A DNA stretch of 64,000 nucleotides from Deltaproteobacteria bacterium (lineage in GTDB: Bacteria; Myxococcota_A; Polyangia; Polyangiales; Houyiibacteriaceae): positions 31,098 to 95,097 of the forward strand of contig JAFDAJ010000002.1 in NCBI GenBank assembly GCA_019313915.1, given 5' to 3'. How positions within the stretch are numbered: the stretch's first letter is position 1; the number at the start of each line of letters is the position of its first letter. The translations under genes and the position numbers were made by a program. This document shows, piece after piece, positions 1 through 64,000 of the stretch. The notes beneath the pieces are model-generated. The model ran no database searches. It had not been told where the DNA came from and saw only the letters and a program-made list of their open reading frames with translations.

Positions 1-1829
1 GTGCGAAGCATGTACTGCGTGACGGACTTGCCCGCGAGCTTCGTCGCCAGGTCCGGCATCAACTGCATCAACCCGACCGCACCGGCCCGACTCACGACCT
101 CAGGACGAAAACCGCTCTCCTGACGCATGGTCGCGTACACCAAAGCCCGCGGAAGGTCGGCACGATGCTCGTCGACGATCGAACGCCACGGCATTGGGTA
201 CGCGGCTTCCCACCACCAACGATGCTTGGACGGGTCGCTGTGGAGATAGGTCATACGTCGGCGTGCGATGAGAAGTGCGTCGCGATAGGCGCCGGCGTCG
301 CGATACAGCAGCGCGAGAAGCGGGATGCGTTGTGTTTTGGAATGCTCCGCGACAAGCACATTCTCGTGCGCATTGAGCCAGGCAATGCCGTCGAGGTCGA
401 GGCCGAGGCGCCGATACGCATCGAAGGTCTCCGGCAGGGGCAGACCCCTCTCCGGAACCTCAACCGAGGTTAGTACGGCTGCGTTCTCGAACGGCGCCGG
501 CGGTTTCACCTTGAGCCTCTTCAGGCGACCGGCGGCCAGAACGGCGTACCAATGCAACGGCTCGACGGCGATGGTCTTGCGGTAGGCGTCAATCGCCTTC
601 GGTCCCCGTCGGTAGGAGCGTCCTAGCCAATAGAGGCCACGTGCCGCGTCCATCGAGCTGGTGACGAGTGTGCTGTACTGAGAAAGGTAGTGGGCCGCCC
701 GGGCGTAGCGGCGCGTTTCGAACGCGCGAAAACCGAGCTCCCAAACCGCCGAGCGGCGCCATCGACCGCGCACGGCGGACTTTCCTCGCAGCAGCCGTTC
801 CATTTGCCTTTCACCGTTGGGGCGCCCGAGCCTGATCTCCAGCCACGCCGCGAGGAATCGGGCCTCGGGTGTCCGCTTGCTGCGAGGGTAGCGTTGGGCA
901 AACCGCCGATATGAGCGGATCGCGCGGGCGTCTTGGTCGGCGCGCGACAGCGCGCGCGCCGAATGAAAGGCGTCCTCGATCTCGTGCTCGCCGCGCAGCA
1001 GTGCGGACTGGTGGAGAACGCGCGCCGCGTCGAGGTAACGCGTGCGCGTGCGAAACAGAGCCATGCCGTAGACGTGTCGCCAGCGGGCATCGAGTGCGGC
1101 GTCGTCTCGCACGTCCACCGCGTCGAGCTCCTCGACGGCTTTGGCGAAGCGGCGAGCGTTCATCAGTTCCTCGGCCCGCGAGATCCGGTCCGACCGGCTC
1201 GGTGCCGCGTGCTCTTGCAGCTTGCGAGCGGCGCTCTGCTGTCCCGGTAGAACGGCAGATTTCCACGCTTCGAGTGCAGCGTTCCTCGCGTCGTCAGGGC
1301 GCTCGAGCTCGACATAGACGTCGGACAGGATGGCGAGCAGCGCAACGCGATTGCTGATGCCGCCTTTTCGGCGCGTAAGCCTTTCGAGCTCCTCCGCGGC
1401 CACCTCGAGCTCACCGAGCTGAACCGCACAATCCGCAGCGACGGCGCGGTCCCGTCGGGTTACCGCAATGTCGCTCGACGGGGTGCTGAGGAGTATCGGT
1501 CGCGCGTCGGCGCAGTGCCCGCATTGCGCGGCGGCGATGGCCCATTGGCGTATCGAGTCATGGCGTATCGACTCCGGAAGCGATTCCGGAGTTCGTGCGA
1601 GCCGGCCCATGGCATCGCAAGGCCGGCCAACACCAAGAAGCAGGCGACCCTCTAGGTAGCGCAGTGTATCCGCCTCGCGCGCTTCCTCTGAAAGAAGCTC
1701 GAGCTCCTTCAGCGCGCCGCGCTCGTCTCCGATGCGAACCAAGGCGGCAACACGATCGAGCCCCTCCTCGGCCAGCGCCCCAACGCCGACGAGCAATGCG
1801 AACCCCGCCACAAGCCAAAAACGTCGCAA
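1..1829 (-). CDS. Soluble lytic murein transglycosylase (Slt70-like); C-terminal end truncated by the window edge
   Basis: Runs off the left edge, so it is absent from the ORF track. My minus-strand translation from TTG 1829 (in-frame TAG at 1842-1844 just upstream) gives a signal-like LRRFWLVAGFALLVGVGALAEE and ~500 aa of helical repeats. It ends at nt ~1-130 with ...LVYATMRQESGFRPEVVSRAGAVGLMQLMPDLATKLAG, the SLT catalytic motif. Confidence 0.85.
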   Translation of the reverse strand, partial: MRRFWLVAGFALLVGVGALAEEGLDRVAALVRIGDERGALKELELLSEEAREADTLRYLEGRLLLGVGRPCDAMGRLARTPESLPESIRHDSIRQWAIAAAQCGHCADARPILLSTPSSDIAVTRRDRAVAADCAVQLGELEVAAEELERLTRRKGGISNRVALLAILSDVYVELERPDDARNAALEAWKSAVLPGQQSAARKLQEHAAPSRSDRISRAEELMNARRFAKAVEELDAVDVRDDAALDARWRHVYGMALFRTRTRYLDAARVLHQSALLRGEHEIEDAFHSARALSRADQDARAIRSYRRFAQRYPRSKRTPEARFLAAWLEIRLGRPNGERQMERLLRGKSAVRGRWRRSAVWELGFRAFETRRYARAAHYLSQYSTLVTSSMDAARGLYWLGRSYRRGPKAIDAYRKTIAVEPLHWYAVLAAGRLKRLKVKPPAPFENAAVLTSVEVPERGLPLPETFDAYRRLGLDLDGIAWLNAHENVLVAEHSKTQRIPLLALLYRDAGAYRDALLIARRRMTYLHSDPSKHRWWWEAAYPMPWRSIVDEHRADLPRALVYATMRQESGFRPEVVSRAGAVGLMQLMPDLATKLAGKSVTQYMLR

Positions 1830-1913
1830 TCTGGAGGGAATCTAACACTCATTGGCGTTCACGCAGAGCGATTGGCGATCGAACGATGCGTCCCGTATGC
1901 TCCGCCGCTGACA

Positions 1914-2348
1914 ATGGGACGCGCGACTATCTTATTGCTTGCCGGTCTTGCGGTAGCGGGGTGCAACAACCACATCGGAGACAGCTGCGGTAACTCCACC
2001 GATTGCTCGGTCACCGGTGACCGCCAGTGTGACCTGGCTCAGCCAGGCGGCTACTGCACGGTGTTTGCATGCGACGCGGACACCTGTCCCGAGGGCGCTT
2101 GCGTCGAGTGGCGCTTCATCCCGAGCCGCACGGCGGAAACCTGGTGCATGAAGACCTGCGACGATACCTCAAATTGCCGTTTCGACTACACCTGCGTCCT
2201 GCCGAATCAAATCACGATGACCGGGGAGTTCGACCCAGACCTGCCCTCGGAAGATCGGGTCGCGCGCATCATCGACCTCGACACCTACAAGGCCGAAGCC
2301 AAGATCTGCGTGGCCCTGTTGCCGCTGGAGATCGACGGGGGTCTGTAA
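1914..2348 (+). CDS. Cys-rich lipoprotein, unknown function
   Basis: Part of ORF 1872..2348. ATG 1914 gives MGRATILLLAGLAVAGC, a classic lipobox. The mature part carries at least 10 Cys (CGNSTDC, CDLAQPGGYC, CDADTCPEGAC, CMKTCDDTSNC). No family recognised. Confidence 0.7.
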   Translation: MGRATILLLAGLAVAGCNNHIGDSCGNSTDCSVTGDRQCDLAQPGGYCTVFACDADTCPEGACVEWRFIPSRTAETWCMKTCDDTSNCRFDYTCVLPNQITMTGEFDPDLPSEDRVARIIDLDTYKAEAKICVALLPLEIDGGL

Positions 2349-2402
2349 CCCGGTCCGGCAGGGAAACCGACGCCGGAGCGGATCGAGCGTAGTATTGCCC
2401 GG

Positions 2403-3347
2403 ATGATGTCTCCGGGCCTCTTGCGGTATCTGGTGGGCCGCCTCGTGCGGGCATTGCTGACCGTCGTCGGCTTGGTGACGATCGTGTTCTTGCTCGTGCG
2501 CCTGATCCCGGGTGACCCCGTGGAGGCGATCCTCGGAGACCAGGCAAGCCCCGAAGAAAAGGCCGAGTTGCGGCGCGCGCTCAACCTCGACCGACCGGTC
2601 GGGGAGCAGTACCTGTCCTTCCTCGGGGACATGGCGGACGGCAGCATGGGAACGTCGTTCCGGCAGCCCGATCGATCGGTGTGGTCCATGGCGCGCGAAG
2701 TGCTGCCACACACAATCGTCCTTGCTCTCGCCGCTTTGTTCGTCGCGTGGTTCGTCGCGATTCCACTCGGCGCTATCGCAGCCGCCAATGCGGGCAGGGG
2801 CTGGGATAAAGTTGCATCGACGGTGGCCGTGGCAGGATTGGCGATCCCGAACATCTGGCTTGGACCTCTGTTGATTCTCGCGTTCGGCGTGAAGCTTCGG
2901 TGGCTACCATTGCCCGGAGACGACCTCGGCGGCCCCGAAGCATTGATCCTTCCCGCGATCACGATTGGAACCGCGCTCGCCGCGATTCTGACCCGGCAGA
3001 CCCGCGCGGCGATGATCGAGGTGCTCGCCCAACAATACATCACCGCCGCGCGTGCTCGAGGGGTTCCGTCGATCCCGCTGCTCCTGCGCCACGCGCTTCG
3101 AAACGCGCTGCTGCCGGTGATCACGATCGGCGCTGCGCAGCTGGGCGCCCTTCTCTCTGGCACGGTGGTCACTGAGAAGATCTTCGAGCGGCCTGGGCTC
3201 GGGACGCTGTTTCTCGACGCTTTCTTCGCTCGTGACATCCCGGTGGTTCAGGGCTGCGTGCTCATCATCGCGGTGATCTACGTCGTCGTGAACCTCGCGG
3301 TGGACTTGGCGTACGGGGTGATCGACCCGAGGGTGAGGCTGTCGTGA
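2403..3347 (+). CDS. ABC transporter permease, DppB/OppB/NikB type
   Basis: 314 aa polytopic protein. The N-terminus LLRYLVGRLVRALLTVVGLVTIVFLLVRLIPGDP and the C-terminus DLAYGVIDPRVRL are typical of peptide/nickel family permeases. Confidence 0.85.
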   Translation: MMSPGLLRYLVGRLVRALLTVVGLVTIVFLLVRLIPGDPVEAILGDQASPEEKAELRRALNLDRPVGEQYLSFLGDMADGSMGTSFRQPDRSVWSMAREVLPHTIVLALAALFVAWFVAIPLGAIAAANAGRGWDKVASTVAVAGLAIPNIWLGPLLILAFGVKLRWLPLPGDDLGGPEALILPAITIGTALAAILTRQTRAAMIEVLAQQYITAARARGVPSIPLLLRHALRNALLPVITIGAAQLGALLSGTVVTEKIFERPGLGTLFLDAFFARDIPVVQGCVLIIAVIYVVVNLAVDLAYGVIDPRVRLS

Positions 3348-4162
3348 CGAGGATTCGCACGCGCCTTCGAAAGACGCCGATCGGTTTGGCGATCGTGATC
3401 GGCTTCTTCGTGCTTGGGCTCATCGGTCCGTGGATCGCGCCCTACGACCCACTCATGATCGACCTCTTGCACGAGTATGAGCCGCCTTCATGGACGCACT
3501 TGCTCGGAACGGGGGACAACGGGATCGACATTCTGAGCGCCTTGCTCCATGGCGCTCGGCTCGCGGCGATCGTCGGAATCGTCGTCGTCGGGGTGTCCGT
3601 CGTATTTGGCACGCTGCTCGGCACGTGGGCCGGCTACGCGGGGCGGCTCACGGACCACGCGGTCACCGGGGTCGCCGACCTGGTGCAGGCCTTTCCAGCA
3701 ATCGTGCTGAACATCGCGGTTCTTGCCCTGGTCGCTCGACCAGGTCTCATGCACTTGATCCTCGCCCTCGCGGTCAACGGATGGGTGCTGTACGCGCGCC
3801 TAGCGCGCGCCGAAACACTGGCACTGCGAGAGCGCGAGTTCGTCGAGGCAGCGCGCGCGCTCGGCGTGCCCACGCATGAAGTCCTACGCCGCCACGTGAT
3901 TCCCAATCTGCTCGGGCCGCTCGTCATTCAGGCAACCACCGGACTGGGTGTGGTGATCCTAGCGGAATCAACGTTGTCGTTCCTCGGCCTCGGCCCCGGA
4001 AAAGCCGTGTCCTGGGGCGCTCTTCTCGATCAGGGCACGAGCGTGCTGTTGCGCTTTCCGCACGTCGCATTGTTCTCGGGCGGCGCGATCGCGTTGACCG
4101 TGCTGGGCTTCAATCTGACGGGCGACTGGTTGCGCGACCGCCTCGATCCGCGCCTCCGATAG
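3344..4162 (+). CDS. ABC transporter permease, DppC/OppC/NikC type
   Basis: 272 aa; start overlaps the upstream stop by 4 nt. Shows WTHLLGTGDNGIDILSALLHGARLA and the C-terminal LTGDWLRDRLDPRL typical of the second permease of peptide/nickel ABC systems. Confidence 0.85.
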   Translation: MTRIRTRLRKTPIGLAIVIGFFVLGLIGPWIAPYDPLMIDLLHEYEPPSWTHLLGTGDNGIDILSALLHGARLAAIVGIVVVGVSVVFGTLLGTWAGYAGRLTDHAVTGVADLVQAFPAIVLNIAVLALVARPGLMHLILALAVNGWVLYARLARAETLALREREFVEAARALGVPTHEVLRRHVIPNLLGPLVIQATTGLGVVILAESTLSFLGLGPGKAVSWGALLDQGTSVLLRFPHVALFSGGAIALTVLGFNLTGDWLRDRLDPRLR

Positions 4163-4164
4163 CC

Positions 4165-5064
4165 ATGCCCGAGCTTCCCGATATCGAGCTTTACCGGCAC
4201 GCGCTCCGATCGCGTGTGGTCGGCAAGGTGCTCGAACGCGTGCGACTTGCGTCGCCATTCGTCCTCAGAAGCGTAGACCCGCCGATTGGCGCCGTAGAAG
4301 GGAAACGAGTGCTCGACGTGCGCCGGCTGGGCAAACGGATCGTGCTCGTCCTCGAAGACGACCTGTACGTGGTACTGCATCTGATGATCGCCGGGCGACT
4401 TCGCTGGAAGTCGCCAGGGCACAAGATGCCTGGCCGAATGGGCCTTGGGGCATTCGACTTCGCCAGCGGAACGCTATTGTTGACCGAGGCGAGCAAGAAG
4501 AAGCGCGCCGCCCTGCACGTATGCCGCGGACAGAACGCCCTACTCGAGCACGACCCTGGGGGAATCGAGCCACTGGAAGTCGACTGCGCCGGCTTTCGAA
4601 ACGCGCTGACCGAACGGAACCACACCGTGAAACGAGCCCTGACCGATCCAAGGATCGTCAGCGGGATCGGAAACGCGTATTCCGACGAGATCCTTCTGCG
4701 GGCAAAGCTCTCTCCGCTGATCTGGACACAGCGGCTGACCGGCGAACAGATCGGGCTCCTGTATGACGCGACGCGGAACGTACTGTCGGAATGGGTGGCG
4801 CGATTGGCAGAGCAACACGGCGATGAGTTTCCGGAACAGGTGACCGCGTTTCGCCCGGAGATGGCCGCGCACGGCAAGTACGGCGAACCTTGCCCGGCAT
4901 GTGGCGATCCAATCCAACGAATCGTCTTCGCAGATCGGGAAACCAACTATTGCGCGACGTGCCAAACTGGCGGGAAACTTCTCGCCGATCGTGCGCTTTC
5001 CAGGTTGCTCAAGGGGGATTGGCCACGTTCCCTCGAAGAGCTCGAGTCCCTGCGCCGAAGCTAA
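4165..5064 (+). CDS. Fpg/Nei family DNA glycosylase/AP lyase
   Basis: 299 aa. N-terminal MPELPDIE (catalytic Pro2/Glu3), a central H2TH-like region, and a C-terminal zinc finger CPACGDPIQ...YCATCQTGG. Confidence 0.85.
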   Translation: MPELPDIELYRHALRSRVVGKVLERVRLASPFVLRSVDPPIGAVEGKRVLDVRRLGKRIVLVLEDDLYVVLHLMIAGRLRWKSPGHKMPGRMGLGAFDFASGTLLLTEASKKKRAALHVCRGQNALLEHDPGGIEPLEVDCAGFRNALTERNHTVKRALTDPRIVSGIGNAYSDEILLRAKLSPLIWTQRLTGEQIGLLYDATRNVLSEWVARLAEQHGDEFPEQVTAFRPEMAAHGKYGEPCPACGDPIQRIVFADRETNYCATCQTGGKLLADRALSRLLKGDWPRSLEELESLRRS

Positions 5065-5137
5065 CTGCCTTGTAGGGACCTTCGGGCGCACTAGAAATGT
5101 GCCTGTACCCATTTTGACGGTACGTTGCGTCTGACAC

Positions 5138-7789
5138 ATGCGTTTTTCCATTCGCCGAGAGGATCGCAGGAACCTCGCCGTGGGCTTCGTCGGCTTGCTG
5201 GCGATCATGACTGCCCATTCGGTGATGGAGACCGCGCGCGACACGTTATTCCTGACGAGCCTGCCGGCGACGCATCTGCCACGCGCCTATCTCGCGATCG
5301 CCCTTCTCGCGATCCTGGAGCTCGAGGTCCACGAACGAGTGCTCCGGCAGATACGCGACCGCAGGACGCTCTTGGCAGCCTCGCTCCTCTTTGGCTCCCT
5401 CGTCACACTGGGCTTCTGGGCTCTGCTCGATGATCTCGGCGCGTGGGCGCCGTTCGGCTTCTATGTCTGGACAGGTCTCCTGATCACGGTTGTCCTCATC
5501 GAGTTCTGGCTGTTGCTGGACGATGCGGTGACCGTCACGCAGGCGAAACGCATCTTTCCCGCAATTGCCGCAGGCGGGGTGATCGGCGCGATGTTGGGGT
5601 CGTTGCTCGCCGAGGGCTTGCTGCGAGTGGCTTCCCCCATCGAGCTCGTGTTCGCGGCCGCAATCATTTTGACGCTCACGTCGGCGACTCCGTTTCTATG
5701 GAAGATGCCGCGCGACGCGTCAGCGGATCACCCAGTGTCCGAGCCCGGGCGTTCGCTCGGCTGGCTTCTCCGCGATAGTTATCTTTCGCGCGTTCTGACG
5801 CTGGTCTTGATGGGAACGATCGCGCTCACAATCGTGGATTTCGTATTCAAGAGCACGGTCGCAGACCACATCCCCGTGGAGGGCCTCGGCGCATTCTTCG
5901 CGCGCTTCTATCTCGGTCTCAACTCGGTAGCCTTGCTGGTCCAGATCGTTGGCGCCGGGTGGCTCCTGCGCGCATTTGGCGCACACCGGAGCTCTGCCCT
6001 ACTGCCGGTACTGATCTTCGGCGGCGCGATGGGCCTTGCCCTTGGGCCAATTCTGCCGTTTGCCGTCGCGCTCAAGGCAGTCGACGGGAGCTTGCGCCAC
6101 ACCTTGTACCGTAGCTCGGTAGAGGTGTTGTATCTGCCGCTCGACAGCCGTCGGCGCGAACGGGCGAAGGGCATCATCGAGGTGTTCGGGCACCGCGTCG
6201 GACAGGCGGTTGCGTCGCTGCTGATTATCGTGGCGGTCGGTGTGGGCCTAACGACGCAGCACCTGGGCGTGATCCTGCTGTTCTTGGTTGCGGCGTGGGT
6301 CATGGCGATCATGTCGACGCGGCATCAATACGTCGACGAGTTTCGCGCACGACTCCGGCAGGGCGTCATCGATACCCAACTCGAGCTAGAGCAGCTGGAC
6401 CGCCACTCCCTCGACGTTCTGCTCAATGCGTTGAACAGCGATCAGGATCCGGAAGTGCTCGCCGCAATCGACATCTTCGATCGGCACGGAAGGGCCGACA
6501 TGATCCCAGTGCTGGTGCTCTATCACCCCTCAACCGAAGTCCGCAGCCGTGCGCTCGAGGCCTTTGCCGAAGCGAGCGATCGTCGCTTCGTCCCGGTGGC
6601 TCGACGCATGCTCTCGGATGACGATCCCGACGTCCGTGCCGCCGCGCTTCGGGCGCTAACGGCGGTCGTCCCAAGCCGGAAGCTTCTGGAAGAGAAGCTC
6701 GATCTCGAAGCTTCGATCGTTCGGGCCACGGCATTGGTGGGGCTCCTATCGTTGAACCACGAGACTGGAAATGGGGGCGGCGTGTCGGCTTCGAAGCTAG
6801 ACGAGTGGACGGGCTCAGCCAGCGCGCGAACCCAATCCTCCCTCGCGCGCGCGATTCGGCATGAAGGCGGGCCGGTCTTTCACGAAACATTGATCAAACT
6901 CATCGAGACCGCCGACGACTCGGTGCGGCTCGAGACGCTGCGAGCCATGGAAGCAAGCCCCGACGCGCGCTACTTGCCGCGCCTGCTGCCCCTCTTGGCA
7001 AGCTCGGACCTGCGCGCTGCGGCACGTAAGGCCGTGGTCGCGATTGGCTCTGAGGCGCTGCTCGCCCTTGACGACGCGCTTGCGGACCCATCGACGCCTC
7101 GCAAAGTGCGGCGGCGCATTCCTCACACGATCATCTTGTTCGAATCGCAGGAAGCTGCCGACATTCTGCTCCAGCATCTGGAGCGGGAGCGCGAAGGTGG
7201 CGTGCGGCTCAAGATCTCGCGGGCACTCGGTCGCTTGCAAGCGACTCAGCCGTCGCTGGTCCTCGACGATACGCTCTTGCAGGAACAGCTTCGGTCGAGC
7301 TTGCTGCGTGTCGTGCAGCTTCTTCAGTGGCGCGCGGCAATTGAGAGCAACGGTACGCCCGAGACCACGGACGCCGAGCTGCTACGCGTGGCGCTTCAAG
7401 ACAAAGAGCGAGCAGCCCTGGAGCGCGCGTTCGGGCTGATGGGTCTCAGGCATCCCGAGGAAAATTTCACGCTGGTTTGGCGGGGCGTGACGAGTGACAA
7501 CCCGCGGATGCAAGCTGCGGGGCATGAGGTGTTGGAGGCGGCATTGCCTGGTTCCTTCCGTGAAGCCGTGCTGGCGATCATCGACGACGGAGAACCACCG
7601 GCACGACGTGCACGCGTGGCTGCCGCATCGCTCGGAGCAACCGTACGACAGATGTCACACGAAGAGGCGGTCACGGAGATGATGCAAGACCGGAGCGAGG
7701 TCGTGCGAGAGATCGCGGCTCACCACACGAGGGAGCTCGACCAGACAGCGGCGCAGGACGCGGCGCAGGAGGTGCCGAGACTTGTCTGA
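5138..7789 (+). CDS. Polytopic membrane carrier (TLC/ADP-ATP-carrier-like, MFS-like) fused to a C-terminal HEAT-repeat domain
   Basis: 883 aa. The first ~430 aa are hydrophobic multi-helix; the N-terminus RNLAVGFVGLLAIMTAHSVMETARDTLFL resembles COG3202-type carriers. The last ~450 aa are HEAT-like repeats (DPEVLAAIDIFDRHG, STEVRSRALEAF, DPDVRAAALRAL, DDSVRLETLRAM). Family call by eye. Confidence 0.6.
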   Translation: MRFSIRREDRRNLAVGFVGLLAIMTAHSVMETARDTLFLTSLPATHLPRAYLAIALLAILELEVHERVLRQIRDRRTLLAASLLFGSLVTLGFWALLDDLGAWAPFGFYVWTGLLITVVLIEFWLLLDDAVTVTQAKRIFPAIAAGGVIGAMLGSLLAEGLLRVASPIELVFAAAIILTLTSATPFLWKMPRDASADHPVSEPGRSLGWLLRDSYLSRVLTLVLMGTIALTIVDFVFKSTVADHIPVEGLGAFFARFYLGLNSVALLVQIVGAGWLLRAFGAHRSSALLPVLIFGGAMGLALGPILPFAVALKAVDGSLRHTLYRSSVEVLYLPLDSRRRERAKGIIEVFGHRVGQAVASLLIIVAVGVGLTTQHLGVILLFLVAAWVMAIMSTRHQYVDEFRARLRQGVIDTQLELEQLDRHSLDVLLNALNSDQDPEVLAAIDIFDRHGRADMIPVLVLYHPSTEVRSRALEAFAEASDRRFVPVARRMLSDDDPDVRAAALRALTAVVPSRKLLEEKLDLEASIVRATALVGLLSLNHETGNGGGVSASKLDEWTGSASARTQSSLARAIRHEGGPVFHETLIKLIETADDSVRLETLRAMEASPDARYLPRLLPLLASSDLRAAARKAVVAIGSEALLALDDALADPSTPRKVRRRIPHTIILFESQEAADILLQHLEREREGGVRLKISRALGRLQATQPSLVLDDTLLQEQLRSSLLRVVQLLQWRAAIESNGTPETTDAELLRVALQDKERAALERAFGLMGLRHPEENFTLVWRGVTSDNPRMQAAGHEVLEAALPGSFREAVLAIIDDGEPPARRARVAAASLGATVRQMSHEEAVTEMMQDRSEVVREIAAHHTRELDQTAAQDAAQEVPRLV

Positions 7790-8717
7790 GAAAGCACCGA
7801 AACCCTCTCAAATGGACCGATTTCAGCGCTTCTTGTTCCTGCGGACGATGCCGGCGCTCGCTGAGGTGCCGCCGGAAGTCTCCCAGGTCATCGCGGCGAA
7901 CACACGCGAGCGCTTCTTTGCGGAGGGGGAATACCTCTACCGAAGCGGCGTCCCCGCGCTCGAGATTCAATACGTGGTGAGCGGTGAGTGCGAGATCGTT
8001 CGCAACGGAAGAGCGGTGCGACGCTTGGGCGCGCGCAGCGTGGTCGGTGGAGTGAGCGCGCTCGCAGGTGAAGAGCTAGGTTACGACTGCATCGCACTCG
8101 AAGACATGGTTACACTCGCGATCGCCGTCGAAGATTCGCAAGAGATTTTCGAGGACCATTTCGTGCTACTCAAGCGCGTGCTCCGAGGAACCAGCCGCGA
8201 GGTGCTCGAGTCACGACGCAAGCTCGGACAAAGCGCCGGCTTTGGTCCGGTGGCCAAGCCGTTTGCTTTTCCCGATCGACCTTTCGATCTCGTCGAGCGA
8301 ATGGCATTCCTCCGAAAGACCCTTTCCTTTGGCGACAGCGAGATCGACGCAATCGCCGACCTCGCGCGTGACGTTCAAGAGGTCCACCTTCCCAAAGGCG
8401 AAGTCCTCTGGAACGTCGGCGATCGAAGCACGTACTTCCTGCTCCCGCTCCGCGGCGTCGTGGACTGCCAAGCCACCGACCCAGATCAACACTTCCAGCT
8501 CGGCCCAAGCGACTCCGTAGGCGCCATCGATGCCATGGCGGACGAGCGGCGCTGGTTCCGAGCCGAAGTCCTCGAAGACCTAGTCGCCTTCCGCATCGAC
8601 CAGGAGTCCCTCCTCGAGCTCCTCGAAGACCACTTCGCCATGGCCATGTCTCTCCTAAAAAGCATGGCCGCCGGCATCCTCCACCTATACGACCACGGAC
8701 ACTCTCCACCATCCTGA
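7782..8717 (+). CDS. Tandem cyclic-nucleotide-binding-domain-like protein without an output domain
   Basis: 311 aa; TTG start overlaps the upstream stop by 8 nt. Two cNMP-like modules (FLFLRTMPALAEVPPEV...GEYLYRSG; FLRKTLSFGDSEIDAIADLAR...GEVLWNVGD). The canonical FGE / R[ST]A phosphate-binding cassette is not obvious. Confidence 0.65.
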   Translation: MSEKAPKPSQMDRFQRFLFLRTMPALAEVPPEVSQVIAANTRERFFAEGEYLYRSGVPALEIQYVVSGECEIVRNGRAVRRLGARSVVGGVSALAGEELGYDCIALEDMVTLAIAVEDSQEIFEDHFVLLKRVLRGTSREVLESRRKLGQSAGFGPVAKPFAFPDRPFDLVERMAFLRKTLSFGDSEIDAIADLARDVQEVHLPKGEVLWNVGDRSTYFLLPLRGVVDCQATDPDQHFQLGPSDSVGAIDAMADERRWFRAEVLEDLVAFRIDQESLLELLEDHFAMAMSLLKSMAAGILHLYDHGHSPPS

Positions 8718-8753
8718 CCAGTGCCAGTGCCAGTGCCAGTGCCAGTGCCAGCG
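8718..8753. repeat. Hexanucleotide microsatellite (CCAGTG)x5 plus one imperfect unit (CCAGCG)
   Basis: Read directly: ccagtg ccagtg ccagtg ccagtg ccagtg ccagcg. It starts 1 nt after the TGA (8715-8717) of the cNMP-domain gene. Confidence 0.95.
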
Positions 8754-8859
8754 TGACATCTGATCGGAGCATTTCCAGCACTATGGCGATTTCATCGCTT
8801 CGATTTTTATTTTAATTTCCCTTTATTTTCAGTCTGTTAGGGAGGTGGAGAGTGTCCCC

Positions 8860-8887
8860 TTGTAACTGATTATTTGTTCAGTATACT
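8860..8887 (+). promoter_or_regulatory. Putative sigma70-type promoter with an embedded LexA-like (SOS) operator upstream of imuA
   Basis: TTGTAA (8860-8865), 16 nt, TATACT (8882-8887). The spacer is the palindrome CTGAttatttgtTCAG (8866-8881). It matches 14/17 of the CTRHAMRYBYGTTCAGS LexA box I recall for Myxococcus. It lies in the only AT-rich gap here, directly before the SOS mutasome operon. Confidence 0.5.
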
Positions 8888-8897
8888 GGGTGGTCCC

Positions 8898-9530
8898 ATG
8901 GGTGTTGGGACTGTCATTGAGATTGAGGAGCAGCGAGGTGGGGGGGAGGCTTTACCGCTTTCGGAGTTGTTGCCTCGGGGGCGCTTGGTTGAGGTGTCGG
9001 GAAAGCATGCTTGTGCGCGGACGACGACGGCTGTGTCGTGTGTGATCCGGGCGCAGGCGTGTGGTGAGCTCGTTGCTTGGGTGCAGCCCAGAGACGGCGC
9101 GTTGTTTCCTCCTGACCTCGATGCGGCGGGGGTCGATCTCGATTCGTTCATCGCGATTCAGGTACCGCGTCATGCAGGTCCGTTCGCGCTGGTTCGCGCC
9201 GCCGAGTGGCTTGCCCGTTCCGGCGCATTCGGGTTGACGGTCATCGACCTCACCGACGCCCTGCCGCCAGGTTCTTCGGTGAACTGGCAAGGCCGTCTTC
9301 AGGGTCTGTTGCGGCAATACGACGGTCGCATTCTCTTGCTCACTTCGAGCGCGTACGAAGATCCTTCTTCCGGTCCGTTGGTAGGCTTGCGTATCGAGCC
9401 CCGGCGCGGCGCTCTTCATGCTGATCGCTTCGAAGTTCACACGCGTGTTCTCAAAGACAAAATCGGCATCGCGATCGAGCTTTCACCATGGAAGCCTATC
9501 GCTCCAGCGGGGCTGCTAGGCGCATCATGA
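8898..9530 (+). CDS. imuA: ImuA (RecA/SulA-fold SOS mutagenesis protein)
   Basis: ORF 8874..9530, but 8874 lies inside the putative operator, so ATG 8898 is preferred. Contains ...RLVEVSGKHACARTTTAVSCVIRAQACGELVAWV.... First gene of the canonical imuA-imuB-dnaE2 order. Its stop overlaps the imuB ATG (ATGA). Confidence 0.75.
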   Translation: MGVGTVIEIEEQRGGGEALPLSELLPRGRLVEVSGKHACARTTTAVSCVIRAQACGELVAWVQPRDGALFPPDLDAAGVDLDSFIAIQVPRHAGPFALVRAAEWLARSGAFGLTVIDLTDALPPGSSVNWQGRLQGLLRQYDGRILLLTSSAYEDPSSGPLVGLRIEPRRGALHADRFEVHTRVLKDKIGIAIELSPWKPIAPAGLLGAS

Positions 9531-11035
9531 AGCGGGTGAGTTGCATTCTTTTGCCGATGCTTCCGTTGCAAATTCTGTTGCGCAAGAAGCCGCACTGGAA
9601 CGGCGTTCCCATTGCCGTCGTCGATGACGAAGGTCCCAATGGCCGCATCACGCATCTCAATACGCTCGCAAAAAAGAGCCGGCTCCGCATCGGCATGCGT
9701 CAGACCGTCGCGCGTGATCTTCTGCCAAACCTACACACTGCCGTCGTGTCACCCGAAGATGCCTCGGAAGTCAGCCGGGAGCTGGTCACTTCACTTCAAA
9801 CCTTCTCACCCCGGGTCGAAGCAGTCGATTACGCTGGCGCGTTCCACGTCGACCCCGAAGGCCTTCGGCGCCTCTACGGTGGTTACCACAGCTGGGCGAC
9901 GTCTATTCACCGGTATTTGCGGGCTCGTCACTGGCGAAACTCGGTGACTGTCGGCTTTCATCGCCATCGAGCGCTTGCGGTCGCGATGACGCACAGCGGG
10001 GTCACCATCCTGAAGAGCAACGACGAAGAGCGTGAACGATCAAACAAGACGTCCCTTCGTGAGTTCGATTTGCCCGGCGATCTTTGCGAAAGCTTGGGAG
10101 CATTGGGCATCGAAACATTGGGCGACTTTCTCGCCTTACCTACTGGCGAGCTTCACAGCCGTTTTGGCGCCAAGGCAAGCGCGCTCCACGACTCGTTTGC
10201 CGACGACATGCAACTCCCAATTCAGCCGCATGCCTTCGACGAGCCAGCGCGCATCTCGTTCCAGGTAGACCCGCCCGACGAAGACCAAAACCGCTTGCTC
10301 TTCGGGATCAAGGGCGCTCTGCACTCGTTGCTGCATCAAGTCCGGGCGCGCGGAGAAGCCATTCAATCTCTCGAACTTTCACTTCATTTGGAGCGCGCGC
10401 CTCTTCACCAAGAACACATCGAAACCGCATCACCGACGTTGGATTTGATGTTGCTGCTCGAGCTCATTCGTCTTCGTTTGGTTGGTCTTGTTGGTCTTGT
10501 TGGTCTGGGCGAGATGCGCTCGCAAGGCGCGGTCGAAGAAGTGGAGCTTCTTGCCAACACGGTGCGCGCACGCGCAGAACAGGTTGCGCTCCCTGGCCAT
10601 CAACCGCGTCACGACATGCGCGGTGCGCATCGAGCGCTCGACCGAATCCGCGCTGCATACGGCGAACACTCGGTAACCAGGGCTCGCGTGCGCGAGGCGC
10701 ATTTGCCGGAAGCTTCCTTCCGCTGGGAGCCAATCCAACATGCCCGGCTCGTCGAGCAACGGGCATCGCCTCCGATTTCTTCCATGATTAGAAGAGTTTA
10801 TGCCCGTCCGAAGCCTCTTCCTCTTCGCAAGCCGAAGGAGCCCGAGGCTGGCCCCTCGCTCGCTAAGAACCACGCGATCGAGCACATGTACGGGCCGTAC
10901 CGCGTGAGTGGTGGTTGGTGGAAACGCCTCGTCGAACGTGACTACTACTACGCTGAAACCGATCACGGTGACTTGCTCTGGCTCTTCTACGACCGCCCCC
11001 GGAAGCGGTGGTTCTTGCACGGGGTGCTCGATTGA
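9527..11035 (+). CDS. imuB: ImuB (Y-family DNA polymerase-like accessory protein)
   Basis: In-frame part of ORF 9488..11035; ATG 9527 overlaps the imuA stop. The N-terminus MKRVSCILLPMLPLQILLRKKPHWNGVPIAVVD is typical of the Y-family/ImuB fold. Its stop abuts the dnaE2 ATG. Confidence 0.8.
   Translation: MKRVSCILLPMLPLQILLRKKPHWNGVPIAVVDDEGPNGRITHLNTLAKKSRLRIGMRQTVARDLLPNLHTAVVSPEDASEVSRELVTSLQTFSPRVEAVDYAGAFHVDPEGLRRLYGGYHSWATSIHRYLRARHWRNSVTVGFHRHRALAVAMTHSGVTILKSNDEERERSNKTSLREFDLPGDLCESLGALGIETLGDFLALPTGELHSRFGAKASALHDSFADDMQLPIQPHAFDEPARISFQVDPPDEDQNRLLFGIKGALHSLLHQVRARGEAIQSLELSLHLERAPLHQEHIETASPTLDLMLLLELIRLRLVGLVGLVGLGEMRSQGAVEEVELLANTVRARAEQVALPGHQPRHDMRGAHRALDRIRAAYGEHSVTRARVREAHLPEASFRWEPIQHARLVEQRASPPISSMIRRVYARPKPLPLRKPKEPEAGPSLAKNHAIEHMYGPYRVSGGWWKRLVERDYYYAETDHGDLLWLFYDRPRKRWFLHGVLD
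10481..10507 (+). repeat. In-frame 9-bp tandem repeat (GTTGGTCTT)x3 inside imuB
   Basis: gttggtctt gttggtctt gttggtctg, encoding LVG-LVG-LVG (protein ...RLRLVGLVGLVGLGE...). Confidence 0.9.
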
Positions 11036-14000
11036 ATGGGCGCTTACGTTCCGTTGTGGGTCAAAAGCAATCACAGTTTTCTGGAAGGAGCTTCCTTTCC
11101 CGAAGAGCTCGTCGAGCGTGCACACGTCCTTGGTCTTCCCGCCGTTGCCATTACAGATCGTAATGGGGTTTACGGATTGGTGCGCGCGCACATGCGAGCC
11201 AAGGAGCTCGGCATCCGCGTCGTGACCGGTGCACAACTCGCGGTCGACGTCGAAGGCGATGCGCATCACGTCATTGCACTTGCCAAGACTCGACGCGGAT
11301 ACGCCGATCTGTGCAGAGCGTTGTCACTTGGGCACGCTCGATGCGAGAAAGGCGTTTCGCTCGTTCACACAGGAGACCTCGAACAGGCACGCGACGTATT
11401 CTTTCTTTGTCCGACACCTGCGGCATTGCGCGCGTTGCACGCGAGTCATGGGCCTTCGTCATTATTCGCCCTTTGCGCGCGTCATCTGGTCGACCGCGAG
11501 AAGCCGTGTGAACGGGCCTTGCGGTCGGTTGCAAGAGAGCTCGACGTGCAGACGGTAGGCGCAAACGAAGTCCTTTATCACGACAGGAATCGGCGCCCGC
11601 TCCAAGACGTTTTATCCTGTATTCGCGGGGGGAAAGTTCTCTCGGAGGCGGGCCATACAATCTGCGCAAACGCGGAGCACGACCTCAAACCCGCCGACGA
11701 GCTCGATCGCCTCTTTGCAGACGACCCCGCATGTCTTCGTCGCTCACTCGACATCGCCGAGCAGTGTACGTTCAGCCTCGACGACCTCCATTACCGGTAT
11801 CCAGAGGAACATCTACCCTCCGGGCGAAGTGAGCAAGGGTGGCTACGCGATCTCACGTTTAGCGGCGCTCGCGCGCGTTACCAAGGCAAGGTGCCGTCCA
11901 ACGTTCGCACGCAACTCGAACGCGAGCTTCAGATCATTCGCAAGCTCGCCTACGGCGGCTACTTCCTCACGATGTATGAGATCGTCCAGTACTGCCGGGA
12001 CCAAAGTATTTTGTGTCAGGGCCGCGGTAGCGCTGCTAACAGCGCGGTGTGTTTCTGTTTGGGCATCACAGCCATCGATCCCGTGCGAATGGATTTGTTG
12101 TTCGAACGTTTCTTGAGCGTCGAACGCGCGGAGCCCCCTGACATTGATCTCGACATCGAACACGATCGTCGAGAAGAAGTCATACAGCACGTCTACGAAA
12201 AGTACGGGCGGCGACATGCGGCGATGGTCGCGAACATCATTCGTTACCGCATCCGATCTGCAGTACGCGACGTCGGCAAAGTACTCGGCTTGTCCCGAAC
12301 GGATCTGGAAACAGCCACGCGATTACTCAGACATCGTGACGATGTCCTCAACCCCGAGCTCCTCCGAGAGGCCGGCCTCGAACAGGACGCGCCCGCAACC
12401 CATCACCTTTGCTCTCTAGCCTCTCAAGTGCTGGATTTTCCTCGTCATTTATCGATTCACCCGGGTGGCTTCTTGCTTGGTCAACGTCCCGTCGACGAGA
12501 TCGTTCCAATCGAGCCGGCGACGATGGAAGGGCGCACGGTCATCCAATGGGACAAATACGATGTAGACAACCTCGCGTTGTTCAAAGTCGATTTATTGGG
12601 CCTCGGAGCGCTCACCTGCATTCACCATGCGTTTGACCTGCTGCGGGAGCACAAAGGACAGTCGCTGGAGATCGCAACCGTTCCAGCAGAGGACAAAGCA
12701 ACCTACGACATGGTGTCGAAAGGGGACACGGTGGGCGTCTTCCAAATCGAAAGCCGCGCACAGATGGCCATGCTGCCGAGGCTTCGACCGCGCACGTTCT
12801 ACGACTTGGTGATCGAAGTGGCGATCGTGCGCCCGGGCCCGATTCAAGGCGACATGGTGCACCCCTACTTGCGACGGCGGAAGGGCACCGACGAGATCGT
12901 CTATCCTCACCCCAAGCTCGAGCGCATCCTGAACAAGACGCTGGGGGTTCCGATCTTTCAAGAGCAGGTCATGAAGCTTGCAGTCGAAGCTGCCGGATAC
13001 ACACCGGGTGAAGCCGATCAGCTACGGCGTGACATGGCAGCGTGGCGCAGGTCCGGACAAATCGAAAAACACCGAACACGCATGATCCCGCGCATGCTCG
13101 CCGAAGGCATCCCCGAAGAATTTGCCGAACGCGTGTTCTCACAAATCCGCGGTTTCGGTGAGTACGGCTTCCCGGAAAGTCACGCAGCCTCCTTTGCGTT
13201 GCTGGCGTACGTCACCGCATGGCTCCGATGTCACCACCACGAAGTATTCACCTGCGCAATCCTGAACGCCCAACCGATGGGGTTCTACACCCCAGCCACG
13301 CTAGTCGAAGACGCCAAGCGCCACGGCGTCGAGGTCCTCCCCATCGACATCAACAAGAGCCAATGGGACTGCACCCTGGAAGTCATCACTGACACTGGCA
13401 CTGACACTGTTACCGGAATACGGATGGGGCTTCGATACGTGAAGGGGCTCGGAGTCGTCGAGCGGGAGCGCCTGGAACCGGGCGAGCCACCATACCCGAA
13501 CCTCGCGACCTTCGTTCGCCAGACACGGCTCAACAAGAAGGCTCTGCACGCACTGGCCGAGGCTGGTGCATTCGAATGCTTTGGGCTCAACCGGCGTGAC
13601 GCGATCTGGCAGGTGCGCAGCCTGTCGCGCTTTGCGCAGGATTCGTTGCCGCTCGAACCTGCATCGAGTCAGACCTCGTTCGCATCGTTGGCGAGCGACG
13701 ACCAAGTGCTCTGGGATTACCGCTCGAGTCATCACAGCACTCGCGGCCACCCCATGCGAGGCCTTCGCCATGCGTTGCGTTCACGAGGCATCTTCGAAGC
13801 GACCCGCATTCACAACTGCACGCACGGAGACGCGATCGAGTACGTGGGCATGGTGATCTGCCGTCAGCGTCCAGGCACCGCGTCTGGCGTTACTTTCTTC
13901 ACGCTCGAGGATGAAACCGGCTTCGTCAATGTCGTCGTCTGGAAGCAGGTGTTCGACCGCCACGCCGCACTCGCCAAGACCGCGGCATTGATCGGCGTGA

Positions 14001-14110
14001 CGGGCGAGATTCAAAAAGCCGACGGCGTCATTCACCTGATCGCCAAGTCGCTCTGGGCGCCGGACGTCGCCCTCGCAGACCAAACCCACCGTTCACGCGA
14101 CTTTCACTGA
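11036..14110 (+). CDS. dnaE2: Error-prone DNA polymerase III alpha subunit DnaE2
   Basis: 1024 aa. PHP N-terminus (PLWVKSNHSFLEGASFPEELV), pol III alpha core (GRGSAANSAVCFCLGIT, PDIDLDIEHDRREEV) and an OB-fold C-terminus. Length and position after imuAB indicate DnaE2 rather than the replicative DnaE. Confidence 0.92.
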   Translation: MGAYVPLWVKSNHSFLEGASFPEELVERAHVLGLPAVAITDRNGVYGLVRAHMRAKELGIRVVTGAQLAVDVEGDAHHVIALAKTRRGYADLCRALSLGHARCEKGVSLVHTGDLEQARDVFFLCPTPAALRALHASHGPSSLFALCARHLVDREKPCERALRSVARELDVQTVGANEVLYHDRNRRPLQDVLSCIRGGKVLSEAGHTICANAEHDLKPADELDRLFADDPACLRRSLDIAEQCTFSLDDLHYRYPEEHLPSGRSEQGWLRDLTFSGARARYQGKVPSNVRTQLERELQIIRKLAYGGYFLTMYEIVQYCRDQSILCQGRGSAANSAVCFCLGITAIDPVRMDLLFERFLSVERAEPPDIDLDIEHDRREEVIQHVYEKYGRRHAAMVANIIRYRIRSAVRDVGKVLGLSRTDLETATRLLRHRDDVLNPELLREAGLEQDAPATHHLCSLASQVLDFPRHLSIHPGGFLLGQRPVDEIVPIEPATMEGRTVIQWDKYDVDNLALFKVDLLGLGALTCIHHAFDLLREHKGQSLEIATVPAEDKATYDMVSKGDTVGVFQIESRAQMAMLPRLRPRTFYDLVIEVAIVRPGPIQGDMVHPYLRRRKGTDEIVYPHPKLERILNKTLGVPIFQEQVMKLAVEAAGYTPGEADQLRRDMAAWRRSGQIEKHRTRMIPRMLAEGIPEEFAERVFSQIRGFGEYGFPESHAASFALLAYVTAWLRCHHHEVFTCAILNAQPMGFYTPATLVEDAKRHGVEVLPIDINKSQWDCTLEVITDTGTDTVTGIRMGLRYVKGLGVVERERLEPGEPPYPNLATFVRQTRLNKKALHALAEAGAFECFGLNRRDAIWQVRSLSRFAQDSLPLEPASSQTSFASLASDDQVLWDYRSSHHSTRGHPMRGLRHALRSRGIFEATRIHNCTHGDAIEYVGMVICRQRPGTASGVTFFTLEDETGFVNVVVWKQVFDRHAALAKTAALIGVTGEIQKADGVIHLIAKSLWAPDVALADQTHRSRDFH
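13387..13410 (+). repeat. Hexanucleotide repeat (CACTGN)x4 inside dnaE2
   Basis: cactga cactgg cactga cactgt, encoding ..TDTGTDTV... The unit is the reverse complement of the CCAGTG microsatellite at 8718-8753. Confidence 0.9.
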
Positions 14111-14119
14111 CGAGCTCGA

Positions 14120-14539
14120 TCAGCTGAAGCCCAAGAGGCCAAGCTGGACGATCCAATAGGCCTCGATGCCCAACTGCACGAGGAGAAACGTGACTCGGAG
14201 CATCACGGCCATCTCGCTCGTCGAAATCAGATGCACCGTCGACTGCGCGACGCGGGCCACCAGCACCCAGCGCGCCAGTGAATCGGTGATCCCGGCGTTG
14301 TCCGTCACGAGCGCGAGAAGAATCAGCGCGGCAAAGATCGGAAGGTTCTCGTAGCAGTTCGCGTGTGCGCGGCAGAGCCTGGCTGAGAACGGAGAGACAT
14401 CTTCGCCCCACGGGGCAAACGAATTGGCCGCGCGCTCTCCCTTGAGCGTGGGCACCGTTCGAAGGAGTATGATCGCGAGCAGCAGCAACAGTGTCCACGC
14501 GGCGTAGCCGATCAGTGCAAGAGCGGATGGTGACATCAT
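14120..14539 (-). CDS. MAPEG family membrane protein
   Basis: 139 aa with ~4 TM segments. The core ...CRAHANCYENLPIFAALILLA... fits MAPEG (microsomal GST-like) proteins. Confidence 0.7.
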   Translation of the reverse strand: MMSPSALALIGYAAWTLLLLLAIILLRTVPTLKGERAANSFAPWGEDVSPFSARLCRAHANCYENLPIFAALILLALVTDNAGITDSLARWVLVARVAQSTVHLISTSEMAVMLRVTFLLVQLGIEAYWIVQLGLLGFS

Positions 14540-14566
14540 GATTCTCCCGATTGTCTTCGTTGCTAA

Positions 14567-15070
14567 CTACTCGAGCGGCAACTCAGGCTCGTCGCGGCGT
14601 GGCTGCAGATTTTCGCGCTCGATGGTTCGTACGCATGCGTTCCATCTCAAGATCGCGTCATCGACGCCGGCCGGCTTGAGCGCGTCTGCCTGCTCATAGT
14701 GCTGCATGGCCTCGTGAAGGCCTTCATACGCGAAGGTGCGCTCCATCCCGCCGTGCTGCAGATGGGCGCGGCCTTGGCGCTCCGCCACGAGCCCGGCGTA
14801 ATACGCACGCTCGTAGTCCCCGGGAAGCTTGGCGAGGTGTTCTTTCGCACGACGGACTCCATGGGAGCCTCCGCCCTGCTGAAACTGATCGGTGAGCGAC
14901 AGGATCAGCGTGATGCGCGCGGGTCCGTTTCCGGGGTCGATTGCAAGGATGTCGAGACAAATGCTTTCGGCTTGCTCAGGGTCATTGAGCAGGCGGTAGT
15001 GCTCAGCCCGCTCGACGGCGCGCCCGATGGCGTCGGCGGAAATGCGTTTGAGAGCGAAGCGTTCCGTCAT
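14567..15070 (-). CDS. Conserved-looking hypothetical protein translationally coupled to sdhB
   Basis: 167 aa, soluble and helical (RAVERAEHYRLLNDPEQAESICLDILAIDPGNGPARITLILSLTDQF). Its ATG overlaps the sdhB stop by 4 nt. No family name recognised. Confidence 0.6.
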   Translation of the reverse strand: MTERFALKRISADAIGRAVERAEHYRLLNDPEQAESICLDILAIDPGNGPARITLILSLTDQFQQGGGSHGVRRAKEHLAKLPGDYERAYYAGLVAERQGRAHLQHGGMERTFAYEGLHEAMQHYEQADALKPAGVDDAILRWNACVRTIERENLQPRRDEPELPLE

Positions 15071-15846
15071 CCTGACTGCTCCTCCGTACGTGTCTTCGTT
15101 CGCACCCTACGCCCTGCGAAGAGCCGCGCCAAGCGTGCAAGTGGATCGTAGTAACGATCCACGACTCGCTCCTTGAGAGGAATGATCCCGTTATCAGTGA
15201 TGTTGATGTGCTCCGGACAGGTGTCCGTGCAGCACTTCGTGATGTTGCACATCCCCGAGCCGTATTCCTTCTTGATCTCGGGGATGCGGTCGTCGTCGTC
15301 CAGCGGGTGCATCTCCAAGCTAGCGAGGCGAACCATGAAGCGCGGGCCGACGAACGCATCCTTGCGGCCTCGGTCGCGCACGACGTGACACACATCTTGG
15401 CAGAGGAAGCATTCGATGCACTTTCGGAATTCCTGCACGCGGTCGACGTCCTGCTGGTACATCCGATGCTCGCCATCCCGGCCGCGCGGCTTGGGCTTGA
15501 ACGGCGCAATGCGCTTGTTTTGCTCGTAGTTCCAGGAGACGTCGCAGGTGAGGTCTTTGATGACCGGGAACGCCTTGAGAGGCTGCACCGTGATCACCTC
15601 GTCCGGGCCGAAGGTATTCATCCGAGTCATGCAGGCGAGACTCGGGCGCCCGTTGATCTCCATGCTGCACGAACCGCACTTGCCGGCTTTGCAGTTCCAG
15701 CGGATCGCCAGATCGTTGGCTTGGAGGGCCTGAATGCGATGCAACACATCGAGGACGACCATGCCTTCATCGACCTCCGCGTCGTACTGGTGGAACTCGC
15801 CGCCTGCCGAGTCGCCACGCCAAATCTTGAACGTCCGTGTGCTCAT
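15067..15846 (-). CDS. sdhB: Succinate dehydrogenase/fumarate reductase iron-sulfur subunit
   Basis: 259 aa. 2Fe-2S motif CKAGKCGSCSMEINGRPSLAC, plus CIECFLCQDVC and CCTDTCP cluster motifs. Confidence 0.93.
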   Translation of the reverse strand: MSTRTFKIWRGDSAGGEFHQYDAEVDEGMVVLDVLHRIQALQANDLAIRWNCKAGKCGSCSMEINGRPSLACMTRMNTFGPDEVITVQPLKAFPVIKDLTCDVSWNYEQNKRIAPFKPKPRGRDGEHRMYQQDVDRVQEFRKCIECFLCQDVCHVVRDRGRKDAFVGPRFMVRLASLEMHPLDDDDRIPEIKKEYGSGMCNITKCCTDTCPEHINITDNGIIPLKERVVDRYYDPLARLARLFAGRRVRTKTRTEEQSG

Positions 15847-17672
15847 CCTACCCGGCCTCCCTCGAGATCTTCGAGCGTCGCGTTGGCGATGGCCGCAAGC
15901 TCCTCAGGTGGGTCGGCGCGCTCGACCTTCTGCACTTGCATCTCACCACCGGGCCCCTTCTTCGTGACGACGTTGAAGCGCGCGCACTCGTCGCGCTCGC
16001 CCTCGAAATCGAGACGCGTGTGCGCGCCGCGGCTTTCCTCGCGGATGAACGCCGCGCGCGCCACGGCCTCGCCGACGATCAGCAGTGACTTCACCGACAG
16101 CGCCTCGTGCCATCCGGGGTTGTACTGGCTCGTCCCCGGAGCCTTCAGGTTCTGCGCCCGGACCTTCAATGCCTTGAGCTGCTCGACGGCGATCTGGAGC
16201 TCTTCTCCGGTCCTGACGATGCCCACGTTGGTGCTCATCACCTCTTGGAGCGCCTCATGCATCAGATAGGGATTCTCCCCCGTTTCCCGGTTCAAAATGC
16301 CTGTCGCCTCCCTGAAGGCAGCGGTGATTTGCTCGTCGTCAGGCCTCGGAGTCGAGGTCGAGTCCGACAGGTAGGCGGCGACGCCAACCCCGGCAAGCCG
16401 TCCGAAAACGATGAGGTCGGAAAGCGAGTTACCGCCGAGGCGGTTCGCCCCATGCAAGCCCGCTGCGCACTCGCCACATGCAAAAAGTCCTGGGACGTTC
16501 GTTTGTTGCGTGTCCGCATCAACACGAATGCCGCCCATGAAGTAGTGAAGCGTCGGACCTACCTCCATCGGGGTCGTCGTGATGTCGACTTCTGCAAGCT
16601 CTTTGAACTGATGATACATCGACGGCAGCTTGCGCTTGATCGATTCAGCGGGCCGGCGTGACGCGATGTCGAGGAACGCGCCACCATGAGGAGAGCCCCG
16701 CCCCGCTTGCACCTCGGCGCGAATCGCACGCGCGACGACATCACGTGTGAGGAGCTCCGGTGGGCGTCTCGCGCTTGGGTCCTCGGGCCACTTGTCAGCC
16801 TCGAGAATCGTGTCGGCCGTCTCCGGAGCAAAGCGCTTCGGGATGTAGTTGAACATGAAGCGCTCGCCCTTGTTGTTGAGCAAGATGCCGCCATCGCCGC
16901 GAACGCCTTCGGTGACCAACGTCCCGCGAACCGAAGGGGGCCAGACCATGCCGGTCGGGTGGAACTGGGTGAACTCGAGGTCCATCAGCTCCGCGCCCGC
17001 TTCGTATGCCAACGCCGCACCGTCGCCTGTGTACTCCCAGGAGTTGCTGGTGACGTTCCAGGCCTTGCCGCCTCCTCCGGTTGCCATGATCACAGCAGAG
17101 GTCCGAAATAGGACAAATCTGCCGGTTTCACGCCAATAACCTGCCACCCCTGCGATCCGCCCTCCATCGAGGAGCAGCCTGAGCGCCGTGCACTCCATGT
17201 GAAAATGGATGCCCTGATGGACCCCATGATCCTGAAGCGTTCGGATGAGCTCGAGGCCGGTACGGTCGCCGACGTGCGCCAACCGGGGGTAGCGGTGACC
17301 ACCAAAGTTGCGCTGATTGATCAACCCGTCGGGGGTTCGGTCGAACACCGCGCCCCACTCCTCGAGCTCGCGCACGCGGTCGGGAGCCTGCTTGGCGTGG
17401 AGCTCCGCCATGCGCCATTGATTCAAGAACTTCCCGCCCCGCATCGTGTCGCGAAAGTGGATCTTCCAGTTGTCGCGCCGGTCCACGTTCCCGAGGGACG
17501 CGGCCATGCCGCCCTCCGCCATCACCGTGTGCGCCTTACCCAGAAGGCTCTTGGAGATGACGCCGGTGTTGAGCCCACGCGCGCTGCATTCGATGGCGGC
17601 GCGAAGACCGGCCCCGCCTGCACCAATGACGAGCACGTCGTGCTCGAAAGTTTGTATCTCGCTGACGTTCAT
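15843..17672 (-). CDS. sdhA: Succinate dehydrogenase/fumarate reductase flavoprotein subunit
   Basis: 609 aa. FAD fold VIGAGGAGLRAA, HTVMAEGG (covalent-FAD His region), FHPTG, GANRLGGNSL. Confidence 0.95.
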   Translation of the reverse strand: MNVSEIQTFEHDVLVIGAGGAGLRAAIECSARGLNTGVISKSLLGKAHTVMAEGGMAASLGNVDRRDNWKIHFRDTMRGGKFLNQWRMAELHAKQAPDRVRELEEWGAVFDRTPDGLINQRNFGGHRYPRLAHVGDRTGLELIRTLQDHGVHQGIHFHMECTALRLLLDGGRIAGVAGYWRETGRFVLFRTSAVIMATGGGGKAWNVTSNSWEYTGDGAALAYEAGAELMDLEFTQFHPTGMVWPPSVRGTLVTEGVRGDGGILLNNKGERFMFNYIPKRFAPETADTILEADKWPEDPSARRPPELLTRDVVARAIRAEVQAGRGSPHGGAFLDIASRRPAESIKRKLPSMYHQFKELAEVDITTTPMEVGPTLHYFMGGIRVDADTQQTNVPGLFACGECAAGLHGANRLGGNSLSDLIVFGRLAGVGVAAYLSDSTSTPRPDDEQITAAFREATGILNRETGENPYLMHEALQEVMSTNVGIVRTGEELQIAVEQLKALKVRAQNLKAPGTSQYNPGWHEALSVKSLLIVGEAVARAAFIREESRGAHTRLDFEGERDECARFNVVTKKGPGGEMQVQKVERADPPEELAAIANATLEDLEGGRVG

Positions 17673-17678
17673 CGATCG

Positions 17679-18509
17679 CTAATTCGTCCAAGTATTCAAG
17701 TCGGTGATCACGCCCATCGAGACCAATCGTACATACACATCGGTGAACCCAACCCAGAAGAGGCTCGTCCATGCGAAGTTGGGGTGCCGCGCGTTGAGCC
17801 AGCTCACTCTCTTCCAGGCGCCGTATCGAACCGTCTTTTCGCCGCACGACATGCAGTCCATTCCGCCGCCAACCAGGTGGCGAAGCGCATGGCATCCGAA
17901 CGTGTATCCTGCGAGAAACGTTGCATTTAAGAAGAGCACGACGCTGCCGACGCCGATGCCGAACTCCCCATTGCGGAAGAGTGAAATGAAGGCGTCGTAG
18001 TAGAGAACGAAGATGTACGCGAGGGCAAAGTAGAGCGCGTATCGATGGAGATTCTGGAAGATCAACCACGCGGTTTCGCCCCTGTAGTTGCCGCTCGTAA
18101 CCGGGTTCACCGAGCACGCGGGGGGCGAGCCGGTGAACGCGCGGTAATACGCCTTGCGGTAGTAGTAACAGGTGAACCGAAAGACCCCCGGGAAGAAGAG
18201 AATGAGGAGCGCCGGTGATGCGGGCAGGAAATTCGGCCACCAACTGGGCCATGCACCGAGCCACGCGTGCGCCACCGGGGCCGCCCCTGCAGCGGACGGG
18301 TCGGTATAGAGTACCGGCGAATAGAGCGGGCTGAGGTACGGATTGGCGTAGTAGTTTTCGCCTTGGAACGCTGCCCAAGTGACGTAGATCGAAAAGCCGG
18401 TGAGCACCGCGACCGTCGCCAGGGGCGAGACCCACCAACGATCTTTTCGAGTCGTGGCGGCTGGTCCGTTAGGGTGGCCACCGAGTACAGTGAGTTGTCG
18501 AGTCGTCAT
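17679..18509 (-). CDS. sdhC: Succinate dehydrogenase cytochrome b membrane anchor (single large subunit)
   Basis: 276 aa, ~5 TM segments, candidate heme-ligand histidines (LHRYALYF, CHALRHL). Gene order C-A-B with one anchor subunit, as in type-B / Sdh1-like enzymes. Confidence 0.8.
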   Translation of the reverse strand: MTTRQLTVLGGHPNGPAATTRKDRWWVSPLATVAVLTGFSIYVTWAAFQGENYYANPYLSPLYSPVLYTDPSAAGAAPVAHAWLGAWPSWWPNFLPASPALLILFFPGVFRFTCYYYRKAYYRAFTGSPPACSVNPVTSGNYRGETAWLIFQNLHRYALYFALAYIFVLYYDAFISLFRNGEFGIGVGSVVLFLNATFLAGYTFGCHALRHLVGGGMDCMSCGEKTVRYGAWKRVSWLNARHPNFAWTSLFWVGFTDVYVRLVSMGVITDLNTWTN

Positions 18510-18573
18510 GGGCTCGGCGGACTATACCGAAAGCGCCGAGCGGCGAACAAGGATTTCCGGGGAGGGGTAGCCC

Positions 18574-19551
18574 ATGAAGACACTGGTGTTGACGCGGGCA
18601 GACGTCGAGCAAGTCTCCACGATGGAGCTTGCGGTGGCGGCTGTGGAGCGCGCTTTCGCCGGATTCGGACGCGGCGAAGCATCGATGCCGCCTAAGGTTT
18701 ACCTTCCGATCGAGGACCACGACGGCGACTTTCGAGCCATGCCTGCACGTCTCGGCAACTCTGCCGGGATCAAGTGGGTGAACGTTCATGCCCAGAATCG
18801 CAAGCGGTACGGACTGCCCACGGTCATGGCGGTCTACATCCTCAACGATCCGGCAAACGCCTTCCCGCTCGCGGTCATGGACGGCACGCTACTCACTGCA
18901 CTGCGCACCGGAGCAGCAGGCGCAGTCGCCTCGAAGTATCTTGCGAAGAGCGACGCAAAGACGGTCAGCTTCATCGGTTGCGGAGTCCAGGCCAACACAC
19001 TGCACGGTGCCCACCAGGTCATATTAGACGGGTTCGAGAGTCTCGCTTACGACCGGAACGTGGCGACAGCCCAACGCTTCGCAGACCGGGTGGGCGCACG
19101 CGTCGTGAGCTTGGAAGACGCAGCTCGAGCAGACATCGTGTGCACGGCGACCCCGTCCCGCACGCCCTTCGTGCAAGCCGAGTGGATCCGGTCCGGTGCG
19201 CACATCAACGCGATGGGCGCGGACGCCCCTGGCAAACAGGAGCTGAGCACCAAGACGCTAAACCGGGCGGCGGTGTACATCGACGACATCCACCAAGCCA
19301 CTGCAAGCGGCGAGATCAACGTTCCCCTCTCGACGGGCGACTTCAGCCTAGACGACATCGCTGGCACCTTGGGCGAGGTCGTGGCGGGAATTCTTCCGAG
19401 ACCGGACGAGGACGCGACCACCCTGTTCGACTCGACGGGCCTGGCGGTTCAAGACGTGTCGTTGGCGCGTGCGATCTACGAAACCGCGAAGTCCCAATCG
19501 ATCGGACGCGAGATCGATCTCGTCGGCATAGGCTCGCTGGGCAGCGCTTAG
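18574..19551 (+). CDS. Ornithine cyclodeaminase / mu-crystallin family protein
   Basis: 325 aa. Shows MPPKVYL, FRAMPA, Rossmann FIGCGVQA and C-terminal DSTGLAVQD, typical of the OCD/mu-crystallin family. Confidence 0.8.
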   Translation: MKTLVLTRADVEQVSTMELAVAAVERAFAGFGRGEASMPPKVYLPIEDHDGDFRAMPARLGNSAGIKWVNVHAQNRKRYGLPTVMAVYILNDPANAFPLAVMDGTLLTALRTGAAGAVASKYLAKSDAKTVSFIGCGVQANTLHGAHQVILDGFESLAYDRNVATAQRFADRVGARVVSLEDAARADIVCTATPSRTPFVQAEWIRSGAHINAMGADAPGKQELSTKTLNRAAVYIDDIHQATASGEINVPLSTGDFSLDDIAGTLGEVVAGILPRPDEDATTLFDSTGLAVQDVSLARAIYETAKSQSIGREIDLVGIGSLGSA

Positions 19552-19918
19552 GTCAAGCGCGGGAGCGGGTCGCGAAGCGAAAACGTGCGATCGCTGAACT
19601 CGACCTGCTCGAGGCCGAATGAGCGCCGTGCGGTCATGCCCATAGCGTGCATCAAGCTGACGTGAACTCGTTCATGTGCAAGTCCGGCTTCGAACCGGCC
19701 AACGTCGCACGGCCCAAGCGACGATGCGTCGTTTTCGAAGGAGCCTTCCAGCACGGCGTCGCTGGGCTGCTCTGGGAGCGCTGGAACGTCGCCTCCCAGG
19801 AGATCACGCACCGTGTTGTCGTACTCGGAATTTGTGAGGCGTCACACGCTGCCAAGAGCGTTAACGCACCCGCGAAAGCAAGCTGCCGACATGTATTAAG
19901 CGTCCCCCAACGGCCCAT
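19548..19918 (-). pseudogene. Possible frame-split small lipoprotein gene (signal peptide and body lie in different frames)
   Basis: ORF 19652..19918 starts MGRWGTLNTCRQLAFAGALTLLAAC (good lipobox) but continues as junk-like S/T/R/W/C-rich sequence. The -1 frame opens exactly at the Cys codon. It reads RLTNSEYDNTVRDLLGGDVPALPEQPSDAVLEGSFENDASSLGPCDV... through to 19548 (ORF 19548..19811). Confidence 0.3.
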
Positions 19919-20034
19919 ACGGGATCATTATTGCGACAGATCCTCGCTTTTCGCCAGCCCGCAGGGGTTAACTAGTGTAGTGAAAATGACCGCAAAGCCT
20001 GGTTTTTTCACCCGCTTAGGGCAAAAGTAAAACA

Positions 20035-21123
20035 TTGTCGCACGGATGTGCAGCACGTTTTGGGGGGTCCTTTCGTCCTAAAATGTGGGTTTGGAGGGGC
20101 CCGGCAGATACGCTCTCGCCAGTGCTGCGTATCGCTCCGACAGTGCTTCTGGTCGCGCTGCTCTGGCCCCTGCTCAGCTCCTCTCAAGCGGAGCCCGCAG
20201 CGTTCTTCGGACAACCCGACGCCCATCGAATCGAGGCCTTGCGGACTTCGGAGATCGCCAAGGTGAAGAAGGGAAAGGGCGGCCGGAGCCTCGCCTTTCG
20301 GATCACGCTCGCGGATGGAACACGGGGCTATTTCAAACCCAAGCAAACCTTCTCGGCAGCCCATTGGTACTCCGAGGTAGCCGCTTACTACTTGGACCGC
20401 GAGCTCGGGTTGGGCCGGGTGCCACCGACGACTGGCCGCACGTTTGCATGGAGCGAGCTCCGAGCTGCGGCTGGCGACGACGACCGGGTGTCCGAGCTGG
20501 GAGTGGCGCCGGACGGCACCGTGAAAGGGGCGTTCATCTGGTGGATCCCCGAGTCATTGAAACGCGTTCGCATGGGACGGAAGTGGGAGCGTTGGGTGCG
20601 GGTTCAGAAGTCACTCCCGATTACGCCCTACCAACGGCCGGTGGACTATCGCGCCGACCTCAATCGGCGCCCCGGCATTCGCGAAGCCACCGACCCCAGC
20701 CGGGCTATCGCGAAGGAACCGGACATCGAGGGGAGGCCAGCCGAGCTATCCGACTTAATCATCTTCGACTACCTCACACAGAACGTCGACCGATGGGGTG
20801 GAGACTTCACCAACGTGCGTTCCCGCGGAGCAGGCGGACCGTTGATCTACTTGGACAACGGGGCTGGGTTCTGGCTTGGGGAACAGCGCTTGGGCTTGAT
20901 GGAGGCCCGGCTGAAGGCGCTTCAGCGATTCCGGCGATCGACGGTCGAGGCAGTTCGAAAGCTCGATATAGAACACTTTTCGTCCCGATTGCAGGGAGAT
21001 CCGCTCGCTCCCGTCTTGAACGAAAAGCAACTGGCTGGCCTCGATCAGCGCCGCCTCGCGGTCTTGCAGCACGTGGACGCGATGGTCGCGCGCTTCGGTG
21101 AGACCCGCGTCCTAGCGTGGTAG
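20035..21123 (+). CDS. Secreted Fam20/Four-jointed-like (protein-kinase-like fold) protein
   Basis: 362 aa (alternative ATG at 20083). Signal-like LRIAPTVLLVALLWPLLSSSQAEP. Blocks GYFKPKQ, HWYSEVAAYYLDRELGLGRVPPTTGR, IIFDYLTQNVDRWGG and LIYLDNGAGF resemble Fam20C hallmark blocks recalled from memory. Confidence 0.55.
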   Translation: MSHGCAARFGGSFRPKMWVWRGPADTLSPVLRIAPTVLLVALLWPLLSSSQAEPAAFFGQPDAHRIEALRTSEIAKVKKGKGGRSLAFRITLADGTRGYFKPKQTFSAAHWYSEVAAYYLDRELGLGRVPPTTGRTFAWSELRAAAGDDDRVSELGVAPDGTVKGAFIWWIPESLKRVRMGRKWERWVRVQKSLPITPYQRPVDYRADLNRRPGIREATDPSRAIAKEPDIEGRPAELSDLIIFDYLTQNVDRWGGDFTNVRSRGAGGPLIYLDNGAGFWLGEQRLGLMEARLKALQRFRRSTVEAVRKLDIEHFSSRLQGDPLAPVLNEKQLAGLDQRRLAVLQHVDAMVARFGETRVLAW

Positions 21124-21132
21124 GTTTCGCAA

Positions 21133-22131
21133 GTGAACGAACGACTTCGGCTTCCGGCGGAATGGGAGCCGCACAGCGCCTGCTGGCTCGCGTTTCCCTA
21201 CTTGCGGGAAGAGTGGCCGTTCAACCTTCCCGACGCGCAGCGTTCGATCGCTGCGCTGTCCCGCACCATCGCGGAAGTGGGCAACGAACCGGTGCAGCTC
21301 CTCGTGAAGAACGACGAGGTTGAAGAGCGTGCGCGTTCCTTGATCGGTGAGGTCTCCAACGTTCGATACGTGACGGCAGACTACGGTGACTGCTGGGTGC
21401 GCGACACAGCAGCAATGCTCGGGCACACGACAGATGGGGCGCTTGGTGGATTGTGTTTCGGGTTCAATGGCTGGGGCGGCAAATACCCGATCGCCTTCGA
21501 CGACACCGTGAGCGAGTGGCTAACGCATCGAATCGACGCCAGGCGATTCGAGTGTCCCGTCATCCTGGAGGGAGGTGCGCTCGAACCAGACGGCCAGGGA
21601 ACGTTCCTGACCACCACCTCTTGCGTCCTGAACGACAATCGAAATCCGGGGCTGACCCGCGAAGCCTTCGAGGAGGCGTTGAAAGCACTGATCTGCATGG
21701 ACCGCTTGGTTTGGCTCGACCGTGGACTGGCGCACGATCACACCGACGGGCACATCGACATGGTCGCCCGTTTTGTAGCGCCGAATACCGTGCTCTGCAT
21801 GAAGGCAACCGCCGGGGCGCCCAACGCGGCGGTCCTCGACTCCATCGAGCGAACGCTGCGCGCGAGTGGCCTGACCGTGCTCGAGCTCCCTGCGCCCTCG
21901 GCGATCTCGGCGCCCGACGGCGCGCCGCTACCGGCGAGCTACTGCAACTTTTACATCGCCAACGAGGCAGTGATCGTCCCCACGTATGGCATCCCCGAAG
22001 ACCAAACGGCCCTCGGCGAGCTCGCGAATGCGTTTCCCGGCCGCGAGGTGATCGGCTTGCCGGCTGCAGACCTGCTATGGGGAGGCGGAGCCTTTCACTG
22101 CGTCACCCAAGCTCAGCCCACCGCGCCATGA
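21133..22131 (+). CDS. aguA: Agmatine deiminase
   Basis: 332 aa, GTG start. Motifs LPAEWEPH, DCWVRD, TDGHIDM and C-terminal GGGAFHCVTQAQP (catalytic Cys). Confidence 0.9.
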   Translation: MNERLRLPAEWEPHSACWLAFPYLREEWPFNLPDAQRSIAALSRTIAEVGNEPVQLLVKNDEVEERARSLIGEVSNVRYVTADYGDCWVRDTAAMLGHTTDGALGGLCFGFNGWGGKYPIAFDDTVSEWLTHRIDARRFECPVILEGGALEPDGQGTFLTTTSCVLNDNRNPGLTREAFEEALKALICMDRLVWLDRGLAHDHTDGHIDMVARFVAPNTVLCMKATAGAPNAAVLDSIERTLRASGLTVLELPAPSAISAPDGAPLPASYCNFYIANEAVIVPTYGIPEDQTALGELANAFPGREVIGLPAADLLWGGGAFHCVTQAQPTAP

Positions 22132-22991
22132 CCTCCTCTTCATTGTCGATCGGCATCGTGCAGTGCGCCCTCGGTGGCACGCGCGACGAGAACGTTTCGC
22201 GTGTGGAAACATTGATCCGTGAAGCTGCGAATCGTGGCGCGCAGATCGTCCTCACCCCGGAGCTCTTCGAGGGGCCGTACTTTCCTCAGACCGAAGACGA
22301 GCGCGCATTCGACTTGGCGGCTCCGCTCGACGGTCATCCCACGGTCGCGCGGATGCGAGCGCTCGCCGCCAATCTCGGGGTCGTCCTCCCGATCTCGTTC
22401 TTCGAACGGGCCGGCCAGGGTTACTACAACAGCCTCGTGACGATCGATGCCGATGGCACTCCGCTCGGCGTCTACCGAAAGAGCCACATCCCCGATGGCC
22501 CAGGGTACGAGGAGAAGTTCTACTTTCGACCGGGGGACACGGGCTTCAAGGTCTGGAAGACGGGCCACGGAAGCGTCGGAGTAGGCATTTGCTGGGACCA
22601 ATGGTTCCCGGAAGCGGCGCGGAGCATGGCGCTCCAAGGGGCCGAGGTCTTGCTCTACCCAACCGCGATCGGCACGGAGCCGGACGCGCCGGACGACGAC
22701 ACCAGGAAGCCTTGGCAGCGCGTCATGATCGGGCACGCCGTAGCCAACGCAATGCCGGTCGCGGCGGCCAACCGCATCGGCACCGAAGGCGGGCTGACAT
22801 TCTATGGTAGCTCGTTCGTTTGTGATGAACGCGGCGACATGACGGTCGAGCTCGATCAAGAAGAGGAAGGCGTGGCTATCGCCGTGTTCGACCGCGAGGC
22901 GCTGCGCCGGTACCGCGCAAACTGGGGCTTCTTCCGCGATAGGCGCCCGGAGCTCTACGGTAGGCTGACAGGAGACGAGCCCGTTGATTGA
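22128..22991 (+). CDS. aguB: N-carbamoylputrescine amidase (nitrilase superfamily)
   Basis: In-frame part of ORF 21453..22991; ATG 22128 overlaps the aguA stop (ATGA). 287 aa. E-K-C triad context: PELFEGPYF, YRKSHIP, GICWDQWFPE. Classic partner of aguA. Confidence 0.9.
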   Translation: MTSSSLSIGIVQCALGGTRDENVSRVETLIREAANRGAQIVLTPELFEGPYFPQTEDERAFDLAAPLDGHPTVARMRALAANLGVVLPISFFERAGQGYYNSLVTIDADGTPLGVYRKSHIPDGPGYEEKFYFRPGDTGFKVWKTGHGSVGVGICWDQWFPEAARSMALQGAEVLLYPTAIGTEPDAPDDDTRKPWQRVMIGHAVANAMPVAAANRIGTEGGLTFYGSSFVCDERGDMTVELDQEEEGVAIAVFDREALRRYRANWGFFRDRRPELYGRLTGDEPVD

Positions 22992-23559
22992 TTCGCTCTA
23001 CGCGATCATCGATGCGGAGGTGGCAGACCACCCATTGGCACTGACCTTCCAAGCCCTGAACGCGGGCTGTGCCATCGTGCAGCTTCGCGCCAAGCGCCTC
23101 GACGACGTGGCGTTCCTCGAGATTGCCAAGCGCGTTCGTTCCGCATGCGCCCACGCCAAGGTTCCGTTCGTCGTCAACGATCGGGCGGACATCGCGCGCC
23201 TCGTTGGCGCCGACGGCTTGCACCTCGGGCAGGACGACCTCTGCATCGAAGATGCCCGTCGAGTCGTCGGCGACATGCAGATCGGCGTTTCGACGCACAC
23301 CCTCGAACAGGCTGCAGCGGCAGACGCCGAAGGCGCGGACCTCATCGCGTTTGGCCCTGTGTTCGAAACCAGAACCAAAGAGAACCCCGACCCCGTCGTA
23401 GGGCTCCAAACCCTCGAAGCGGTGTGCCAGGCGGTGTCTCACCCGGTGGTCGCAATCGGAGGAATTACCCCTGAAAACGCGAGTGAACCACTCCGGGCCG
23501 GCGCGCGCTACATTGCCGTGATCTCGGCTCTTCCGCGCTTCCTCGCGGATGCTTCTTAG
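22984..23559 (+). CDS. thiE: Thiamine-phosphate synthase
   Basis: 191 aa; TTG start overlaps aguB by 8 nt. Motifs LYAIID, VQLRAK, VNDRADIA, GADGLHLGQDD, IAFGPVF, VVAIGGI. Confidence 0.88.
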   Translation: MIDSLYAIIDAEVADHPLALTFQALNAGCAIVQLRAKRLDDVAFLEIAKRVRSACAHAKVPFVVNDRADIARLVGADGLHLGQDDLCIEDARRVVGDMQIGVSTHTLEQAAAADAEGADLIAFGPVFETRTKENPDPVVGLQTLEAVCQAVSHPVVAIGGITPENASEPLRAGARYIAVISALPRFLADAS

Positions 23560-23563
23560 CGCG

Positions 23564-24319
23564 CTAGCGTGCTTCTTCGAAGTGCTGGATCGCGGTTTCG
23601 ATCGCCGCGCCGAGTGCCTGGTTCACCAGCGTCGCAGTTGCGTCTTCCCCGCTTCGAAGCGCCTCGTAATAGCGCTGCCGTTCGGTCGCGTGGATGACTA
23701 CCGGCGGATAACCCGCGCGCATGAGGATGAGGTTCATCACCAGACGCGCCACCTTTCCGCTGTGTCGCGGGAACGGATAGATGTGCAGCAGCTGGTGGTG
23801 CACCCTGCTCGCGACGCGCACCGGATGCATCGTCTTCTTGGTCTCGGGGTCCGAGAGCCATTGAACGAGCTGACGCATGCGGTAGCTGATCTTGTCGGGC
23901 TGAGAAATCTCGTGAAAGTAAAGCCGGTGAAGCGGCATGTCCTTGCGGTACTTCGGAGGGCTCTTCCCTTCGAGCTCCTCAGGCGCGAGCTGGGCGAATA
24001 GCTTCTTGATCACGTCGAGGTTGAGGGTGAACCGTCGGCGCGAGGACATCTCACGAATCATCTCGATCGCGCCCATGTGATTCCGAACCTCGTCATAGAC
24101 GGGAATGAGGGAGGGATCGGTAACGACCTCGTCGTAGATGGCAGCCCTGAGCTCGTCCATCGAGTAGACGACACCCTCGAGCGCACTATCGTGATAGATC
24201 CACGCGATGTCGAAGCGCTCTTGATACTCTTGGCGCACCTGTGGGCTCGCCGAATCCAACAGCTCCTGAAGCTGGGCCACTCGCTCTTCTAAGCTTGGAC
24301 CTTGAAGCGCTTGAACCAA
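23564..24319 (-). CDS. Fic/DOC family protein with a degenerate active-site motif
   Basis: 251 aa. The Fic core region reads VHHQLLHIYPFPRHSGKVARLVMNLIL, where canonical Fic has HPFx[DE]GNGRxxR. The N-terminal DSALEG resembles the inhibitory [ST]xxxE[GN] helix motif. Confidence 0.7.
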   Translation of the reverse strand: MVQALQGPSLEERVAQLQELLDSASPQVRQEYQERFDIAWIYHDSALEGVVYSMDELRAAIYDEVVTDPSLIPVYDEVRNHMGAIEMIREMSSRRRFTLNLDVIKKLFAQLAPEELEGKSPPKYRKDMPLHRLYFHEISQPDKISYRMRQLVQWLSDPETKKTMHPVRVASRVHHQLLHIYPFPRHSGKVARLVMNLILMRAGYPPVVIHATERQRYYEALRSGEDATATLVNQALGAAIETAIQHFEEAR

Positions 24320-24417
24320 GGAATCTCCTCCAGCCTCGGGGGACCTACATCATCAGCCCCGCGCGGCCGGCGAAACTAACAGCGTGGCACGAGCCCGTCA
24401 ACCATGACCGATTTCGG

Positions 24418-24969
24418 CTAGTTAAGGGCTTCAGAAATGGCCCCTCGGAGCCGCATCTTGCTGGGAACCCCGGTGGAAGCCCACCGAACCAGACCGTCCT
24501 GGCCCACGATGATGACGGTCGGAAGCATCTGGATGGAGTATCGCCTCTGAACCGTCCCGGTGCGGTCATGGAGAGTTGGGAACTCGGACCCGAAAGCCGC
24601 GTGGGCGGCCTGCAGGCGCTGCCGGTCGATCGGCTCGACGTTCACCGCGTAGAACGCGACACCCTGCTCGGCAAACTCCTGGTGGAGGTCGTTGAGGATC
24701 GGTGTCGTCCGGCGGCACGCGCCACACCAACTCGCCCAGAAATCGAGGACCACCACCTGCCCCGCCATCTCTGAGAGCGCGACCTTCGTCGGCCCTCCGG
24801 GCTCGGCCCCCGCCGCAATGCTGAGGGTCAAGTCGGGCGCGCGTTGGCCCATCAGCGGAGATGCGTTGCCGCGAGTCATCCACGCGTAGAGCGCCACGAA
24901 TACCATCGCCGTCACCAACCAATGAATCCACGCGCGTGGCCTGGCGATTACAGCCTCAGACTCGGTCAT
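24418..24969 (-). CDS. Membrane-anchored thiol:disulfide oxidoreductase (TlpA/ResA-like)
   Basis: In-frame part of ORF 24418..25338; ATG 24969 overlaps the kinase stop by 4 nt. 183 aa. TM anchor WIHWLVTAMVFVALYAW and thioredoxin motif VVVLDFWASWCGACRR. Confidence 0.85.
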   Translation of the reverse strand: MTESEAVIARPRAWIHWLVTAMVFVALYAWMTRGNASPLMGQRAPDLTLSIAAGAEPGGPTKVALSEMAGQVVVLDFWASWCGACRRTTPILNDLHQEFAEQGVAFYAVNVEPIDRQRLQAAHAAFGSEFPTLHDRTGTVQRRYSIQMLPTVIIVGQDGLVRWASTGVPSKMRLRGAISEALN

Positions 24970-26480
24970 GGTGAGTCCATCAACGGAAGCTCGATGCTGA
25001 ACCGTGCCCCGCCTTCGGGCGCGCGATCGAGCCGAACCTGTCCGCCGTGCTCCAAGACCACTTTCTTCACGATCGCCAAGCCCAAGCCAGTGCCCTCCGT
25101 TTTGGTCGTGTAGTAGGGGTCGAAGACGCGATCCCAGTTTTCTCGGGAGATGCCGGGGCCATTGTCTCGGACCTCGATGACGCCGGAAGCCTCCGTCCGA
25201 TACGCCCGCACCAAGACCTCGCCGCCACCCGACGGGTGCGCCTCGTACACCGATTGAATCGCGTTTCGCAAAAGATTGTCGACACCACGCTTGAGCATCA
25301 TAGGGTCCATACGCACGCGGATGGGTTCCGTTGCACAAGTCACGCGTACTTCCACGGGAGCCGGGGTGCCGCGGCCCACGTCTTCGAGAATGGCAGGCAC
25401 CGCATCCTGAATGCCGTGCGCGAGGTCACAAAGGTCGGACGGAGAGAGATCGGCGCGCGGAAGCTTAGCAAAAGAGCTGAATTCGCCCACCAGGCGACGC
25501 AAGGTCGCGACCTCTTCCTCGATGATCGCGCGGGCATGCTCCAGCTTCTTCCGGTAGGCCTCATTTTCTCCATCGTACGTCTCGTCCAGCTCCTGAGCGG
25601 CGAGCTGGATCGGCGTGAGCGGGTTCTTGATCTCGTGGGCGAGCCGGCGCGCGAAGTCCTGCCAAGCGCTGATGCGCTGCATATACTCGATCCGCGCGCG
25701 CGAATCGCGCAAGTCGCGGACCATGTCGTTGAAGGCCTGTGTGAGCTCCGTGACCTCATCATTCGATCCGGTAGGCAGCGTCACGGTGAGGTCACCCGCA
25801 CCAACTTGACGAGAGGCTTCCGCCAGTGCGGTGACCCGGCGGGTCACGCGGCGCGACACGATCGCGCCGATCAAGAATGCAACCACGATCACGAGGAACG
25901 CCATGATGCCGAAGACCCATACATAAATGTCGGATACCGACGCGCTTTGACGCTGGAGTCGCGAGTACACGTCGGCCACTTCACCGGCGTCTTGCAGACG
26001 CTCGAAGTACGCCTCGGGAACGGCCACCTCGACCGCGACCCGCAGCTTCATTCCCCCTGCGTCGACGTCCCGATCGCGAGTCGTGGTCCGCATCACGGCG
26101 CCGGACGGATCAGGTTCACGAGATACGCGCGCGATCTCTGCGTTGGCTTCGTCGGTGACGCGAATGCCCCGCACCAGGTCGTACCGTTGTAAGAGCTCCT
26201 GCAGCCGCCCCTCGATTCTCGACGTGTTGCGACGCGCGGTAACCTCGGCAGCGACCGCCCACTCGACAGCGTCCGCGACTTGCTCCGACCCTGACCGAAG
26301 CGCCATGATCTGCCCGCGGCGAGCCTCCACGCCACGAACCAACTCCGCACCGAACCGTTCGTTCACGCCGACGCGATACACCTCCCGCACCGCCCCCCCA
26401 GCCAGAAAAATGCTGCCCCCGAGGGTGAGAAACACCGACAGACCGATCGCGAATAGGATCTTTCGCTCGAATCGGCTCAT
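24966..26480 (-). CDS. Sensor histidine kinase (2 TM, periplasmic domain, HAMP, HisKA, HATPase; NtrY-like)
   Basis: 504 aa. TM1 ILFAIGLSVFLTLGGSIFLAG, a ~170-aa periplasmic part, TM2 plus HAMP (VGAGDLTVTLPTGSNDEVTELTQAFNDMV). H-box LAHEIKNPLTPIQL; N/G boxes LLRNAIQS, DNGPGI, GTGLGLAIV. Confidence 0.9.
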   Translation of the reverse strand: MSRFERKILFAIGLSVFLTLGGSIFLAGGAVREVYRVGVNERFGAELVRGVEARRGQIMALRSGSEQVADAVEWAVAAEVTARRNTSRIEGRLQELLQRYDLVRGIRVTDEANAEIARVSREPDPSGAVMRTTTRDRDVDAGGMKLRVAVEVAVPEAYFERLQDAGEVADVYSRLQRQSASVSDIYVWVFGIMAFLVIVVAFLIGAIVSRRVTRRVTALAEASRQVGAGDLTVTLPTGSNDEVTELTQAFNDMVRDLRDSRARIEYMQRISAWQDFARRLAHEIKNPLTPIQLAAQELDETYDGENEAYRKKLEHARAIIEEEVATLRRLVGEFSSFAKLPRADLSPSDLCDLAHGIQDAVPAILEDVGRGTPAPVEVRVTCATEPIRVRMDPMMLKRGVDNLLRNAIQSVYEAHPSGGGEVLVRAYRTEASGVIEVRDNGPGISRENWDRVFDPYYTTKTEGTGLGLAIVKKVVLEHGGQVRLDRAPEGGARFSIELPLMDSP

Positions 26481-27070
26481 TCGGGCACCTTCAGATATTC
26501 GCTACGGAACTCGATGGTGCGTTCGGATCGGCAAATCCGGCGGCGAACGATGTTCACGGTGATCGGTCCCACCGGGTCATTCCCCGAAGTCGGCCGAATC
26601 AGCTCGCTACACTGTTTCTTCGAGATCGGGTTGAACTCGGCCTTGACAGCGAAGTACATCTCCCGCCCCTTGTGCGGCAGGTAGCTCTTTGGCTCGCCCG
26701 CGAACAACCCCTCGACGGCCAGGCACCGGTTGAGCACTTGCTCGAGCGTCTTCAACCGTTCGGTTTGCTGACCGATGCGAACGAGATAGCCGTCATCCCA
26801 AAGGTCGAGCGTCGCGTCGCAACTGAATTGGCGCTGGGCCACTCGCTGGTTGGACCCCTTGAGGTGGGATCCGACCGTCACGACGAGTCGCTTGCGCAAC
26901 CCGCTCGAAAGCTCCTGTCGCACGCGTTCGTCTGCAAGGTCCTTCGCGGAAAAAGACACCTTTGGCGCACCACGGGACCACGTGACCCCGAAATCGCGCA
27001 GGGGCAGTTGCGACTGGGCGTACGTAACCGTCGCGGTCAGCAAGACCAGTGCTGCGAGCCAATATCTCAC
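26477..27070 (-). CDS. Secreted/periplasmic protein of unknown function (possibly DUF4390-like)
   Basis: 197 aa. Signal peptide MRYWLAALVLLTATVTYAQS. 4-nt overlaps with both neighbours. The pattern ...CDATLDLWDDGYLVRIGQQTERLKTLEQVLNRCL reminds me of the DUF4390 proteins found next to NtrY-like kinases. That family call is weak. Confidence 0.6.
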   Translation of the reverse strand: MRYWLAALVLLTATVTYAQSQLPLRDFGVTWSRGAPKVSFSAKDLADERVRQELSSGLRKRLVVTVGSHLKGSNQRVAQRQFSCDATLDLWDDGYLVRIGQQTERLKTLEQVLNRCLAVEGLFAGEPKSYLPHKGREMYFAVKAEFNPISKKQCSELIRPTSGNDPVGPITVNIVRRRICRSERTIEFRSEYLKVPE

Positions 27071-28683
27071 AGCCGTATGAACCCCACGAGCGTCGAGAAG
27101 CCCACTTGGAACACGCCGACCCGGGTGTCGAATCGAAACCCAAAGTCGAACGTCAGGTCGAGCGGAAAACGTGAAAGGCCCGTGTATCCGCTCACGCCAG
27201 TGCGCGGATCTCGAAGGTCCGCAAGCCCGTACAATCCGATCAGCGTGTAGATATTAACTTCGCGCAAGCCCCGGTCGCGCACGCGCTCGTAGACTGGCAC
27301 GTTGTACCCAATGTCGATACGCCACGCGAGCTCACCGAGGTTGTTGTTCTCGATCGAGGTGCCTAGAAGATTGGGCGGAGGACGCGCATCGAGCTGCATC
27401 TCGAGGAACCGAGAAGGGATCAGATCCGTCAGGTCTGAGATGTGAAAGAGGTAGAAGAACGGCGTGTTGCCGAACGCCGCTCCGCCGAACGCGCCAAGTC
27501 GAATCGTGTGGTTCCAAGGCAACCGCCACCACCGTCGCACCCATGCTTCGAGCTGGAGGAAGTCGTAGTCACTGCCGAGGAAACGCGTACCGGCGGTGAC
27601 AACGCCACGAAAGAGCACACCCTCCTTGGTGATGCCCGGGTCGTCGCGCTTGTCGAACACCAACGCGAACCGTAGGGAGGAAACGAAGCTCCGGCCGTCT
27701 TGAATCGCGAAATCGACCGGGGCGATCTCGTTGCCTTGGCGCTCACTCGCGGCTTCAGGACGGTCGAGAACGCTGACGATGTCGCCAAGCCAATCCAGGC
27801 TGTAGCGGAGCTTACTGGTGAAGTCCTTCCCGGTGCCGACCATGAATCCGCCGCGTCGGTATCGAACGACAGCGTTCGGAACGATCGAGGTGCCCGGGCA
27901 AGTCGGCGCCCCGCAAGGCACGCTCACCAAGGGGCTGTTTCCGTAGAACTCCCGGCCATTGAGAAAGAACGTTCCAAACCGGAGGTCGTATTCACTCTTG
28001 ACCAGCTTGGGATAGCGGAGATCCAAGCGCCCGCCCTGTTGAAACTCGCTCAGCAGCCCGGTCGCGGAGAGCCGTATGCCCCGACCGGCAAGATTGGTTT
28101 CGGTGACCTTGAAGCCGAGCCAAGGGAAGAGCGTGCGCCCGCGGTCGGTGGTCTTGCCAACGCCCTCGGACAAGCCCGCGACCAATTGCTCGATCACGAC
28201 CGTGTTGCGCTCCCTGACTTCGACGACGAGCACCACGTACCCGCGCTCGGCGCCACGCTCGAGACGAATGTCGACGCTGTGGAACCATCCTGTTCCCATC
28301 AATCGCCACTCGGTGGCCACCAACTCTGGTGATTCCGGATCGAGGAAGTCGCCCTGCTTCAATGGAATGAAGTTGCGAACCGTGCGCGCTTTGGTTCGAT
28401 CGTTGCCGCTGACGACGATGCCCTCGAGCACATAACGGACCTGCGACGAGATCTGATCGGGACGCCGACCCTGGCTCGCGACTCCGTACCGGTCGCGGAA
28501 CTCCTCTTCCTCGCCCGCGTCGTCGGCATCGACGTCCTGTGTGGGGATCGCGACCGGATCGCCAGGGCGGTATGGCTCCCCTTTGGGGTCGGAATCCTGT
28601 GCACTTGCCGTTGCGGCCCAACCAAGAACCAGCAGCGGGATGAGGCTCAGAAGCCGGCGTCTCGGTCGCAAGCGCGGGCTCAC
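27067..28683 (-). CDS. Omp85/BamA-TamA family outer-membrane beta-barrel with a single POTRA-like domain
   Basis: 538 aa. Signal LLSLIPLLVLGWAATASAQD. POTRA-like VRYVLEGIVVSGNDRTKARTVRNFIPLKQGDFLD. Long alternating beta-strand C-terminal half ending ...VGVFQVGFSTLVGFIRL. Confidence 0.75.
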   Translation of the reverse strand: MSPRLRPRRRLLSLIPLLVLGWAATASAQDSDPKGEPYRPGDPVAIPTQDVDADDAGEEEEFRDRYGVASQGRRPDQISSQVRYVLEGIVVSGNDRTKARTVRNFIPLKQGDFLDPESPELVATEWRLMGTGWFHSVDIRLERGAERGYVVLVVEVRERNTVVIEQLVAGLSEGVGKTTDRGRTLFPWLGFKVTETNLAGRGIRLSATGLLSEFQQGGRLDLRYPKLVKSEYDLRFGTFFLNGREFYGNSPLVSVPCGAPTCPGTSIVPNAVVRYRRGGFMVGTGKDFTSKLRYSLDWLGDIVSVLDRPEAASERQGNEIAPVDFAIQDGRSFVSSLRFALVFDKRDDPGITKEGVLFRGVVTAGTRFLGSDYDFLQLEAWVRRWWRLPWNHTIRLGAFGGAAFGNTPFFYLFHISDLTDLIPSRFLEMQLDARPPPNLLGTSIENNNLGELAWRIDIGYNVPVYERVRDRGLREVNIYTLIGLYGLADLRDPRTGVSGYTGLSRFPLDLTFDFGFRFDTRVGVFQVGFSTLVGFIRL

Positions 28684-28693
28684 GACGGCCAGA

Positions 28694-29608
28694 CTACTCC
28701 AGCGGAGGGAGCCACGCGAGAAGCCAAAGGCACCCTGCCACCACCACGAAGACTGCGCTCACCCATCCGAGCGTGCGCAAGAAACCAATTTGCCTTCCGT
28801 CGTCCTTCGACTTCACGGGGCTACTTGTAGCAGATTCTTGTGGGAAGGAGGGAGAATAGTCGAGGGCATCCCATGACCCCGGCCGCTCCGGGAGGTCGTC
28901 GTCGCCGGGTCGACGAATGATGCGGATCGTGGCGTCGTCATCGCCCTCTTCCATCCGGGGGCGGAGCCCCGAAACCGGCGTGGCGTCCGTGCGCCCCAGG
29001 TCAGCGAGGCCCTCTTCAAAAGCCTGCAAAAGCGGAAGCGCGGTTGGGTTCTTGGGAGGCGCTTGGGATGTCTTGTCTCGAAGTGACGGCGGCAAGGTTT
29101 CCCGAGGCGGCGGTACGGCGTCGACGCGAAACGTGCCCTCGGTCCACTCGAGCGCAGTGACGAAGTCCGCCGCAGTCCCGCCGTCAATGCTGACGTCACT
29201 GAGCTCGCCTTTCTCGTAGTACCCGATCGCAAGCCGCCCGCGCAGCTCGAGCAGGAGCCTCCCCGTGAGGCCCGCGTTTTCGCAGTAACGCATCAAATCG
29301 GCGGGAGGATGCACCGCAAGTGAGCCACGTCGAGTCGTGTCGGTGCCGCGCGAGACCGGCAGGTGTGGGAGTTTCGGATAGACCGCAAACTCACCGTCTC
29401 GCAGGGAGAGCAGGACCTCGAGCGCGCGCTCTTCGTCCGCTGTGGTGGCAGCGTCGGCGACCTGACCGTGCACGAGGCGGATTGCGCCCGACCCGGACGT
29501 GCTCTGAAACGCAAGCACACCGGTCGTGCCGAGCTCTTCGAGACCTCCGAGCAAGTCCTCGACGCCTTCAGCCGGGATCGTTCCTTCGAACACCGCCTCT
29601 GCAACCAT
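28694..29608 (-). CDS. DUF4388 (PATAN-like) domain protein with Pro-rich linker and C-terminal TM anchor
   Basis: 304 aa. N-terminus EGTIPAEGVEDLLGGLEELGTTGVLAFQSTSGSGAIRLVHGQVADA and a second similar module (LMRYCENAGLTGRLLLELRGRLAIGYYEKGEL). C-terminal TM LGWVSAVFVVVAGCLWLLAWL. Confidence 0.65.
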   Translation of the reverse strand: MVAEAVFEGTIPAEGVEDLLGGLEELGTTGVLAFQSTSGSGAIRLVHGQVADAATTADEERALEVLLSLRDGEFAVYPKLPHLPVSRGTDTTRRGSLAVHPPADLMRYCENAGLTGRLLLELRGRLAIGYYEKGELSDVSIDGGTAADFVTALEWTEGTFRVDAVPPPRETLPPSLRDKTSQAPPKNPTALPLLQAFEEGLADLGRTDATPVSGLRPRMEEGDDDATIRIIRRPGDDDLPERPGSWDALDYSPSFPQESATSSPVKSKDDGRQIGFLRTLGWVSAVFVVVAGCLWLLAWLPPLE

Positions 29609-29697
29609 GACTCATGCAAGTGGTTCTGCGCGCCCGAATTGTCAAGCTGTTTGCGCGTTGCCCGGCATCGCACACAGGTCCAGAATTTCCAGGAAAT

Positions 29698-30969
29698 CTA
29701 AGGGAAAATCCCACGTTCCTCGTACGAGGTTGCAAGGCTTTCGAGCGCAAGCGCGTATGCAGCAATGCGCGCATTGACCTTCTTTTCCGCGGCGTAGAAC
29801 ATCGTGCGTTGATACGCGCGACGCATCATGTGGAGCAGCCGCCGCTGCACTTCTTCAGCGTCCCAGTGCTCGCTGTTTCGATTCTGCACCCACTCGTAGT
29901 AGCTCACGGTCACGCCTCCCGAGTTGGCCAAGATGTCGGGGATGACGGGGATACCCCGATCGGCCAGCACCGCCCCGCCTGCCGGATTGATCGGTCCGTT
30001 TGCGCCTTCTGCTATGAGCCGGACATCGAGCCTGACCGCTTCCTTCTCACCGACTTGGTTCTGGAGAGCCGCTGGGATGAACAGGTCTGCCTTGGTTTCG
30101 AAGAACTCGTCCCGCGTGATCTTGTCGCCACGCGGGTAGCCATCGATCGATCCGTTGACCCGCACGTAGTCCTGAAGCTTGTGCGCATTGAAGCCTTCAT
30201 CGTTGCGATGGTAGCCCGTGTGGTCTCCCGTCGCGATCGTAGACACGCCGAGCTTGGAGAGCAGAAGCGCAGTGTTCGAGCCTACGTTGCCGAACCCCTG
30301 AACGATGGCGGTGGCGCCTTCGAGGTCGAAGCGGGCTTCCCTCGCCCATTCCTTGATGCAGTGCACCACGCCCTGACCGGTGGCCGCCTCACGCCCCTCC
30401 GATCCACCCGCATTGATGGTCTTCCCCGTCACAACGGCGCGGTGGTCGTTCTTCTCGTAGGTCGGCCCGGTGTTGATGTATGTGTCCATCATCCACACCA
30501 TCGTTTGCGCGTTGGTCCCCATGTCAGGCGCCGGAATGTCGTGTGACGGACCGATGTTGCTACCAAGGGCGTGAGTGAATCGTCTCGTAATGCGTTGAAG
30601 CTCCTCGTGGGAATGCTCGCGCGGGTTGAACTTGACGCCGCCCTTGCCGCCGCCGAACGGAACGCCCAGCAGTGCACACTTCCAGGTCATCTGAGTTGCG
30701 AGCGCCTTGAGCTCGTTGAGACTGACTTGCTCGTGATATCTCATGCCGCCCTTGTAGGGGCCCATCACGTTGTTGTGCTGAATGCGGTAGCCCTTGAACA
30801 AACGGGTTTCGCCGCCGTCCATTCGCACTGGGAAATGGACGATCAGCTCGTTCTTCGGCTCGGCGAGGATTCGCCGCACATGAGCCGGAAGGCCTGTGAG
30901 CTCGGCGGCCTCCTCCATGTAGCCCTGCACGACCTCGAAAAACGAAAACTCATCTGCGCCGCTCGACAT
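29698..30969 (-). CDS. gdhA: Glutamate dehydrogenase (Glu/Leu/Phe/Val dehydrogenase family)
   Basis: 423 aa. Shows FKGYRIQHNNVMGPYKGGMRYH, catalytic-Lys region GVPFGGGKGGV and NAD(P) fold IVQGFGNVG. Confidence 0.93.
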   Translation of the reverse strand: MSSGADEFSFFEVVQGYMEEAAELTGLPAHVRRILAEPKNELIVHFPVRMDGGETRLFKGYRIQHNNVMGPYKGGMRYHEQVSLNELKALATQMTWKCALLGVPFGGGKGGVKFNPREHSHEELQRITRRFTHALGSNIGPSHDIPAPDMGTNAQTMVWMMDTYINTGPTYEKNDHRAVVTGKTINAGGSEGREAATGQGVVHCIKEWAREARFDLEGATAIVQGFGNVGSNTALLLSKLGVSTIATGDHTGYHRNDEGFNAHKLQDYVRVNGSIDGYPRGDKITRDEFFETKADLFIPAALQNQVGEKEAVRLDVRLIAEGANGPINPAGGAVLADRGIPVIPDILANSGGVTVSYYEWVQNRNSEHWDAEEVQRRLLHMMRRAYQRTMFYAAEKKVNARIAAYALALESLATSYEERGIFP

Positions 30970-31190
30970 GTTCTTACGATGCTACCGGAGCGTTCGCCGA
31001 CCACCAAGATCGGCGCAAATCTTGCGCATCGGCGACAAGGGGCGAAAGAACAGCGCGCCCTGTAGAAAACGTTTCTCAACAGAGATGATGTCCTTGTTTT
31101 TCTAGGCTTTGCGGAGTTAGAGTCACGTCGACCGGGTGGCCGGGAAACGTGCCACCGTGACCTTTGCTTTCGAACAGCGAGGAGGATCCG

Positions 31191-32321
31191 ATGGATGAAC
31201 CGGGAAGCGACTTTCGTCGTGAGCTAGAAGCGCGCGGCGTATCACGCCGCGAGTTCATGGGCTTCTGCTCTGCAATGGCAGTGATGTTTGGTTTGCCGAA
31301 GGGCGCGACGGCGATGATCGCCGAGGCACTCGAAAACAAACCCAAGCCAACATTGGTGTGGCTCAACTTCCAAGATTGCGCGGGCAACACCGAATCGTTC
31401 CTGCGGGCCAGCAAGCCGACTGCCGCAGAGGTGATCCTCGATCTGATCTCGATCGACTATCACGAGGTGATCATGGCGGCGGCCGGTCACCAAGCGGAGG
31501 AGAACCTCCGCTCGGTGGTGGAAAACCAGAAGGGTGCATACATCGCAGTCGTCGAGGGCTCGATCCCGACCGGAGCGAACGGCGCGTACTGCACCGTGGG
31601 CGGCAGGTCAGCGTCCCACATAGCCAACGAAGTTTGTGGCAATGCACTGGCGACGATTGCCGTCGGCACCTGTGCTTCGTTTGGCGGAATCCCCGCGGCC
31701 TCGCCGAATCCGACGGGCGCGCTTGGCGTTTCCGATGCGGTCCCAGGGATCAAGACCCTGATCAACCTTTCGGCCTGTCCGGTGAACGCGCAGAACCTCA
31801 CCGCAACGCTGGTCTACTTCCTGACCTACGGAAGGTTCCCAGCTCTCGACAAGCTGAATCGCCCGCTTTTTGCCTATGGAAAGTCGATTCACGACAACTG
31901 CGAACGGCGCGCGCACTACGACGCGGGGCAGTACGTCGAGCAATGGGGCGACGAAGCGCATCGCGACGGACAGTGTCTTTACAAGATGGGGTGCAAGGGC
32001 CCCGTCTCGTTCCAGAACTGCCCCAACATCGGTTGGAACGACAACACGAGCTGGCCGGTCGCATGCGGCCACGGTTGCATCGGCTGCGCAGAGCCGGACT
32101 TCTGGGACAAGATGACGCCGTTCTACGCGCACCTTCCAGGCTTCCCCGGCTTCGGCAAAGGTTCGGACATCGACAAGGTCGGCTTCTGGGCGACCGTTGG
32201 TGTCACCACCGCCTTCGCAACCCACACGTTGGTACACCTTGGAAAGAAGCTCGTTGGAACGGGTGCGGATCACGCGCCAGAAAGCCCGCCTGAGCGGACC
32301 GATGAAGGAGGCGCAGAATGA
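31191..32321 (+). CDS. hupS: [NiFe] uptake hydrogenase small subunit (group 1, Tat-exported, membrane-anchored)
   Basis: In-frame part of ORF 31164..32321; ATG 31191 is preceded by GAGGAGGA. Tat motif SRREFMGF. Aligns along its whole length with E. coli HyaA as recalled (LENKPKPTLVWLNFQDCAGNTESFLRA, GTCASFGGIPAA, HDNCERRAHYDAG, CLYKMGCKGP, GHGCIGCAEPDFWD). C-terminal TM VGFWATVGVTTAFATHTLVHL. Confidence 0.92.
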   Translation: MDEPGSDFRRELEARGVSRREFMGFCSAMAVMFGLPKGATAMIAEALENKPKPTLVWLNFQDCAGNTESFLRASKPTAAEVILDLISIDYHEVIMAAAGHQAEENLRSVVENQKGAYIAVVEGSIPTGANGAYCTVGGRSASHIANEVCGNALATIAVGTCASFGGIPAASPNPTGALGVSDAVPGIKTLINLSACPVNAQNLTATLVYFLTYGRFPALDKLNRPLFAYGKSIHDNCERRAHYDAGQYVEQWGDEAHRDGQCLYKMGCKGPVSFQNCPNIGWNDNTSWPVACGHGCIGCAEPDFWDKMTPFYAHLPGFPGFGKGSDIDKVGFWATVGVTTAFATHTLVHLGKKLVGTGADHAPESPPERTDEGGAE

Positions 32322-34024
32322 CTCATATCGTTGTCGATCCAGTGACCCGCATTGAAGGCCACTTGCGCATTGAAGCAGAAATCGACGGGGGCAAAGTCGC
32401 AGACGCTTGGTCTTCGTCGACGATGTTCCGCGGGATCGAAATCATTCTCCAAGGTCGAGACCCGCGTGATGCCTGGGCCTTCACCCAACGCATCTGCGGC
32501 GTCTGCACGACGGTGCACGCCATCGCTTCGATTCGCGCAGTGGAAGATGCGATCGGCGCGAAACCGCCGCCCAATGCACGAATCCTTCGCAACCTGATCA
32601 TCGCGTCCCAGTGCATCCAGGACCACGTGATCCATTTCTATCACCTGCACGCGCTCGATTGGGTCGACATCGTGTCGGCGCTCGACGCCGATCCGAAGGA
32701 GACCGCGGCACTCGCACAATCGATTTCGGATTGGCCGCTGTCGAGTGCGACGTACTTCAAGGGCATTCAGGACCGAGTGAAAGGGCTGGTCGAGCGTGGG
32801 CAGCTTGGGCCGTTTGCCAACGCATACTGGGGCCATTCGGCGTACAAGCTCCCTCCGGCTGCGAATCTGATGGCGCTGGCGCACTATCTCGAGGCACTCG
32901 AGTGGCAGCGCGAGTTCATCAAGATGCACGCCATTCTCGGCGGGAAGAACCCTCACCTGCAGAGCTTCTTGGTCGGCGGTATGGCGACTCCGGTCGACCC
33001 GGACGCACAGGCTTCGCTCAACATTCACACGATCGCGCACTTCAAGAAGCTCATCGCGGGCGCGCAGGAGTTCGTGAGCAAGGTGTACATTCCAGATGTG
33101 CTTGCGGTCGCCTCGTTCTACAAAGACTGGGCTGGATACGGCGCAGGTGTAGGCAACTACATGGTGTACGGCGAGTACCCGCTCGACGACGAAGCCGATC
33201 CAGAGCTCTACCTTCCGTCGGGTATCATTCGCGCCCGCGACCTCTCGAAGGTGGAAGAGTTCGATCCGTCGAAGATCACCGAGCAGATCACGCACTCCTG
33301 GTACGATTACGCAGGCGGAGCAGACGCAGCGCTTCATCCGTCCGAGGGCGAAACCAACCCGAATTACACCGGACCGGAGCCACCCTACGAACGATTGGAC
33401 ACCGGGAAGAAGTACTCCTGGCTGAAGTCGCCACGTTACGACGGCGCGCCGATGGAAGTCGGGCCTTTATCACGGATGTTGGTCTCCTACGTTCGCGGTC
33501 ACGAGAAAGTGCAGGGCCTCGTCAATCACGTGCTCAAGACACTCGGGGTTGGGCCCGAAGCCTTGTTCTCGACGCTTGGACGAGTTGCGGCGCGCGCAAT
33601 TGAAACGCAGTTGTTGGTCGACAAGATCGGCGACTGGGTCGACGAGCTGGCCGACAACATGGGCAAGGGCGAGCTTCGCATCCACGACAACAGCAAATGG
33701 GAGCCAGAGAGCTGGCCGGCCGACTGCATGGGAGCGGGTTTCCACGAAGCGCCGCGCGGCGCGCTTGGCCACTGGGTCCACGTCAAAGACGGCAAGATCG
33801 CGCGCTACCAATGTGTGGTTCCGAGCACCTGGAACGCCGGACCGCGGGACTCGGGTGACGTACCCGGCCCGTACGAGGCAGCCCTGGTCGGGACCCCGGT
33901 GGCGGACCCCGAGCAACCGATTGAGATCCTGAGAACGGTTCATTCTTTCGACCCGTGTATGGCTTGCGCTGTGCACGTCGTCGAACCTGGAGGGCGCGAG
34001 ATCACTCGCGTGAAGGCGCGATGA
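32318..34024 (+). CDS. hupL: [NiFe] hydrogenase large subunit
   Basis: 568 aa. N-terminal VDPVTRIEGHLRIE and RICGVCTTVH (L1/L2 Ni-Fe ligand motifs). C-terminal DPCMACAVH followed by a 15-aa extension (protease-cleaved tail). Confidence 0.95.
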   Translation: MTHIVVDPVTRIEGHLRIEAEIDGGKVADAWSSSTMFRGIEIILQGRDPRDAWAFTQRICGVCTTVHAIASIRAVEDAIGAKPPPNARILRNLIIASQCIQDHVIHFYHLHALDWVDIVSALDADPKETAALAQSISDWPLSSATYFKGIQDRVKGLVERGQLGPFANAYWGHSAYKLPPAANLMALAHYLEALEWQREFIKMHAILGGKNPHLQSFLVGGMATPVDPDAQASLNIHTIAHFKKLIAGAQEFVSKVYIPDVLAVASFYKDWAGYGAGVGNYMVYGEYPLDDEADPELYLPSGIIRARDLSKVEEFDPSKITEQITHSWYDYAGGADAALHPSEGETNPNYTGPEPPYERLDTGKKYSWLKSPRYDGAPMEVGPLSRMLVSYVRGHEKVQGLVNHVLKTLGVGPEALFSTLGRVAARAIETQLLVDKIGDWVDELADNMGKGELRIHDNSKWEPESWPADCMGAGFHEAPRGALGHWVHVKDGKIARYQCVVPSTWNAGPRDSGDVPGPYEAALVGTPVADPEQPIEILRTVHSFDPCMACAVHVVEPGGREITRVKAR

Positions 34025-34761
34025 CTCCCCCGCCGGCAGCCGCAGTGAAGGGAGGGGCGCGCCCCCAGGTGAGCCCTCGGCGTCGGGATGTAGAGGGAAT
34101 CGAGCGGGTCTACGTCTGGGACCTCCTGGTCCGGATGAGCCACTGGATCATCATGATCTCGGTTTTCATGCTCGCGTTCACCGGAATCTACATCGGCGAG
34201 CCGTTCTTGATCCCTGCAGGGCCGGAGAACGAGCAGTTCGTCATGGCGACGATGAAGACCGTGCACTTCTACGTGGCGATCATCTTCGCGCTTACGGTGG
34301 CAAGCCGAATCGCATGGATGTTCGTCGGTTCCTACTATGCGCGTTGGCATCAGTTCGTGCCGATGAGCCCGCGGCGGCGTCGTGACGTCTTCGGCATGCT
34401 GAAGTTCTATTCGTTGCTCAGCAAGGAACCACCGCTCAACGTTGGTCACAACCCGCTGGCCGGCATGACCTACCTGGCGGTGTTCGGTCTTTACCTCACC
34501 ATGATCTTCACCGGCTTCGCTCTCTACTCGGTGAGCGCGGTTGGCTACATGCAGATGTGGGAATTCCTGCTCCCGATCTTCGGGGGCGCCCAGATGGCGC
34601 GTTGGATCCATCACTTGGCGATGTGGTTCCTTCTCGGGTTCGTGGCTCACCACATCTGGAGCGCGATGCTCGTGTCTCGCGTCGAAGGAATGGGGCTGAT
34701 CGACTCGCTATTCAGCGGCTACAAGTTCCTGCCCAAGAGCTGGCGCAACCGGGATGAGTGA
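34021..34761 (+). CDS. hupC: Ni/Fe-hydrogenase b-type cytochrome subunit
   Basis: In-frame part of ORF 33955..34761; ATG 34021 overlaps the hupL stop (ATGA). 246 aa, 4 TM, conserved His (RMSHWIIM, VHFYVA, GHNPLAG, WIHHLAMW). Confidence 0.88.
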   Translation: MTPPPAAAVKGGARPQVSPRRRDVEGIERVYVWDLLVRMSHWIIMISVFMLAFTGIYIGEPFLIPAGPENEQFVMATMKTVHFYVAIIFALTVASRIAWMFVGSYYARWHQFVPMSPRRRRDVFGMLKFYSLLSKEPPLNVGHNPLAGMTYLAVFGLYLTMIFTGFALYSVSAVGYMQMWEFLLPIFGGAQMARWIHHLAMWFLLGFVAHHIWSAMLVSRVEGMGLIDSLFSGYKFLPKSWRNRDE

Positions 34762-35299
34762 ACGCACGCCGGTCCTCGTCTTGGGGCTCGGCAACGTCGT
34801 CTGCACGGACGACGGCGCCGGTATTGCCGCGATCCACAAGCTGATTCGAGAGTACGACATGCCTGAAGGCGTCGTTGCGCTCGACGGCGGAACGCTCGGC
34901 CTCTCGCTTCTTCCTCTCGTGGACAGCGCGGATCAGGTGATTCTGGTCGACGCAATCAGCGCGGACGGGTCACCGGGCACTCAGGTCCGCATCGAAGGCG
35001 ACGAGGTGGCTCCAGCCGTGTACGAGCGACTTTCCCCGCACCAAATTGGGGTCGCCGACCTGCTCGCGGGGGCTAGTCTGCTCGACCGGTATCCCGACCG
35101 CGTGGTGATCCTCGGCGTCGTGCCCGACTCCATCGAGCTCGGGCTGGAGCGAACACCTGCGGTTCAGGCGAGCATTCCGGAGCTAGTCGAACGCATCGTG
35201 GAAGAGCTGACCGCTATGGGATACCCGCCGGTTCGATCGGAGAATCGCGATGAAGGCTATGGGAGCGCTGCTCATATCGCTCGCACTCTCGGCGTGTAG
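34754..35299 (+). CDS. hupD: Hydrogenase maturation endopeptidase (HyaD/HupD)
   Basis: 181 aa. Shows VLVLGLGNVVCTDDGAGI, ALDGGTLGL and LSPHQIGVADLL. Confidence 0.9.
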   Translation: MSERTPVLVLGLGNVVCTDDGAGIAAIHKLIREYDMPEGVVALDGGTLGLSLLPLVDSADQVILVDAISADGSPGTQVRIEGDEVAPAVYERLSPHQIGVADLLAGASLLDRYPDRVVILGVVPDSIELGLERTPAVQASIPELVERIVEELTAMGYPPVRSENRDEGYGSAAHIARTLGV

Positions 35300-35648
35300 C
35301 ACCGGGGACGCTTCATCGACGATCGACTACGGCACGGTTGAGGTTCCCGTGGGTCGGCTCTCGTCCGATGACGCGCGAGGCCGGGGCCGCACGCTGTTTA
35401 GAAAGAGGTGCGCGCTTTGCCACGGCGAGCGCGCCGACGGACATGGCGCACGACGAGAGGGCTTGTCCGGCAAGCCGATCAACTTCCACAACAAGGAATG
35501 GCGGGCGAACGTCACACCACTGCGTGTGTTCGAGGTATTGAGCGAAGGCAAACGCGGGACGTCGATGCCGGCCTGGCCGACGCTGAGCACCGAGCAGAAG
35601 TGGGATGTCACCGCTTATGTTCTCAGCGTGGCTGAGGACGGTCCGTGA
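35250..35648 (+). CDS. Monoheme class-I c-type cytochrome lipoprotein
   Basis: 132 aa. Lipobox LLISLALSAC, heme motif CALCHG, distal Met context GTSMPAW. The start overlaps the hupD 3' end by ~40-50 nt. Confidence 0.75.
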   Translation: MKAMGALLISLALSACSTGDASSTIDYGTVEVPVGRLSSDDARGRGRTLFRKRCALCHGERADGHGARREGLSGKPINFHNKEWRANVTPLRVFEVLSEGKRGTSMPAWPTLSTEQKWDVTAYVLSVAEDGP

Positions 35649-37924
35649 TGGCGGGGCGTCGAATTGAGATTCGAGGAACGGTGCAGGGCGTCGGGTTTAG
35701 GCCCTGGGTCCACGGTGTCGCGCGGTGCGCCGGCGTCACAGGGAGGGTGCGAAACGACCCGCGCGGTGTGACGATCGAGGCTTTTGCCGATGAGGACGTG
35801 CTAGAGGGTTTTCTCGAGCAATTACGGGCAGGTGCGCCGCCGCCCGCGAGGGTTGTAGAGCTCCGCTCGACGCCGATTCCCGAAGTGGAGCTGGACGACT
35901 TCGTCATCGAATCGAGCGGCGCCACGGGGGACAAGGCCCTGTCCATTTCGCCAGACCTGGCGACGTGCACCGAGTGCGAGGCCGAGGTCTTGGACCCAAG
36001 CAATCGCCGCTACGGCTACGCGTTCACCAACTGCACGAGGTGCGGCCCGCGGTTCACGATTGCAACGGGGATCCCATACGACCGCGCAGCGACGACGATG
36101 TCGGCGTTCGAGATGTGCCCCGCCTGTCGCCGGGAATATGACGACGTCGAAGACCGACGCTTTCACGCTCAACCCAACGCGTGCCCGGAATGCGGACCGT
36201 CGTTGAGTCTCGTCGGTCTCGGCGGCGATCTGGATCCCGCCACCGATCCGGTGGGCGCCACCGCCGACCTCTTGAAGCGCGGTGCTGTCGTCGCCATCAA
36301 AGGCTTGGGCGGGTTTCATCTTGCGTGCGATGCGAACGATGCAGCCGCGGTGCAGCTTCTACGTGAGCGTAAGCACCGCGACGAAAAGCCGTTCGCGGTG
36401 ATGACCGGCGACCTAGATGCAGCGCGACAGCTCGCAGAGCTGACGCCCGAAGAAGAGGTCTTGCTGACCGCGCCCGAGCGCCCGGTAGTCCTCGTGCGCG
36501 CCCGGCCCGAGACAGGTCTGGCCCGCGATGTGAGCCTGGAAAGCCCGCTTCTAGGGCTCTTTTTGCCCTATACGCCGCTGCATCACCTGCTGTTGGCTGC
36601 AGTTGACGGGCCCCTCGTAATGACCTCTGCGAACGTGTCGGACGAGCCGATTTGCCGTGACAACGACGAGGCCGAGCGCCGGCTAACGGGGATTGCGGAT
36701 GCCATCTTGCTGCACGACCGCGATATCGCGATGCGTTGTGACGACTCGGTCGTGCGAGTGATTGCGGGCACGCCCACGATCATACGGCGTTCTCGAGGCT
36801 TCGTCCCGCGTCCTTTTCAGTTGGCGCGACCGGTCGCTCAACCGGTGCTCGCTTGCGGCGCGCACCTCAAGAACACGTTTTGCATTGCATCTGGAGATAC
36901 TGCTTACTTCGGTCCCCACATCGGCGATTTGGAAACGGTTGCTGCGCTCGACTTCTTCGAGGAAGCCATCGACCGAATGCAAACGATTCTTGGAGTTCGC
37001 CCGCAAGTGGTCGCCCATGACCTGCACCCCGGGTACATGTCGACGCGATACGCGAAAGCTCTCGCGGATTCCGTTCAGGTCGGGGTGCAGCATCATCACG
37101 CCCATGTTGCGAGCGTGATGGCGGAGCACCGGGTTTGCGGGCCGGTGCTTGGCGTTGCTTATGATGGCACGGGTTTTGGGGACGACGGGACGTCTTGGGG
37201 CGGCGAGTTTTTGCTGTGTTTTCCGAACCGTTTCGAACGTCTGGCAACATTTCGACCCGTGCGTTTGCCAGGGGGCGATCGGGCGATGCGAGAGGTGTGG
37301 CGAATTGCCTACGCAATGTTGCACGACGCGTTTGACGGCAGTCCGCAGATCGACTCGCTTCCCTTGTTCCGCGGTATTGCGCCAGAGTCGATTCGGATCG
37401 TGTCCCAGATGATCGAGCGAGATCTCAACGCGCCGCGCGCGCGCGGCGTAGGTCGCTATTTCGACGGGTTCGGGTCGCTCGCGCTGGGACGCCCGGTGTC
37501 GACGTACGAAGGTCAGGTTGCAATCGCCTGGGACCACATGGCGAGTGACGAGGCGTGCGACCCCTACCCGTTTGCACTCGACCGCAGCACGTCGCCGATG
37601 GAAGTCGATTTACGGCCCGCGGTGCGCGCGGCCTTCGAGGAAGTGGTGTCGGGTATGTCCCCGGCACACGTGTCTGCGCGTTTTCACAACACCGTCGTGA
37701 CGGTCACGGTAGAGGTCCTGGAGGCGCTCCTGGCAGAACTTGGACGCCTCCCTGTGGCCCTGACGGGCGGGGTTTTCCACAACGAACGGCTCGCAGCGGG
37801 AGTTGCGGAGAACTTACGTAATGATATCCGTGTGTTACGACACGGCCAAGTCCCGCCGGGGGACGGTGGAATTGCTCTCGGTCAGGCCTTGATCGCGGAC
37901 GCGTTTCTGGGAGACAAAGGTTGA
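35645..37924 (+). CDS. hypF: [NiFe] hydrogenase maturation carbamoyltransferase HypF
   Basis: 759 aa. Acylphosphatase-like N-terminus (IRGTVQGVGFRPWV), two zinc fingers (CTECEAEVLDPSNRRYGYAFTNCTRCGPRF; CPACRREYDDVEDRRFHAQPNACPECGP), and YrdC and Kae1-like domains. Confidence 0.95.
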   Translation: MMAGRRIEIRGTVQGVGFRPWVHGVARCAGVTGRVRNDPRGVTIEAFADEDVLEGFLEQLRAGAPPPARVVELRSTPIPEVELDDFVIESSGATGDKALSISPDLATCTECEAEVLDPSNRRYGYAFTNCTRCGPRFTIATGIPYDRAATTMSAFEMCPACRREYDDVEDRRFHAQPNACPECGPSLSLVGLGGDLDPATDPVGATADLLKRGAVVAIKGLGGFHLACDANDAAAVQLLRERKHRDEKPFAVMTGDLDAARQLAELTPEEEVLLTAPERPVVLVRARPETGLARDVSLESPLLGLFLPYTPLHHLLLAAVDGPLVMTSANVSDEPICRDNDEAERRLTGIADAILLHDRDIAMRCDDSVVRVIAGTPTIIRRSRGFVPRPFQLARPVAQPVLACGAHLKNTFCIASGDTAYFGPHIGDLETVAALDFFEEAIDRMQTILGVRPQVVAHDLHPGYMSTRYAKALADSVQVGVQHHHAHVASVMAEHRVCGPVLGVAYDGTGFGDDGTSWGGEFLLCFPNRFERLATFRPVRLPGGDRAMREVWRIAYAMLHDAFDGSPQIDSLPLFRGIAPESIRIVSQMIERDLNAPRARGVGRYFDGFGSLALGRPVSTYEGQVAIAWDHMASDEACDPYPFALDRSTSPMEVDLRPAVRAAFEEVVSGMSPAHVSARFHNTVVTVTVEVLEALLAELGRLPVALTGGVFHNERLAAGVAENLRNDIRVLRHGQVPPGDGGIALGQALIADAFLGDKG

Positions 37925-37943
37925 TGCCCCAAGGAGCTTTCCC

Positions 37944-38267
37944 ATGTGCTTAGGTGTCCCAGGCAAGGTGATCGAGGTCGACCGCGAGATGCAAATCGCG
38001 ACCGTCGACTTCTGGGGTGTGAAGAAGCAGGTGCGACTCGAGGTCTGTGACGCGCCCGTCGATCCAGGCGACTTCATCTTGAACCACGTCGGCTTTGCGA
38101 TTCGCCGGATCCCCCCGGAGGAGGCAGCCGAGACCTTGGCGCTGTATGACGAGCTGCTTCGGCTGGCCGACGAGCAGGATTTGATGACCGCTGACGTTCG
38201 CGCTGAGCTCGATGCGTCACCCGATGCAACGGAGTCACCCAACGGAGCGCGCAATGATGGCGAGTGA
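37944..38267 (+). CDS. hypC: Hydrogenase assembly chaperone HypC/HupF with an acidic C-terminal tail
   Basis: 107 aa; starts MCLGVPGKVIEV (essential Cys2). About 25 extra acidic residues at the C-terminus. Confidence 0.9.
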   Translation: MCLGVPGKVIEVDREMQIATVDFWGVKKQVRLEVCDAPVDPGDFILNHVGFAIRRIPPEEAAETLALYDELLRLADEQDLMTADVRAELDASPDATESPNGARNDGE

Positions 38268-39402
38268 CACATTCGCTCAGCTGAAGTTCCGAGACCCTGC
38301 ACGCGCGCGCGGACTGCGAGACACGCTCGATCGGCTCGTCCAGCAAGCGGATCATGCCCCGGTCTCGGTCATGCACGTGTGCGGAAGCCATGAGCAGGCG
38401 ATCGCAAAGTTCGGGCTCAGAGCCGCTTTCCCCGAAGATTTGCAGGTGATCATGGGCCCTGGCTGTCCGGTCTGCGTCACCGATATCCCGGAAGTGGATG
38501 AGGCAGTCGCACTTGCGAAACAGGGCGTTCGCATTGCGTCGTACGGCGACATGCTACGCGTGCCAGGGACCTCACAATCGCTTGCGGACGCGAAAGCAGA
38601 GGGCGCAAAGGTCGACGTCGTGTACAGCGTGACGCAGGCGGTAGACCTCGCGCGCAATCACGACGAGGAAATCGTCTTCTTCGCCTCGGGCTTCGAAACG
38701 ACGGCGGTCGCGACGGCGGCCATTCTGGTCGATGACCCCCCCGACAACTTCTCCGTGCTGTCTGCACACAAGTACATCCCGCCGGTGATGGAGATTGTCG
38801 CGGAGATGCCGGAGACGAAGGTCGAAGGATTTCTCGCTGCGGGACACGCGGCGACGATCACCGGGTCGGCCGTGTTCGAGAAGTTTGTCGAGCGTCACGG
38901 CCTGCCGGTCGTGATTGCTGGCTTTGAACCGCTCGATGTCCTGGCGGGCCTGGTAAAGCTCCTCGAGGTCATCAACAGTGGCGAACCGCGTGTGGAAAAC
39001 GCCTTTCCCCGTTGCGTGACGCGCGAAGGCAACGTTCAGGCACAGAAGCTTCTCTGGAAGGTGTTCCGGCCCACGGGTGGGCGCTGGCGAGGCATTGCGC
39101 ACGTGCCCAACGGGAACCTCCGCTTGCGAGACGAGTTCGCGCAGTACGACACGCGGAAGCGCTTCACCATCGACGCATCTGCACTTTGGCAGTACGCGCC
39201 GCCCAAGCTCGTGCAGCAGTGTCAGTGCGGCGACATCATGGCGGGCATCTCATCGCCGTCGAGCTGCCAGCTCTTTGGCAAACAGTGCACGCCGGACGCC
39301 CCGGTGGGCGCATGCATGGTGAGCGCCGAAGGCACCTGCAGGATCTGGCATCAGTACGGCGGGCGCCCGGACCTGCGTTCGATCAAGCGAGGCGCCGCAT
39401 GA
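38254..39402 (+). CDS. hypD: Hydrogenase maturation factor HypD
   Basis: In-frame part of ORF 38212..39402; ATG 38254 overlaps the hypC end. Shows FRDP, MHVCGSHEQAI, GPGCPVCVT, FETTA and C-terminal CxxHxxxxxC-type Cys motifs. Confidence 0.92.
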   Translation: MMASDTFAQLKFRDPARARGLRDTLDRLVQQADHAPVSVMHVCGSHEQAIAKFGLRAAFPEDLQVIMGPGCPVCVTDIPEVDEAVALAKQGVRIASYGDMLRVPGTSQSLADAKAEGAKVDVVYSVTQAVDLARNHDEEIVFFASGFETTAVATAAILVDDPPDNFSVLSAHKYIPPVMEIVAEMPETKVEGFLAAGHAATITGSAVFEKFVERHGLPVVIAGFEPLDVLAGLVKLLEVINSGEPRVENAFPRCVTREGNVQAQKLLWKVFRPTGGRWRGIAHVPNGNLRLRDEFAQYDTRKRFTIDASALWQYAPPKLVQQCQCGDIMAGISSPSSCQLFGKQCTPDAPVGACMVSAEGTCRIWHQYGGRPDLRSIKRGAA

Positions 39403-40439
39403 CGCGGAATGCACGATTGGTCGACGAACGGATCACGCTGAAGTACGGCACAGGTGGAGGCGCAATGCGCGCGCTGATCGAGCAGGTCTTCGCCAAAGGC
39501 TTGGGCGACGTCGGGGACGACGGCATCGGCCTGCAGGCGATGGACGACGGCGCCGCTATCCGCCTCGGCGACCAGTATTTGGTGATCGCAACCGACTCGC
39601 ACGTCGTTCAACCGATCGAGTTCCCAGGAGGCGATATCGGGCGCCTTGCGATCTCCGGAACAGTGAATGATCTCGCCATGATGGGGGCGACGGAGCCGCT
39701 GGCTCTGACCTGCGCAGTCATCATCGAAGACGGCTTCGAACGCGACGTGTTGAAGCGGATTTGGGAGTCGATTCGCGCGACGTGCGAGGAAGCCGGAACG
39801 ACGATCGTGACCGGGGACACGAAAGTGATGGGACACGGAGAGCTCGACGGCTTGGTTCTGAACACGACGGGCGTCGGGCTCACGAAGCGTGTGGTGTCGG
39901 ATGCCGGGCTTCGACCGGGCGATAAGATTCTGGTTACGGGAACGATGGGTGATCACGGACTCGCGATCATGGCGACCCGGAACGAGCTGGCTTTAGAGAC
40001 GACGCTCGAGTCCGACGTCGCGCCGGTGCACACGTTGGTGCGGCGGGCGCTCGACATCGGAGGGGAGGGCGTCGTGGCATTGAAGGACCCTACGCGCGGT
40101 GGCTTGTCGAGCGCGTTGCACGAGATGGCCGACAAGAGCAATGTCGGGATCATCATCGACGAGACCCTCGTTCCGCTCCGTGACGAGGTTCGCGCCGTCG
40201 GTGAGCTCCTCGGAATCGATCCCCTGGTGTCGGCAAACGAAGGCAAGGCGGTCTTCGGGCTGCGACCCGACTGCGCTGAGGGCGTGCTCGACGCCGTCCG
40301 ATCGCATCCGCTAGGTCGGAATGCGGCAATTGTGGGCGAATGCGTGTCCGAACGACCGGGCTTCGTGGTGCTCGATACCGGGTTCGGGAGCCGGTTGTTG
40401 GCGGAAGCAGAGGGTGAGCTCCTCCCGAGGATCTGCTGA
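39399..40439 (+). CDS. hypE: Hydrogenase maturation factor HypE
   Basis: In-frame part of ORF 39012..40439; ATG 39399 overlaps the hypD stop (ATGA). 346 aa with a PurM-like fold. Ends ...ELLPRIC, the C-terminal PRIC motif typical of HypE. Confidence 0.93.
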   Translation: MTRNARLVDERITLKYGTGGGAMRALIEQVFAKGLGDVGDDGIGLQAMDDGAAIRLGDQYLVIATDSHVVQPIEFPGGDIGRLAISGTVNDLAMMGATEPLALTCAVIIEDGFERDVLKRIWESIRATCEEAGTTIVTGDTKVMGHGELDGLVLNTTGVGLTKRVVSDAGLRPGDKILVTGTMGDHGLAIMATRNELALETTLESDVAPVHTLVRRALDIGGEGVVALKDPTRGGLSSALHEMADKSNVGIIIDETLVPLRDEVRAVGELLGIDPLVSANEGKAVFGLRPDCAEGVLDAVRSHPLGRNAAIVGECVSERPGFVVLDTGFGSRLLAEAEGELLPRIC

Positions 40440-40442
40440 GCG

Positions 40443-41294
40443 ATGGGCAAGATGGAGCAGATGAAGCATATCCGAATCGAGCGAGAAGGCGCCGTTGGCA
40501 TCCTTACGATCGCGCGCCGTGAGCGCCTCAACTCACTCGATGTGGAGACGGCGCAAGACTTCCGCAGAGCGGGGCTTCAGCTCGCACGTGACCGAGACGT
40601 ACGCGCCGTGTTGATCCGTGGCGAAGGTGGTGTGTTCTGCAGCGGCGCTGACTTGAAGTACATCCGCGACGGCGGCGACCGAGACGATCTAGGATACCTG
40701 CAGCCCGATACCCGCAAACCGGATGAAGGCTACGGAGAAATCTTCAAACAGATCCTCGAGTACATTCACAGCACGATCTCGGAGATCCGGAGAGCGCCGA
40801 AACCGTTCATCGCCGCGGTCGATGGGCCGGCGGCTGCTGGCGGTTTTGGAATTGCGATGAGTTGCGACCTGGTCATCGCGTCCGAACGCGCGTGGTTCGA
40901 GTGGGCCTACTTCAAGACCGGGCTCACCGGCGCAGAGAGCTCGACTTTCTTCTTGCCCCGTTTGGTAGGCCTTCGAAAGGCGCTCGAGCTGGTGCTCTTG
41001 AACCCGCGCCTAACCGCGCGCGACGCCCTTGACTGGGGCCTGATTAACCGAGTAGTTCCGGATGGTTCGCTTGATTGTGAGGCATTGAAAATTGCGACCC
41101 AACTTGCGAAATCGCCCACTGCGGCAGTCGGTGTAGCCAAGAACCTCCTCAACCAGGCCGCAGGGATGGATCGCCTGGACGTTCATCTCGACGCCGAGCT
41201 CACGGAGCTCGCACGGATCGCAGACGGTCCAAACTTTGCCGAAGGCCTTGCTGCCTTCTTCGAGAAACGCTCACCGGAGTTTGAAAGCGAGTAG
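40443..41294 (+). CDS. Crotonase-fold (enoyl-CoA hydratase/isomerase superfamily) protein embedded in the hyp cluster
   Basis: 283 aa. Shows AVLIRGEGGVFCSGADL (oxyanion-hole region) and FIAAVDGPAAAGGFGIAMSCDLVIA. In my by-eye alignment to rat ECH, the two hydratase glutamates are replaced by Gly and Tyr. Confidence 0.8.
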   Translation: MGKMEQMKHIRIEREGAVGILTIARRERLNSLDVETAQDFRRAGLQLARDRDVRAVLIRGEGGVFCSGADLKYIRDGGDRDDLGYLQPDTRKPDEGYGEIFKQILEYIHSTISEIRRAPKPFIAAVDGPAAAGGFGIAMSCDLVIASERAWFEWAYFKTGLTGAESSTFFLPRLVGLRKALELVLLNPRLTARDALDWGLINRVVPDGSLDCEALKIATQLAKSPTAAVGVAKNLLNQAAGMDRLDVHLDAELTELARIADGPNFAEGLAAFFEKRSPEFESE

Positions 41295-41297
41295 CCC

Positions 41298-41645
41298 GTG
41301 CACGAGTACTCCATCGTCGCTTCTTTGATCGATCGCGTGCAGCAGGAAGCTGCCGTCCATGGTGGCACTCGCGTGCATCGCTTGCATGTGAAGATAGGTG
41401 AGCTGTCAGGGGTGGAGCTCGACTTGTTGAAGACCGCCTTCGAGACGTTTCGTGAGCGAACGATTTGTGATGGGGCGGAGCTCGCGATCGACCGCGTTGC
41501 TGCGTCCTGGGCTTGCCCCTCATGCAAGCGTCCGGTCCTGCGTGGTGCGATCCTGCGGTGTGACACGTGTGGACGACCTGCGCGCATGGTCGAGGGAGAC
41601 GAGATCATCTTGGAGCGAATTGAAATGGAGGCCCCCGATGTGTGA
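41298..41645 (+). CDS. hypA: Hydrogenase nickel-insertion protein HypA
   Basis: 115 aa, GTG start. N-terminal MHEYSI (Ni-binding MHE) and zinc site CPSC...CDTCG. Confidence 0.92.
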   Translation: MHEYSIVASLIDRVQQEAAVHGGTRVHRLHVKIGELSGVELDLLKTAFETFRERTICDGAELAIDRVAASWACPSCKRPVLRGAILRCDTCGRPARMVEGDEIILERIEMEAPDV

Positions 41646-42384
41646 AACGTGCGGATGCGGTGACCCGGAAATCGTTCCCATCGAGGTACAGGAACGGATC
41701 CTGTCCGACAACGATGCCCAGGCGGACCATAATCGGAGTCATTTCCAAGGCTTAGGGCTCTTGGCGATCAACTTGATGGGGTCCCCGGGCGCGGGAAAAA
41801 CCGCGGTGCTCGAAGCCACTGCCAAGGAAGCCGGTGGGCGCCTCAAGCTCGGTGCCGTCAGCGGCGACCTCGCGACCGAGCGGGACGCCGATCGACTGAA
41901 CGCGTCGGGGATCGTCTCTGCAACGATTACAACCGGGTCGGCCTGCCATCTCGACGCCCGTCTCGTGCATCGTGCTTTGCATGACTTCCCGGTGAGCGAC
42001 CGCGACATCTTCTTCATCGAGAACGTTGGCAACCTAGTGTGCCCGGCGATCTATGATCTGGGCCAAGCGGCGAACGTCGTCACGCTGTCGGTTACCGAAG
42101 GCGAAGACAAGCCGCTCAAGTACCCGGTGATGTTTCAAAAGGCCGACCTGGTGTTGCTCACCAAAGTCGACTTGCTTCCGCACCTCGACTTCGACGTAGC
42201 AGCGGTCGAGGACGCCCTCGCGCGCGTGATGCCCGGAGCCAATTTGCTCAAGGTCTCGGCCAAAACCGGGGAAGGCATCGACGCCTGGCTGCAGTGGCTC
42301 GAAGAGCGGCGCCCGGCTCCGGTCGAGCAAGCAACCGAGGGACATGTGCATCATCATCACGAGCACCAGCATGAACACCGCTAG
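41638..42384 (+). CDS. hypB: Hydrogenase nickel-insertion GTPase HypB
   Basis: In-frame part of ORF 41452..42384; the ATG overlaps the hypA end by 8 nt. N-terminal MCETCGCG (high-affinity metal site), P-loop GSPGAGKT, NVGNLVCPA, and a His-rich tail HVHHHHEHQHEH. Confidence 0.93.
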   Translation: MCETCGCGDPEIVPIEVQERILSDNDAQADHNRSHFQGLGLLAINLMGSPGAGKTAVLEATAKEAGGRLKLGAVSGDLATERDADRLNASGIVSATITTGSACHLDARLVHRALHDFPVSDRDIFFIENVGNLVCPAIYDLGQAANVVTLSVTEGEDKPLKYPVMFQKADLVLLTKVDLLPHLDFDVAAVEDALARVMPGANLLKVSAKTGEGIDAWLQWLEERRPAPVEQATEGHVHHHHEHQHEHR

Positions 42385-43024
42385 CCTTTTCGCCTCCCTG
42401 GCCATCGCCGCTATCACCGTGGGATCATTGCATTCTTTGGCGCCGGACCACTGGCTTCCGATCGCGGCCGTAGCCCGGGCGCGGGACTGGTCGAGGGCAC
42501 GGGCAGCGCGCGTGGCATTGATCTGCGGCCTTGGACACGTGACGGTTTCCGTGTTGCTCGGGCTGCTCGCATTGATGTTTGGGACGCAACTTTTTCAATC
42601 ACTTGGCGAGCGGATGGTATCGGTCGCGGGTTTGTTGTTGATCGGGTTCGGAGTGGCCTACGCGATCTGGGGTCTCCGCGGGGCATTCGTGCATCGGCTT
42701 CACGGGCATCACCATCATCACTACGATCACGTGCACGACGCATCTCGGGCATCGACGTGGTCGCTGTTCTTGATCTACTGCGCGGACCCGTGCGTCGCCG
42801 TCATCCCGATCCTTTTCGCGGCAGCTCCGTTGTCCGCTGCAGAGACTGTCTCCATCGTCGTCGCGTACGAGGTGGCCACAGTTGGTGCTATGGTTGCGTT
42901 GGTTGCGCTCGCACACTCGGGCGCACAGCTGTTCAAAGGAAAGTGGATCGAACGCTACGGCGACAGCGTGGCGGGCGGGCTGATCATCGCGACTGGCATC
43001 ATGGTTGCCGTTCTTGATTGGTAG
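42371..43024 (+). CDS. Small His-rich polytopic membrane protein, putative Ni/Co transporter
   Basis: In-frame part of ORF 42344..43024; ATG 42371 overlaps the hypB end. 217 aa, ~6 TM. H-x4-D-H in TM1 (LHSLAPDHWL) and a loop HRLHGHHHHHYDHVHD. The family (NiCoT / HupE-UreJ / NicO-like) is unresolved. Confidence 0.6.
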   Translation: MNTASLFASLAIAAITVGSLHSLAPDHWLPIAAVARARDWSRARAARVALICGLGHVTVSVLLGLLALMFGTQLFQSLGERMVSVAGLLLIGFGVAYAIWGLRGAFVHRLHGHHHHHYDHVHDASRASTWSLFLIYCADPCVAVIPILFAAAPLSAAETVSIVVAYEVATVGAMVALVALAHSGAQLFKGKWIERYGDSVAGGLIIATGIMVAVLDW

Positions 43025-43070
43025 GCGGAGCCGCGGACAGATTCGGGGACTGGACCCCATAGACGAAGGT

Positions 43071-43904
43071 ATGTATATGAAATTCAAGCAAAATGTGCTG
43101 CGGATTGTTTCCGCGGGGCTTCTCATCATCGGTGCGACCGGGTGCACTCAGGTCAACGCCGGCAATCTCGGCGTTGTGACCAAGTGGGGTGAAATCCAAG
43201 ACGTTGCGCTCCAGGAGGGTATCCATTTTCGGACGCCCGTGAAGACACAGATCATCAACATCTCGACTCGCGTCCACAAGATGGAGGCAAGCGCGACCGC
43301 ATCGTCCAAGGACCTTCAGGTCGTGTCGACGAGAATCGCGCTGAACTACAGAGTCGATGCGGCGCAGATCGTGGAGGTCTTCCGCAACGTCGGGACGCGC
43401 TTGGTCGTCGAGAACACGATCATCGATCCAGCGCTGCAGGAGTCTCTCAAACAGGCCACCGCGCAGTACACCGCCGAAGAGCTGATCACCAGGCGTCAAC
43501 AGGTGAAGGAAACGCTCACTGACAGCATCCGTGCAACGCTTGCCAAGAGTAACCTTCTCGTCACTGAGCTTTCGATCACGGACTTCCAGTTCGACGCGCA
43601 GTATCAGCAGGCGGTCGAGTCGAAGCAGGTCGCTGAGCAGCGCGCGCTCACCGCGAGGAATGACCTCGCGCGCATCAAGGTCGAAGCCGAACAAGCCGAG
43701 GCGAAGGCGCTAGGTGTGGCGAAAGCGATGCTTGCCCGAGCCGAGGCCGAAGCCAAGGCGCAGGAGCTCCTGAGGAAGACAATTAGCGCAGAAATCGTGT
43801 ACTTGCGTGCGGTCGAGAAGTGGGATGGGAAGCAGCCAACGATCGTCGGAGAAGGCGGTGCGATCCTCGATCTGGGCGCGATCAAGAAGGCAGCCGGCCG
43901 CTGA
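43071..43904 (+). CDS. SPFH/band-7 (prohibitin-like) lipoprotein
   Basis: In-frame part of ORF 43005..43904. MYMKFKQNVLRIVSAGLLIIGATGC is a lipobox. SPFH core GVVTKWGEIQDVALQEGIHFRTPV, followed by an Ala/Glu-rich coiled coil. Confidence 0.85.
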   Translation: MYMKFKQNVLRIVSAGLLIIGATGCTQVNAGNLGVVTKWGEIQDVALQEGIHFRTPVKTQIINISTRVHKMEASATASSKDLQVVSTRIALNYRVDAAQIVEVFRNVGTRLVVENTIIDPALQESLKQATAQYTAEELITRRQQVKETLTDSIRATLAKSNLLVTELSITDFQFDAQYQQAVESKQVAEQRALTARNDLARIKVEAEQAEAKALGVAKAMLARAEAEAKAQELLRKTISAEIVYLRAVEKWDGKQPTIVGEGGAILDLGAIKKAAGR

Positions 43905-44819
43905 TCAGCGCCCGTCCTTCACGAGGCTCGCGAGCTTCGGCAACAGTGACTCGTGAAGCCCGTCATGGCGCGGGTCGTTGCTGCTCATCGCACGCAGGAT
44001 GCCGTTCTGGTCGATCAGGTGAAACCCGGGAATCAGTTTCCGGCTTTCGGGACGGATGAATCGCTGGTCTCCGATCAGTACGACTTGGTTCCTATTACGG
44101 TCCATTCCGAAGTGACGCGCCCATGCTCGCGCGTCGTCTTCGGCGGGAGGACTTCGACCGTCCATGCCGTAGAGTACGAGCTGCACGAACACGATATCTG
44201 GATGATCCAGTGAGACCTTGGCATAGCCTTGCGCGTAGCTCTCGATCGAGCCGAGCCCGCGCTGCGGTTCGATCCCTCGGAAGCGCTCTGTCCCGGCCTC
44301 GTTGCCGCCAGCGAAAGCGTGGCACGCGCGGCAAGTCAGTCCGACCACCTCGAGCAGTACCACTTTGCCCCGGAAGTCACTGATCGCGGTGACCTGCCCG
44401 GTCTGGTCCTTCAAAACGAGGTTTGGATAGAACTGCCCGACCGCGGGAGGCCAATCTCGCAATTGCTTCGTGGGCTCGTATTTTGCGGGGTGTTTCGCGC
44501 GAATGGGTGTCATTTCCAGCGGGGGAGCACGGCGGCTGTGACTCGGCTGAAGCGCGCCGGGGTCCATCTCCTTCAACGCGGCGATCGGATCTTTTTCGAC
44601 TTCTCGGAGCCAGTCCCTGGGTTCAGGCGCGGGTGGCGCCTGGAGCTTGGAAGCAACCCAGTCCGCATCGATGACCGCAGGAGTCGCCTCGTCTGCGGGC
44701 GACTGCCCGAGGCTCTCGGTCTCGGACGGAGGGGCCGTCGATGCGCCGCTCCAATCACAGCCAAGCGACGAGAGCAACAGCGCTATGCCTAACAGCTGCG
44801 CTGATCTAGGTCTGAGCAC
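43905..44819 (-). CDS. Thioredoxin-fold (redoxin/TlpA-like) lipoprotein with a CRACH motif
   Basis: 304 aa. Lipobox LLLSSLGC and a ~120-aa Pro/Glu-rich linker. Redoxin-type strand and motif GKVVLLEVVGLTCRACHAF. Confidence 0.7.
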   Translation of the reverse strand: MLRPRSAQLLGIALLLSSLGCDWSGASTAPPSETESLGQSPADEATPAVIDADWVASKLQAPPAPEPRDWLREVEKDPIAALKEMDPGALQPSHSRRAPPLEMTPIRAKHPAKYEPTKQLRDWPPAVGQFYPNLVLKDQTGQVTAISDFRGKVVLLEVVGLTCRACHAFAGGNEAGTERFRGIEPQRGLGSIESYAQGYAKVSLDHPDIVFVQLVLYGMDGRSPPAEDDARAWARHFGMDRNRNQVVLIGDQRFIRPESRKLIPGFHLIDQNGILRAMSSNDPRHDGLHESLLPKLASLVKDGR

Positions 44820-44831
44820 CCGCCGAGGATA

Positions 44832-45677
44832 TCAGAATCCGGCGATGAAGTGGCCGTACGCCCAGGTCGCCGGAGCGGTGAAGGCGAGCGCGTCTGCGCG
44901 ATCGAGGATGCCGCCGTGACCTGGCAGAATCCCGCCGCTGTCCTTGACGCCGCTACTGCGCTTGAGCACGGACACCCATAGGTCCCCAGCTTGACCAGCC
45001 GCGCCTCCGAGAATGCCGAGCGCGATCGCATCGACCACGCCGAACTTTGGCAAAAAGAAACTGGTGATGACCGCGAGGACCACCGAAGCGGTGAGGCCAC
45101 CTGCGGCTCCTTCGAGCGTTTTCTTTGGGGAGATGCGAGGCGCGAGTTTGGTCTTGCCGAACTTCCGTCCGACAAAATAGGCGGAAGTGTCACTGCCCCA
45201 GGCGAGGGCCATCGCGAGAAACACCCAAGCGCCAGTAGGAGGGAAATCACGCACCAGCGCCACCGCGGCGAGGCAGCCTCCAACATAGATCGGTGTGCCA
45301 AGCAGCCAGCCAATGCGTGAGCTCGCATCGTGAAGCGGATCCTCTTGCAACAAGCTCCACACCATTGCACCGAGGATGATGAGCAACACCACGCCATACA
45401 GTGCGGTCGCGGTGTCGATGAAGAGGATCGTGTACGCAAACAGAACCGAGGTCCCCGAGCCCCAAATTCGAAGCGATCGAGGCGACGGAACTTTCATCGC
45501 CATGAGCTCGTAACCGGCGATCGCGATGGCAGTAAAGATGAACACGCGCCAAGGCAACCGACGCTCCGTGAACATCATCCACAAGATGAGCGGAACCAAC
45601 GGCACGATGGTCACAACCCGAAGCGTGGTTCCCGACAGACGTTTCTTCACCGGTGGTTGCTCGATCGCGTCGTTCAT
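44832..45677 (-). CDS. cdsA: Phosphatidate cytidylyltransferase
   Basis: 281 aa polytopic protein. Signature SDTSAYFVGRKFGKTKLAPRISPKKTLEGAAGG ... GHGGILDRADA. Confidence 0.92.
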   Translation of the reverse strand: MNDAIEQPPVKKRLSGTTLRVVTIVPLVPLILWMMFTERRLPWRVFIFTAIAIAGYELMAMKVPSPRSLRIWGSGTSVLFAYTILFIDTATALYGVVLLIILGAMVWSLLQEDPLHDASSRIGWLLGTPIYVGGCLAAVALVRDFPPTGAWVFLAMALAWGSDTSAYFVGRKFGKTKLAPRISPKKTLEGAAGGLTASVVLAVITSFFLPKFGVVDAIALGILGGAAGQAGDLWVSVLKRSSGVKDSGGILPGHGGILDRADALAFTAPATWAYGHFIAGF

Positions 45678-46450
45678 ATTGCGCGCTCCAATTCCTTGCG
45701 TGCCTCGGTGGTGGATGCGGCGTCCTCAGCGTCGGGAACGAGGCCGAATCGTCGCTCCCGTCCCTGGTATGCCTCAATCGCGCAATATAGCGAATTTGCA
45801 TCGAAATCTGGCCAGAGCTCCTCAGTGAAGTAGAGCTCCGCATAGGCGGATCCCCACAGGAGAAAGTTGCTGATCCGTTGCTCACCACCGGTTCGGATCA
45901 ACAAGTCGACGGGGCCGACATCCATCGATGGCAGCAGCTGCGCGATCGCAGATTCGTCGATGTCACTCGGGTCGATTTCATCGGCATGCACCTTGTTGGC
46001 AAGCGCGCGCACCGCATCGACCAACTCCTCTCGGCCCCCGTAAGAGAGCGCGAGGTTGAGCGTCATACCTTCGTAAGCTTTGGTTTCTGAAGTGAGCTTT
46101 TGCAATCGTGACTGCGCGTGTTGCGGAAGCTTGTGCAAGCGACCGATCGCCGACAATCGAATCTCGTTGTCGACGAGCTCGTTGCGTTCCGACACGAGGC
46201 ACTCGCACAACAGATCGACGAGCGCGTTGACCTCCGCTTGTGGTCGGTCCCAGTTCTGTTCGCTGAACGCGTACAACGTCAGCGCGGGAATGCCGAGCCG
46301 TCGCGCGGCGCGCATCGTCGCGCGCACGGCGTCCGCACCGCGTTCGTGTCCCGCTGTGCGTGGTTTGCCCCGCGCCTGAGCCCAGCGCCCGTTTCCGTCC
46401 ATGATGATGGCGACATGCTGTGGAAGTCGGCTAACCTCGACCAGGGCCAT
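45674..46450 (-). CDS. uppS: Undecaprenyl-diphosphate synthase (cis-isoprenyl transferase)
   Basis: 258 aa. Shows HVAIIMDGNGRWA, LTLYAFSEQNW and RTGGEQRISNFLLW. Confidence 0.93.
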   Translation of the reverse strand: MALVEVSRLPQHVAIIMDGNGRWAQARGKPRTAGHERGADAVRATMRAARRLGIPALTLYAFSEQNWDRPQAEVNALVDLLCECLVSERNELVDNEIRLSAIGRLHKLPQHAQSRLQKLTSETKAYEGMTLNLALSYGGREELVDAVRALANKVHADEIDPSDIDESAIAQLLPSMDVGPVDLLIRTGGEQRISNFLLWGSAYAELYFTEELWPDFDANSLYCAIEAYQGRERRFGLVPDAEDAASTTEARKELERAI

Positions 46451-46639
46451 GGCGAGCGAGTATCATGCAGCCCCGAAGGCAGCAAGAACGGCTTGCAGGC
46501 CGCAAAAGGGCGTGCGTGGCTATAATACAAAATAAAAGCGTCAATCGCGGCATGTATTCTCCCATAACATGTCGTATTCGCGCACTCTCCGGATTGCTGC
46601 CCATTGAAAGAAGTCCTCGAATGCTTATGGTGACCGGCC

Positions 46640-47599
46640 ATGGCTGACCGTGATCTCTACAAGATTCTGGAGGTGTCCCGCGATGCGAGCCCGGAGGAGA
46701 TCAAGAAGTCGTACCGCCGGCTCGCCAAGAAGCTGCACCCGGACCGCAACCCGGATGACAAGGCGGCCGAGGAGCGATTCAAAGATGTGTCGTCCGCCTA
46801 CGCCGTGGTGTCGGATGCGGAAAAACGGAAACTGTACGATCAGTTCGGCGAAATGGGTCTTCGAGAGGGGTTCGACCCTGAGGCTTATCAGGCGGCAACC
46901 CAAGGAGCGGGCGGCTTCGGCGGATTCGACGTTGGCGACATCTTCGGGGGTTCGGCCCGCGGCCGTGGAGGCGGGAGCCAGCAGGGCCACGTGGAGTTCA
47001 ACTTCGAGGACCTCTTTGGGGGACGCGGCCGAGGAGCGTACGTTCGGGCTCCCCAGAAGGGTGCCGATCTTCGTTCGGAGGTGGCTGTTGATTTCCGGGA
47101 AGCGGTTCTCGGCTGCCAGAGGGAGCTGAGTCTCCGCTCCTCCGAGGGCGAGCGGACGCTGAAGGTGCGGATTCCTGCGGGTGTCCGAAACGGGGGCAAG
47201 ATTCGGCTTCGCGGGCAGGGAGGCCTCGGGGTCCATGGAGGCCCCGCGGGCGATCTCGTCCTCGAGGTCAAAGTGCGAAAGCACCCCTACTTCTCGATCC
47301 GCGGGAAGCAGCTCCATGTCAGGGTTCCAGTCACCCCATTGGAGGCTTACGCGGGAGCGAAAGTGAGCGTCCCGACGCCCGAGGGGGCGGTTCAGCTGTC
47401 AATCCCCGCGGGTTCCCAAAACGGATCGAAGCTTCGTCTGCGCGGGAAAGGCATCCAACAGAAGGGCAAACCCAAGGGGGACCTGATCGCCCACCTGGAA
47501 ATCGTGGTCCCTGAAGGACATTCCCCGGAGGTCGAAGAGGCCTTGAAGACGGTGCAGGACGCGTTCGAGAAGGATCCCCGTGAGGGCCTGGAGCTCTGA
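46640..47599 (+). CDS. J-domain co-chaperone, class II (CbpA/DnaJ-like, no zinc finger)
   Basis: 319 aa. J domain DLYKILEVSRDASPEEIKKSYRRLAKKLHPDRNP, a G/F-rich linker and two C-terminal beta domains. No CxxCxGxG repeats. Confidence 0.88.
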   Translation: MADRDLYKILEVSRDASPEEIKKSYRRLAKKLHPDRNPDDKAAEERFKDVSSAYAVVSDAEKRKLYDQFGEMGLREGFDPEAYQAATQGAGGFGGFDVGDIFGGSARGRGGGSQQGHVEFNFEDLFGGRGRGAYVRAPQKGADLRSEVAVDFREAVLGCQRELSLRSSEGERTLKVRIPAGVRNGGKIRLRGQGGLGVHGGPAGDLVLEVKVRKHPYFSIRGKQLHVRVPVTPLEAYAGAKVSVPTPEGAVQLSIPAGSQNGSKLRLRGKGIQQKGKPKGDLIAHLEIVVPEGHSPEVEEALKTVQDAFEKDPREGLEL

Positions 47600-47600
47600 A

Positions 47601-47669
47601 TGTTTCACGTGCAACAGTGCCCAACGAGGGTGCAGGGACCCCAAACGTTTCACGTGAAACATCCACGTG
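47601..47669. promoter_or_regulatory. Cluster of CACGTG-centred palindromes between the J-protein gene and bioF (candidate operator)
   Basis: TGTTTCACGTG (47601-47611). Perfect 14-bp palindrome GTTTCACGTGAAAC (47647-47660). Third CACGTG at 47664-47669. TGTTTCAC (47601-08) and GTGAAACA (47654-61) are exact inverted copies. Confidence 0.4.
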
Positions 47670-47715
47670 CGGGGCGCGTTTGACCCCCGCCGAGCGCTGG
47701 GCTTAGATCCCACCC

Positions 47716-48879
47716 ATGGGCTTTCAGACCCAAATCCGAGACGCCCTGTCCGAACTCGAAGCTGCTGGTCTGCTTCGCAGACCTCTCCAGATCTCCGGCC
47801 CACAGGGACCCGAGGTGGAGATCGACGGTCGCCGGGTCCTTTGTTTCTGCTCCAACAACTATCTCGGGCTCGCTGATCATCCCTCGCTCGTCGCGGCCGC
47901 CACGGCATCTGCTCGCGGCGAGGGCGTGGGCGCAGCGGCCTCTCGACTGATCACGGGAACCATGGACGCTCACAGGGAGGCCGAATCCGCCTACGCCGAT
48001 TTCGTAGGCGCTCCCGCCGCTATCCTCTTCTCGACCGGCTACGCCGCGAACGTCGGAACGGTTCCAGCCTTAGCCGGCCCCGATGATGCCATCTTCAGCG
48101 ACGCGTTGAATCACGCAAGCCTCATCGACGGATGCCGTCTCTCGCGAGCGAACGTTCACGTCTATTCACATCGAGACGTCGGCCACCTTGAATCGCTCCT
48201 TCGAGAACACCGGCCCAAGTCGCGCCGTGCTCTCGTCATCACCGACTCTGTCTTCTCGATGGACGGTGGCGCTGCACCCCTTCGCGAGCTCTCCTCGCTC
48301 GCCCGCTTCTTTGATGCCGGACTCCTGGTCGATGAAGCGCACGCTCTCGGTGTGTTCGGACCCGAGGGCCGAGGGCTCGCTGCGGCGCTGGGCGTCGAGC
48401 CCGATGTGGTCGTCGGCACGTTGGGAAAATCGTTGGGCGTCGCGGGTGCATTTGTCGCCGCTAGTGAAGACATCGTGTCGCTCATCCGAAGCCGAGCGCG
48501 AAGCTTCGTCTATTCGACCGCACCCCCCCCGATGGTTGCGCGCGCTTCTATCGCGGCCCTGGAGCTCGTGCGCAAGGCCAATGACGCCCGCGACGCACTG
48601 CTCGCAAACGCAGCCAAACTTCGCGCAGCCCTCCGTTCGCTCGGGTTCGAGATCCCCAATGGGGATAGTCAGATTCTCCCTATTTTAATAGGAGAAAACG
48701 ATCGTACAATGCAGCTCTCGGCGAAGCTGCTCGCGCGAGGAGTCTTCGTTCAAGGCATTAGGCCACCGACGGTTCCGGAAGGAACCGCCAGACTTCGGCT
48801 CACGCCAATGGCTACACATCGACCAGAACAGATCGAACGAGCGATCGAAGCATTCGCATCCCTCTGTCGGCAAGAATAG
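47716..48879 (+). CDS. bioF: 8-amino-7-oxononanoate synthase
   Basis: 387 aa class-II aminotransferase fold. Shows NNYLGLADHP, DALNHASLIDG, DEAHALGVFG and PLP-Lys context TLGKSLGVAGAF. Followed by bioD. Confidence 0.9.
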   Translation: MGFQTQIRDALSELEAAGLLRRPLQISGPQGPEVEIDGRRVLCFCSNNYLGLADHPSLVAAATASARGEGVGAAASRLITGTMDAHREAESAYADFVGAPAAILFSTGYAANVGTVPALAGPDDAIFSDALNHASLIDGCRLSRANVHVYSHRDVGHLESLLREHRPKSRRALVITDSVFSMDGGAAPLRELSSLARFFDAGLLVDEAHALGVFGPEGRGLAAALGVEPDVVVGTLGKSLGVAGAFVAASEDIVSLIRSRARSFVYSTAPPPMVARASIAALELVRKANDARDALLANAAKLRAALRSLGFEIPNGDSQILPILIGENDRTMQLSAKLLARGVFVQGIRPPTVPEGTARLRLTPMATHRPEQIERAIEAFASLCRQE

Positions 48880-48890
48880 GAGGCAACCAA

Positions 48891-49565
48891 ATGAAGGGCG
48901 CGTTCATCACAGCAACGGGCACCGGAGTTGGAAAGACATGGCTTGCGAGTGCACTCGCAACCGCATGCATGCAGCAAGGCAAACGCGTTGCCGCGATCAA
49001 GCCGATCGAGACCGGTGTCGATCCGGATCCAGCCGATGCACTGCAGCTCGCGCACGCGTGCGGCAACGAGTCGCTAGCGAACGCGCCCGGCTTGTATCGC
49101 GCTAGAGAACCGCTTGCGCCATACGCGATCGAGAAGCGGGGAGGCCCAAGCGTTGGTTCACTTCGTTCGCTCGCGAAACGCGTTCGCGAGCTCGCCAACG
49201 ATGCCGACTACGTGATCGTCGAAGGTGTCGGCGGCGTGTTGGTTCCAATCGATCGCGACCACACGATCGCCGATCTCGGTGCGCTTCTCGATCTGCAAAC
49301 GGTGGTCGTTGCGCGCAACGCACTCGGCGTGTTGTCGTACACGATCAGCGCGGTAGAGGCGCTTCGCAAACGAAAGGTTTCGGTTCGCGCGATCGTGCTC
49401 AACCACGTGGACCGAGACCTCAAGAACGACGTGAGCCGAGCCTCGAACGCCGATGTCCTCGCAGACTATTTCCCCCGCATTCCGATCGTGCGAGTTCCTC
49501 GCGTGCAGAGCCCCGACGGCATGGTCGACGCTGCCTCACAACTCCTCAACATCCTGAAAATATAG
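48891..49565 (+). CDS. bioD: Dethiobiotin synthetase
   Basis: 224 aa. P-loop FITATGTGVGKT, KPIETG, VIVEGVGGVLVP. Confidence 0.9.
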   Translation: MKGAFITATGTGVGKTWLASALATACMQQGKRVAAIKPIETGVDPDPADALQLAHACGNESLANAPGLYRAREPLAPYAIEKRGGPSVGSLRSLAKRVRELANDADYVIVEGVGGVLVPIDRDHTIADLGALLDLQTVVVARNALGVLSYTISAVEALRKRKVSVRAIVLNHVDRDLKNDVSRASNADVLADYFPRIPIVRVPRVQSPDGMVDAASQLLNILKI

Positions 49566-49607
49566 AGCTTTTCCCGCTTTTCACTGGCATCTATTTTGAT
49601 ACGTTCT

Positions 49608-50378
49608 TCAGAACGTTCCTGATACCATCAGGCCCATGGGCGACACGGAAATCTGTGTCTGGCGTTTCTCTTTGCTGCGCTTTGCGCTCAACGCAAGCCA
49701 CGTCGCACTGGCTGCCAACGCTGCGACGCCAACGCCGCCGTACACCCACGTCCATGCCGTCGCCGAGCTCTCGGTCACGCATCTTCCGCCAACTTCTTGC
49801 GAACACGAACCGCTCCTTGCGAGCCCAACGCTCATCGCAGCAATGCCTGCGACGCCGACAGCAGCCAACGCACTCGAGCCGACAATGGCAGAAGTCGGAA
49901 CGCGCGCGCCGTCGTTCGTCGTTCCGTTTCGCGCGGGTGCTCGATAGCGAATCGTTGCTTCTTCGAGCGCGCGTTCGGTCGCCTTTCGTTCCGCGATCGA
50001 CTGTCGAAGGGCGGTAATGCGTTCTTGCACCTCCACTTCACGTGCGGCGTCCTCGCTTTCCTCGAGATAGTGTTCGAACGCTTCGAGCGCCTCTTCTTCA
50101 CGTTGCAATCGATCCGCTGCAACGCCGATGTTGTATTGAAGCTCCTCCCGGTGGCTCAGCCGGTATGCATGGCGGAAGTAGACCAGGGCGCCTTCGTAGT
50201 CGGCCTCCTCGAACGCGGATCGCCCACGCTCAAAGTACTCCCGTGCAGCTGCGTCGTCCGCTGTCTGTTGTGCTGCTGTCGGCGCTGCACAAATGAGGCC
50301 GAGCAGCAGCAAAGCTGAACACACCGCGCGAAGAGCGATCCCCCAAGTCTCACCCATGCCTTCAACGTAGCGGCCCAT
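49608..50378 (-). CDS. Secreted TPR-like protein with C-terminal hydrophobic segments
   Basis: 256 aa (alternative start at 50357). Signal ALLLLGLICAAPTAAQQ. TPR-like AREYFERGRSAFEEADYEGALVYFRHAYRL. Two C-terminal TM-like segments. Confidence 0.6.
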   Translation of the reverse strand: MGRYVEGMGETWGIALRAVCSALLLLGLICAAPTAAQQTADDAAAREYFERGRSAFEEADYEGALVYFRHAYRLSHREELQYNIGVAADRLQREEEALEAFEHYLEESEDAAREVEVQERITALRQSIAERKATERALEEATIRYRAPARNGTTNDGARVPTSAIVGSSALAAVGVAGIAAMSVGLARSGSCSQEVGGRCVTESSATAWTWVYGGVGVAALAASATWLALSAKRSKEKRQTQISVSPMGLMVSGTF

Positions 50379-50427
50379 CCTTCGAGTTGCACGAAGAAGC
50401 GGCGCGGCTATACGATCGGCCGACTTT

Positions 50428-50500
<73 letters not shown>

Positions 50501-50574
50501 CCGTTTTCCAAGGGTTGAAGTGCGTTGGGGGAGCGAGTTGCGCGGCCCAAAACCGCGGCTAGGCTCCCGCGCCT

Positions 50575-51663
50575 ATGGCTCGCGTAATCAACTTCAGTGC
50601 GGGGCCCGCGACGCTTCCGTTGCCGGCCCTCGAGTATGCCCACAACGAGTTCCTGGACCACGAGGGGACAGGCATGTCGCTCATCGAGCACAGCCATCGC
50701 GGCGCTGCTTATGCCAAGGTTCACGAAGAGGCCAAGGCCCTTTTCCGCGAGCTCCTCGACATTCCGGACACCCACGAAGTGCTGTTCATGCAGGGAGGCG
50801 CAACGGGTCAGTTCGCGCTCGCACCGATGAACCTTCGAGGCCCAGGCCAGTCGGCGGATTACATCATGACCGGCGCATGGAGCGACAAGGCCCTGGCGGA
50901 AGCCAAAATCACCGGCGAGGCGCGCGAGGCCGGCACGGGCAAGGTCGACGGTAAGTACACCCGCGTCCCGAAGCAGGCCGACCTAGACCTCGACGCGAAC
51001 GCTGCGTACCTGCACTTTACGACCAACAACACGATCATGGGAACGCAGTTCCACGAGTACCCGGACAGCGGAAGCGTGCCGCTCGTGGCCGACATGTCGA
51101 GCGACATCCTCTGGCGACCGATCGACGTGTCGAAGTTCGGCCTGATTTACGCCGGCGCTCAGAAGAATCTCGGCCCCTCCGGCATTACGGTGCTGATTCT
51201 TCGCAAGGACTTGGCAGAGCGTAGCCCCAAGACTATCCCGAAGATCTTTCGCTACAAAACGATCCTCGACGGTGACTCGTTGCAGAACACGATCCCGACC
51301 TTCCCGGTCTACATGGTTCGCAACGTTCTTCGTTGGGTTCGCGATCAGGGCGGCGCCGCGGCAATGGAGAAGCGCAACCGCAACAAGGCCGGCTACATCT
51401 ATGACATGATCGACCAGAACCCGGGCTTCTTCCACTGCCCGGTCGAAGTCGACTCACGCTCGATGATGAACCCCGTCTTCCGCCTCCCCACCGAAGACCT
51501 CGAAAAGAAGTTCATCGCGGACGCCGCCAAAGCCGGCATGGTCGGCATCAAGGGCCACCGCTCCGTAGGCGGAATCCGCGCCTCCATCTACAACGCGATG
51601 GAACCCTCGGACGTCCAGACGTTCGTAGACTTCGCCAAGTCCTTCGCCCAAACCAACGCCTAA
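50575..51663 (+). CDS. serC: Phosphoserine aminotransferase
   Basis: 362 aa. Shows INFSAGPATLP, MSLIEHSHRG, FMQGGATGQF and PLP-Lys context AGAQKNLGPSG. Confidence 0.93.
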   Translation: MARVINFSAGPATLPLPALEYAHNEFLDHEGTGMSLIEHSHRGAAYAKVHEEAKALFRELLDIPDTHEVLFMQGGATGQFALAPMNLRGPGQSADYIMTGAWSDKALAEAKITGEAREAGTGKVDGKYTRVPKQADLDLDANAAYLHFTTNNTIMGTQFHEYPDSGSVPLVADMSSDILWRPIDVSKFGLIYAGAQKNLGPSGITVLILRKDLAERSPKTIPKIFRYKTILDGDSLQNTIPTFPVYMVRNVLRWVRDQGGAAAMEKRNRNKAGYIYDMIDQNPGFFHCPVEVDSRSMMNPVFRLPTEDLEKKFIADAAKAGMVGIKGHRSVGGIRASIYNAMEPSDVQTFVDFAKSFAQTNA

Positions 51664-51683
51664 AAGCGGGACAGTCCCCTTTT
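51662..51683. terminator. Possible bidirectional hairpin terminator between convergent serC and the glutaredoxin gene
   Basis: AAAAGCGGG-ACAGT-CCCCTTTT: an imperfect 8-9 bp stem with A/T runs on both sides, directly after the serC TAA. Confidence 0.35.
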
Positions 51684-51690
51684 CGAACGT

Positions 51691-52407
51691 TTAATTCGCT
51701 CCCGCGACGACCGCGTAAGTCTGGTAGAGATACCGTCGAATGTCAGCGGATTCGAACATCTGCGCGCCCGTGTTCGGGTCCTGCAGGTAGGGTACCTGCA
51801 TCTTTCCCGAGACCGACACAAAGCCGTCTCGGTCTGGGCTTTCCCGGGGCACGTTGCGAAGTTGATGCGGAAGCTCGAGCTCGCAGAGGGCCTCGCGGGC
51901 GATGCGACAGAAGGGGGAACCCTCGTAGGAGTAGAGCTCGAGCAGCTTCTCGGGCTGCCGTGACCGCACGGCGTGGCGGCCTCGATGCGGACGGAATCCC
52001 GATGCCAAGATCGACGTCGCGACTGCGAACGCGCGCTGGCGCAGGAACCACGGCGCCGGGCCGCTGCCGTACTCGCGGAAGAGGTACTCGACGATGTCGG
52101 CCGACTCGTACATCGCTACGCCGGTATTCGGATCGACCAGGTACGGAAACTGGTAACGACCGCCCTCCGTCTTGACCTTCTCCCGAAAGAGCGTGCCGCC
52201 CCTCGGACACGGGTAGACGATCGGATCGAGGCTCAGCGCCGAAAACGCCTCACGCGCAATGCGGCAAAATGGACACGCCTCGAACTCGTAAAGCTCCAGC
52301 GGCCGCGGTGGCACGTTGCGACGCTCGTAATGAACGTTGCCAAAGTTCGGGCGAGCCGCGCTCGCCGCCGTCGCCGTCGTCACATCCCAGAAGCGTCCGA
52401 AGTTCAT
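51691..52407 (-). CDS. Tandem glutaredoxin/GST-N-like two-domain protein
   Basis: In-frame part of ORF 51691..52563; ATG 52407. 238 aa. Two copies of LELYxFExCPFCRIAREA...QFPYLVDPNTGxxMxESADIxxYL (CPFC and SPFC sites). Confidence 0.75.
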   Translation of the reverse strand: MNFGRFWDVTTATAASAARPNFGNVHYERRNVPPRPLELYEFEACPFCRIAREAFSALSLDPIVYPCPRGGTLFREKVKTEGGRYQFPYLVDPNTGVAMYESADIVEYLFREYGSGPAPWFLRQRAFAVATSILASGFRPHRGRHAVRSRQPEKLLELYSYEGSPFCRIAREALCELELPHQLRNVPRESPDRDGFVSVSGKMQVPYLQDPNTGAQMFESADIRRYLYQTYAVVAGAN

Positions 52408-52461
52408 TCCTTGCTCATTAATCAGACTGTTCCCTTTTTCAAGGGGTGATAGCCTTCGGCG

Positions 52462-54483
52462 ATGGCACGCGAGCTCGAGCTGGTCACCGATCTGCGACCC
52501 AAGGGGGACCAGCCGGCGGCGATTTCCGAGCTTCTGGAGGGCCTCAGCCGAGGTGAGCAACACCAGGTTCTGCTGGGAATTACAGGAAGCGGGAAGACCT
52601 TCACCGTGGCGAACGTCATCGCAACGACCCAGCGTCCGACGCTGATCATGGCCCCCAACAAGACGCTCGCTGCGCAGCTCTACAGCGAGATGCGTGAGCT
52701 GTTCCCGAACAATGCGGTCGAATACTTCGTCAGCTACTACGAAGCATACATCCCGTCAAGCGACACCTATATCGAGAAGGACTCGATCGTCAACGACAAG
52801 GTCGACCGCATGCGCCACAGCGCAACGCGATCTCTGCTCGCTCGCCGCGACGTGATCATCGTTGCAAGTGTCTCGTGCATCTACGGCATCGGCTCATCGG
52901 AGTGGTACCAGGAGATGTTGATCAATCTCGAAGTCGGGCAAGAGTTCCGACGCGATCTTCTGTTGCGTCGGCTCGTCGACATTCAGTACCAACGCAACGA
53001 CATCGACTTTCACCGAGGCACGTTCCGCGTTCGCGGTGACGTCGTCGAGATCTTCCCCGCTCACTCGGAGAATCTTGCGGTCCGTATCGAGTACTGGGGC
53101 GACGAGATCGAGCGAATCGTCGAGATCGATCCGACGCGCGGAAAGGTGCTGGAGGAGCTCGACCAGTACGGGGTCTATCCGGGCAGCCACTACGTCACCC
53201 CGGACGAGCATCGAAACCGGGCGATCACATCGATCCGGGAGGAGCTCCTCGAATGGCTCCCCAAGCTCCAATCCGAAGGGAAATTGCTGGAGAAACAGCG
53301 CCTCGAACAGCGAACGATGTACGACCTTGAGATGCTCGAACAGATGGGATTTTGTCACGGAATCGAGAACTACAGCCGGCATCTCTCGGGGCGAAAAGAA
53401 GGCGAGCCGCCGCCGACTTTACTCGACTACTTCCCCGACGACTTCCTGGTGATCCTCGACGAGTCCCACATCACAGTTCCGCAGATCGGCGCGATGTTCA
53501 AGGGTGATCGTTCACGCAAAGAGACATTGGTCGAGCATGGGTTTCGCCTGCCGAGCGCGCTGGACAATCGACCATTGCGATTCTCCGAATGGGAGGAGCG
53601 AGTCGGCCACGTGATTCACGTGAGCGCAACTCCGGGAGACTGGGAGATTGAGCACGCCGGTGGCGTCATCGTAGAGCAAGTGATTCGTCCGACCGGGCTC
53701 CTCGATCCGCAGTTGCACGTTCGTCCTACCAAGCACCAGGTCGATGACCTACTCGGCGAGATCCGCGTGCGCGTTGCACGTGGCGAGCGCGTTCTGATCA
53801 CCACGTTGACGAAGCGCATGGCGGAGGACCTCACAGAATACTACGGCGAGCTCGACGTGCGCGTGCGTTACCTTCACAGCGACATAAACACACTGGAACG
53901 TGTTGAAATTCTTAGAGATTTGCGCCGCGGCGAGTTCGATGTCTTGGTCGGGATCAATCTCTTGCGAGAAGGGCTCGATCTACCCGAAGTGTCGTTGGTC
54001 GGGATCCTCGATGCAGACAAGGAGGGCTTTCTGCGCTCACCCCGATCCCTGATTCAAACCATTGGGCGCGCGGCACGCAACGCGGGCGGTGAGGTATTGA
54101 TGTACGCCGATCGGATCACCAATGCGATGCGGTACGCAATCGAAGAAACCGAGCGTCGGCGCGCACGTCAGAAAGAGTACAACGAGAAGCACGGCATCAC
54201 TCCCCAAACCATCAAGAAGGCCGTCCTCGAAATGGACCCATCGACCGGCGCCGGCGACTACGTCGTCATCCCGATCTTGAGGAAGGGCGAAGGGGGCGAT
54301 GACCCTGCCGACATTCCCGCCCGCATCGAGGAGCTCCGAAGCGAGATGCTCCTCGCTGCCGAGGACCTCGAGTTTGAAAAGGCAGCCGCGTTGCGGGACC
54401 AGGTCGAACAGCTCCGCGCCCAGCTAACCCCCGGCAAGAGTCAACGCAGGCGGGACCATGACCCGCAACGGCCACGACGTTAG
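52462..54483 (+). CDS. uvrB: Excinuclease ABC subunit B
   Basis: 673 aa. Shows PKGDQPAAI, Walker [11 protein letters not shown], helicase motifs DESH and [13 protein letters not shown], and C-terminal UVR domain [17 protein letters not shown]. Confidence 0.96.
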
Positions 54484-54572
54484 ATTTCCTTTATACGGCT
54501 GTTATTATTGATGTTTGTGCCCCGTTGGGCTGCTTCCTTGAGCCAAAAAAGCGTGGCGGCTAGGCTGCTCCC

Positions 54573-56591
54573 GTGTTGCGTTTGGGTTTGCTTGCCTTGT
54601 GGATGGTCGCGATTGGGCTCGTGGCGCCGGGGAACGGTGTCGCCCAGGACGGCGACCGTCTCCTCGAGTTTCACTTCACGCCGACCAAGCGGGCCCAGAT
54701 CGCGATCTGGATCGAAGACGCGGACGGCACCTTCATGGACACGGTGGCGCTGACGTCATCGGTCGCGCTTCGTGGCGTCGGCAACCGGCCGGGCGCGCTC
54801 CAGATGAACAGCGGCTTCCGGTGGCCTTTCGGACGCCGCGAAGGGGTCCTGCCGGTCTGGGCACATCGGCGAGCAAACGCGCCAGGCGCGGAGCTCTTTC
54901 CCATGGTGATTTTTCAAGACCGTGTTTCGGAGGGATTCGCATCGCGCACCTCGGTCGACGCGTCTCCAGACTCCTACTTCTGCCTGTCGTTCGATCAGAC
55001 CACGACGACGCGTGAAGCGCTGGACGCCGTCACTTGTGCGAGTGTCTTCAACAGCGACAAGGGTCGGTTCGCAACGGATGACGATGTCCGTGACGAATAC
55101 GCGGAGCCTTTCGTCGGTCCGTCCGGCTCTGAGATCATGCGGCCAGTCGGCGGCAGGTCGGTCTATCCGCCCCGCCGCGACGTCGAGGGTCTCGGCCTCT
55201 ATGACCACCCGGATGTGGGGCGATTTGTTCAAGAGGCGCGGAACGTCATGCCGAACATCGACGCGGTCACCATGGCGACGCCCGCAGGGGACGTCCCACG
55301 AACGATTCAATTCCGTGCCCCGTCAGAGTGGGAAGACGGCGAATACTCAGCCTGGATCGAAGTCAACACCGAGGGCGACTACAACGACACGTACAACGAC
55401 GAGACCTACCCGACGCCGATTTCCGATAGGTGGGACTTCTGGGCCCAGACCTACGGTTACCCCTACCGCGGGCAGCCGTCGATCCTATATCGAGTGCCTT
55501 TCACGTTGGGCGCGGTGATCGCCGAGTACGAAGCGTCCGCTCCTGTCGGCTACGGAAGCATGCACGGGGAATCGGGTGACTTGTTCCCCATGGACTCGTC
55601 GATCATCGACGATCCCGACGGCGCACCGGGCAGTGGGGCGGACCGGTTGCGTCGCGATGAGGCGGGCGCCCGTTTCGGAGTCTTCATCTTGGCCACCAAC
55701 ATTTGCGAGGAGCCAGAGCCTCCCGCGATCTGCGGACAAGACTGCACGGAGGACGCCGATTGTGGCGTCGGCTTCGCCTGCGGCGAAGACCAGAGTTGCC
55801 TTGGGTTGTGCGACGTGGAGGGGCAGCCCGACGCGATCGCCGACTTCAGCATGGAAAACCACCCCAATGCGAAGTGGTCCCACGTCGTCGCGCGGCTTCG
55901 CTTCACGGTTCCGCAAACCACGCGTCCGCTCCGTCAATACAAAGTCTTGGCGAGCAAGATCCTGGTCAACAGCATGGTCACCGAAGACGCTCATGCGCTC
56001 GAGATCACCAGCGCGGGCAAGCCCATTCAGGGAGACGGGCTGCACATCCCGGTCGATTCGGAATGTAGCGATGGGGTCGCGTCCGAGTTGCTCTGCGGCC
56101 CCTACGTCGCGAACGAAGATGGCGAGTGCGAAAACGGCATCGATGTGGATGGAGACGGGGATTGCCTCGACCCAGGTGACATCATCGTGGTCAACACGGC
56201 CTTCGATGCTCACGAGACCGAGTACGAGGTCGAGATTACGGCGACCGACCTATGCCAACGACAGAGCGACCCGGTCGCTGCGAGCTTGAAGACAACCTCG
56301 ATTGACTTCACCACGGTTCCACCTTGCTTCGTTGCAACCGCCGCCTATGGCTCACCACTAGCCGATGAGATTTGGGCGCTCCGGCGCTTTCGTGATCGTT
56401 ACCTGATGACCAACCCCGCGGGCCGTGCGTTCGTCGATGCGTATTATGCGCTCGGCCCGTACGCCGCCGAACTCATTGCTGAGCACTCATGGATGCGAAC
56501 AACCACCCGCGTACTTCTGACCCCTTTCGTCGCCCTAGCGCGCTATCTGGCGCCGGAAAAACCAGACGAAAACGTATCCTCGGCCCGCTGA
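54573..56591 (+). CDS. Large secreted protein: DUF2271-like N-terminus, Cys-rich middle, CFxxTAAYGS-type C-terminal module
   Basis: 672 aa, GTG start. Signal LGLLALWMVAIGLVAPGNGVAQD. IAIWIEDADGTFMDTVALT resembles the DUF2271 core. Cys-rich CEEPEPPAICGQDCTEDADCGVGFACGEDQSCLGLCD. C-terminus CFVATAAYGSPLADEIWALRRFRDRYLMTNPAGRAFVDAYY. Confidence 0.6.
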   Translation: MLRLGLLALWMVAIGLVAPGNGVAQDGDRLLEFHFTPTKRAQIAIWIEDADGTFMDTVALTSSVALRGVGNRPGALQMNSGFRWPFGRREGVLPVWAHRRANAPGAELFPMVIFQDRVSEGFASRTSVDASPDSYFCLSFDQTTTTREALDAVTCASVFNSDKGRFATDDDVRDEYAEPFVGPSGSEIMRPVGGRSVYPPRRDVEGLGLYDHPDVGRFVQEARNVMPNIDAVTMATPAGDVPRTIQFRAPSEWEDGEYSAWIEVNTEGDYNDTYNDETYPTPISDRWDFWAQTYGYPYRGQPSILYRVPFTLGAVIAEYEASAPVGYGSMHGESGDLFPMDSSIIDDPDGAPGSGADRLRRDEAGARFGVFILATNICEEPEPPAICGQDCTEDADCGVGFACGEDQSCLGLCDVEGQPDAIADFSMENHPNAKWSHVVARLRFTVPQTTRPLRQYKVLASKILVNSMVTEDAHALEITSAGKPIQGDGLHIPVDSECSDGVASELLCGPYVANEDGECENGIDVDGDGDCLDPGDIIVVNTAFDAHETEYEVEITATDLCQRQSDPVAASLKTTSIDFTTVPPCFVATAAYGSPLADEIWALRRFRDRYLMTNPAGRAFVDAYYALGPYAAELIAEHSWMRTTTRVLLTPFVALARYLAPEKPDENVSSAR

Positions 56592-56791
56592 AGCTCGCGG
56601 TCCTCCTTGCTCTGAGTGCCGCCGCAGGCTGCGCGACCGTCAAGCCATACGAGCGGGAATACCTTTCTCGTCCGAGCATGGACCTCGAACGCGAGGCGAC
56701 AGAAGCGAAGTTCTATACCCACGTTCTAGATTCCCGCGAGGGCGCCACCGGAGGTCTTGGGACCGCCGGCGGGGGATGCGGGTGCAACTAA
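56489..56791 (+). CDS. DUF4266-like small lipoprotein (ends GGGCGCN)
   Basis: 100 aa from ATG 56489 (a 103-nt overlap with the upstream gene). Signal/lipobox KTRRKRILGPLKLAVLLALSAAAGC. The C-terminal GGLGTAGGGCGCN is the hallmark I recall for DUF4266. Start codon uncertain. Confidence 0.65.
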   Translation: MDANNHPRTSDPFRRPSALSGAGKTRRKRILGPLKLAVLLALSAAAGCATVKPYEREYLSRPSMDLEREATEAKFYTHVLDSREGATGGLGTAGGGCGCN

Positions 56792-57963
56792 CCTCCCGAC
56801 GACAGAGGTCGCGCTGGGTGGTGCTCAGGTTGCTTCTGGCTGCCAGCATCGTTCTACTTGGCGTTCATCCACAGCGCGCAAACGCCGACGCCGTGACGGG
56901 CACTTGGACGGGCGACGCGCAGGTGCGCGGCAACTACTACTGGGACCGAAGCACGCGAGTCCTCGCCCCCGAGTTCATCGCCCAACTCGAGGCGCCGCAA
57001 GGAACCCGAATGCGGGTGGATTACTTGGTCGACTCGATCACGAGCGCGAGCATCGCGGCAGGTGCGCTCGAAGACGTGCGGTTCACCGAAGTGCGTCACG
57101 ACGTCGACTTGAAAGCGGGTCACGAATTCGTGGAGCGTGAGAATCCGGTCGACTTGTTTGGGGGGTTTCGCTTGAGCCGGGAACCGGACTACTTTTCGTT
57201 CGCCACCCTGTTCCAGCCCACCATCTGGCTCGCAGACCGCGCGACGATGTTTCGCGGCCGAATCAGCTACCGCCACGACGAAATAGGCCAGACTTTCCGG
57301 GGTGGATCGCAACAACGGCCTGACAACATGGGAGGCACGAGCGCCGACGCTTTCAGAGAGACCCTGGACGCCGTTTCTTTGGCGGCGGGGTGGGAACAAG
57401 TCCTATCGCGCACATTGGTCTTGGAGGTCGGGTACGACTTCACGTACCAGTGGGGCTTTCTCGCCAATCCGTATCGCTCGGTGCTGGGCGGACAAATTCC
57501 GGAGAACCACCCCGGCCAGCGCTACCGTCATTTGTTGTTCTCGAGACTCGCTTGGTACATCCCGCGATCCCGCACCTCGCTGCAAGTTTTGTATCGCTCG
57601 TACGTCGACAACTGGAAAGTCAGCGCGGTCAATCCCGAGTTCCGCATCTACCAGGAGATGTCACCGTTCTTTCAAACGCGCCTGCGCTACCGCTACTACA
57701 CCCAAACCTCCTCGTTCTTCTACAAGAGCAACCCGAACGACTACAGCCTCGACGACCAGTACGTCACCGCCGACCCCAAGTTGAGTGAGTTCCACGTCAA
57801 CGAGCTCGGCATCCAGTTCCTCGTGCTGGGCGCCTTCCTCGAAGGCAAAGCCCACCGCTCGATCGCCGGCGCCCAGTTCGACATCAGCTTCAACTACCGC
57901 TGGAACACCAACTCCTTCGGCAACCAAGTAGTGGCCCAAACCGGCCTACGAATTCCGTTTTAG
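56776..57963 (+). CDS. DUF3570-like predicted outer-membrane beta-barrel protein
   Basis: 395 aa. Signal WVVLRLLLAASIVLLGVHPQRANA. Shows RGNYYWDRSTRV, alternating-strand composition and a terminal ...TGLRIPF. Classic partner of DUF4266. Overlaps its 3' end by 16 nt. Confidence 0.65.
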   Translation: MRVQLTSRRQRSRWVVLRLLLAASIVLLGVHPQRANADAVTGTWTGDAQVRGNYYWDRSTRVLAPEFIAQLEAPQGTRMRVDYLVDSITSASIAAGALEDVRFTEVRHDVDLKAGHEFVERENPVDLFGGFRLSREPDYFSFATLFQPTIWLADRATMFRGRISYRHDEIGQTFRGGSQQRPDNMGGTSADAFRETLDAVSLAAGWEQVLSRTLVLEVGYDFTYQWGFLANPYRSVLGGQIPENHPGQRYRHLLFSRLAWYIPRSRTSLQVLYRSYVDNWKVSAVNPEFRIYQEMSPFFQTRLRYRYYTQTSSFFYKSNPNDYSLDDQYVTADPKLSEFHVNELGIQFLVLGAFLEGKAHRSIAGAQFDISFNYRWNTNSFGNQVVAQTGLRIPF

Positions 57964-58039
57964 GGGACAGGATCCTCCCCTCCAACCCACTGAATTCATG
58001 GTGGTTCTCAAAGGAAAATCCCACCGTATTCTTTCCAAC

Positions 58040-58963
58040 TCAACGATCGGGCTTTGGGATCCGTGGCTCAGACTTAGCGTGATTCCAAGGGCTTACGATG
58101 GTGGATCCTGTCCCTATTTGAATGGAAAGGGCGTGGAGCAGGTGATGGGGGGGGGCTTCCAGGGGGGGGCCTCCGTAGAGGGGATCGCCTAGGAGAGGGT
58201 GGCCTATGGAGGCTAGGTGGGCTCGGATTTGGTGGCGGCGGGCGTTGTTGGCGCGTACTTCGATGAGGGAGCCGTGTTCGGCGGGAGTGCTGGTGAGGAC
58301 TTCAGTTCTGGCCGGTTGGGCGCGGAGGCGTTTGATTTCGCGTGGATCGGTGCAGGCGCGGACCTTGCGGCGGTCGCGCGGGTCGCTGGCGATCGGTGTG
58401 TCGATGACGATCGGTGCGGGGACGACGCCTTGGCAGCGGGCGAGGTATCGCTTGTCGATCTCACCGGCTTGGAGCTGCTGTCGGAGTGCGTCGAACGTCT
58501 CTTGATCACGCGCAGCGAGCATCACTCCCGAAGTGCCGATGTCGAGTCGATGGAGGATGCCGGGCTCCCGCTTGCTGTAGCCGACGTCGCGCATCTCTGG
58601 GTAACGCGCAACCAGGGCCCCCGCCAAGGTGCCGAGCTCACCCTCCTTCAAGGGATGACTCGGGACTTCCGCAACTTTGGCAACGATGACGTAGCCGGCG
58701 GTTTCGACGAGCACGTCGAGCACTAAATCCGGGTCGGGCGCGGCGTAGAAATCAACCGGCCCGGGGAGGCTTTCCAACGTGACCCAATCACCGGCCGCGA
58801 CCGTGAAACTCTTCTTCACCAGGCGTCCACCAACCCGGACGGCGCCTTCTTCGATCAGCGCTTTGGCCCTGGCCCGGCTCAGCTCGGGGACCCGGCGGGC
58901 GAGCACCACGTCGACCCGGTGCCCGGCATCATCTTCTCCCATCTCGAGCTCGACGGCCGGCAT
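58040..58963 (-). CDS. RluA-family 23S rRNA pseudouridine synthase (RluD-like)
   Basis: In-frame part of ORF 58040..59050; ATG 58963. S4 domain [32 protein letters not shown]. Catalytic [14 protein letters not shown]. Also [24 protein letters not shown]. Confidence 0.88.
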
Positions 58964-59042
58964 CTGCCTCCCCTCCCACACTCCGAGATACTTTTCCACG
59001 CTGTTTGCGCGCTCCGGCCTCGCGTCTACACTCCGAAAACCA

Positions 59043-60137
59043 GTGTCCAAGCGTGATTACTACGTGATTCTCGAAGTCAGCCGCACCGCCGAAGGCGACG
59101 AGATCAAACAAGCCTATCGTGCGCTCGCGATGAAGTACCACCCTGACCGCAACCCCGATGACCCTGCGGCTGAGGATTCCTTCAAAGAGGCAAGCGAGGC
59201 TTATGCCGTCCTGAGTGACCCCAACCAGCGCAAGCAGTACGACCGCTTCGGTCACGCAGCGTTCGAGAGCGGGGGGGCGGGCTTCGAAGCCGGGGACTTC
59301 GGCGCCGTCAGCGACATCCTCGAAGGGTTGTTCGGCGAGGTGTTCAGCGGTGGGCGTCGCAAGCGGCGCGGCGGTCGCGACCTCACCTATGACATGGAGA
59401 TTTCGTTCGTCGAAGCGGCACTCGGCATCGACAAGAGGATCGACGTCAACCGTCCCGCCTCGTGTGCGACATGCAGCGGCACCGGCGCCAAGCCCGGCAC
59501 ACCCGTCCACAAATGCAACGTCTGCCAAGGCCGGGGGCAAGTGAAGTATCAACGCGGTCTCTTCGCCGCGGCGCGCCCATGCCATGCGTGTGGCGGAACG
59601 GGCAAGAAGATCCCGACGCCGTGTGACACCTGCAAGGGCACGGGCACCAAGATGCGCTCCGAAGCGATGAACGTGAAAATCCCTGCCGGTGTTCAGGACG
59701 GCGCGGTCCGCACCGTTCGAGGCGCGGGCGAGGCCAGTCCGGGGGGCAACGGAGACCTTCACATCAACGTCAAGGTTACCGATCACGCGTTGTTTCAGCG
59801 CGAAGGCGCCGACATCTTGGTATCGATTCCGATTTCGTTCCCCCAGGCTGTGCTCGGCGCGAGCATTGATATCCCGACGCTCGACGGCAGGGTCGTCATG
59901 AAGGTTCCCCCTGGTACGCAGTCGGGGAAGGCTTTCCGGCTGCGAGGCAAGGGAATTCCGGTGTACGGCGGCTATGGCAAAGGTGATCAGCTCGTGACCG
60001 TAGTCGTCGAGGTCCCGCAGGAAGTGAGCCGGCGTCAACGGAAGCTGATCACCGAGCTTGCCCAAGAGACTGGCGAGGACACCCACCCGCAGCAAGCAAG
60101 CTTTCTCAAGAAGCTCCGCGGCTTGTTCGATACCTAG
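59043..60137 (+). CDS. dnaJ: Chaperone DnaJ (class I, with zinc-finger domain)
   Basis: In-frame part of ORF 58779..60137; GTG 59043. [36 protein letters not shown] and a G/F region. Four CxxCxGxG repeats ([32 protein letters not shown]). Confidence 0.93.
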
Positions 60138-60183
60138 CGGCCTGATCGCTTGCGCTCGAGCGCGAGCTTGCCAAGGTACGCGC

Positions 60184-60861
60184 ATGCGAACCGCAGCCCT
60201 ATTCATGTTGGCCGGAGCACTCCTCGTTGGGTGCCCGAAAGAAGAAGAAGCACCGAGCAAGAGCCAAGGCGACGAAAGCCCTGCGCCGACTCAAGAGGAG
60301 GCCACGAAGGTGACGCCAGAAGAAGGCCAAGCGCCCGCTCAATACACCGTCGAGCTCAACACCACCAAAGGCGCGATCGTGATCGACGTCCGCCGAGACT
60401 GGGCACCCCATGGCGCCGATCGCTTCTACGAACTCGTGCAAAACGGCTACTTCACCGACGTCGCATTCTTCCGCGTCATCAGTGGTTTCATGGCGCAGGT
60501 CGGAATCAGTGGAGACCCGGCACTCAACGCGCAGTGGCGTGAAAAACGCATCCCCGACGATGCCGTCAAAGCCAGCAACACCCGCGGCACCGTCACGTTC
60601 GCGACGTCAGGCCCGAACTCGCGCACGACGCAGTTCTTCTTCAACTTCGGCGACAACTCCCGCCTCGACGGGATGGGCTTTGCACCGTTCGGCAAGGTCA
60701 AGGACATGGCGCCGGTCGACGCTCTGTATGATGGCTACGGCGAGGGAGCCCCCGGAGGCCGCGGCCCCGCACAGGGCACTCTGCAATCACAGGGCAACGC
60801 GTACCTCCGAGAGAGCTTCCCGAAGCTCGACTACATCAAGAGCGCCAAGATCATCGAGTGA
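60184..60861 (+). CDS. Cyclophilin-type peptidyl-prolyl cis-trans isomerase lipoprotein
   Basis: In-frame part of ORF 60058..60861; ATG 60184. Lipobox MLAGALLVGC. Cyclophilin core FFRVISGFMAQ, GTVTFATSGPNSRTTQFFFN. Confidence 0.88.
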   Translation: MRTAALFMLAGALLVGCPKEEEAPSKSQGDESPAPTQEEATKVTPEEGQAPAQYTVELNTTKGAIVIDVRRDWAPHGADRFYELVQNGYFTDVAFFRVISGFMAQVGISGDPALNAQWREKRIPDDAVKASNTRGTVTFATSGPNSRTTQFFFNFGDNSRLDGMGFAPFGKVKDMAPVDALYDGYGEGAPGGRGPAQGTLQSQGNAYLRESFPKLDYIKSAKIIE

Positions 60862-61960
60862 CGCGTCCGCCCTCGACCTGAAAGTCGACGCGGTCGTTTT
60901 CCAGCAAGATGAATTCTGGATGTGTGGTCGTCAGGAAGACCTGGCCGCCCGCATGGCTCAACACCTCGAAAAATCTGCGGTTTCGGCTCCGGTCGAGCTC
61001 GCTCGAGACGTCATCCAAAAGCAGGATCGGCACCCTGCCCGTGCGCTCACTGAGCAGGTCGAGCTCGGCGGTCTTGAGAGCAAGGACGATGGTCCGGTGC
61101 TGTCCTTGCGAGCCATGATGGCGCGCGCCGACCTGGTGTAGCCGCAGCTCGAGATCGTCGCCGTGAGGTCCGTCAGCGGTGAAGCCACGCGCCCGGTCTT
61201 TGTCGAACGAGCGCTCGAGCGCCTCGGCAATCGCATCCTCCGTTGGCTCGACGCGGGGCAAGTAACGAACCCCAAGTGGGGTATCACCGGCGAACACATC
61301 GGAGAACGCGCGCACGACCCTTGGCGCTAGGTCGTCGATCAGACGCCGCCGGGCTTGTCCCACGACGGCCCCTGCCTTGCTGAGGATGGCGTCATACGCC
61401 CGAACTGACCGTCGGTCGGTACGTTCTTCCTTCAGCAAGCGGTTGCGGCTGCGGAGGGCCTTCTCGTAGCTTGCAAGCGTCGAACCATAAATCGGATCCA
61501 TCTGTTCGAGCATCCGGTCCAAGAAGGCACGCCGCTTGTCGGGAGCACCTGAAGCAAGGATCAGGTCTCCAGGATGAAACAACACCATGCGGACAGTCCG
61601 GTGCCATACGCTCGTTGAGCGCGGACGCTTGCCATCGAGCTGCAAACGCCGACGTTGCGAACGGCCGATGTCGATACGAAGCTTGTGAGGGGCAGGCCCT
61701 CCTTCCAGCGTCGCTTCGAGCAGTGCGGCCTCGGAATCGAGCGCGATCAGGTCATCGGTCTTTGCTCCTCGGAAGCTTTTCAGCGCGCCGAGATAGTAGA
61801 TCGCCTCGAGGAGGTTCGACTTTCCGGCGCCATTGTCACCATGGATCACATTGAAGTGCGAGCCCGGTTCGAACTCCAGTGATTGGAGATTTCGAAAGCC
61901 ATGGGCGCGCAGAGCCGTCACCCGACTTGGGGTCTCCGCACTGCGCGAGTCTGAGGTCAA
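60851..61960 (-). CDS. recF: DNA replication and repair protein RecF
   Basis: 369 aa. Shows LRAHGFRNL, Walker A HGDNGAGKSNLLEAI, signature GSQGQHRTIVLALK and Walker B ILLLDDVSSELD. Directly downstream of dnaN. Confidence 0.93.
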   Translation of the reverse strand: MTSDSRSAETPSRVTALRAHGFRNLQSLEFEPGSHFNVIHGDNGAGKSNLLEAIYYLGALKSFRGAKTDDLIALDSEAALLEATLEGGPAPHKLRIDIGRSQRRRLQLDGKRPRSTSVWHRTVRMVLFHPGDLILASGAPDKRRAFLDRMLEQMDPIYGSTLASYEKALRSRNRLLKEERTDRRSVRAYDAILSKAGAVVGQARRRLIDDLAPRVVRAFSDVFAGDTPLGVRYLPRVEPTEDAIAEALERSFDKDRARGFTADGPHGDDLELRLHQVGARHHGSQGQHRTIVLALKTAELDLLSERTGRVPILLLDDVSSELDRSRNRRFFEVLSHAGGQVFLTTTHPEFILLENDRVDFQVEGGRVTR

Positions 61961-61977
61961 CGCCCTGCTCCGCTCGA

Positions 61978-63126
61978 CTAGATGCGCATGGGCATGATGA
62001 CGCCGATGAAGTCGGAATTGTCGCCGACCGGCTTCAGCACCCCTGGGTCACGCTCTCCGCTGAGCTCGATTGCGATCTCGTCGTATGGCAATGCGCTAAG
62101 CGCGTCGAGTAGATACCGCGCGTTGAAGCCGATCTTCAGCTCATCGCCCGCATAGTCGACATCAACCTCTTCGCTACCTTCGCCAACCTCGGGGTTCTGG
62201 CTCTGGAGCCGCAACATTCCGGGTTCGATCGTCAACTGCACGCCGCCGCTCTTGTCGTTGGCCACCAAGCTGATGCGCTTCAACGCCTCGACCAACGGTC
62301 CCCGAGCAGCAATGATCGTCCGGCTCTGCTTGCTTGGGATCACTTTGTTGTACGGCGGGAAGTTCTCGTCGGCGAGCTTCACGCTCAAGCAAAGGTCCTC
62401 ACGCTGAAAGAATGCGTTTCCGCCGGCGGTCGCGATGCCGATGGTGGACGCGTCATCGCCCTTGCCCTTCCCCGTTTTGACGTCGTCAAGGAGCCGCTTG
62501 AGCTCACCGATGCCCTTGTGCGGGATCAGCATACTGAAATTCATCATCGAACCCTTGCCGCTGACCTTGTGCTCGGCCTTTGACAGGCGATGGCCGTCGG
62601 TGGTCACCATCCGGACCACTTTGCCGTCACCCTCGAAGAGCGTCCCGGCGAGATGCGGGCGAGTATCATCATGAGACATCGAATACTGCGTCAGTGAAAT
62701 CAGCTCGGCGAGACGTCCGGCATCGAGATGCGCGAAATCCGCATCGCCCGGATTCGGCAGCGGCGGGAAATCTTCGCCGGGCATGGCGGGGATACGGTAG
62801 CGCACCTTTCCGCAACTGAGTTCCACCGCGTGGGTGTCGCTGAGCTTCCAGCTGACCTCTCCATCGGGGAGGTTCTTGACGATGTCGAAGAGCGTTCGTG
62901 CGGCGACTGCGATCGTGCCACCCTTCTTGATGTTCGCAGGAACGACTGCGGTCACGCCGAGGTAGAGATCGGTGGCGGACAAACGAAGACGGTCAGGTCC
63001 TTCAGCTGTAAGCAACACATTGGACAAGATGTGCATCGAGCTTTTGCGATCAGCTACACCGTGGGTACGCGTGAGACCACGGAGGAACTGCTGCTTGTCG
63101 ATTGTGAGCTCCATGTTTCGGTTCAC
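61978..63126 (-). CDS. dnaN: DNA polymerase III beta sliding clamp
   Basis: 382 aa, GTG start. Typical three-domain clamp (ILSNVLLTAEGPDRLRLSATDL...; C-terminal GVIMPMRI). Lies between oriC and recF. Confidence 0.95.
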   Translation of the reverse strand: MNRNMELTIDKQQFLRGLTRTHGVADRKSSMHILSNVLLTAEGPDRLRLSATDLYLGVTAVVPANIKKGGTIAVAARTLFDIVKNLPDGEVSWKLSDTHAVELSCGKVRYRIPAMPGEDFPPLPNPGDADFAHLDAGRLAELISLTQYSMSHDDTRPHLAGTLFEGDGKVVRMVTTDGHRLSKAEHKVSGKGSMMNFSMLIPHKGIGELKRLLDDVKTGKGKGDDASTIGIATAGGNAFFQREDLCLSVKLADENFPPYNKVIPSKQSRTIIAARGPLVEALKRISLVANDKSGGVQLTIEPGMLRLQSQNPEVGEGSEEVDVDYAGDELKIGFNARYLLDALSALPYDEIAIELSGERDPGVLKPVGDNSDFIGVIMPMRI

Positions 63127-63491
63127 TTCCTAGAGGACTGTGTCGGGTTATCCACTGCGCTAATTCTCTAAATTTTAAAATTAGTCTTCGTCTTAACAGC
63201 TGTGAATTGTGAAAGAAGCACTGTAACCATTCGGAAGAACTAAGCTTTGGTCGATTTCTGAGGCGTTGAAGGATCGTGGTTCGAATGGGGACAGCCGCGA
63301 CTGCGAACGATTCCCAGGTTGATTCCCCAGGTTGATCTCAACCTGAGCACAGGCGCTGGTATACACCAAAAGCATGTGGAAGGCCCGGCTAGCCGAGACC
63401 TTCCACACAGCCCCCGAGAAAGGAAACTAGAAGGAAAAAAGAGGCGAGAAGAAGAGAAAATTGCGGCTTCATCAGATGCCGAGGCTGCGCA
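63127..63491. other. Candidate chromosomal replication origin (oriC) in the dnaA-dnaN intergenic region
   Basis: DnaA-box TTATCCAC (63148-63155) abuts a ~36-nt AT-rich stretch (63161-63196). Inverted DnaA-box-like pair TGTGGAAGG (63375-83) / CCTTCCACA (63399-407). GATC-centred 18-bp palindrome (63328-45), polypurine tract (63416-60) and 11-bp direct repeats. Confidence 0.7.
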
Positions 63492-64000
63492 TCAGATGCC
63501 TAGTTTCCGCTCGATGGCACCCAGGGCACCAAGGACTCGTTCGTCTTGGTCCTCGATGAGCCCGCTGATTTTTCGGACGGCGCTGATGACCGTGGTGTGG
63601 TCCTTGCCGCCAAATCGTTCGCCGAGCTCGGGGTAGCTCGTTCCAAGACGCTGCCGGCAAATGTACATGGCGATCATTCGTGGAAAGCTCACGGCCCGGT
63701 GACGTCGCCGCGACTTCAGGTCGGCCAGGCGGATGCCGAAGTAGGCACAGGCGATGCGCTGGATGTCTTCGACGCTCGTCTCGGTGTCCTGGCTCGGGAT
63801 GACCATTCGCATCGTGTCCTTGGCCAGCTCGAGGTTCATCGGGAGCCCTAGCAGCTCGGCCTTCACTGCGATTCGCAGGAGGGTGCCCTCGAGCTCTCGA
63901 ACGTTGCTGCGCACGGATTGTGCCAAGAACAGGGCGACCTCGCTTTGGAGCTCGATGCCTTCGCTCTCAGCTTTTTGCTGCAGGATGGCGATGCGAGTAT
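63492..64000 (-). CDS. dnaA: Chromosomal replication initiator DnaA (C-terminal part; N-terminus lies beyond the window)
   Basis: ORF track lists 63492..63926, but the frame stays open to 64000 (..ILAILQQKAESEGIELQSEVALFLAQSVRSNVRELEGTLLRI). Domain IV: RHRAVSFPRMIAMYICRQRLGTSYPELGERFGGKDHTTVISAVRKI. Confidence 0.93.
   Translation of the reverse strand, partial: TRIAILQQKAESEGIELQSEVALFLAQSVRSNVRELEGTLLRIAVKAELLGLPMNLELAKDTMRMVIPSQDTETSVEDIQRIACAYFGIRLADLKSRRRHRAVSFPRMIAMYICRQRLGTSYPELGERFGGKDHTTVISAVRKISGLIEDQDERVLGALGAIERKLGI

Follow-up and report, generated by a model that had tools for sequence, protein, structure and literature searches.

Two overlapping genes in the window (the whole 64,000-nt stretch of DNA analyzed here) code, in what we judge on balance to be the best reading, for a two-subunit membrane module in which a carrier would be tuned by a ligand sensor acting in trans. 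Gene 1 (5138..7789, forward strand), an ATG-initiated ORF, codes for an 883-aa protein in which a transporter domain of the TLC/NTT family (TC 2.A.12) is followed by a HEAT-like solenoid. Gene 2 (7782..8717, forward strand), a TTG-initiated ORF, codes for a 311-aa protein with a tandem cNMP-binding fold. The initial annotation of this locus had proposed that both genes constitute one module, and the strict adjacency of the two genes together with the repeated co-loss described below lends strong comparative support to the view that they form one functional unit.

The arrangement itself was already published in 2017, and its novelty is lower than initially assumed. Major, Embley and Williams (Genome Biol Evol 2017, PMC5381601) reported NTT-HEAT fusions with a cNBD gene next in line, and also single-polypeptide NTT-HEAT-cNBD fusions in cyanobacteria, deltaproteobacteria and oomycetes. 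They sampled 33 deltaproteobacterial NTT sequences, proposed the idea of an operon, and placed the oomycete fusions, in which the cNBD is duplicated, in a clade including deltaproteobacterial fusions (PMC5381601). Their clade and the window pair have the same module order, namely an NTT/TLC domain, C-terminal HEAT repeats (PF13646, PF02985) and a PF00027 gene; this last gene lies a few nucleotides downstream in their description, whereas the two genes overlap by 8 nt in the window. Their study was exclusively phylogenetic; our observations on the overlapping start, on the missing NTT charges, on the cassettes and their non-canonical residues, and on co-loss with the middle HEAT repeats are not part of it. 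Our literature search found no functional study of an NTT-HEAT/cNBD pair, in agreement with the initial statement that no characterised example is known, but the arrangement has been published. Our partner-profile search found no triple fusions, a weak negative because this search is word-index-dependent.

Gene 1 codes for a predicted transporter fused to a HEAT-like solenoid

Pfam analysis of the gene 1 protein returned TLC (PF03219, 48.6 bits over residues 206-398 for a cut-off of 21), HEAT_2 (58.1 bits) and HEAT (33.1 bits), and its AF2 model has a pLDDT of 90.1 and a pTM of 0.80. An identical protein, P0001, is annotated in a Deltaproteobacteria/Myxococcota MAG. Hydropathy, the AF2 model, Foldseek and phmmer/profile searches delineate a membrane domain of ~12 TM helices with an NTT-type MFS fold (residues 1-411; 5138..6370, forward strand), the TM helices ending around residue 411 according to both hydropathy and the model. 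A disordered linker (residues 413-419 of the model) leads to a cytoplasmic HEAT-like alpha-solenoid of ~13 helical hairpins (residues 422-878; 6401..7771, forward strand), as predicted by AF2 and Pfam; a profile search also matched alphaRep and PBS-HEAT designs. The ORF, Pfam and AF2 thus bear out the first description of an 883-aa ORF joining a polytopic region to HEAT-like repeats, and the three Pfam families named in it (TLC, HEAT and, for gene 2, cNMP_binding) were all matched.

The five best Foldseek matches of the membrane domain (9j3m, 9j3n, 9j3l, 9j3j and 9j3o) are structures of Arabidopsis NTT1 (AtNTT1) and C. pneumoniae NTT1, with target-normalised TM-scores of 0.60-0.69. Sequence similarity to the PDB NTT chains, detected by phmmer and by profile to 9j3j and 9j3n, is confined to residues 93-398, and the three N-terminal helices match NTTs at the level of the fold only. 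The resemblance to TLC transporters perceived initially was therefore correct, but it does not reside at the N-terminus, where it had been placed. Canonical NTTs such as Arabidopsis NTT1 and Chlamydia Npt1/NTT1 (PDB 9j3j-9j3o) belong to the same Pfam family, provide the nearest solved fold, and share with the gene 1 protein the motifs A-K-[KR] after TM4, [ED]-x-x-x-K in TM7 and E-x-x-Y-[IL]-P-L in TM10. However, the identity is ~17%, the canonical proteins have neither a HEAT tail nor a partner, and their 'RDTKD' is replaced by an 'ETARD' that is invariant in the gene 1 family. Residues invariant in this family include H27, E31, R34, D35, K137, D234, K238, Q269, E329, R353 and Q356. The NCBIfam model TIGR00769 ('NTP/NDP exchange transporter') gave the gene 1 protein a score of 55.3 bits, below its cut-off of 387.2.

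Four charged residues of AtNTT1, K155, E245, E385 and K527, are important for transport, and Lys527 has been linked to triphosphate transport (PMC4256464). In the gene 1 protein, E245 is replaced by Gly113 (family consensus W-[ST]-G), and the transporter family alignment contains no acidic residue at or adjacent to this column. The Lys527 column is occupied by H352 (Gln in the family) or by the invariant Q356, depending on gap placement, and never by Lys; a possible substitute is the invariant Arg353, at a distance of 1-3 residues. At the Glu385 column the change is conservative: Asp234, part of the motif D-x-x-F-K, is invariant in the family. Over TM helices 1-3 there is no sequence alignment with NTTs, and the Lys155 column is not alignable there; when C. 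pneumoniae NTT1 is aligned below threshold, the position is taken by Tyr51, a residue that is invariant in our 14-sequence alignment of the transporter domain. Microsporidian NTTs in which three of these positions are changed nonetheless count among the listed nucleotide transporters (PMC4256464), and we regard the charged-residue evidence against nucleotide transport by the gene 1 protein as suggestive only. Nevertheless, given that this protein lacks an equivalent of Glu245, ATP/ADP exchange should not be assumed.

Gene 2 codes for a tandem cNMP-fold protein with non-canonical cassettes

The gene 2 protein matched cNMP_binding over two stretches (78.1 bits), and Pfam detected no second domain type. 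Its AF2 model (pLDDT 89.9) consists only of two CNB barrels and connecting helices, and the best Foldseek matches of this model are the tandem CNB-A/B domains of PKG and PKA-R (E ~1e-15). Pfam and AF2 therefore agree with the initial picture of a 311-aa protein built from two cNMP-like barrels and devoid of any effector domain. Like PKA-R and PKG, the gene 2 protein has two consecutive CNB folds and, in our model, would be a ligand-controlled regulatory subunit acting in trans. Identity to these proteins is 11-16%, and the barrel orientation differs, with a whole-chain TM-score of ~0.33. Unlike PKA-R and PKG, the gene 2 protein has no inhibitor/dimerisation segment, its cassettes are non-canonical, and its predicted target is a transporter rather than a kinase.

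The canonical phosphate-binding cassette, G-E-[LIV]-A-L...P-R-[ST]-A, is found in neither barrel. The barrel A equivalent (residues 88-105, VGGVSALAGEELGYDCIA; 8043..8096, forward strand), defined by alignments and by column statistics over 87 partner sequences, reads G89-G90...L99-G100-Y101 and contains neither Glu nor Arg. The barrel B equivalent (residues 246-262, VGAIDAMADERRWFRAE; 8517..8567, forward strand), defined by alignment to PKA-R and Crp, reads G247-A248...R257-W258-F259: Arg257 stands at the canonical position, the Glu is replaced by Ala, and [ST]-A is replaced by Trp-Phe, giving G-A and P/R-R-W-F. Among partner sequences, these barrel B columns hold Arg in 81/83, Trp in 76/83 and Phe or Tyr in 76/83, and the non-canonical cassette pattern is kept across 87 partner sequences. 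The cassettes had been called degenerate from the outset, a judgment that the alignments uphold with the nuance that barrel B retains its Arg. Partners at 22-29% identity have both the unusual cassettes and FEDHF/LEDHF motifs in common. As judged from these alignments, the gene 2 product belongs to a dedicated partner family, and its ligand is probably other than canonical cAMP or cGMP. Alternatively, with such non-canonical cassettes, the partner could be a structural subunit that acts constitutively and without a ligand. CNB pockets have been re-purposed before, in the trypanosome 'cAMP-independent' PKA-R (PDB 6flo, 6hyi and 6hyq), which combines tandem CNB domains with altered cassettes and non-cAMP ligands, inosine and guanosine being listed in these entries; its cassette changes differ from those of gene 2.

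Major et al. (PMC5381601) speculated that the transporter is an ATP/ADP exchanger set by cAMP bound to the partner, coupling nucleotide uptake to energy state. A TLC score exceeding the Pfam cut-off, ATP/ADP translocators as the nearest solved structures and an Arg at the canonical position of cassette B are all in keeping with their idea, to which we nonetheless assign a low probability. The Glu of G-E is missing from both cassettes family-wide, cassette A lacks the Arg, and cassette B has W-[FY] in place of [ST]-A. On the transporter side, the TIGR00769 score (55 bits for a cut-off of 387) also argues against this idea, as do, in a suggestive way only, the replacement of E245 by Gly113 and of K527 by Gln or His, the latter with the invariant R353 adjoining.

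The two genes are strictly adjacent, and partner and middle HEAT repeats are lost together

Hundreds of ~900-aa proteins align with the gene 1 protein colinearly over the full length, at 33-47% identity. The gene 1 protein is matched at E ≤1e-30 by 1,639 clusters (50% identity), in the representatives of which the HEAT solenoid is colinear over ~450 residues. A gene coding for a protein of 298-340 aa lies directly downstream in 8/8 relatives, at 33-66% identity; the database records cNMP_binding for seven of these eight genes, the eighth having a blank Pfam field and no DNA. Flanking genes differ among these relatives, except for two in which the window flanks are preserved in part or entirely. 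Our metagenome scan counted complete full-length gene 1 homologues followed by 700 nt or more of sequence, and the partner came next on the same strand after all of them (62/62). Co-occurrence of the pair as neighbors therefore held for every complete full-length relative sampled, in genomes as in metagenomes, so that adjacency is strict over the relatives sampled, from 33 to 92% identity and in differing genomic contexts. In some lineages, the pair is accompanied by a short TLC paralog, an Omp85-like gene, PAP2 and a gene for a 530-600-aa protein of no assigned function.

Short variants of gene 1 (570-660 aa), which lack the middle HEAT repeats, occur in fpg-X-imuA-imuB synteny at 8 genome and 5 metagenome loci, two sets that overlap by at least one contig. 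The cNMP-fold partner gene is absent from every one of these loci. Pairwise alignments of 12 short variants locate the core of the missing segment at residues 513-688 (6674..7201, forward strand), with deletion boundaries, relative to the window protein, of 416-688, 442-705, 408-692, 411-714 and 513-708. Short variants are scattered over several positions in a neighbor-joining tree of the transporter domain; because this tree carries no support values, the number of independent losses is judged mainly from how the boundaries of the deletions differ. At least four distinct boundaries are seen, indicating that the middle HEAT repeats and the partner were lost together repeatedly. Since residues 513-688 are absent from every short variant lacking the partner, this segment is a candidate docking site for the partner. 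The co-loss could instead mean that both belong to a common pathway without physical contact.

HEAT solenoids generally bind proteins, and the MFS-like domain could in principle be mainly an anchor or sensor (a 'transceptor') for a scaffold on which HEAT repeats and partner recruit proteins for signalling or assembly. The generic nature of such protein-binding platforms, a ~450-residue colinear solenoid in more than 1,600 clusters, which exceeds the need of a simple regulatory tail, and the further conserved genes beside the pair in some lineages (those for the TLC paralog, the Omp85-like, PAP2 and 530-600-aa proteins) would all fit such a scaffold. Yet we consider it improbable, as polar or charged intramembrane residues typical of carriers are invariant (R34, D35, K137, D234, K238, Q269, E329, R353 and Q356), and the membrane domain stays intact in short variants after loss of the HEAT repeats and partner, which argues that this domain has a function of its own.

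The pair is predicted to be translated from overlapping frames as a separate unit

The end of gene 1 contains a Shine-Dalgarno-like AGGAGGT (7767..7773, forward strand) 8 nt before the TTG of gene 2. In 12/12 orthologous loci, at 57-92% identity, a TTG or GTG codon precedes the first base of the gene 1 stop by exactly 5 nt, with a GGAGG-like purine motif 8-9 nt upstream of this codon. An alternative start for gene 2, the ATG at 7812, lies 22 nt past the gene 1 stop. In the 12 loci, the conserved Met lies 22, 13 or 25 nt beyond the gene 1 stop; these values differ by multiples of 3, as they should if the region before this Met is coding. Comparison of these loci leads us to favor the overlapping TTG over ATG 7812 as the start of gene 2, and it bears out the translational coupling first proposed from the 8-nt overlap of stop and start. 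Past the pair, the scan and the sequence revealed a terminator-like hairpin with a T-rich tail (8785..8809, forward strand), and imuA is preceded by its own promoter-like site with a LexA-box-like sequence. Because of these two features, the gene pair is predicted to be a separate bicistronic transcription unit.

The pair is flanked in the window by fpg/nei upstream and imuA-imuB-dnaE2 downstream, and the order fpg - pair - imuA - imuB - dnaE2 is kept in many Polyangiales-like MAG loci, as would be expected if the pair served these DNA-repair genes, for instance through nucleotide import for damage-induced synthesis. This is very unlikely, as relatives at 33-57% identity keep the pair amid wholly different flanks, the terminator-like and LexA-box-like promoter sites divide it from imuA, and short variants drop the partner while the repair genes are unchanged. 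Homologs of the partner are sometimes named 'Crp/Fnr family transcriptional regulator' or 'CRP-like cAMP-binding protein', but the notion of a Crp/Fnr-type transcription factor regulating the neighboring transporter gene is scarcely credible given that Pfam and NCBIfam detect no HTH or other DNA-binding domain, that the AF2 model is made of the two barrels and connecting helices alone, that its best structural matches are the tandem CNB regulatory subunits of PKG and PKA, and that translational coupling and co-loss with a protein segment point to a partnership at the protein level.

A model for transport control by a trans-acting sensor

In the two-subunit module that we favor, subunit 1 would be a secondary transporter that has an MFS fold of the TLC/NTT branch and a cytoplasmic C-terminus of ~13 HEAT-like hairpins, and subunit 2 would be a soluble protein composed of two cyclic-nucleotide-binding folds alone. 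Coupled translation from the overlapping TTG would keep both products in step. Subunit 2 would dock on the middle HEAT repeats (residues ~420-700, core 513-688) and act in trans like a PKA-type regulatory subunit. A small cytoplasmic ligand would bind, the likeliest site being barrel B, where the Pro-Arg-Trp-Phe/Tyr cassette is conserved, and alter the solenoid-sensor complex, and transport would be tuned by this ligand-dependent gating. Regarding the identities of ligand and substrate, which we infer, a more specific reading is conceivable but rather doubtful: a widespread class of two-subunit, ligand-gated secondary transporters, with thousands of clusters as its representatives, in which a soluble CNB subunit docked on HEAT repeats reads a metabolite other than cAMP or cGMP and the cargo is other than ATP/ADP.

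Flux through membrane proteins is controlled by CNB-fold sensors in MloK1, HCN and CNG channels and SLC9C1, in which the sensor is fused in cis, has canonical cassettes and binds cAMP or cGMP. Here, in contrast, the sensor would be a subunit in its own right, pairing with the HEAT platform that an MFS-type carrier bears, and we know of no characterised precedent for regulation by a CNB subunit on HEAT repeats among MFS-type transporters. For experimental work, the design of a defined mutant is suggested by the naturally occurring short variants, in which the middle HEAT repeats and the partner are both missing.

In textbooks, transporters of the NTT type stand as markers of energy parasitism. 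Within the NTT family, the largest branch found here (1,639 clusters) is that of free-living bacteria, with a HEAT platform and an uncharacterised function. If the partner is a dedicated regulatory subunit for a non-cNMP ligand, the pair would represent a new mode of control of secondary transport, and the annotations 'ATP:ADP antiporter' and 'cAMP-binding protein' would have to be treated with caution.

An NTT-like carrier with HEAT repeats and a tandem CNB protein are encoded by overlapping ORFs

The initial annotation had described an ORF joining a polytopic region to HEAT-like repeats and overlapping by 8 nt a second ORF built only of cNMP-binding-like barrels. Both are present on the forward strand, as gene 1 (5138..7789, ATG start, 883 aa) and gene 2, hereafter the partner (7782..8717, TTG start, 311 aa), with the 8-nt overlap. 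Pfam analyses revealed matches to TLC (48.6 bits, cut-off 21), HEAT_2 (58.1 bits) and HEAT (33.1 bits) in gene 1 and to cNMP_binding (78.1 bits), over two stretches and with no further domain, in the partner. NCBIfam added only TIGR00769 (NTP/NDP exchanger) to gene 1, far below threshold (55 bits vs a cut-off of 387). A protein identical to the gene 1 product is recorded from a 'Deltaproteobacteria bacterium' MAG, and near relatives carry the labels Myxococcota, Polyangiales or Sandaracinaceae.

Hydropathy analysis of gene 1 indicated about 11-12 hydrophobic segments within residues 12-394. Its AlphaFold2 model (pLDDT 90.1, pTM 0.80; input including 29 diverse homologs) comprises long helices to residue 411, a disordered linker (413-419) and ~13 helical hairpins (422-878). 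The best five Foldseek matches in the PDB were 2025 structures of NTT1 from Arabidopsis and Chlamydia pneumoniae (target-normalised TM-scores 0.60-0.69), followed by generic MFS carriers. Sequence similarity to the solved nucleotide transporters (NTTs) spans residues 93-398 rather than the N-terminus, where the likeness had originally been placed. The partner model (pLDDT 89.9, pTM 0.85) consists of two CNB barrels, A and B, with helices between them, and best resembles the tandem CNB-A/B regions of PKG and PKA regulatory subunits.

The overlapping start of the partner is conserved

The TTG at 7782 stands 5 nt ahead of the TGA of gene 1 and is preceded by a Shine-Dalgarno-like AGGAGGT (7767-7773, + strand) ending 8 nt 5′ of it; the alternative ATG at 7812 has no such motif upstream. 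Each of the 12 orthologous loci compared, at 57-92% protein identity, carries TTG or GTG at precisely this point and, 8-9 nt 5′ of it, a GGAGG-like motif. In these loci 22, 13 or 25 nt separate the stop codon from the conserved Met of 'MDxFQRF', spacings that differ only by multiples of three. Since this spacing and the conserved TTG/GTG fit a coding sequence with a conserved overlapping start, we accept this TTG as the partner start, coupled in translation to gene 1.

The pair is adjacent across relatives, and the partner is lost together with the middle HEAT repeats

A 298-340-aa gene lies directly downstream of the carrier gene, at a spacing of −8 to +25 nt, in relatives at 66, 57, 47, 38, 36, 34, 34 and 33% identity. 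Seven of these eight downstream genes are listed with cNMP_binding, and that of the 36% relative carries no Pfam entry. Flanking genes are unrelated in most of the eight; the 66% relative retains the whole fpg-imuA-imuB-dnaE2 context and the 47% relative (locus L029) the upstream permeases and fpg. Scanning metagenomes with the family motif [LMV]ETARD[AT][LM]F yielded 505 confirmed relatives; we retained 80 and searched their loci with a partner-family HMM. The partner was found downstream on the same strand of 62/62 complete full-length genes with 700 nt or more of sequence beyond their 3′ end, the sole apparent exception, locus L089, being an artefact of the coordinate filter. An exhaustive representative search returned 9,294 clusters at E ≤ 1e-3 and 1,639 at E ≤ 1e-30, the best 150 of which are mostly ~880-950 aa long and colinear over nearly the whole query (33-54% identity), the rest of these 150 being shorter or partial.

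Eight genome loci and five metagenome loci, two sets that overlap partly, code for a transporter of only 570-660 aa without any partner, within the synteny fpg-X-imuA-imuB. Aligned to the window protein, these short variants are missing the central part of the solenoid, with differing boundaries (416-688, 442-705, 408-692, 411-714 and 513-708; common core 513-688). In a neighbour-joining tree of the transporter domain, drawn without support values, they are scattered over several positions. Because loss of a segment of one protein and of an entire neighbouring gene amounts to two separate deletions, their recurrence together is strong comparative evidence for a joint function of the partner and the middle HEAT repeats. 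Adjacency and recurrent co-loss thus support the proposal that the two genes form one functional module. The membrane domain and the last 130-160 solenoid residues persist in the short variants, which implies a role for both that does not depend on the partner.

A still shorter ortholog of 476 aa, the transporter domain alone, occurs in a closed MAG (Myxococcales bin5 chromosome, CP070713.1; locus L021, 6001-7431). The genes that follow it differ, and it may reflect an additional truncation, a rearrangement or an artefact of assembly.

The partner cassettes and the carrier residues are non-canonical

The phosphate-binding cassettes of the partner had been read as degenerate. Alignment of the partner to PKA-R and Crp, together with comparison of 87 partner sequences from all contexts, bears this out family-wide. 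Cassette A reads V-G-G...L-G-Y-D; the ribose-binding Glu is absent throughout, and the residue at the phosphate-binding Arg position varies. In cassette B the pattern is V-G-[ASG]-x-[DE]-[AS]-x-A-x-x-[PR]-R-W-[FY]-x-A; it lacks the Glu at +1 and keeps an Arg at the canonical +10 in 81/83 sequences, followed by Trp in 76/83 and then by Phe/Tyr. These unusual cassettes are retained down to 22-29% identity, alongside the family motifs FEDHF, LEDHF and LDLVERM. Judged by its cassettes, the partner is not a standard cAMP/cGMP receptor, and a pocket that is conserved yet non-canonical suggests a ligand other than cAMP/cGMP, or possibly none. A precedent among the PDB matches is provided by 'cAMP-independent' PKA regulatory subunits of trypanosomes, whose crystals contained inosine or guanosine.

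Carrier residues were mapped by pairwise and profile alignments of gene 1 to 9j3j and 9j3n, using as numbering reference an AtNTT1 sequence that we take to be correct, with K/E/E/K at the published positions at an offset of one; it agrees with the 9j3-series chain over the aligned region. Residues K155, E245, E385 and K527 of AtNTT1 are charged and reported to be strongly conserved and important for transport (PMC4256464). E245 aligns with Gly113, in a family W-[ST]-G motif, and E385 with the invariant Asp234, while K527 aligns with either H352 (Q in the family) or the invariant Q356, depending on gap placement, next to the invariant Arg353. For K155 no counterpart could be aligned, the first three TM helices being unalignable by sequence even with the family profile at maximum sensitivity. 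Substrate range is not predictable from sequence and divergent microsporidian NTTs exist (PMC4256464), so the missing charges only weaken the ATP/ADP reading; ATP/ADP exchange by the carrier should not be assumed. A canonical cAMP-gated ATP/ADP exchanger, as the NTT1-like fold and the Arg kept in barrel B might suggest, is rather unlikely given these residues and cassettes.

A two-subunit module as the favoured reading

We consider it somewhat probable that the pair forms a module of two subunits. Translational coupling would keep synthesis of the tandem-CNB protein matched to that of the carrier. The protein would dock onto the HEAT repeats in the middle of the solenoid and relay to the carrier whether its pocket, probably that of barrel B, is occupied. 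A scaffold or transceptor role for the pair is given the same low chance as the cAMP-gated exchanger.

Directly 3′ of the pair lies an imuA-imuB-dnaE2 mutagenesis cassette (8874-14110), made up of imuA (8874/8898-9530, Pfam RecA-like), imuB (9488-11035, IMS) and dnaE2 (11036-14110, DNA_pol3_alpha). The upstream flank encodes an Fpg/Nei DNA glycosylase (4165-5064) and, ahead of it, two ABC permeases of the Opp/Dpp type (2403-3347, 3344-4162); many related MAG loci keep this gene order, even L029 (47% identity). A CCAGTG hexanucleotide is repeated in tandem (~5.5 copies, 8718-8751) immediately after the partner stop codon. The pair is followed by a terminator-like hairpin (8785-8799) and a T tail, and in front of imuA stands a promoter-like site, TTGTAA-16-TATACT (8860-8887). 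This site overlaps CTGATTATTTGTTCAGT, a candidate operator (8866-8882) that resembles the Myxococcus-type LexA box. The listed TTG start of imuA (8874) falls within the promoter-like site, making ATG 8898 the more likely start. From the hairpin and the promoter-like site, we conclude that the pair does not belong to the mutasome operon. A functional link to these DNA-repair neighbours (fpg, imuA-imuB-dnaE2) was rejected as highly improbable, the flanks being unconserved beyond the close clade and imuA having its own promoter-like site with the LexA-box-like sequence. Succinate dehydrogenase/fumarate reductase iron-sulfur and flavoprotein subunits (15067-17672, − strand) are ordinary and unrelated to the pair.

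There is scarcely any likelihood that the partner is a Crp-like transcription factor: no DNA-binding or other output domain was found among Pfam and NCBIfam families or in its AlphaFold2 model.

Elsewhere, other genes accompany the pair. In other lineages the pair occurs with a short TLC/MFS paralog (430-450 aa), often right after the partner; that of L029 has 671 aa and a trace of HEAT. PAP2 phosphatases, an Omp85-like protein and a Pfam-less 530-600-aa protein likewise recur beside it, the latter two being shared by L003 and L032 at 26-42% identity. Such genes were seen in loci L003 (11667-17860), L031 (1088-4004), L032 (1-3995), L033 (7355-10353) and L029 (8659-10674) and, downstream of the partner, in L086, L095, L098, L099, L104, L109, L110 and L113; none of the four kinds lies within the 64-kb window. 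These companions may hint at a role connected with the envelope or with lipids.

Relation to known NTT-HEAT systems

The arrangement is already published, and this locus belongs to a known, uncharacterised kind. NTT-HEAT fusions form a monophyletic, widespread bacterial clade (Major, Embley and Williams 2017; PMC5381601), the source from which we take the phylum-level distribution; our genome scan, queried with a single protein rather than an alignment, reached only Myxococcota MAGs. The same study described NTT-HEAT fusions with a cNBD gene a few nucleotides downstream, and also fusions of all three domains, NTT-HEAT-cNBD. Among the latter are oomycete genes whose cNBD is duplicated; they group inside a clade of Deltaproteobacteria, Bacilli and Marinimicrobia fusions, where the Marinimicrobia sequence is, with weak support, their closest relative. 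The authors proposed a functional link between the genes, perhaps through cAMP (PMC5381601). No such triple fusion appeared among 118 matches to the partner-family profile in a search limited by its word index, so the Rosetta-stone evidence comes solely from the literature. Searches of the available literature turned up no functional characterisation of NTT-HEAT, HEAT-translocase-cyclic nucleotide systems or M. xanthus CbpB. To this the present analysis adds the conserved overlapping start, the recurrent co-loss, the family-wide non-canonical cassettes and the missing Glu245. These four additions make the system more testable, and the recurrent co-loss maps the likely docking region.

Follow-up and report, generated by a model that had tools for sequence, protein, structure and literature searches.

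An Omp85-DUF4390-like gene pair of Myxococcota, joined in one Polyangiales lineage by a sensor kinase and a TlpA-like reductase

In Enterobacteria, the RcsF-BamA/OMP-IgaA-RcsCDB and NlpE-CpxA pathways rely on a small secreted protein that is shared between a barrel or assembly machine in the outer membrane and a signalling protein in the inner membrane, and that thereby reports the state of the envelope; NlpE takes disulfide status as input. RcsF and NlpE are lipoproteins whose genes are not known to form an operon with those of a dedicated barrel and a reductase. Bordetella possesses the PlrP-PlrS-PlrR system, in which an NtrYX-family two-component system has a DUF4390 periplasmic protein as its third component (Wolber et al., J Bacteriol 2026, PMC13001219). 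The plrP gene overlaps plrS by 4 bp, PlrP genetically acts through the periplasmic domain of PlrS, and HEIKN, the phospho-site motif of PlrS, is a signature of bifunctional kinases/phosphatases; the survey of PlrP-PlrS covered proteobacteria only (PMC13001219). Myxobacteria are known to carry BamA paralogs and "BamA-like" Omp85 proteins with one to three POTRA domains (Heinz and Lithgow, 2014, PMC4104836).

Here, we analyzed five co-oriented genes (G1-G5; 24418-29608, minus strand) of an uncultured myxobacterium in a 64-kb window, i.e., the whole stretch of DNA under study. G1 and G2 are separated by 10 nt, and 4-nt overlaps connect G2/G3, G3/G4, and G4/G5, the start codon of G5 lying at an ATGA overlap. 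A preliminary description of this DNA had given these coordinates, the common orientation, the gap, and the overlaps, all of which agree with the ORF layout, as well as domain calls that were borne out by Pfam matches and hydropathy topology. Co-oriented genes flank the block, glutamate dehydrogenase (GDH) at a distance of 89 nt from G1 and a Fic-domain gene 98 nt beyond G5 (Table 1). No intrinsic terminator-like site was found by a terminator scan of the intergenic gaps of the block, and the base composition of the block and its flanks is uniform. That the five genes act as one closely coupled unit is supported.

Judging from its conservation, the -35-like box CTTGACAA is the probable promoter of the operon, and CCTGGAAATTCTGGA upstream of it is a candidate regulator-binding site, no repeats of which were found above chance elsewhere in the window. 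The element between G5 and the Fic gene, which was overlooked by a consensus promoter scan, suggests that the latter gene has its own promoter. Conserved elements lie before G1 and, separately, before the Fic gene, which agrees with the operon boundaries assumed in the preliminary description.

Table 1. Genes and promoter-like elements of the locus (positions in the window)
Feature	Position	Strand	Assignment or remark
Direct-repeat motif CCTGGAAATTCTGGA	29679..29693	-	directly after GDH stop codon; conserved in 12/13 aligned relatives
-35-like box CTTGACAA	29636..29646	-	~30 nt upstream of G1 start; invariant in 13 aligned intergenic regions
GDH gene	29698..30969	-	upstream neighbor
G1, cytoplasmic DUF4388/PATAN-domain protein, 304 aa	28694..29608	-	Pfam PF14332
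G2, BamA/TamA-type Omp85 outer-membrane barrel, 538 aa	27067..28683	-	Pfam Omp85 and POTRA
G3, secreted periplasmic protein, 197 aa	26477..27070	-	remote DUF4390/PlrP relative
G4, inner-membrane sensor histidine kinase, 504 aa	24966..26480	-	Pfam HAMP, HisKA, HATPase_c and NCBIfam
G5, membrane-anchored periplasmic TlpA/ResA-like thioredoxin-fold reductase, 183 aa	24418..24969	-	Pfam AhpC-TSA, Redoxin, Thioredoxin
Promoter-like TTGACG-N17-TAGTTT	24369..24403	-	G5-Fic gap; TTGAC invariant, -10-like box conserved across 17 relatives
Cytoplasmic FICD-like Fic-domain protein	23564..24319	-	Pfam Fic; conserved neighbor

Domain structure of the encoded proteins

In G2, a signal peptide and an acidic low-complexity stretch are followed by a single POTRA (aa 84-159) and a barrel of ~16 strands (aa 162-538), and both the Omp85 and the POTRA domain exceed their Pfam cut-offs. 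With the BamA model TIGR03303, the score of 72.6 stays below the cut-off (297). When the AF2 model of G2 (pLDDT 77.5) was compared using Foldseek, BamA and TamA were the best matches (2e-19) and the BamA-RcsF structure 6t1w was among the fold matches, while the POTRA of TamA was the sole PDB match at the sequence level. A conserved pair of loop cysteines, C257/C262, lies within PCGAPTCP, and this loop may face either the periplasm or the outside. The alignment of orthologs further revealed a long conserved loop bearing IPSRFLEM, which occupies what we take to be the place of the usual L6-loop motif VRG(F/Y).

G3 has a signal peptide with predicted cleavage after AYA and no lipobox. The protein itself gave no direct Pfam match, PF14334 (DUF4390) included, and most of its relatives fall just under the DUF4390 cut-off; PF14334 is matched by 58/77 distant relatives and by 19/20 members of alignment A4. 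Comparison of this alignment with alignment A1 by hhalign gave a probability of 98.9%. By such remote homology G3 can be placed in the DUF4390 superfamily as a remote relative, and the suggestion that the 197-aa protein might be DUF4390-like was right. C84 and C116 are kept in 66-68 of 77 family members, whereas C154 and C180 are clade-specific. The AF2 model (pLDDT 76, below 50 for aa 155-179) had no match among PDB folds.

Hydropathy places two TM segments in G4 (aa 8-26 and 189-207) around a periplasmic domain of ~160 aa (aa 27-188). The cytoplasmic part comprises HAMP (208-259), HisKA with the H-box HEIKN (aa 282-286), and HATPase (392-500; DNGPG, GTGLGL); a domain search detected no PAS domain. 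The best PDB sequence match is ZraS, and in its transmitter G4 most resembles kinases of the ZraS and AtoS type. The earlier observation that no response regulator is adjacent holds for the whole window, as neither phmmer nor a six-seed HMM, for which positive controls worked, detected a receiver domain in any frame. A PAS domain and an adjacent NtrX-type regulator, both hallmarks of NtrYX systems, are missing, and G4 may be a HAMP kinase of other descent whose H-box happens to be a common one.

Hydropathy indicates that G5 is anchored at its N-terminus (aa 13-31); its motif WCGAC lies at aa 81-85. It scores far under the curated cut-offs of ResA, TlpA, and DsbE, the ResA subfamily model giving 85 bits (cut-off 170). 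G1 matches DUF4388/PatA_N (PF14332) with 45 bits (cut-off 25; 1.3e-11); its DUF4388/PATAN domain (~aa 13-82, extending to ~165) leads into a disordered linker, and one C-terminal TM segment (aa 280-298, hydropathy), ending in LPPLE, serves as tail anchor.

Conservation of the core pair and of the larger block

The order G1-G5 is retained in 37/37 related genomes, and the order also persists in distant loci where G3 is 26-35% and Omp85 44-51% identical and the upstream flanks differ. The five-gene arrangement emphasized in the preliminary description thus stands among relatives, whereas it is not a conserved unit beyond them, because three of the five distant loci (L042, L044, L051) lack the DUF4388 gene. 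In L049 and L050, homologs of G1 with the same tail are encoded upstream of Omp85; G1 is a variable accessory gene that comes and goes. A TlpA-like gene directly follows the kinase gene in L041, L042, L044, L049, and L051, and in the last four of these loci the Fic gene comes next.

The Omp85 and DUF4390-like genes are adjacent in 69/69 informative metagenome loci and in the cultured Pendulispora brunnea, there with a 4-nt overlap. In the larger Labilithrix/Pendulispora group, 60 loci were informative and none of them had a kinase gene beside the pair; L048 likewise has the pair without a kinase. The evolutionary core is therefore a one-POTRA BamA/TamA-like barrel with a DUF4390-like protein, not five genes; the kinase and the TlpA-like reductase join it only in this Polyangiales lineage, as a lineage-specific extension. 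Since most pairs in Myxococcota lack an adjacent kinase, their primary job may not be signalling. All kinase-linked loci share a wider synteny (DnaJ, CdsA, GDH ... Fic, ThiE, agmatine deiminase, Fam20C), so that part of the conservation is inheritance.

Candidate mechanism and rival readings

We tentatively favor, at somewhat less than an even chance, the view that the locus is a trans-envelope sensor, consisting of barrel, periplasmic adaptor, kinase, and thiol-state control, built on a widespread myxobacterial gene pair. The analysis itself shows the structure of the genes, their homologies, the protein topologies, and the statistics of conservation and co-occurrence; from these, every physical interaction, the direction of signalling, and the role of the TlpA-like protein are inferred. 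The G2 barrel would partner with secreted G3, their genes being translationally coupled, and in the Polyangiales lineage the pair would be joined in one operon with G4, a putative bifunctional kinase/phosphatase whose H-box, HEIKN, is that of the NtrY-type PlrS. As proposed for Bordetella PlrP, G3 would bind the periplasmic domain of its kinase and determine how kinase and phosphatase activities are balanced. Its freedom to act would be governed by how it engages the POTRA or barrel of G2, reporting the state of the outer membrane, and also by the thiol state of C84/C116 in G3 and C257/C262 in G2, which the co-transcribed, membrane-anchored G5 would control. The signal would leave G4 through a response regulator encoded elsewhere, and G1, a tail-anchored cytoplasmic PATAN protein, may be an optional cytoplasmic accessory.

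Several observations point to such a sensor: the three 4-nt overlaps and the 10-nt gap in an order kept in 37 genomes and in diverged loci; the relationship of G3 to PlrP, the genetic third component of PlrS; the HEIKN motif common to G4 and PlrS, in a transmitter closest to the ZraS/AtoS type; the pairing of Omp85 with a DUF4390-like protein throughout the informative metagenome loci and in P. brunnea; the BamA/TamA fold of G2 with its one POTRA; the persistence of C84/C116; and the conserved promoter-like boxes before G1 and, separately, before the Fic gene. The redox link is suggested by the Omp85 proteins, since exactly two cysteines, in one loop, occur in 30/30 kinase/TlpA-linked orthologs and none in 28/38 stand-alone partners. 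The operon thus suggests an unstudied route for outer-membrane or redox signals into the cell interior, and the sensing of outer-membrane assembly or redox state put forward in the preliminary description is a plausible function.

Unlikely, but to be taken seriously, is that G2 and G3 form only a machine for outer-membrane biogenesis or transport, with a merely co-transcribed kinase that senses something else via its own periplasmic domain and a likewise co-transcribed TlpA-like protein for general thiol reduction or oxidative barrel folding. The kinase-free pairs of the Labilithrix/Pendulispora group (60/60) and L048 would fit this, as would the BamA/TamA insertase fold of G2 and the diverged BamA paralogs known from myxobacteria (PMC4104836). 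However, the 4-nt G3/G4 overlap survives to ~30% G3 identity and mirrors plrP/plrS of an experimentally linked DUF4390-kinase pair, and proteobacterial DUF4390 genes are always found beside an NtrY-type kinase gene, without Omp85, which gives the family a documented signalling role.

We consider it improbable that G3 is a cargo exported or surface-displayed by G2 in the manner of two-partner secretion, with the kinase regulating or monitoring export. Although a barrel gene strictly adjacent to and translationally coupled with that of a small secreted protein would suit this idea, and the low-confidence stretch in the C-terminal third of G3 fits a segment that folds upon binding, the top structural matches of G2 are BamA/TamA insertases, with no TpsB translocator among the best 50 matches listed, and G2 has one POTRA where TpsB has two. 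Moreover, G3 is a small globular protein that carries Cys pairs of the disulfide type and lacks a TPS-like domain, and PlrP is inferred to work in the periplasm (PMC13001219).

There is likewise little reason to regard the genes as independent housekeeping genes of no common function that slow genome rearrangement has left together. Distant loci do keep GDH upstream and Fic, ThiE, CN-hydrolase, agmatine deiminase, and Fam20C downstream, and the kinase-linked loci all come from one order-level group of MAGs. Nevertheless, start/stop overlaps persist across 30-50% protein identity, the order Omp85-G3-kinase-TlpA is constant while upstream neighbors vary (Rieske, adh_short, GDH, PatA_N, RND pump), and the independent 69/69 pairing and DUF4390-kinase precedent favor function.

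Whether the Fic gene is part of this system is uncertain. The best PDB match of its product is FICD (1e-21, active-site motif aligned), and SALEG (aa 45-49) resembles the FICD inhibitory helix; the active-site motif is degenerate, and this form (YPFPRHSGKVAR, aa 181-192), with Tyr in place of the catalytic His, is kept in all orthologs examined. It is highly improbable that the gene marks a toxin or anti-phage defence module like SoFic or PDC-S04. The matches of its product to PADLOC Fic models (1e-14 to 1e-16) express the general resemblance among Fic domains, and Tyr stands in for the catalytic His. The gene has been passed on vertically at 84-95% identity, its chromosomal surroundings being stable, and 0/5 operon proteins match any defence model.

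Comparison with known systems

The preliminary description did not recognize the combination as a described system, which is not wholly so, since the DUF4390 and kinase part parallels PlrP-PlrS (PMC13001219). In both, the gene of a secreted ~200-aa DUF4390-superfamily protein lies immediately upstream of the kinase gene with a 4-nt overlap, and G4, like PlrS, has a periplasmic domain between two TM segments, HAMP, and a HEIKN site. In contrast to the Bordetella proteins, G3 is too diverged for a direct PF14334 match and G4 has no PAS domain; there is no NtrX/PlrR-type regulator adjacent or within 64 kb and no rsmB upstream. Here, in a host belonging to the Myxococcota, an Omp85 gene lies in front of the DUF4390-like gene and a TlpA-like gene behind that of the kinase, neither of which was reported for the proteobacterial clusters surveyed (PMC13001219).

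With the myxobacterial paralogs (PMC4104836), G2 shares a BamA/TamA-type 16-strand barrel and a reduced POTRA count, in a phylum with several diverged BamA copies. Unlike those paralogs, which have no assigned partner or function, it is strictly paired with a DUF4390-like gene, and its kinase-linked branch has the loop Cys pair and the IPSR motif. As in TamA-TamB, the gene next to that of the Omp85 barrel on its downstream side is co-transcribed with it and encodes a periplasm-exposed partner; however, TamA has three POTRA domains, and TamB is very large, DUF490/AsmA-like, and inner-membrane-anchored, whereas G3 is soluble and of a different family. With TlpA/ResA/CcmG reductases, G5 shares the N-terminal anchor, the thioredoxin fold, and the WCxxC active site, but its context is free of cytochrome c maturation or copper chaperone genes, and as candidates for its substrates we consider the Cys pairs in G3 and in G2. 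Finally, while G3 differs from RcsF and NlpE in its signal peptidase I type signal and shows no sequence or fold kinship with them, the logic proposed for it, acting between G2 and G4, is that of RcsF/NlpE sensing.

Gene layout and protein domains

All five open reading frames of the operon were found exactly where the preliminary description had placed them, on the same strand, with a spacing of 10 nt between G1 and G2 and an overlap of 4 nt at each of the junctions G2/G3, G3/G4 and G4/G5. The block has a uniform base composition and is flanked by two co-oriented genes encoding a glutamate dehydrogenase (GDH; 89-nt gap) and a Fic-domain protein (98-nt gap), followed outward by a divergent NiFe-hydrogenase operon and by a convergent group with ThiE and agmatine deiminase. 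The hydrogenase set, which diverges from the GDH side, comprises small and large subunits, cytochrome b, a HycI protease, a c-type cytochrome and HypF. The agmatine deiminase and a CN-hydrolase have as their neighbour a bacterial protein whose Pfam domain is Fam20C (secretory-pathway kinase), and this position is kept in the distant loci L044, L050 and L051.

Coordinates and gene orders in the window and in related loci (window positions unless a locus is named)
Feature	Position	Strand	Length	Remark
G1	28694-29608	minus	304 aa	DUF4388/PATAN protein
G2	27067-28683	minus	538 aa	one-POTRA Omp85 barrel
G3	26477-27070	minus	197 aa	periplasmic protein
G4	24966-26480	minus	504 aa	sensor histidine kinase (HK)
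G5	24418-24969	minus	183 aa	TlpA/ResA-like reductase
Fic neighbour	23564-24319	minus		downstream gene
CTTGACAA box	29636-29646	minus		~30 nt 5' of G1 start
TCTGGAAATTCTGGA direct repeat	29679-29693	minus		5' of CTTGACAA box
NiFe hydrogenase set	about 31164-34024 and onward	plus		mapped from L038:1-5880
Fam20C-domain gene	about 20083-21123	plus		mapped from L038:15948-16988
Agmatine deiminase (PAD_porph)	21133-22131			
REC/PilZ-like gene	L044:12644-13780			degenerate receiver-like domain, weak PilZ match
REC/PilZ-like gene	L042:13963-15072			degenerate receiver-like domain, weak PilZ match
REC/PilZ-like gene	L051:16000-17118			degenerate receiver-like domain, weak PilZ match
GST-fold gene	L052:7606-8253			
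Related locus L048	L048:6368-9660			Redoxin-HIT-Omp85-G3like
Related locus L042				Rieske, then Omp85-G3like-HK-TlpA-Fic
Related locus L044				adh_short-Omp85-G3like-HK-TlpA-Fic
Related locus L051				GDH-Omp85-G3like-HK-TlpA-Fic
Related locus L049				PatA_N-Omp85-G3like-HK-TlpA-Fic
Related locus L050				PatA_N-Omp85-G3like-HK-(gap)-Fic
Related locus L041				G3like-HK-TlpA
Related locus L045				519 aa-G3like-HK

Pfam searches upheld the domains previously assigned to four of the proteins, namely DUF4388/PatA_N in G1, Omp85 with a single POTRA domain in G2, HAMP-HisKA-HATPase_c in G4, and a redoxin/thioredoxin fold with WCGAC in G5. G1 matched DUF4388/PATAN (PF14332) with 45 bits (gathering score 25; E 1.3e-11), and a hydropathy scan revealed a C-terminal tail anchor. 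G2 scored 41.3 against Omp85 (PF01103; cut-off 24) and 24.3 against POTRA (cut-off 21.3). Its AF2 model (pLDDT 77.5) shows a single POTRA domain (about aa 84-158) and ~16 barrel strands, and a Foldseek search with this model returned BamA and TamA (E ~2e-19, probability 1.00). Profile scores and predicted fold place G2 in the Omp85 superfamily as a BamA/TamA-type member. With 72.6 bits against the BamA equivalog TIGR03303 (cut-off 297) and one POTRA domain where five are required, it is, judged by its sequence, distinct from the housekeeping BamA. Diverged BamA paralogs of unknown function have been described in myxobacteria (PMC4104836). G5 is a TlpA/ResA-like reductase: it has an N-terminal transmembrane segment and an anchored thioredoxin fold with WCGAC at aa 81-85, as expected of the TlpA/ResA/DsbE type, and scores below every curated cut-off (ResA 85.4 vs 170, TlpA 44 vs 230, DsbE 41.3 vs 123).

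In the gap between GDH and G1, the CTTGACAA box, a candidate promoter, is invariant among the 13 relatives aligned, while the TCTGGAAATTCTGGA direct repeat, a candidate regulator site, is conserved in 12-13 relatives and does not recur elsewhere in the window. An alignment of relatives also revealed a conserved TTGACG-N17-TAGTTT element at 24369-24403 in the G5-Fic gap, and a terminator scan detected no terminator-like hairpin in either of the two gaps. With the putative functions of the boxes, these features fit a single G1-G5 transcript and a Fic gene able to start by itself. An Rfam scan of 22.5-31.5 kb returned one sub-threshold chance match and nothing else.

The G3 protein, the DUF4390 family and the barrel pair

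Direct family searches with G3 in Pfam (E<=10) and NCBIfam were both empty, and neither G3 nor its 13 close orthologs matched DUF4390 (PF14334; gathering score 27 bits) even at E<=10. An exhaustive profile search for relatives yielded 146 cluster representatives, 77 of them full-length. PF14334 was matched by 58 of these 77, mostly just under the gathering score (best 2.6e-8), and some relatives carry a precomputed PF14334 annotation. In a well-populated sister group (A4), which includes Labilithrix and Pendulispora brunnea, 19 of the 20 members matched PF14334, and hhalign aligned the G3 clade (A1) to A4 over 190 columns with a probability of 98.9% (E 2.4e-17). Since these relatives match DUF4390 and A4 aligns to the G3 clade, we regard G3 as a remote DUF4390 relative. 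The earlier guess that it was possibly DUF4390-like was right in the sense of remote homology.

Within its own clade G3 is 75-99% identical and has four invariant Cys, among which C84 and C116 are family-wide (66-68 of 77 sequences) and C154 and C180 are confined to the nine closest sequences of that alignment. G3 has a signal peptide and its gene overlaps that of the kinase, which places a secreted protein of ~200 aa directly 5' of a kinase, as in plrP/plrS of Bordetella. A fold search of the PDB with the G3 model gave no match at E<=0.001; LolA/LolB/LprG-like matches had TM scores of 0.12-0.15 and were dismissed as meaningless. Apparent fusions among the relatives (eCIS, NAD_binding_7, DnaJ) were judged likely gene-calling read-throughs.

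Without exception, the 37 related uncultured Polyangiales examined as species-level genomes (60-95% identity) have the gene order GDH-G1-G2-G3-G4-G5-Fic, but genomes this close are not decisive. Some of the more distant loci lack G1, and farther out still the kinase is absent and the barrel remains. G1 is missing from L042, L044 and L051; its homologs in L049 and L050 share the C-terminal tail and have an N-terminal domain that is 38-46% identical. In the very distant locus L048, whose G3-like protein is ~20% identical, the Omp85 and G3-like genes overlap by 4 nt and no kinase is present. A redoxin of the lipoprotein type is encoded two genes upstream of the L048 pair. The cultured Pendulispora brunnea has the order GST-Omp85-G3like-UvrC, again with a 4-nt overlap.

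A metagenome scan for A4 yielded 80 loci. The Omp85 gene abuts the DUF4390-like gene on the same strand in all 69 loci whose upstream sequence extends for 300 nt or more, and a kinase was found downstream of the pair in none of the 60 with enough downstream sequence, the downstream genes being heterogeneous. We conclude that the invariant unit is the pair of one-POTRA Omp85 barrel and DUF4390-like protein, that the window's lineage has extended it by the kinase and the TlpA-like reductase, and that G1 is optional.

Directly 5' of the stand-alone pair, a cytoplasmic GST-fold gene (Pfam GST_N) occurs in 16 of the 31 metagenome loci with enough upstream sequence (e.g. L059, L062, L087), as well as in L052. 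It may encode a zeta-class, maleylacetoacetate-isomerase-like enzyme. The protein has no signal peptide and was rejected as a periplasmic redox partner.

Cysteines, a possible mechanism and its alternatives

All 30 Omp85 orthologs linked to the kinase and TlpA contain exactly two Cys, both in one loop (PCxxPxCP; C257 invariant), and 28 of 38 stand-alone Omp85 partners contain none. The C84/C116 pair is almost always present in G3 and its relatives, and the periplasmic domain of G4 has zero Cys. Because Cys pairs are found in G2 and G3 and none in the periplasmic domain of the kinase, the barrel and G3 suggest themselves as candidate substrates of G5, which is co-transcribed with them, on the strength of a correlation rather than a demonstration.

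The reading that we tentatively prefer is that G2 and G3 are physical partners and that, in the window's lineage, G3 would also act on the sensor domain of G4, as has been proposed for PlrP on the kinase PlrS. The availability or conformation of G3 would depend on G2 and on a Cys redox state set by G5, and the output would pass via an unlinked regulator encoded elsewhere. The main rival sees the pair as a device for outer-membrane biogenesis or transport and nothing more, with kinase and reductase as passengers of separate function. The kinase-free A4 loci would suit such a device; we consider it rather unlikely. A role of G3 as exported cargo would agree with its signal peptide and its place beside a barrel, and is improbable; G2 has a single POTRA domain where TpsB needs two, the list of the 50 best fold matches contained no TpsB, and G3 has no TPS domain. 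There is similarly little probability that the gene order reflects inherited synteny only, which the strict pairing in the A4 loci speaks against.

The Fic gene also follows TlpA in distant loci, and a functional link is inseparable from inherited synteny because in L042, L049 and L051 ThiE, too, remains nearby. The catalytic motif of Fic AMP-transferases has the consensus HxFx(D/E)GNGRxxR, checked here against FICD's own motif, HPFIDGNGRTSR. The neighbour is FICD-like (1e-21) and has the Fic fold (Pfam 44.2 vs 24); aligned to HPFIDGNGRTSR, it reads YPFPRHSGKVAR instead of HPFxDGNGRxxR and so departs from the catalytic motif. The motif is degenerate in 8/8 orthologs aligned, with the catalytic His replaced by Tyr in seven (YPF) and by Ser in L044. 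The protein is 84-95% identical across relatives, among the best-conserved of the region, and retains SALEG, which resembles the FICD inhibitory helix. Most probably it is a pseudo-enzyme that does not AMPylate. A Fic-based defence module is extremely improbable, the PADLOC matches of the protein reflecting generic Fic similarity.

The kinase and the PlrP-PlrS system

The H-box of G4, HEIKN, which is of the kinase/phosphatase type, was located at aa 282-286, and the N, G1 and G2 boxes of the kinase are also present. The preliminary description had proposed a HAMP kinase with a periplasmic domain of ~170 aa; the HAMP domain (208-259) stood, and hydropathy gave two transmembrane segments around ~160 residues. 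No PAS match was found in Pfam, HAMP ending at 259 and HisKA starting at 273. The transmitter is nearest to ZraS and AtoS-type kinases, and tblastn of G4 against plasmids for annotated NtrY genes returned generic kinases only (~27% identity).

A profile search that found receivers in control loci detected no receiver domain encoded anywhere in the 64-kb window, extending the earlier observation that no response regulator is adjacent. Likewise, no receiver gene lies inside the operon in any related locus examined. L042, L044 and L051 each have a REC/PilZ-like gene of ~370 aa in the vicinity of the cluster; it was rejected as a general partner because the window lacks a homolog and the acceptor Asp is not retained across the three loci.

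The Bordetella gene plrP shares 4 bp with plrS and specifies a periplasmic protein of the DUF4390 family (Wolber et al., 2026; PMC13001219). PlrS, which Bordetella requires for survival in the lung, is an NtrY-family kinase with PDC, HAMP, PAS and HK domains and an HEIKN site, and PlrP is genetically a third component that restrains PlrS phosphatase activity via the PDC domain (PMC13001219). DUF4390 genes of beta- and gamma-proteobacteria always colocalise with ntrYX homologs (PMC13001219). This study is the only functional work on DUF4390, and its genetic evidence on PlrP is the family's sole functional handle. In a full-text literature search for 'DUF4390', which returned three papers, a strict pairing of Omp85 with a DUF4390-like protein in Myxococcota was not encountered. 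Nor was a description found of five genes arranged in this way, with TlpA, a HEIKN kinase free of PAS and no regulator. The earlier view that the combination is not a described system therefore holds for the five-gene set but not for its DUF4390-kinase part (PMC13001219).

A wider generalisation, which we consider decidedly doubtful, is that DUF4390 proteins generally link, within the periplasm, a barrel of the Omp85 family to an inner-membrane kinase of the NtrY type, the window's locus being the one arrangement with all three together. Proteobacteria would then have kept just the link of DUF4390 to the kinase, and most Myxococcota just that of the barrel to DUF4390. If true, this would represent a previously unrecognised signalling route from the outer to the inner membrane and provide a concrete mechanism for Bordetella PlrP, with thiol state as a second input via TlpA. 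In a second phylum, DUF4390 relatives stand invariably beside a dedicated one-POTRA BamA/TamA-like barrel, and in one lineage barrel, DUF4390 protein, PlrS-like kinase and periplasmic reductase are translationally coupled. Together with the PlrP genetics, this leads to a specific, testable hypothesis for the binding partners and signal of DUF4390 proteins, and it offers a first candidate partner for one group of the myxobacterial BamA paralogs that are still unexplained. Experiments are feasible because the two-gene core exists in the cultured Pendulispora brunnea.

Every part of the operon is individually of a known kind, and the DUF4390-kinase pairing has a 2026 precedent. While the absence of a PAS domain from G4 and of an adjacent NtrX/PlrR-type regulator gene sets the locus apart from PlrP-PlrS, G3 and G4 share with that system the gene arrangement, the overlap, the small secreted protein, the periplasmic sensor domain, HAMP and HEIKN.

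Follow-up and report, generated by a model that had tools for sequence, protein, structure and literature searches.

Does the Asn that occupies the place of the second Cys ligand of the proximal iron-sulfur cluster in a [NiFe]-hydrogenase small subunit set a single gene apart, and what kind of cluster would such a site hold? The gene lies in a 64,000-nucleotide window of contig JAFDAJ010000002.1 (positions 31,098 to 95,097; assembly GCA_019313915.1) from an uncultured Myxococcales bacterium. The original prediction, made from the letters of the window, treated the substitution as an oddity of this gene and proposed an unusual proximal cluster with three Cys ligands and one Asn (or water or another group). 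All coordinates below are those of the window, and all features are on the forward strand.

The small subunit and its cluster ligands

The small-subunit gene (31191-32321) begins with an ATG that is preceded by a ribosome-binding site, AGGAGGA (31180-31186), and encodes a protein of 376 aa with a Tat signal and, at the C terminus, a hydrophobic anchor (VGFWATVGVTTAFATHTLVHL). The protein matches TIGR00391 (hydA) with 409.6 bits (cut-off, 179.5), its best matches to small subunits in the PDB have an E value of 9e-96, and all 120 of its nearest homologues contain both PF01058 and PF14720. The exact sequence of the small subunit matched no record when looked up; the large subunit is found on JGI metagenome contigs, where independent gene calls arrive at the same gene lengths, including 376 aa for the small subunit. 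The Tat signal peptide comprises residues 1 to 46 (31191-31328), with an SRREFM motif, a hydrophobic stretch, and a predicted cleavage site between AEA and LENKPKP that aligns with the mature N termini of Escherichia coli HyaA and Cupriavidus necator HoxK. Judging from the motif and this alignment, the small subunit is predicted to be exported through the Tat pathway and cleaved at this site, which gives its first two proximal positions the same mature numbers, 17 and 20, as in E. coli Hyd-1.

The first proximal ligand, Cys63 (mature Cys17; TGC, 31377-31379), is an invariant column in the clade alignment. It opens the motif C-A-G-N, whose last residue, Asn66 (mature Asn20; AAC, 31386-31388), stands at the position of the second ligand. 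The third ligand, Cys161 (mature Cys115; 31671-31673), is found in GTCASFGG, and the fourth, Cys196 (mature Cys150), in the tripeptide Cys196-Pro-Val198 (31776-31784), where the Cys-Pro pair is followed by a residue other than Pro. The distal ligands His234, Cys237, Cys262, and Cys268 (31890-31994) follow the standard 3Cys+His pattern of a [4Fe-4S] cluster. At the medial cluster, the ligands are Cys277, Cys296, and Cys299 and the fourth position is taken by Pro289 (32019-32087), which is the pattern of a [3Fe-4S] cluster, and the same stretch includes an extra clade-specific Cys292. Thus, 11 of the 12 cluster ligand positions are canonical, with Asn at the second proximal position as the sole deviation, and the clade alignment shows no variation in the other ligands. 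Where the O2-tolerant enzymes have their two supernumerary Cys residues, the present protein has Gly, namely, Gly65 and a Gly in GTCASFGG (the Cys120 site of group 1d), as seen in the alignment to the 8pow/8poy variants and the wild type.

In phmmer comparisons with the Desulfovibrio vulgaris MF (1h2a_S) and C. necator MBH chains, there is no gap across query residues 10 to 113, and Asn66 aligns onto the second Cys of CTGC or CTCC in the solved small subunits; the ungapped region and its strongly conserved flanks exclude a misalignment. On all of these points the original prediction was accurate: it had reported a colinear register with Desulfovibrio small subunits and with a HyaA sequence that it quoted correctly, a retained first Cys followed by an Asn codon at the second-ligand position, the presence of the remaining proximal, medial, and distal ligands, and Gly at the places of the two extra Cys residues.

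Conservation of the site and membership in group 1f

Asn at position 66 is the rule among the relatives of this protein. It is present in 117 of the 120 nearest database homologues (the others have Asp in 2 cases and Cys in 1), as the original prediction had proposed to check, and in 55 of the 78 species-representative genome loci with a readable motif, along with Asp in 20 and Cys in 3; the 93-member clade has Asn in 65 members, Asp in 24, and Cys in 3. In the genome loci, Asn is encoded by AAC (49 loci) or AAT (6 loci) and Asp by GAT (13 loci) or GAC (7 loci). With both synonymous codons in use for each residue, it is the amino acid itself that is conserved. The residue also switches between close relatives, with Cys in P0084 and Asp in P0090 and P0118, at about 70% identity to the query. 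Asn20 is a lineage signature and not a lesion: most phyla carry Asn, the Geobacter/Desulfuromonadales-type members carry Asp, and in rare cases the residue has reverted to Cys. The Asn- or Asp-containing members of the clade span Myxococcota, Acidobacteriota, Gemmatimonadota, Proteobacteria, Chloroflexota, Nitrospirota, and Desulfuromonadales-type lineages. A change after the last proximal ligand goes with this signature: a Pro following Cys196-Pro is absent from all 102 sequences with Asn, Asp, or Glu and present in 47 of the 69 sequences with Cys. Such covariation of a non-Pro residue 198 with Asn or Asp in the aligned sequences indicates a probable remodelling of the pocket. Three further probes (P0245, P0203, and P0259) belong to another Tat-bearing lineage with Asn or Asp, close to the [NiFeSe]-type enzymes.

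By its sequence, the enzyme is an ordinary new member of the established group 1f, the "oxygen-protecting" class of HydDB. Named examples of this group come from Roseiflexus, Geobacter, and Frankia (PMC5364354; PMC6776052), where Asn or Asp replaces the second proximal Cys (PMC5364354), and Asn at the same position has been tabulated for group 2a, with Nostoc punctiforme HupSL among the entries (PMC4070099, Table 1). The replacement of Cys by Asn or Asp in groups 1f and 2a has thus already been published, in papers from 2014 and 2016. The gene falls in the 1f clade, where Asn or Asp is a hallmark, and its description as a single-gene oddity does not hold.

Identity within the clade is 62 to 77%, versus 45 to 51% to the 1b, 1c, and 1d references, 36% to 1h, and 28% to 2b; for the large subunit, it is 64 to 87% within the clade versus 48 to 49% to 1c and 1d. 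Trees were built by the neighbor-joining method on corrected p-distances, a crude method. In the small-subunit tree, the split that separates the query, Roseiflexus, and Geobacter-type sequences from the 1b, 1c, 1d, 1h, and 2b references was recovered in 89 of 100 bootstrap replicates. This weaker but more relevant test was used because the exact bipartition of the 93-member clade had a support of only 12 of 100, which probably reflects fragmentary and rogue representatives. The large subunit grouped with Roseiflexus and Geobacter-type sequences, apart from HyaB, HybC, HoxG, HoxC, and HofG, in 73 of 100 replicates of a tree whose reference loci were metagenome-assembled genomes named Roseiflexus, Geobacteraceae, and Trichlorobacter rather than HydDB entries and which included no 1a or 1e large subunit. 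This grouping of the large subunit is a group 1f trait, as are Asn66 and the cytochrome b partner encoded after the large subunit; the predicted twin-arginine signal on the small subunit is a trait of group 1 as a whole.

The members of group 1f to which the enzyme can be compared include Geobacter sulfurreducens Hya, the enzymes of Roseiflexus and Acidobacterium ailaaui, and synton-3 of Frankia. It resembles them in the placement of both subunits, in Asn or Asp at the second proximal position, and in the Tat signal, and synton-3 of the Frankia island lineage has been described with a Tat signal and the same order of small subunit, large subunit, cytochrome b, and protease. Nothing essential differs; the Myxococcales subclade has L-N-F-Q-D instead of L-E-F-Q-D before the Cys, an additional Cys at 292, and, downstream of the protease gene, one for a cytochrome c.

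Other groups were considered and rejected. The best PDB matches (45 to 51% identity) are D. vulgaris MF (group 1b), E. coli Hyd-2 (1c), and Hyd-1 and C. necator MBH (1d), which share with the query the fold, domain order, Tat signal, and medial and distal ligand patterns and, in the case of 1d, also the cytochrome b partner. However, all of them have Cys20, and group 1d adds Cys19, Cys120, and Glu73 of the large subunit, where the present enzyme has Gly, Gly, and Gln; its scores stay under the NCBIfam thresholds for Hyd-1 and Hyd-2, with 612 bits against NF007550 versus a cut-off of 1101. For group 1c, NF007779 and NF007778 score 339 and 623 versus cut-offs of 659 and 969, respectively, and the partner is a cytochrome b with no HybA/HybB between the subunits. 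Group 2a has only the proximal Asn in common with the query and is contradicted by the Tat signal, Pro289, and His234. The actinobacterial-type enzyme of C. necator (group 1h; 5AA5), whose small subunit, HofK, was taken from plasmid pHG1, has a non-Cys residue at the same position and, like the query, CPV after the last proximal Cys. Its motif (5AA5_A), C-D-G-D, bears out the remark in the original prediction that group 1h uses Asp at the proximal cluster. Group 1h is rejected by the Asn rather than Asp, by the Tat signal, which is missing from the group 1h protein, and by identities of 36% (small subunit) and 31% (large subunit).

Operon architecture

The large-subunit gene (32318-34024; 568 aa) overlaps the small-subunit stop codon in an ATGA, which suggests translational coupling. 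Its product has the Ni-Fe ligands Cys60, Cys63, Cys547, and Cys550, with Gln at the position of Hyd-1 Glu73 and a conserved His at that of His229. It is followed by a gene for a b-type cytochrome membrane subunit similar to HyaC (34021-34761; 246 aa, as in the JGI call), which matches TIGR02125 with 137 bits (cut-off, 121.5), a HyaD/HybD-type maturation endopeptidase (34754-35299; TIGR00072 and TIGR00140), and a monohaem c-type cytochrome (35250-35648; PF13442 and PF00034) with a lipoprotein-like signal, LSLALSAC, and the haem motif CALCH. In all 69 related loci with room for it, the cytochrome b gene comes after the large subunit, and wherever there is room the order of small subunit, large subunit, cytochrome b, and protease is kept; among 42 Asn-type loci, 28 have a cytochrome c gene after the protease. 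The remaining genes are hypF (35645-37924), hypC (37944-38267), hypD (38254-39402), hypE (39399-40439), an enoyl-CoA hydratase-like gene with a match to the ECH domain of Pfam (40443-41294), hypA (41298-41645), and hypB (41638-42384). The Hyp names are based on recognisable sequence and on tblastn matches in related loci, not on family-profile scores. Taken together, this gene set would encode an uptake [NiFe]-hydrogenase of group 1f that is bound to the membrane, exported through the Tat pathway, and linked to cytochrome b.

Ligation of the proximal cluster

What the Asn does to the cluster, and with what effect on its potential and on catalysis, we infer by analogy with characterised enzymes. 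The reading we favour, which stands at about an even chance of being right, is a proximal cluster with three thiolates and a raised potential, most likely a [3Fe-4S] cluster like that of the Huc hydrogenase of Mycobacterium smegmatis. It would be held by Cys17, Cys115, and Cys150 only, with the carboxamide of Asn20 facing the fourth corner, and the relay would run 3Fe-3Fe-4Fe, from the proximal [3Fe-4S] through an ordinary medial [3Fe-4S] to the His-ligated distal [4Fe-4S] cluster. Loss of a thiolate-bound iron would raise the potential of the cluster, and with a raised potential the enzyme would favour the oxidation of H2 at high potential over its production. From the distal cluster, electrons would pass to cytochrome b and on to the quinone pool, and the lipoprotein cytochrome c of the operon may serve as an additional periplasmic acceptor. 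Such a bias would fit the H2 uptake reported for group 1f organisms, which includes aerobic oxidation to sub-atmospheric levels in A. ailaaui (PMC6776052; PMC7174314), and high-potential relays are currently tied to oxidation bias (PMC11023054). If this is correct, the 3Fe-3Fe-4Fe relay would be new among solved hydrogenases.

The main precedent is structural. Among the PDB small-subunit matches, which include no group 1f structure, Asn occupies this position in just one solved chain, HucS (7utd_B/7uur_D), whose motif is C-S-G-N. The proximal cluster of HucS is a [3Fe-4S] in a 1.52 Å map, and no [4Fe-4S]+ electron paramagnetic resonance (EPR) signal appears after reduction with H2 (PMC10017518). 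Huc (group 2a; 7UTD, 7UUR, 7UUS, and 8DQV) shares the C-x-G-N motif with the query and has CPA where the query has CPV. HucS, which was reached through a probe of 46 residues and a chimeric query, matches the present protein weakly (107 bits versus 324 for the best PDB match). The precedent is limited in that the two enzymes differ in cellular location and at their medial and distal sites. HucS has no Tat signal and carries Lys at the medial and Gln at the distal position where the present enzyme has Pro and His, so that all three Huc clusters are [3Fe-4S], and Huc is an oligomer on the cytosolic side that reduces menaquinone directly, without a cytochrome b (PMC10017518). Huc was also purified in air, and iron may have been lost from a labile site, which weakens the precedent further.

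Another point that counts for the three-thiolate reading is the lack of a hidden fourth thiolate: in a scan of every Cys-containing column of the alignment, none tracked Asn or Asp versus Cys at position 66. Two candidates for a compensating Cys were rejected. Cys149 is specific to the clade but is present with Asn, Asp, or Cys at position 66, and its occurrence, being independent of that residue, offers no compensation; Cys292 is enriched in Asn-type sequences but adjoins the medial ligands, not the proximal ones.

The view taken in the original prediction, a complete [4Fe-4S] cubane whose fourth iron binds the carboxamide O or N of Asn20, is a serious contender that we nevertheless place somewhat short of an even chance. 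Asn, Asp, and Cys would then be interchangeable ligands that tune potential and O2 behaviour. Support comes from Nostoc punctiforme HupSL, which has the same Cys-to-Asn replacement: on the basis of EPR spectra, the recombinant HupS was assigned a 3Cys+Asn [4Fe-4S] proximal cluster, and conversion to [3Fe-4S] is reported only after a C12P change (summarised in PMC6616624 and PMC6695573). HupSL is a group 2a enzyme that is cytoplasmic and without a Tat signal, and HupS, compared here by published description, has Gln and Lys at the fourth distal and medial positions, like HucS. Asp at this position in group 1h is a ligand of a 3Cys+Asp [4Fe-4S] cluster linked to, and required for, O2 insensitivity (PMC11023054). 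Given this ligation, and given that the 1f clade uses solely Asn, Asp, or Cys, with several switches among close relatives, the simplest reading would be that all three residues provide the fourth ligand. In the Alteromonas enzyme, nature-mimicking changes of Cys to Asn or Asp leave measurable activity (PMC4070099). On the other hand, the sole atomic structure with C-x-G-N has a [3Fe-4S] cluster, and the Nostoc assignment comes from a recombinant small subunit and not from the native holoenzyme. Moreover, Asn seldom serves as an iron-sulfur ligand and is a weak one when it does.

Huc and Nostoc HupS, both precedents from group 2a with this Asn, thus give opposite cluster types. The original prediction had foreseen that an established subgroup might already carry and explain the substitution. 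Group 1f does carry it, according to both the literature and the clade counts, but the explanation is missing, as the group 2a precedents conflict, and the 3Cys+Asn cluster stands as one of two live readings beside [3Fe-4S].

It is improbable that the fourth ligand is something else, such as a neighbouring Cys (e.g., at mature position 18), water or hydroxide, or a residue of the large subunit, with the Asn merely shaping the pocket. At least 10 relatives have the motif C-C-G-N, the consistent loss of Pro after Cys196-Pro in Asn and Asp sequences points to a remodelled pocket, and the large subunit keeps the His at the Hyd-1 His229 position. However, the present gene has Ala at position 18, Cys149 occurs whatever the residue at position 66, and no column gains a Cys together with Asn or Asp. 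Finally, the idea that the Asn stems from faulty sequencing, assembly, or alignment, or that it marks a gene in decay and without function, can be dismissed: a change from TGC to AAC requires two base substitutions, the homologue counts, the use of both synonymous codons, and the gap-free alignment refute it, the other ligands, Ni-Fe cysteines, Tat signal, protease, and full hyp set are intact, and no supporting evidence was found.

Returning to the favoured [3Fe-4S] cluster, a broader picture can be drawn tentatively, although taken as a whole it is rather unlikely to be right. Asn-type group 1f enzymes would be periplasm-facing and anchored by cytochrome b, with adjacent high-potential [3Fe-4S] clusters at the proximal and medial sites followed by a His-ligated [4Fe-4S] cluster, and codon 20, as Asn, Asp, or Cys, would act as a natural 3Fe/4Fe switch. 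The Asn form, with its dedicated lipoprotein cytochrome c and extra Cys on the medial side in aerobic soil and sediment lineages, might then take up H2 at the outer face of the membrane with a high affinity and an O2 insensitivity like those of Huc.

As regards the present gene, the main gain is that it is now correctly annotated, as part of a group 1f uptake operon complete with its maturation genes. For the family, it matters that group 1f is abundant and that about 90 of the 93 sampled clade members carry Asn or Asp. With an Asn-type 1f enzyme, one could test cleanly whether C-x-G-N dictates a [3Fe-4S] cluster, and also whether H2 affinity, catalytic bias, and O2 behaviour are set by the proximal potential, a question relevant to the design of air-stable H2-oxidising catalysts.

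The hydrogenase operon and its non-cysteine ligand position

The [NiFe]-hydrogenase small subunit (376 residues; positions 31191-32321, + strand) is encoded behind an AGGAGGA ribosome-binding site. It scores 409.6 bits in a TIGR00391 profile search (cut-off 179.5) and has matches in all solved group 1 small subunits, the best being that of D. vulgaris Miyazaki F (E = 9e-96). Its N-terminus is a twin-arginine signal that starts with SRREFM and has a predicted cleavage site between AEA and LENKPKP; its C-terminus forms a hydrophobic anchor. As the original prediction had it, the second ligand of the proximal cluster is replaced by Asn, giving CAGN instead of CXXC: Asn66 (AAC, 31386-31388, +; Asn20 from the predicted mature N-terminus, in E. 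coli Hyd-1 numbering) aligns with the second Cys of the CTGC/CTCC motif when phmmer aligns the protein with 1h2a_S and with the chains of C. necator MBH, leaving residues 10-113 free of gaps. The observation is correct and far above chance. The E. coli sequence given for that comparison agrees with the actual one, and the accompanying statements on the other ligands hold as well. The first proximal Cys is kept (Cys63, TGC, 31377-31379, +; mature Cys17 in the same numbering), and so are the remaining proximal (Cys161 and Cys196), distal (His234, Cys237, Cys262, and Cys268), and medial (Cys277, Cys296, and Cys299, with Pro289 in the fourth position) ligands; both extra-Cys positions of the O2-tolerant enzymes are occupied by Gly.

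The large subunit (568 residues; 32318-34024, +), whose start overlaps the small-subunit stop in ATGA, has all four Ni-Fe cysteines, Gln at the position of Hyd-1 Glu73, and a retained His229. Next come genes for a b-type cytochrome (34021-34761, +; TIGR02125 over cut-off) and a HyaD-type protease (34754-35299, +). The lengths of these first four genes are confirmed by independent gene calls from JGI metagenome contigs with an identical large subunit, and their order is the same in all 69 related loci with sufficient flanking sequence. Inside the operon, between the protease gene and hypF, lies a monohaem c-type cytochrome (35250-35648, +) that carries a CALCH haem motif, matches PF13442, and has a lipoprotein-like signal (LSLALSAC); it may serve as a periplasmic electron acceptor. 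A cytochrome c gene is found 3' of the protease in 28 of 42 loci with Asn at position 66, in 4 of 13 Asp-type loci (all weak matches), and in none of the 3 Cys-type loci. Further 3' come hypF, hypC, hypD, hypE, an enoyl-CoA hydratase/isomerase-family gene (40443-41294, +), hypA, and hypB. No role in maturation suggests itself for the hydratase-family gene; in tblastn searches, its homologues adjoin hyp genes at several related loci (e.g., L003, L029, L037, and L046).

The window has a G+C content of 62% and, beyond the operon, carries housekeeping genes, including sdhA/B-like genes, uvrB, dnaJ, one tRNA-Ala, and dnaN (DNA polymerase III beta clamp; 61978-63126, - strand), whose location near the right-hand end suggests that the origin region of chromosomal replication may lie nearby. 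It also encodes an 883-residue protein combining a TLC-type ATP/ADP-transporter-like region with HEAT repeats (5138-7789, +), followed by a cyclic-nucleotide-binding protein (7782-8717), and a 362-residue protein (20035-21123, +) with a modest match to the Fam20C "Golgi casein kinase" C-terminal domain (E = 1.3e-10), which adjoins a gene of the Porphyromonas-type peptidyl-arginine deiminase family (21133-22131).

Subgroup assignment and spread of the substitution

In neighbor-joining (NJ) trees, both subunits cluster with loci of Roseiflexus, Chloroflexaceae, Geobacteraceae, Trichlorobacter, and Desulfuromonadales. The split from the references D. vulgaris MF (1b), E. coli Hyd-2 (1c), E. coli Hyd-1 and C. 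necator MBH (1d), C. necator RH (2b), and C. necator AH (1h) is seen in 89/100 bootstrap replicates for the small and 73/100 for the large subunit. Identity is 62-77% within the clade; it drops to 45-51% for the 1b/1c/1d references and further for 1h and 2b. Scores for the Hyd-1 and Hyd-2 equivalogs fall far under the NCBIfam cut-offs. Because the published examples of group 1f are enzymes from Roseiflexus, Geobacter, and Frankia (PMC5364354, PMC6776052), we file the enzyme under group 1f as a probable member, an assignment made from NJ trees rather than with the HydDB classifier or its reference set.

Asn is conserved among the orthologs, a check that the original prediction had proposed: it occupies position 66 in 117 of the 120 nearest homologues in the database (67-91% identity), the others having Asp (2) or Cys (1). 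Scanning genomes at one per species yielded 80 loci, the nearest being Myxococcales metagenome-assembled genomes (88-95% identity); the motif, readable in 78, contains Asn in 55, Asp in 20, and Cys in 3. Asn and Asp are each encoded by both synonymous codons, so conservation acts on the amino acid. Asn is found in Myxococcota, Acidobacteriota, Gemmatimonadota, Proteobacteria, Chloroflexota, and some Nitrospirota and Asp in Geobacter/Desulfuromonadales-type organisms, a split that agrees with the published description of group 1f (PMC5364354). A CCGN variant, with the additional Cys at mature position 18 and not at the O2-tolerant position 19, recurs chiefly in Acidobacteriota relatives (loci L008, L015, L016, L026, L029, and L030; proteins P0020, P0095, P0114, and P0119).

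Of the 50%-identity cluster representatives spanning position 66, about 70 carry Cys, whereas Asn is found in 21, Asp in 12, and Glu in 1. Outside the main clade, Asn or Asp appears in three or more lineages, so the substitution arose, or was retained, several times. Carriers of Asn, Asp, or Glu outside the group 1f clade include P0203, P0211, P0245, P0259, P0127, P0137, P0142, P0153, P0154 (with Glu, as CAGE), P0162, and P0265; one of these lineages is Tat-bearing and has [NiFeSe]-type enzymes as its best PDB matches.

Possible states of the proximal cluster

No group 1f enzyme was found among the PDB matches of the small subunit, and the retrieved papers that mention this group include no biochemical or structural study. 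Precedents from other groups conflict with each other on the consequence of Asn. Mycobacterium smegmatis HucS (7UTD/7UUR, group 2a) reads CSGN, with Asn at the same position; in Huc, all three clusters, the proximal one included, are [3Fe-4S] in a 1.52 Å map, and the reduced [4Fe-4S] signal is absent from EPR spectra (PMC10017518). In HucS, the medial fourth position is Lys and the distal His is replaced by Gln; the enzyme described here retains Pro and His. In recombinant Nostoc HupS, which shares the Asn/Lys/Gln combination of HucS, the proximal cluster was nevertheless assigned as a 3Cys+Asn [4Fe-4S], converting to [3Fe-4S] only in a C12P variant (summarized in PMC6616624 and PMC6695573). 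The original prediction was right that group 1h uses Asp at a proximal-cluster position: C. necator HofK (5AA5) has CDGD at this site, its proximal [4Fe-4S] cluster is ligated by one Asp besides three Cys, and O2 insensitivity depends on the Asp (PMC11023054).

We favor a three-thiolate, Huc-like [3Fe-4S] proximal cluster, at about even chances, because a native high-resolution structure outweighs recombinant spectroscopy and because group 1f has been linked to aerobic and sub-atmospheric H2 uptake (PMC7174314, PMC6776052). An Asn-ligated [4Fe-4S] cluster is the main rival, somewhat less probable; it is supported by the restriction of position 66 to Asn, Asp, and Cys and the repeated switches among these three between close relatives. 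Substitute ligation by either of two clade-specific cysteines, Cys149 (31635-31637, +; 61 of 65 Asn-type, 16 of 24 Asp-type, and 0 outside sequences) or Cys292 (32064-32066, +; four residues ahead of the medial ligand Cys296; 42 of 65, 2 of 24, and 0, respectively), was rejected, as neither tracks the Asn/Cys choice in a suggestive way.

Val198 (31782-31784, +) comes after the last proximal Cys and its Pro (Cys196-Pro). This position is non-Pro (CPV, CPA, or CPM) in all 102 sequences that carry Asn, Asp, or Glu at residue 66; CPP is found in 47 of the 69 that carry Cys. Group 2a Huc (CPA) and group 1h HofK (CPV) obey the same rule. This covariation indicates that the proximal pocket is remodelled along with the ligand change, non-Pro at 198 being a second-sphere change seen repeatedly in separate lineages.

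Relation to known hydrogenases

The replacement of this Cys was already known. Yonemoto et al. (2014) noted Asn at proximal position 2 in Nostoc HupS and Asp in a Geobacter enzyme and found that such natural-type substitutions, engineered into another hydrogenase, retain measurable activity (PMC4070099). Mohammadi et al. (2016/17) described Asn or Asp in group 1f of Roseiflexus, Geobacter, and Frankia and Asn in group 2a (PMC5364354). The predicted "unusual" cluster is unusual only against textbook enzymes; the substitution is the documented signature of groups 1f and 2a. The gene is a new, ordinary member of group 1f, and the remaining interest attaches to that group as a whole rather than to this single gene.
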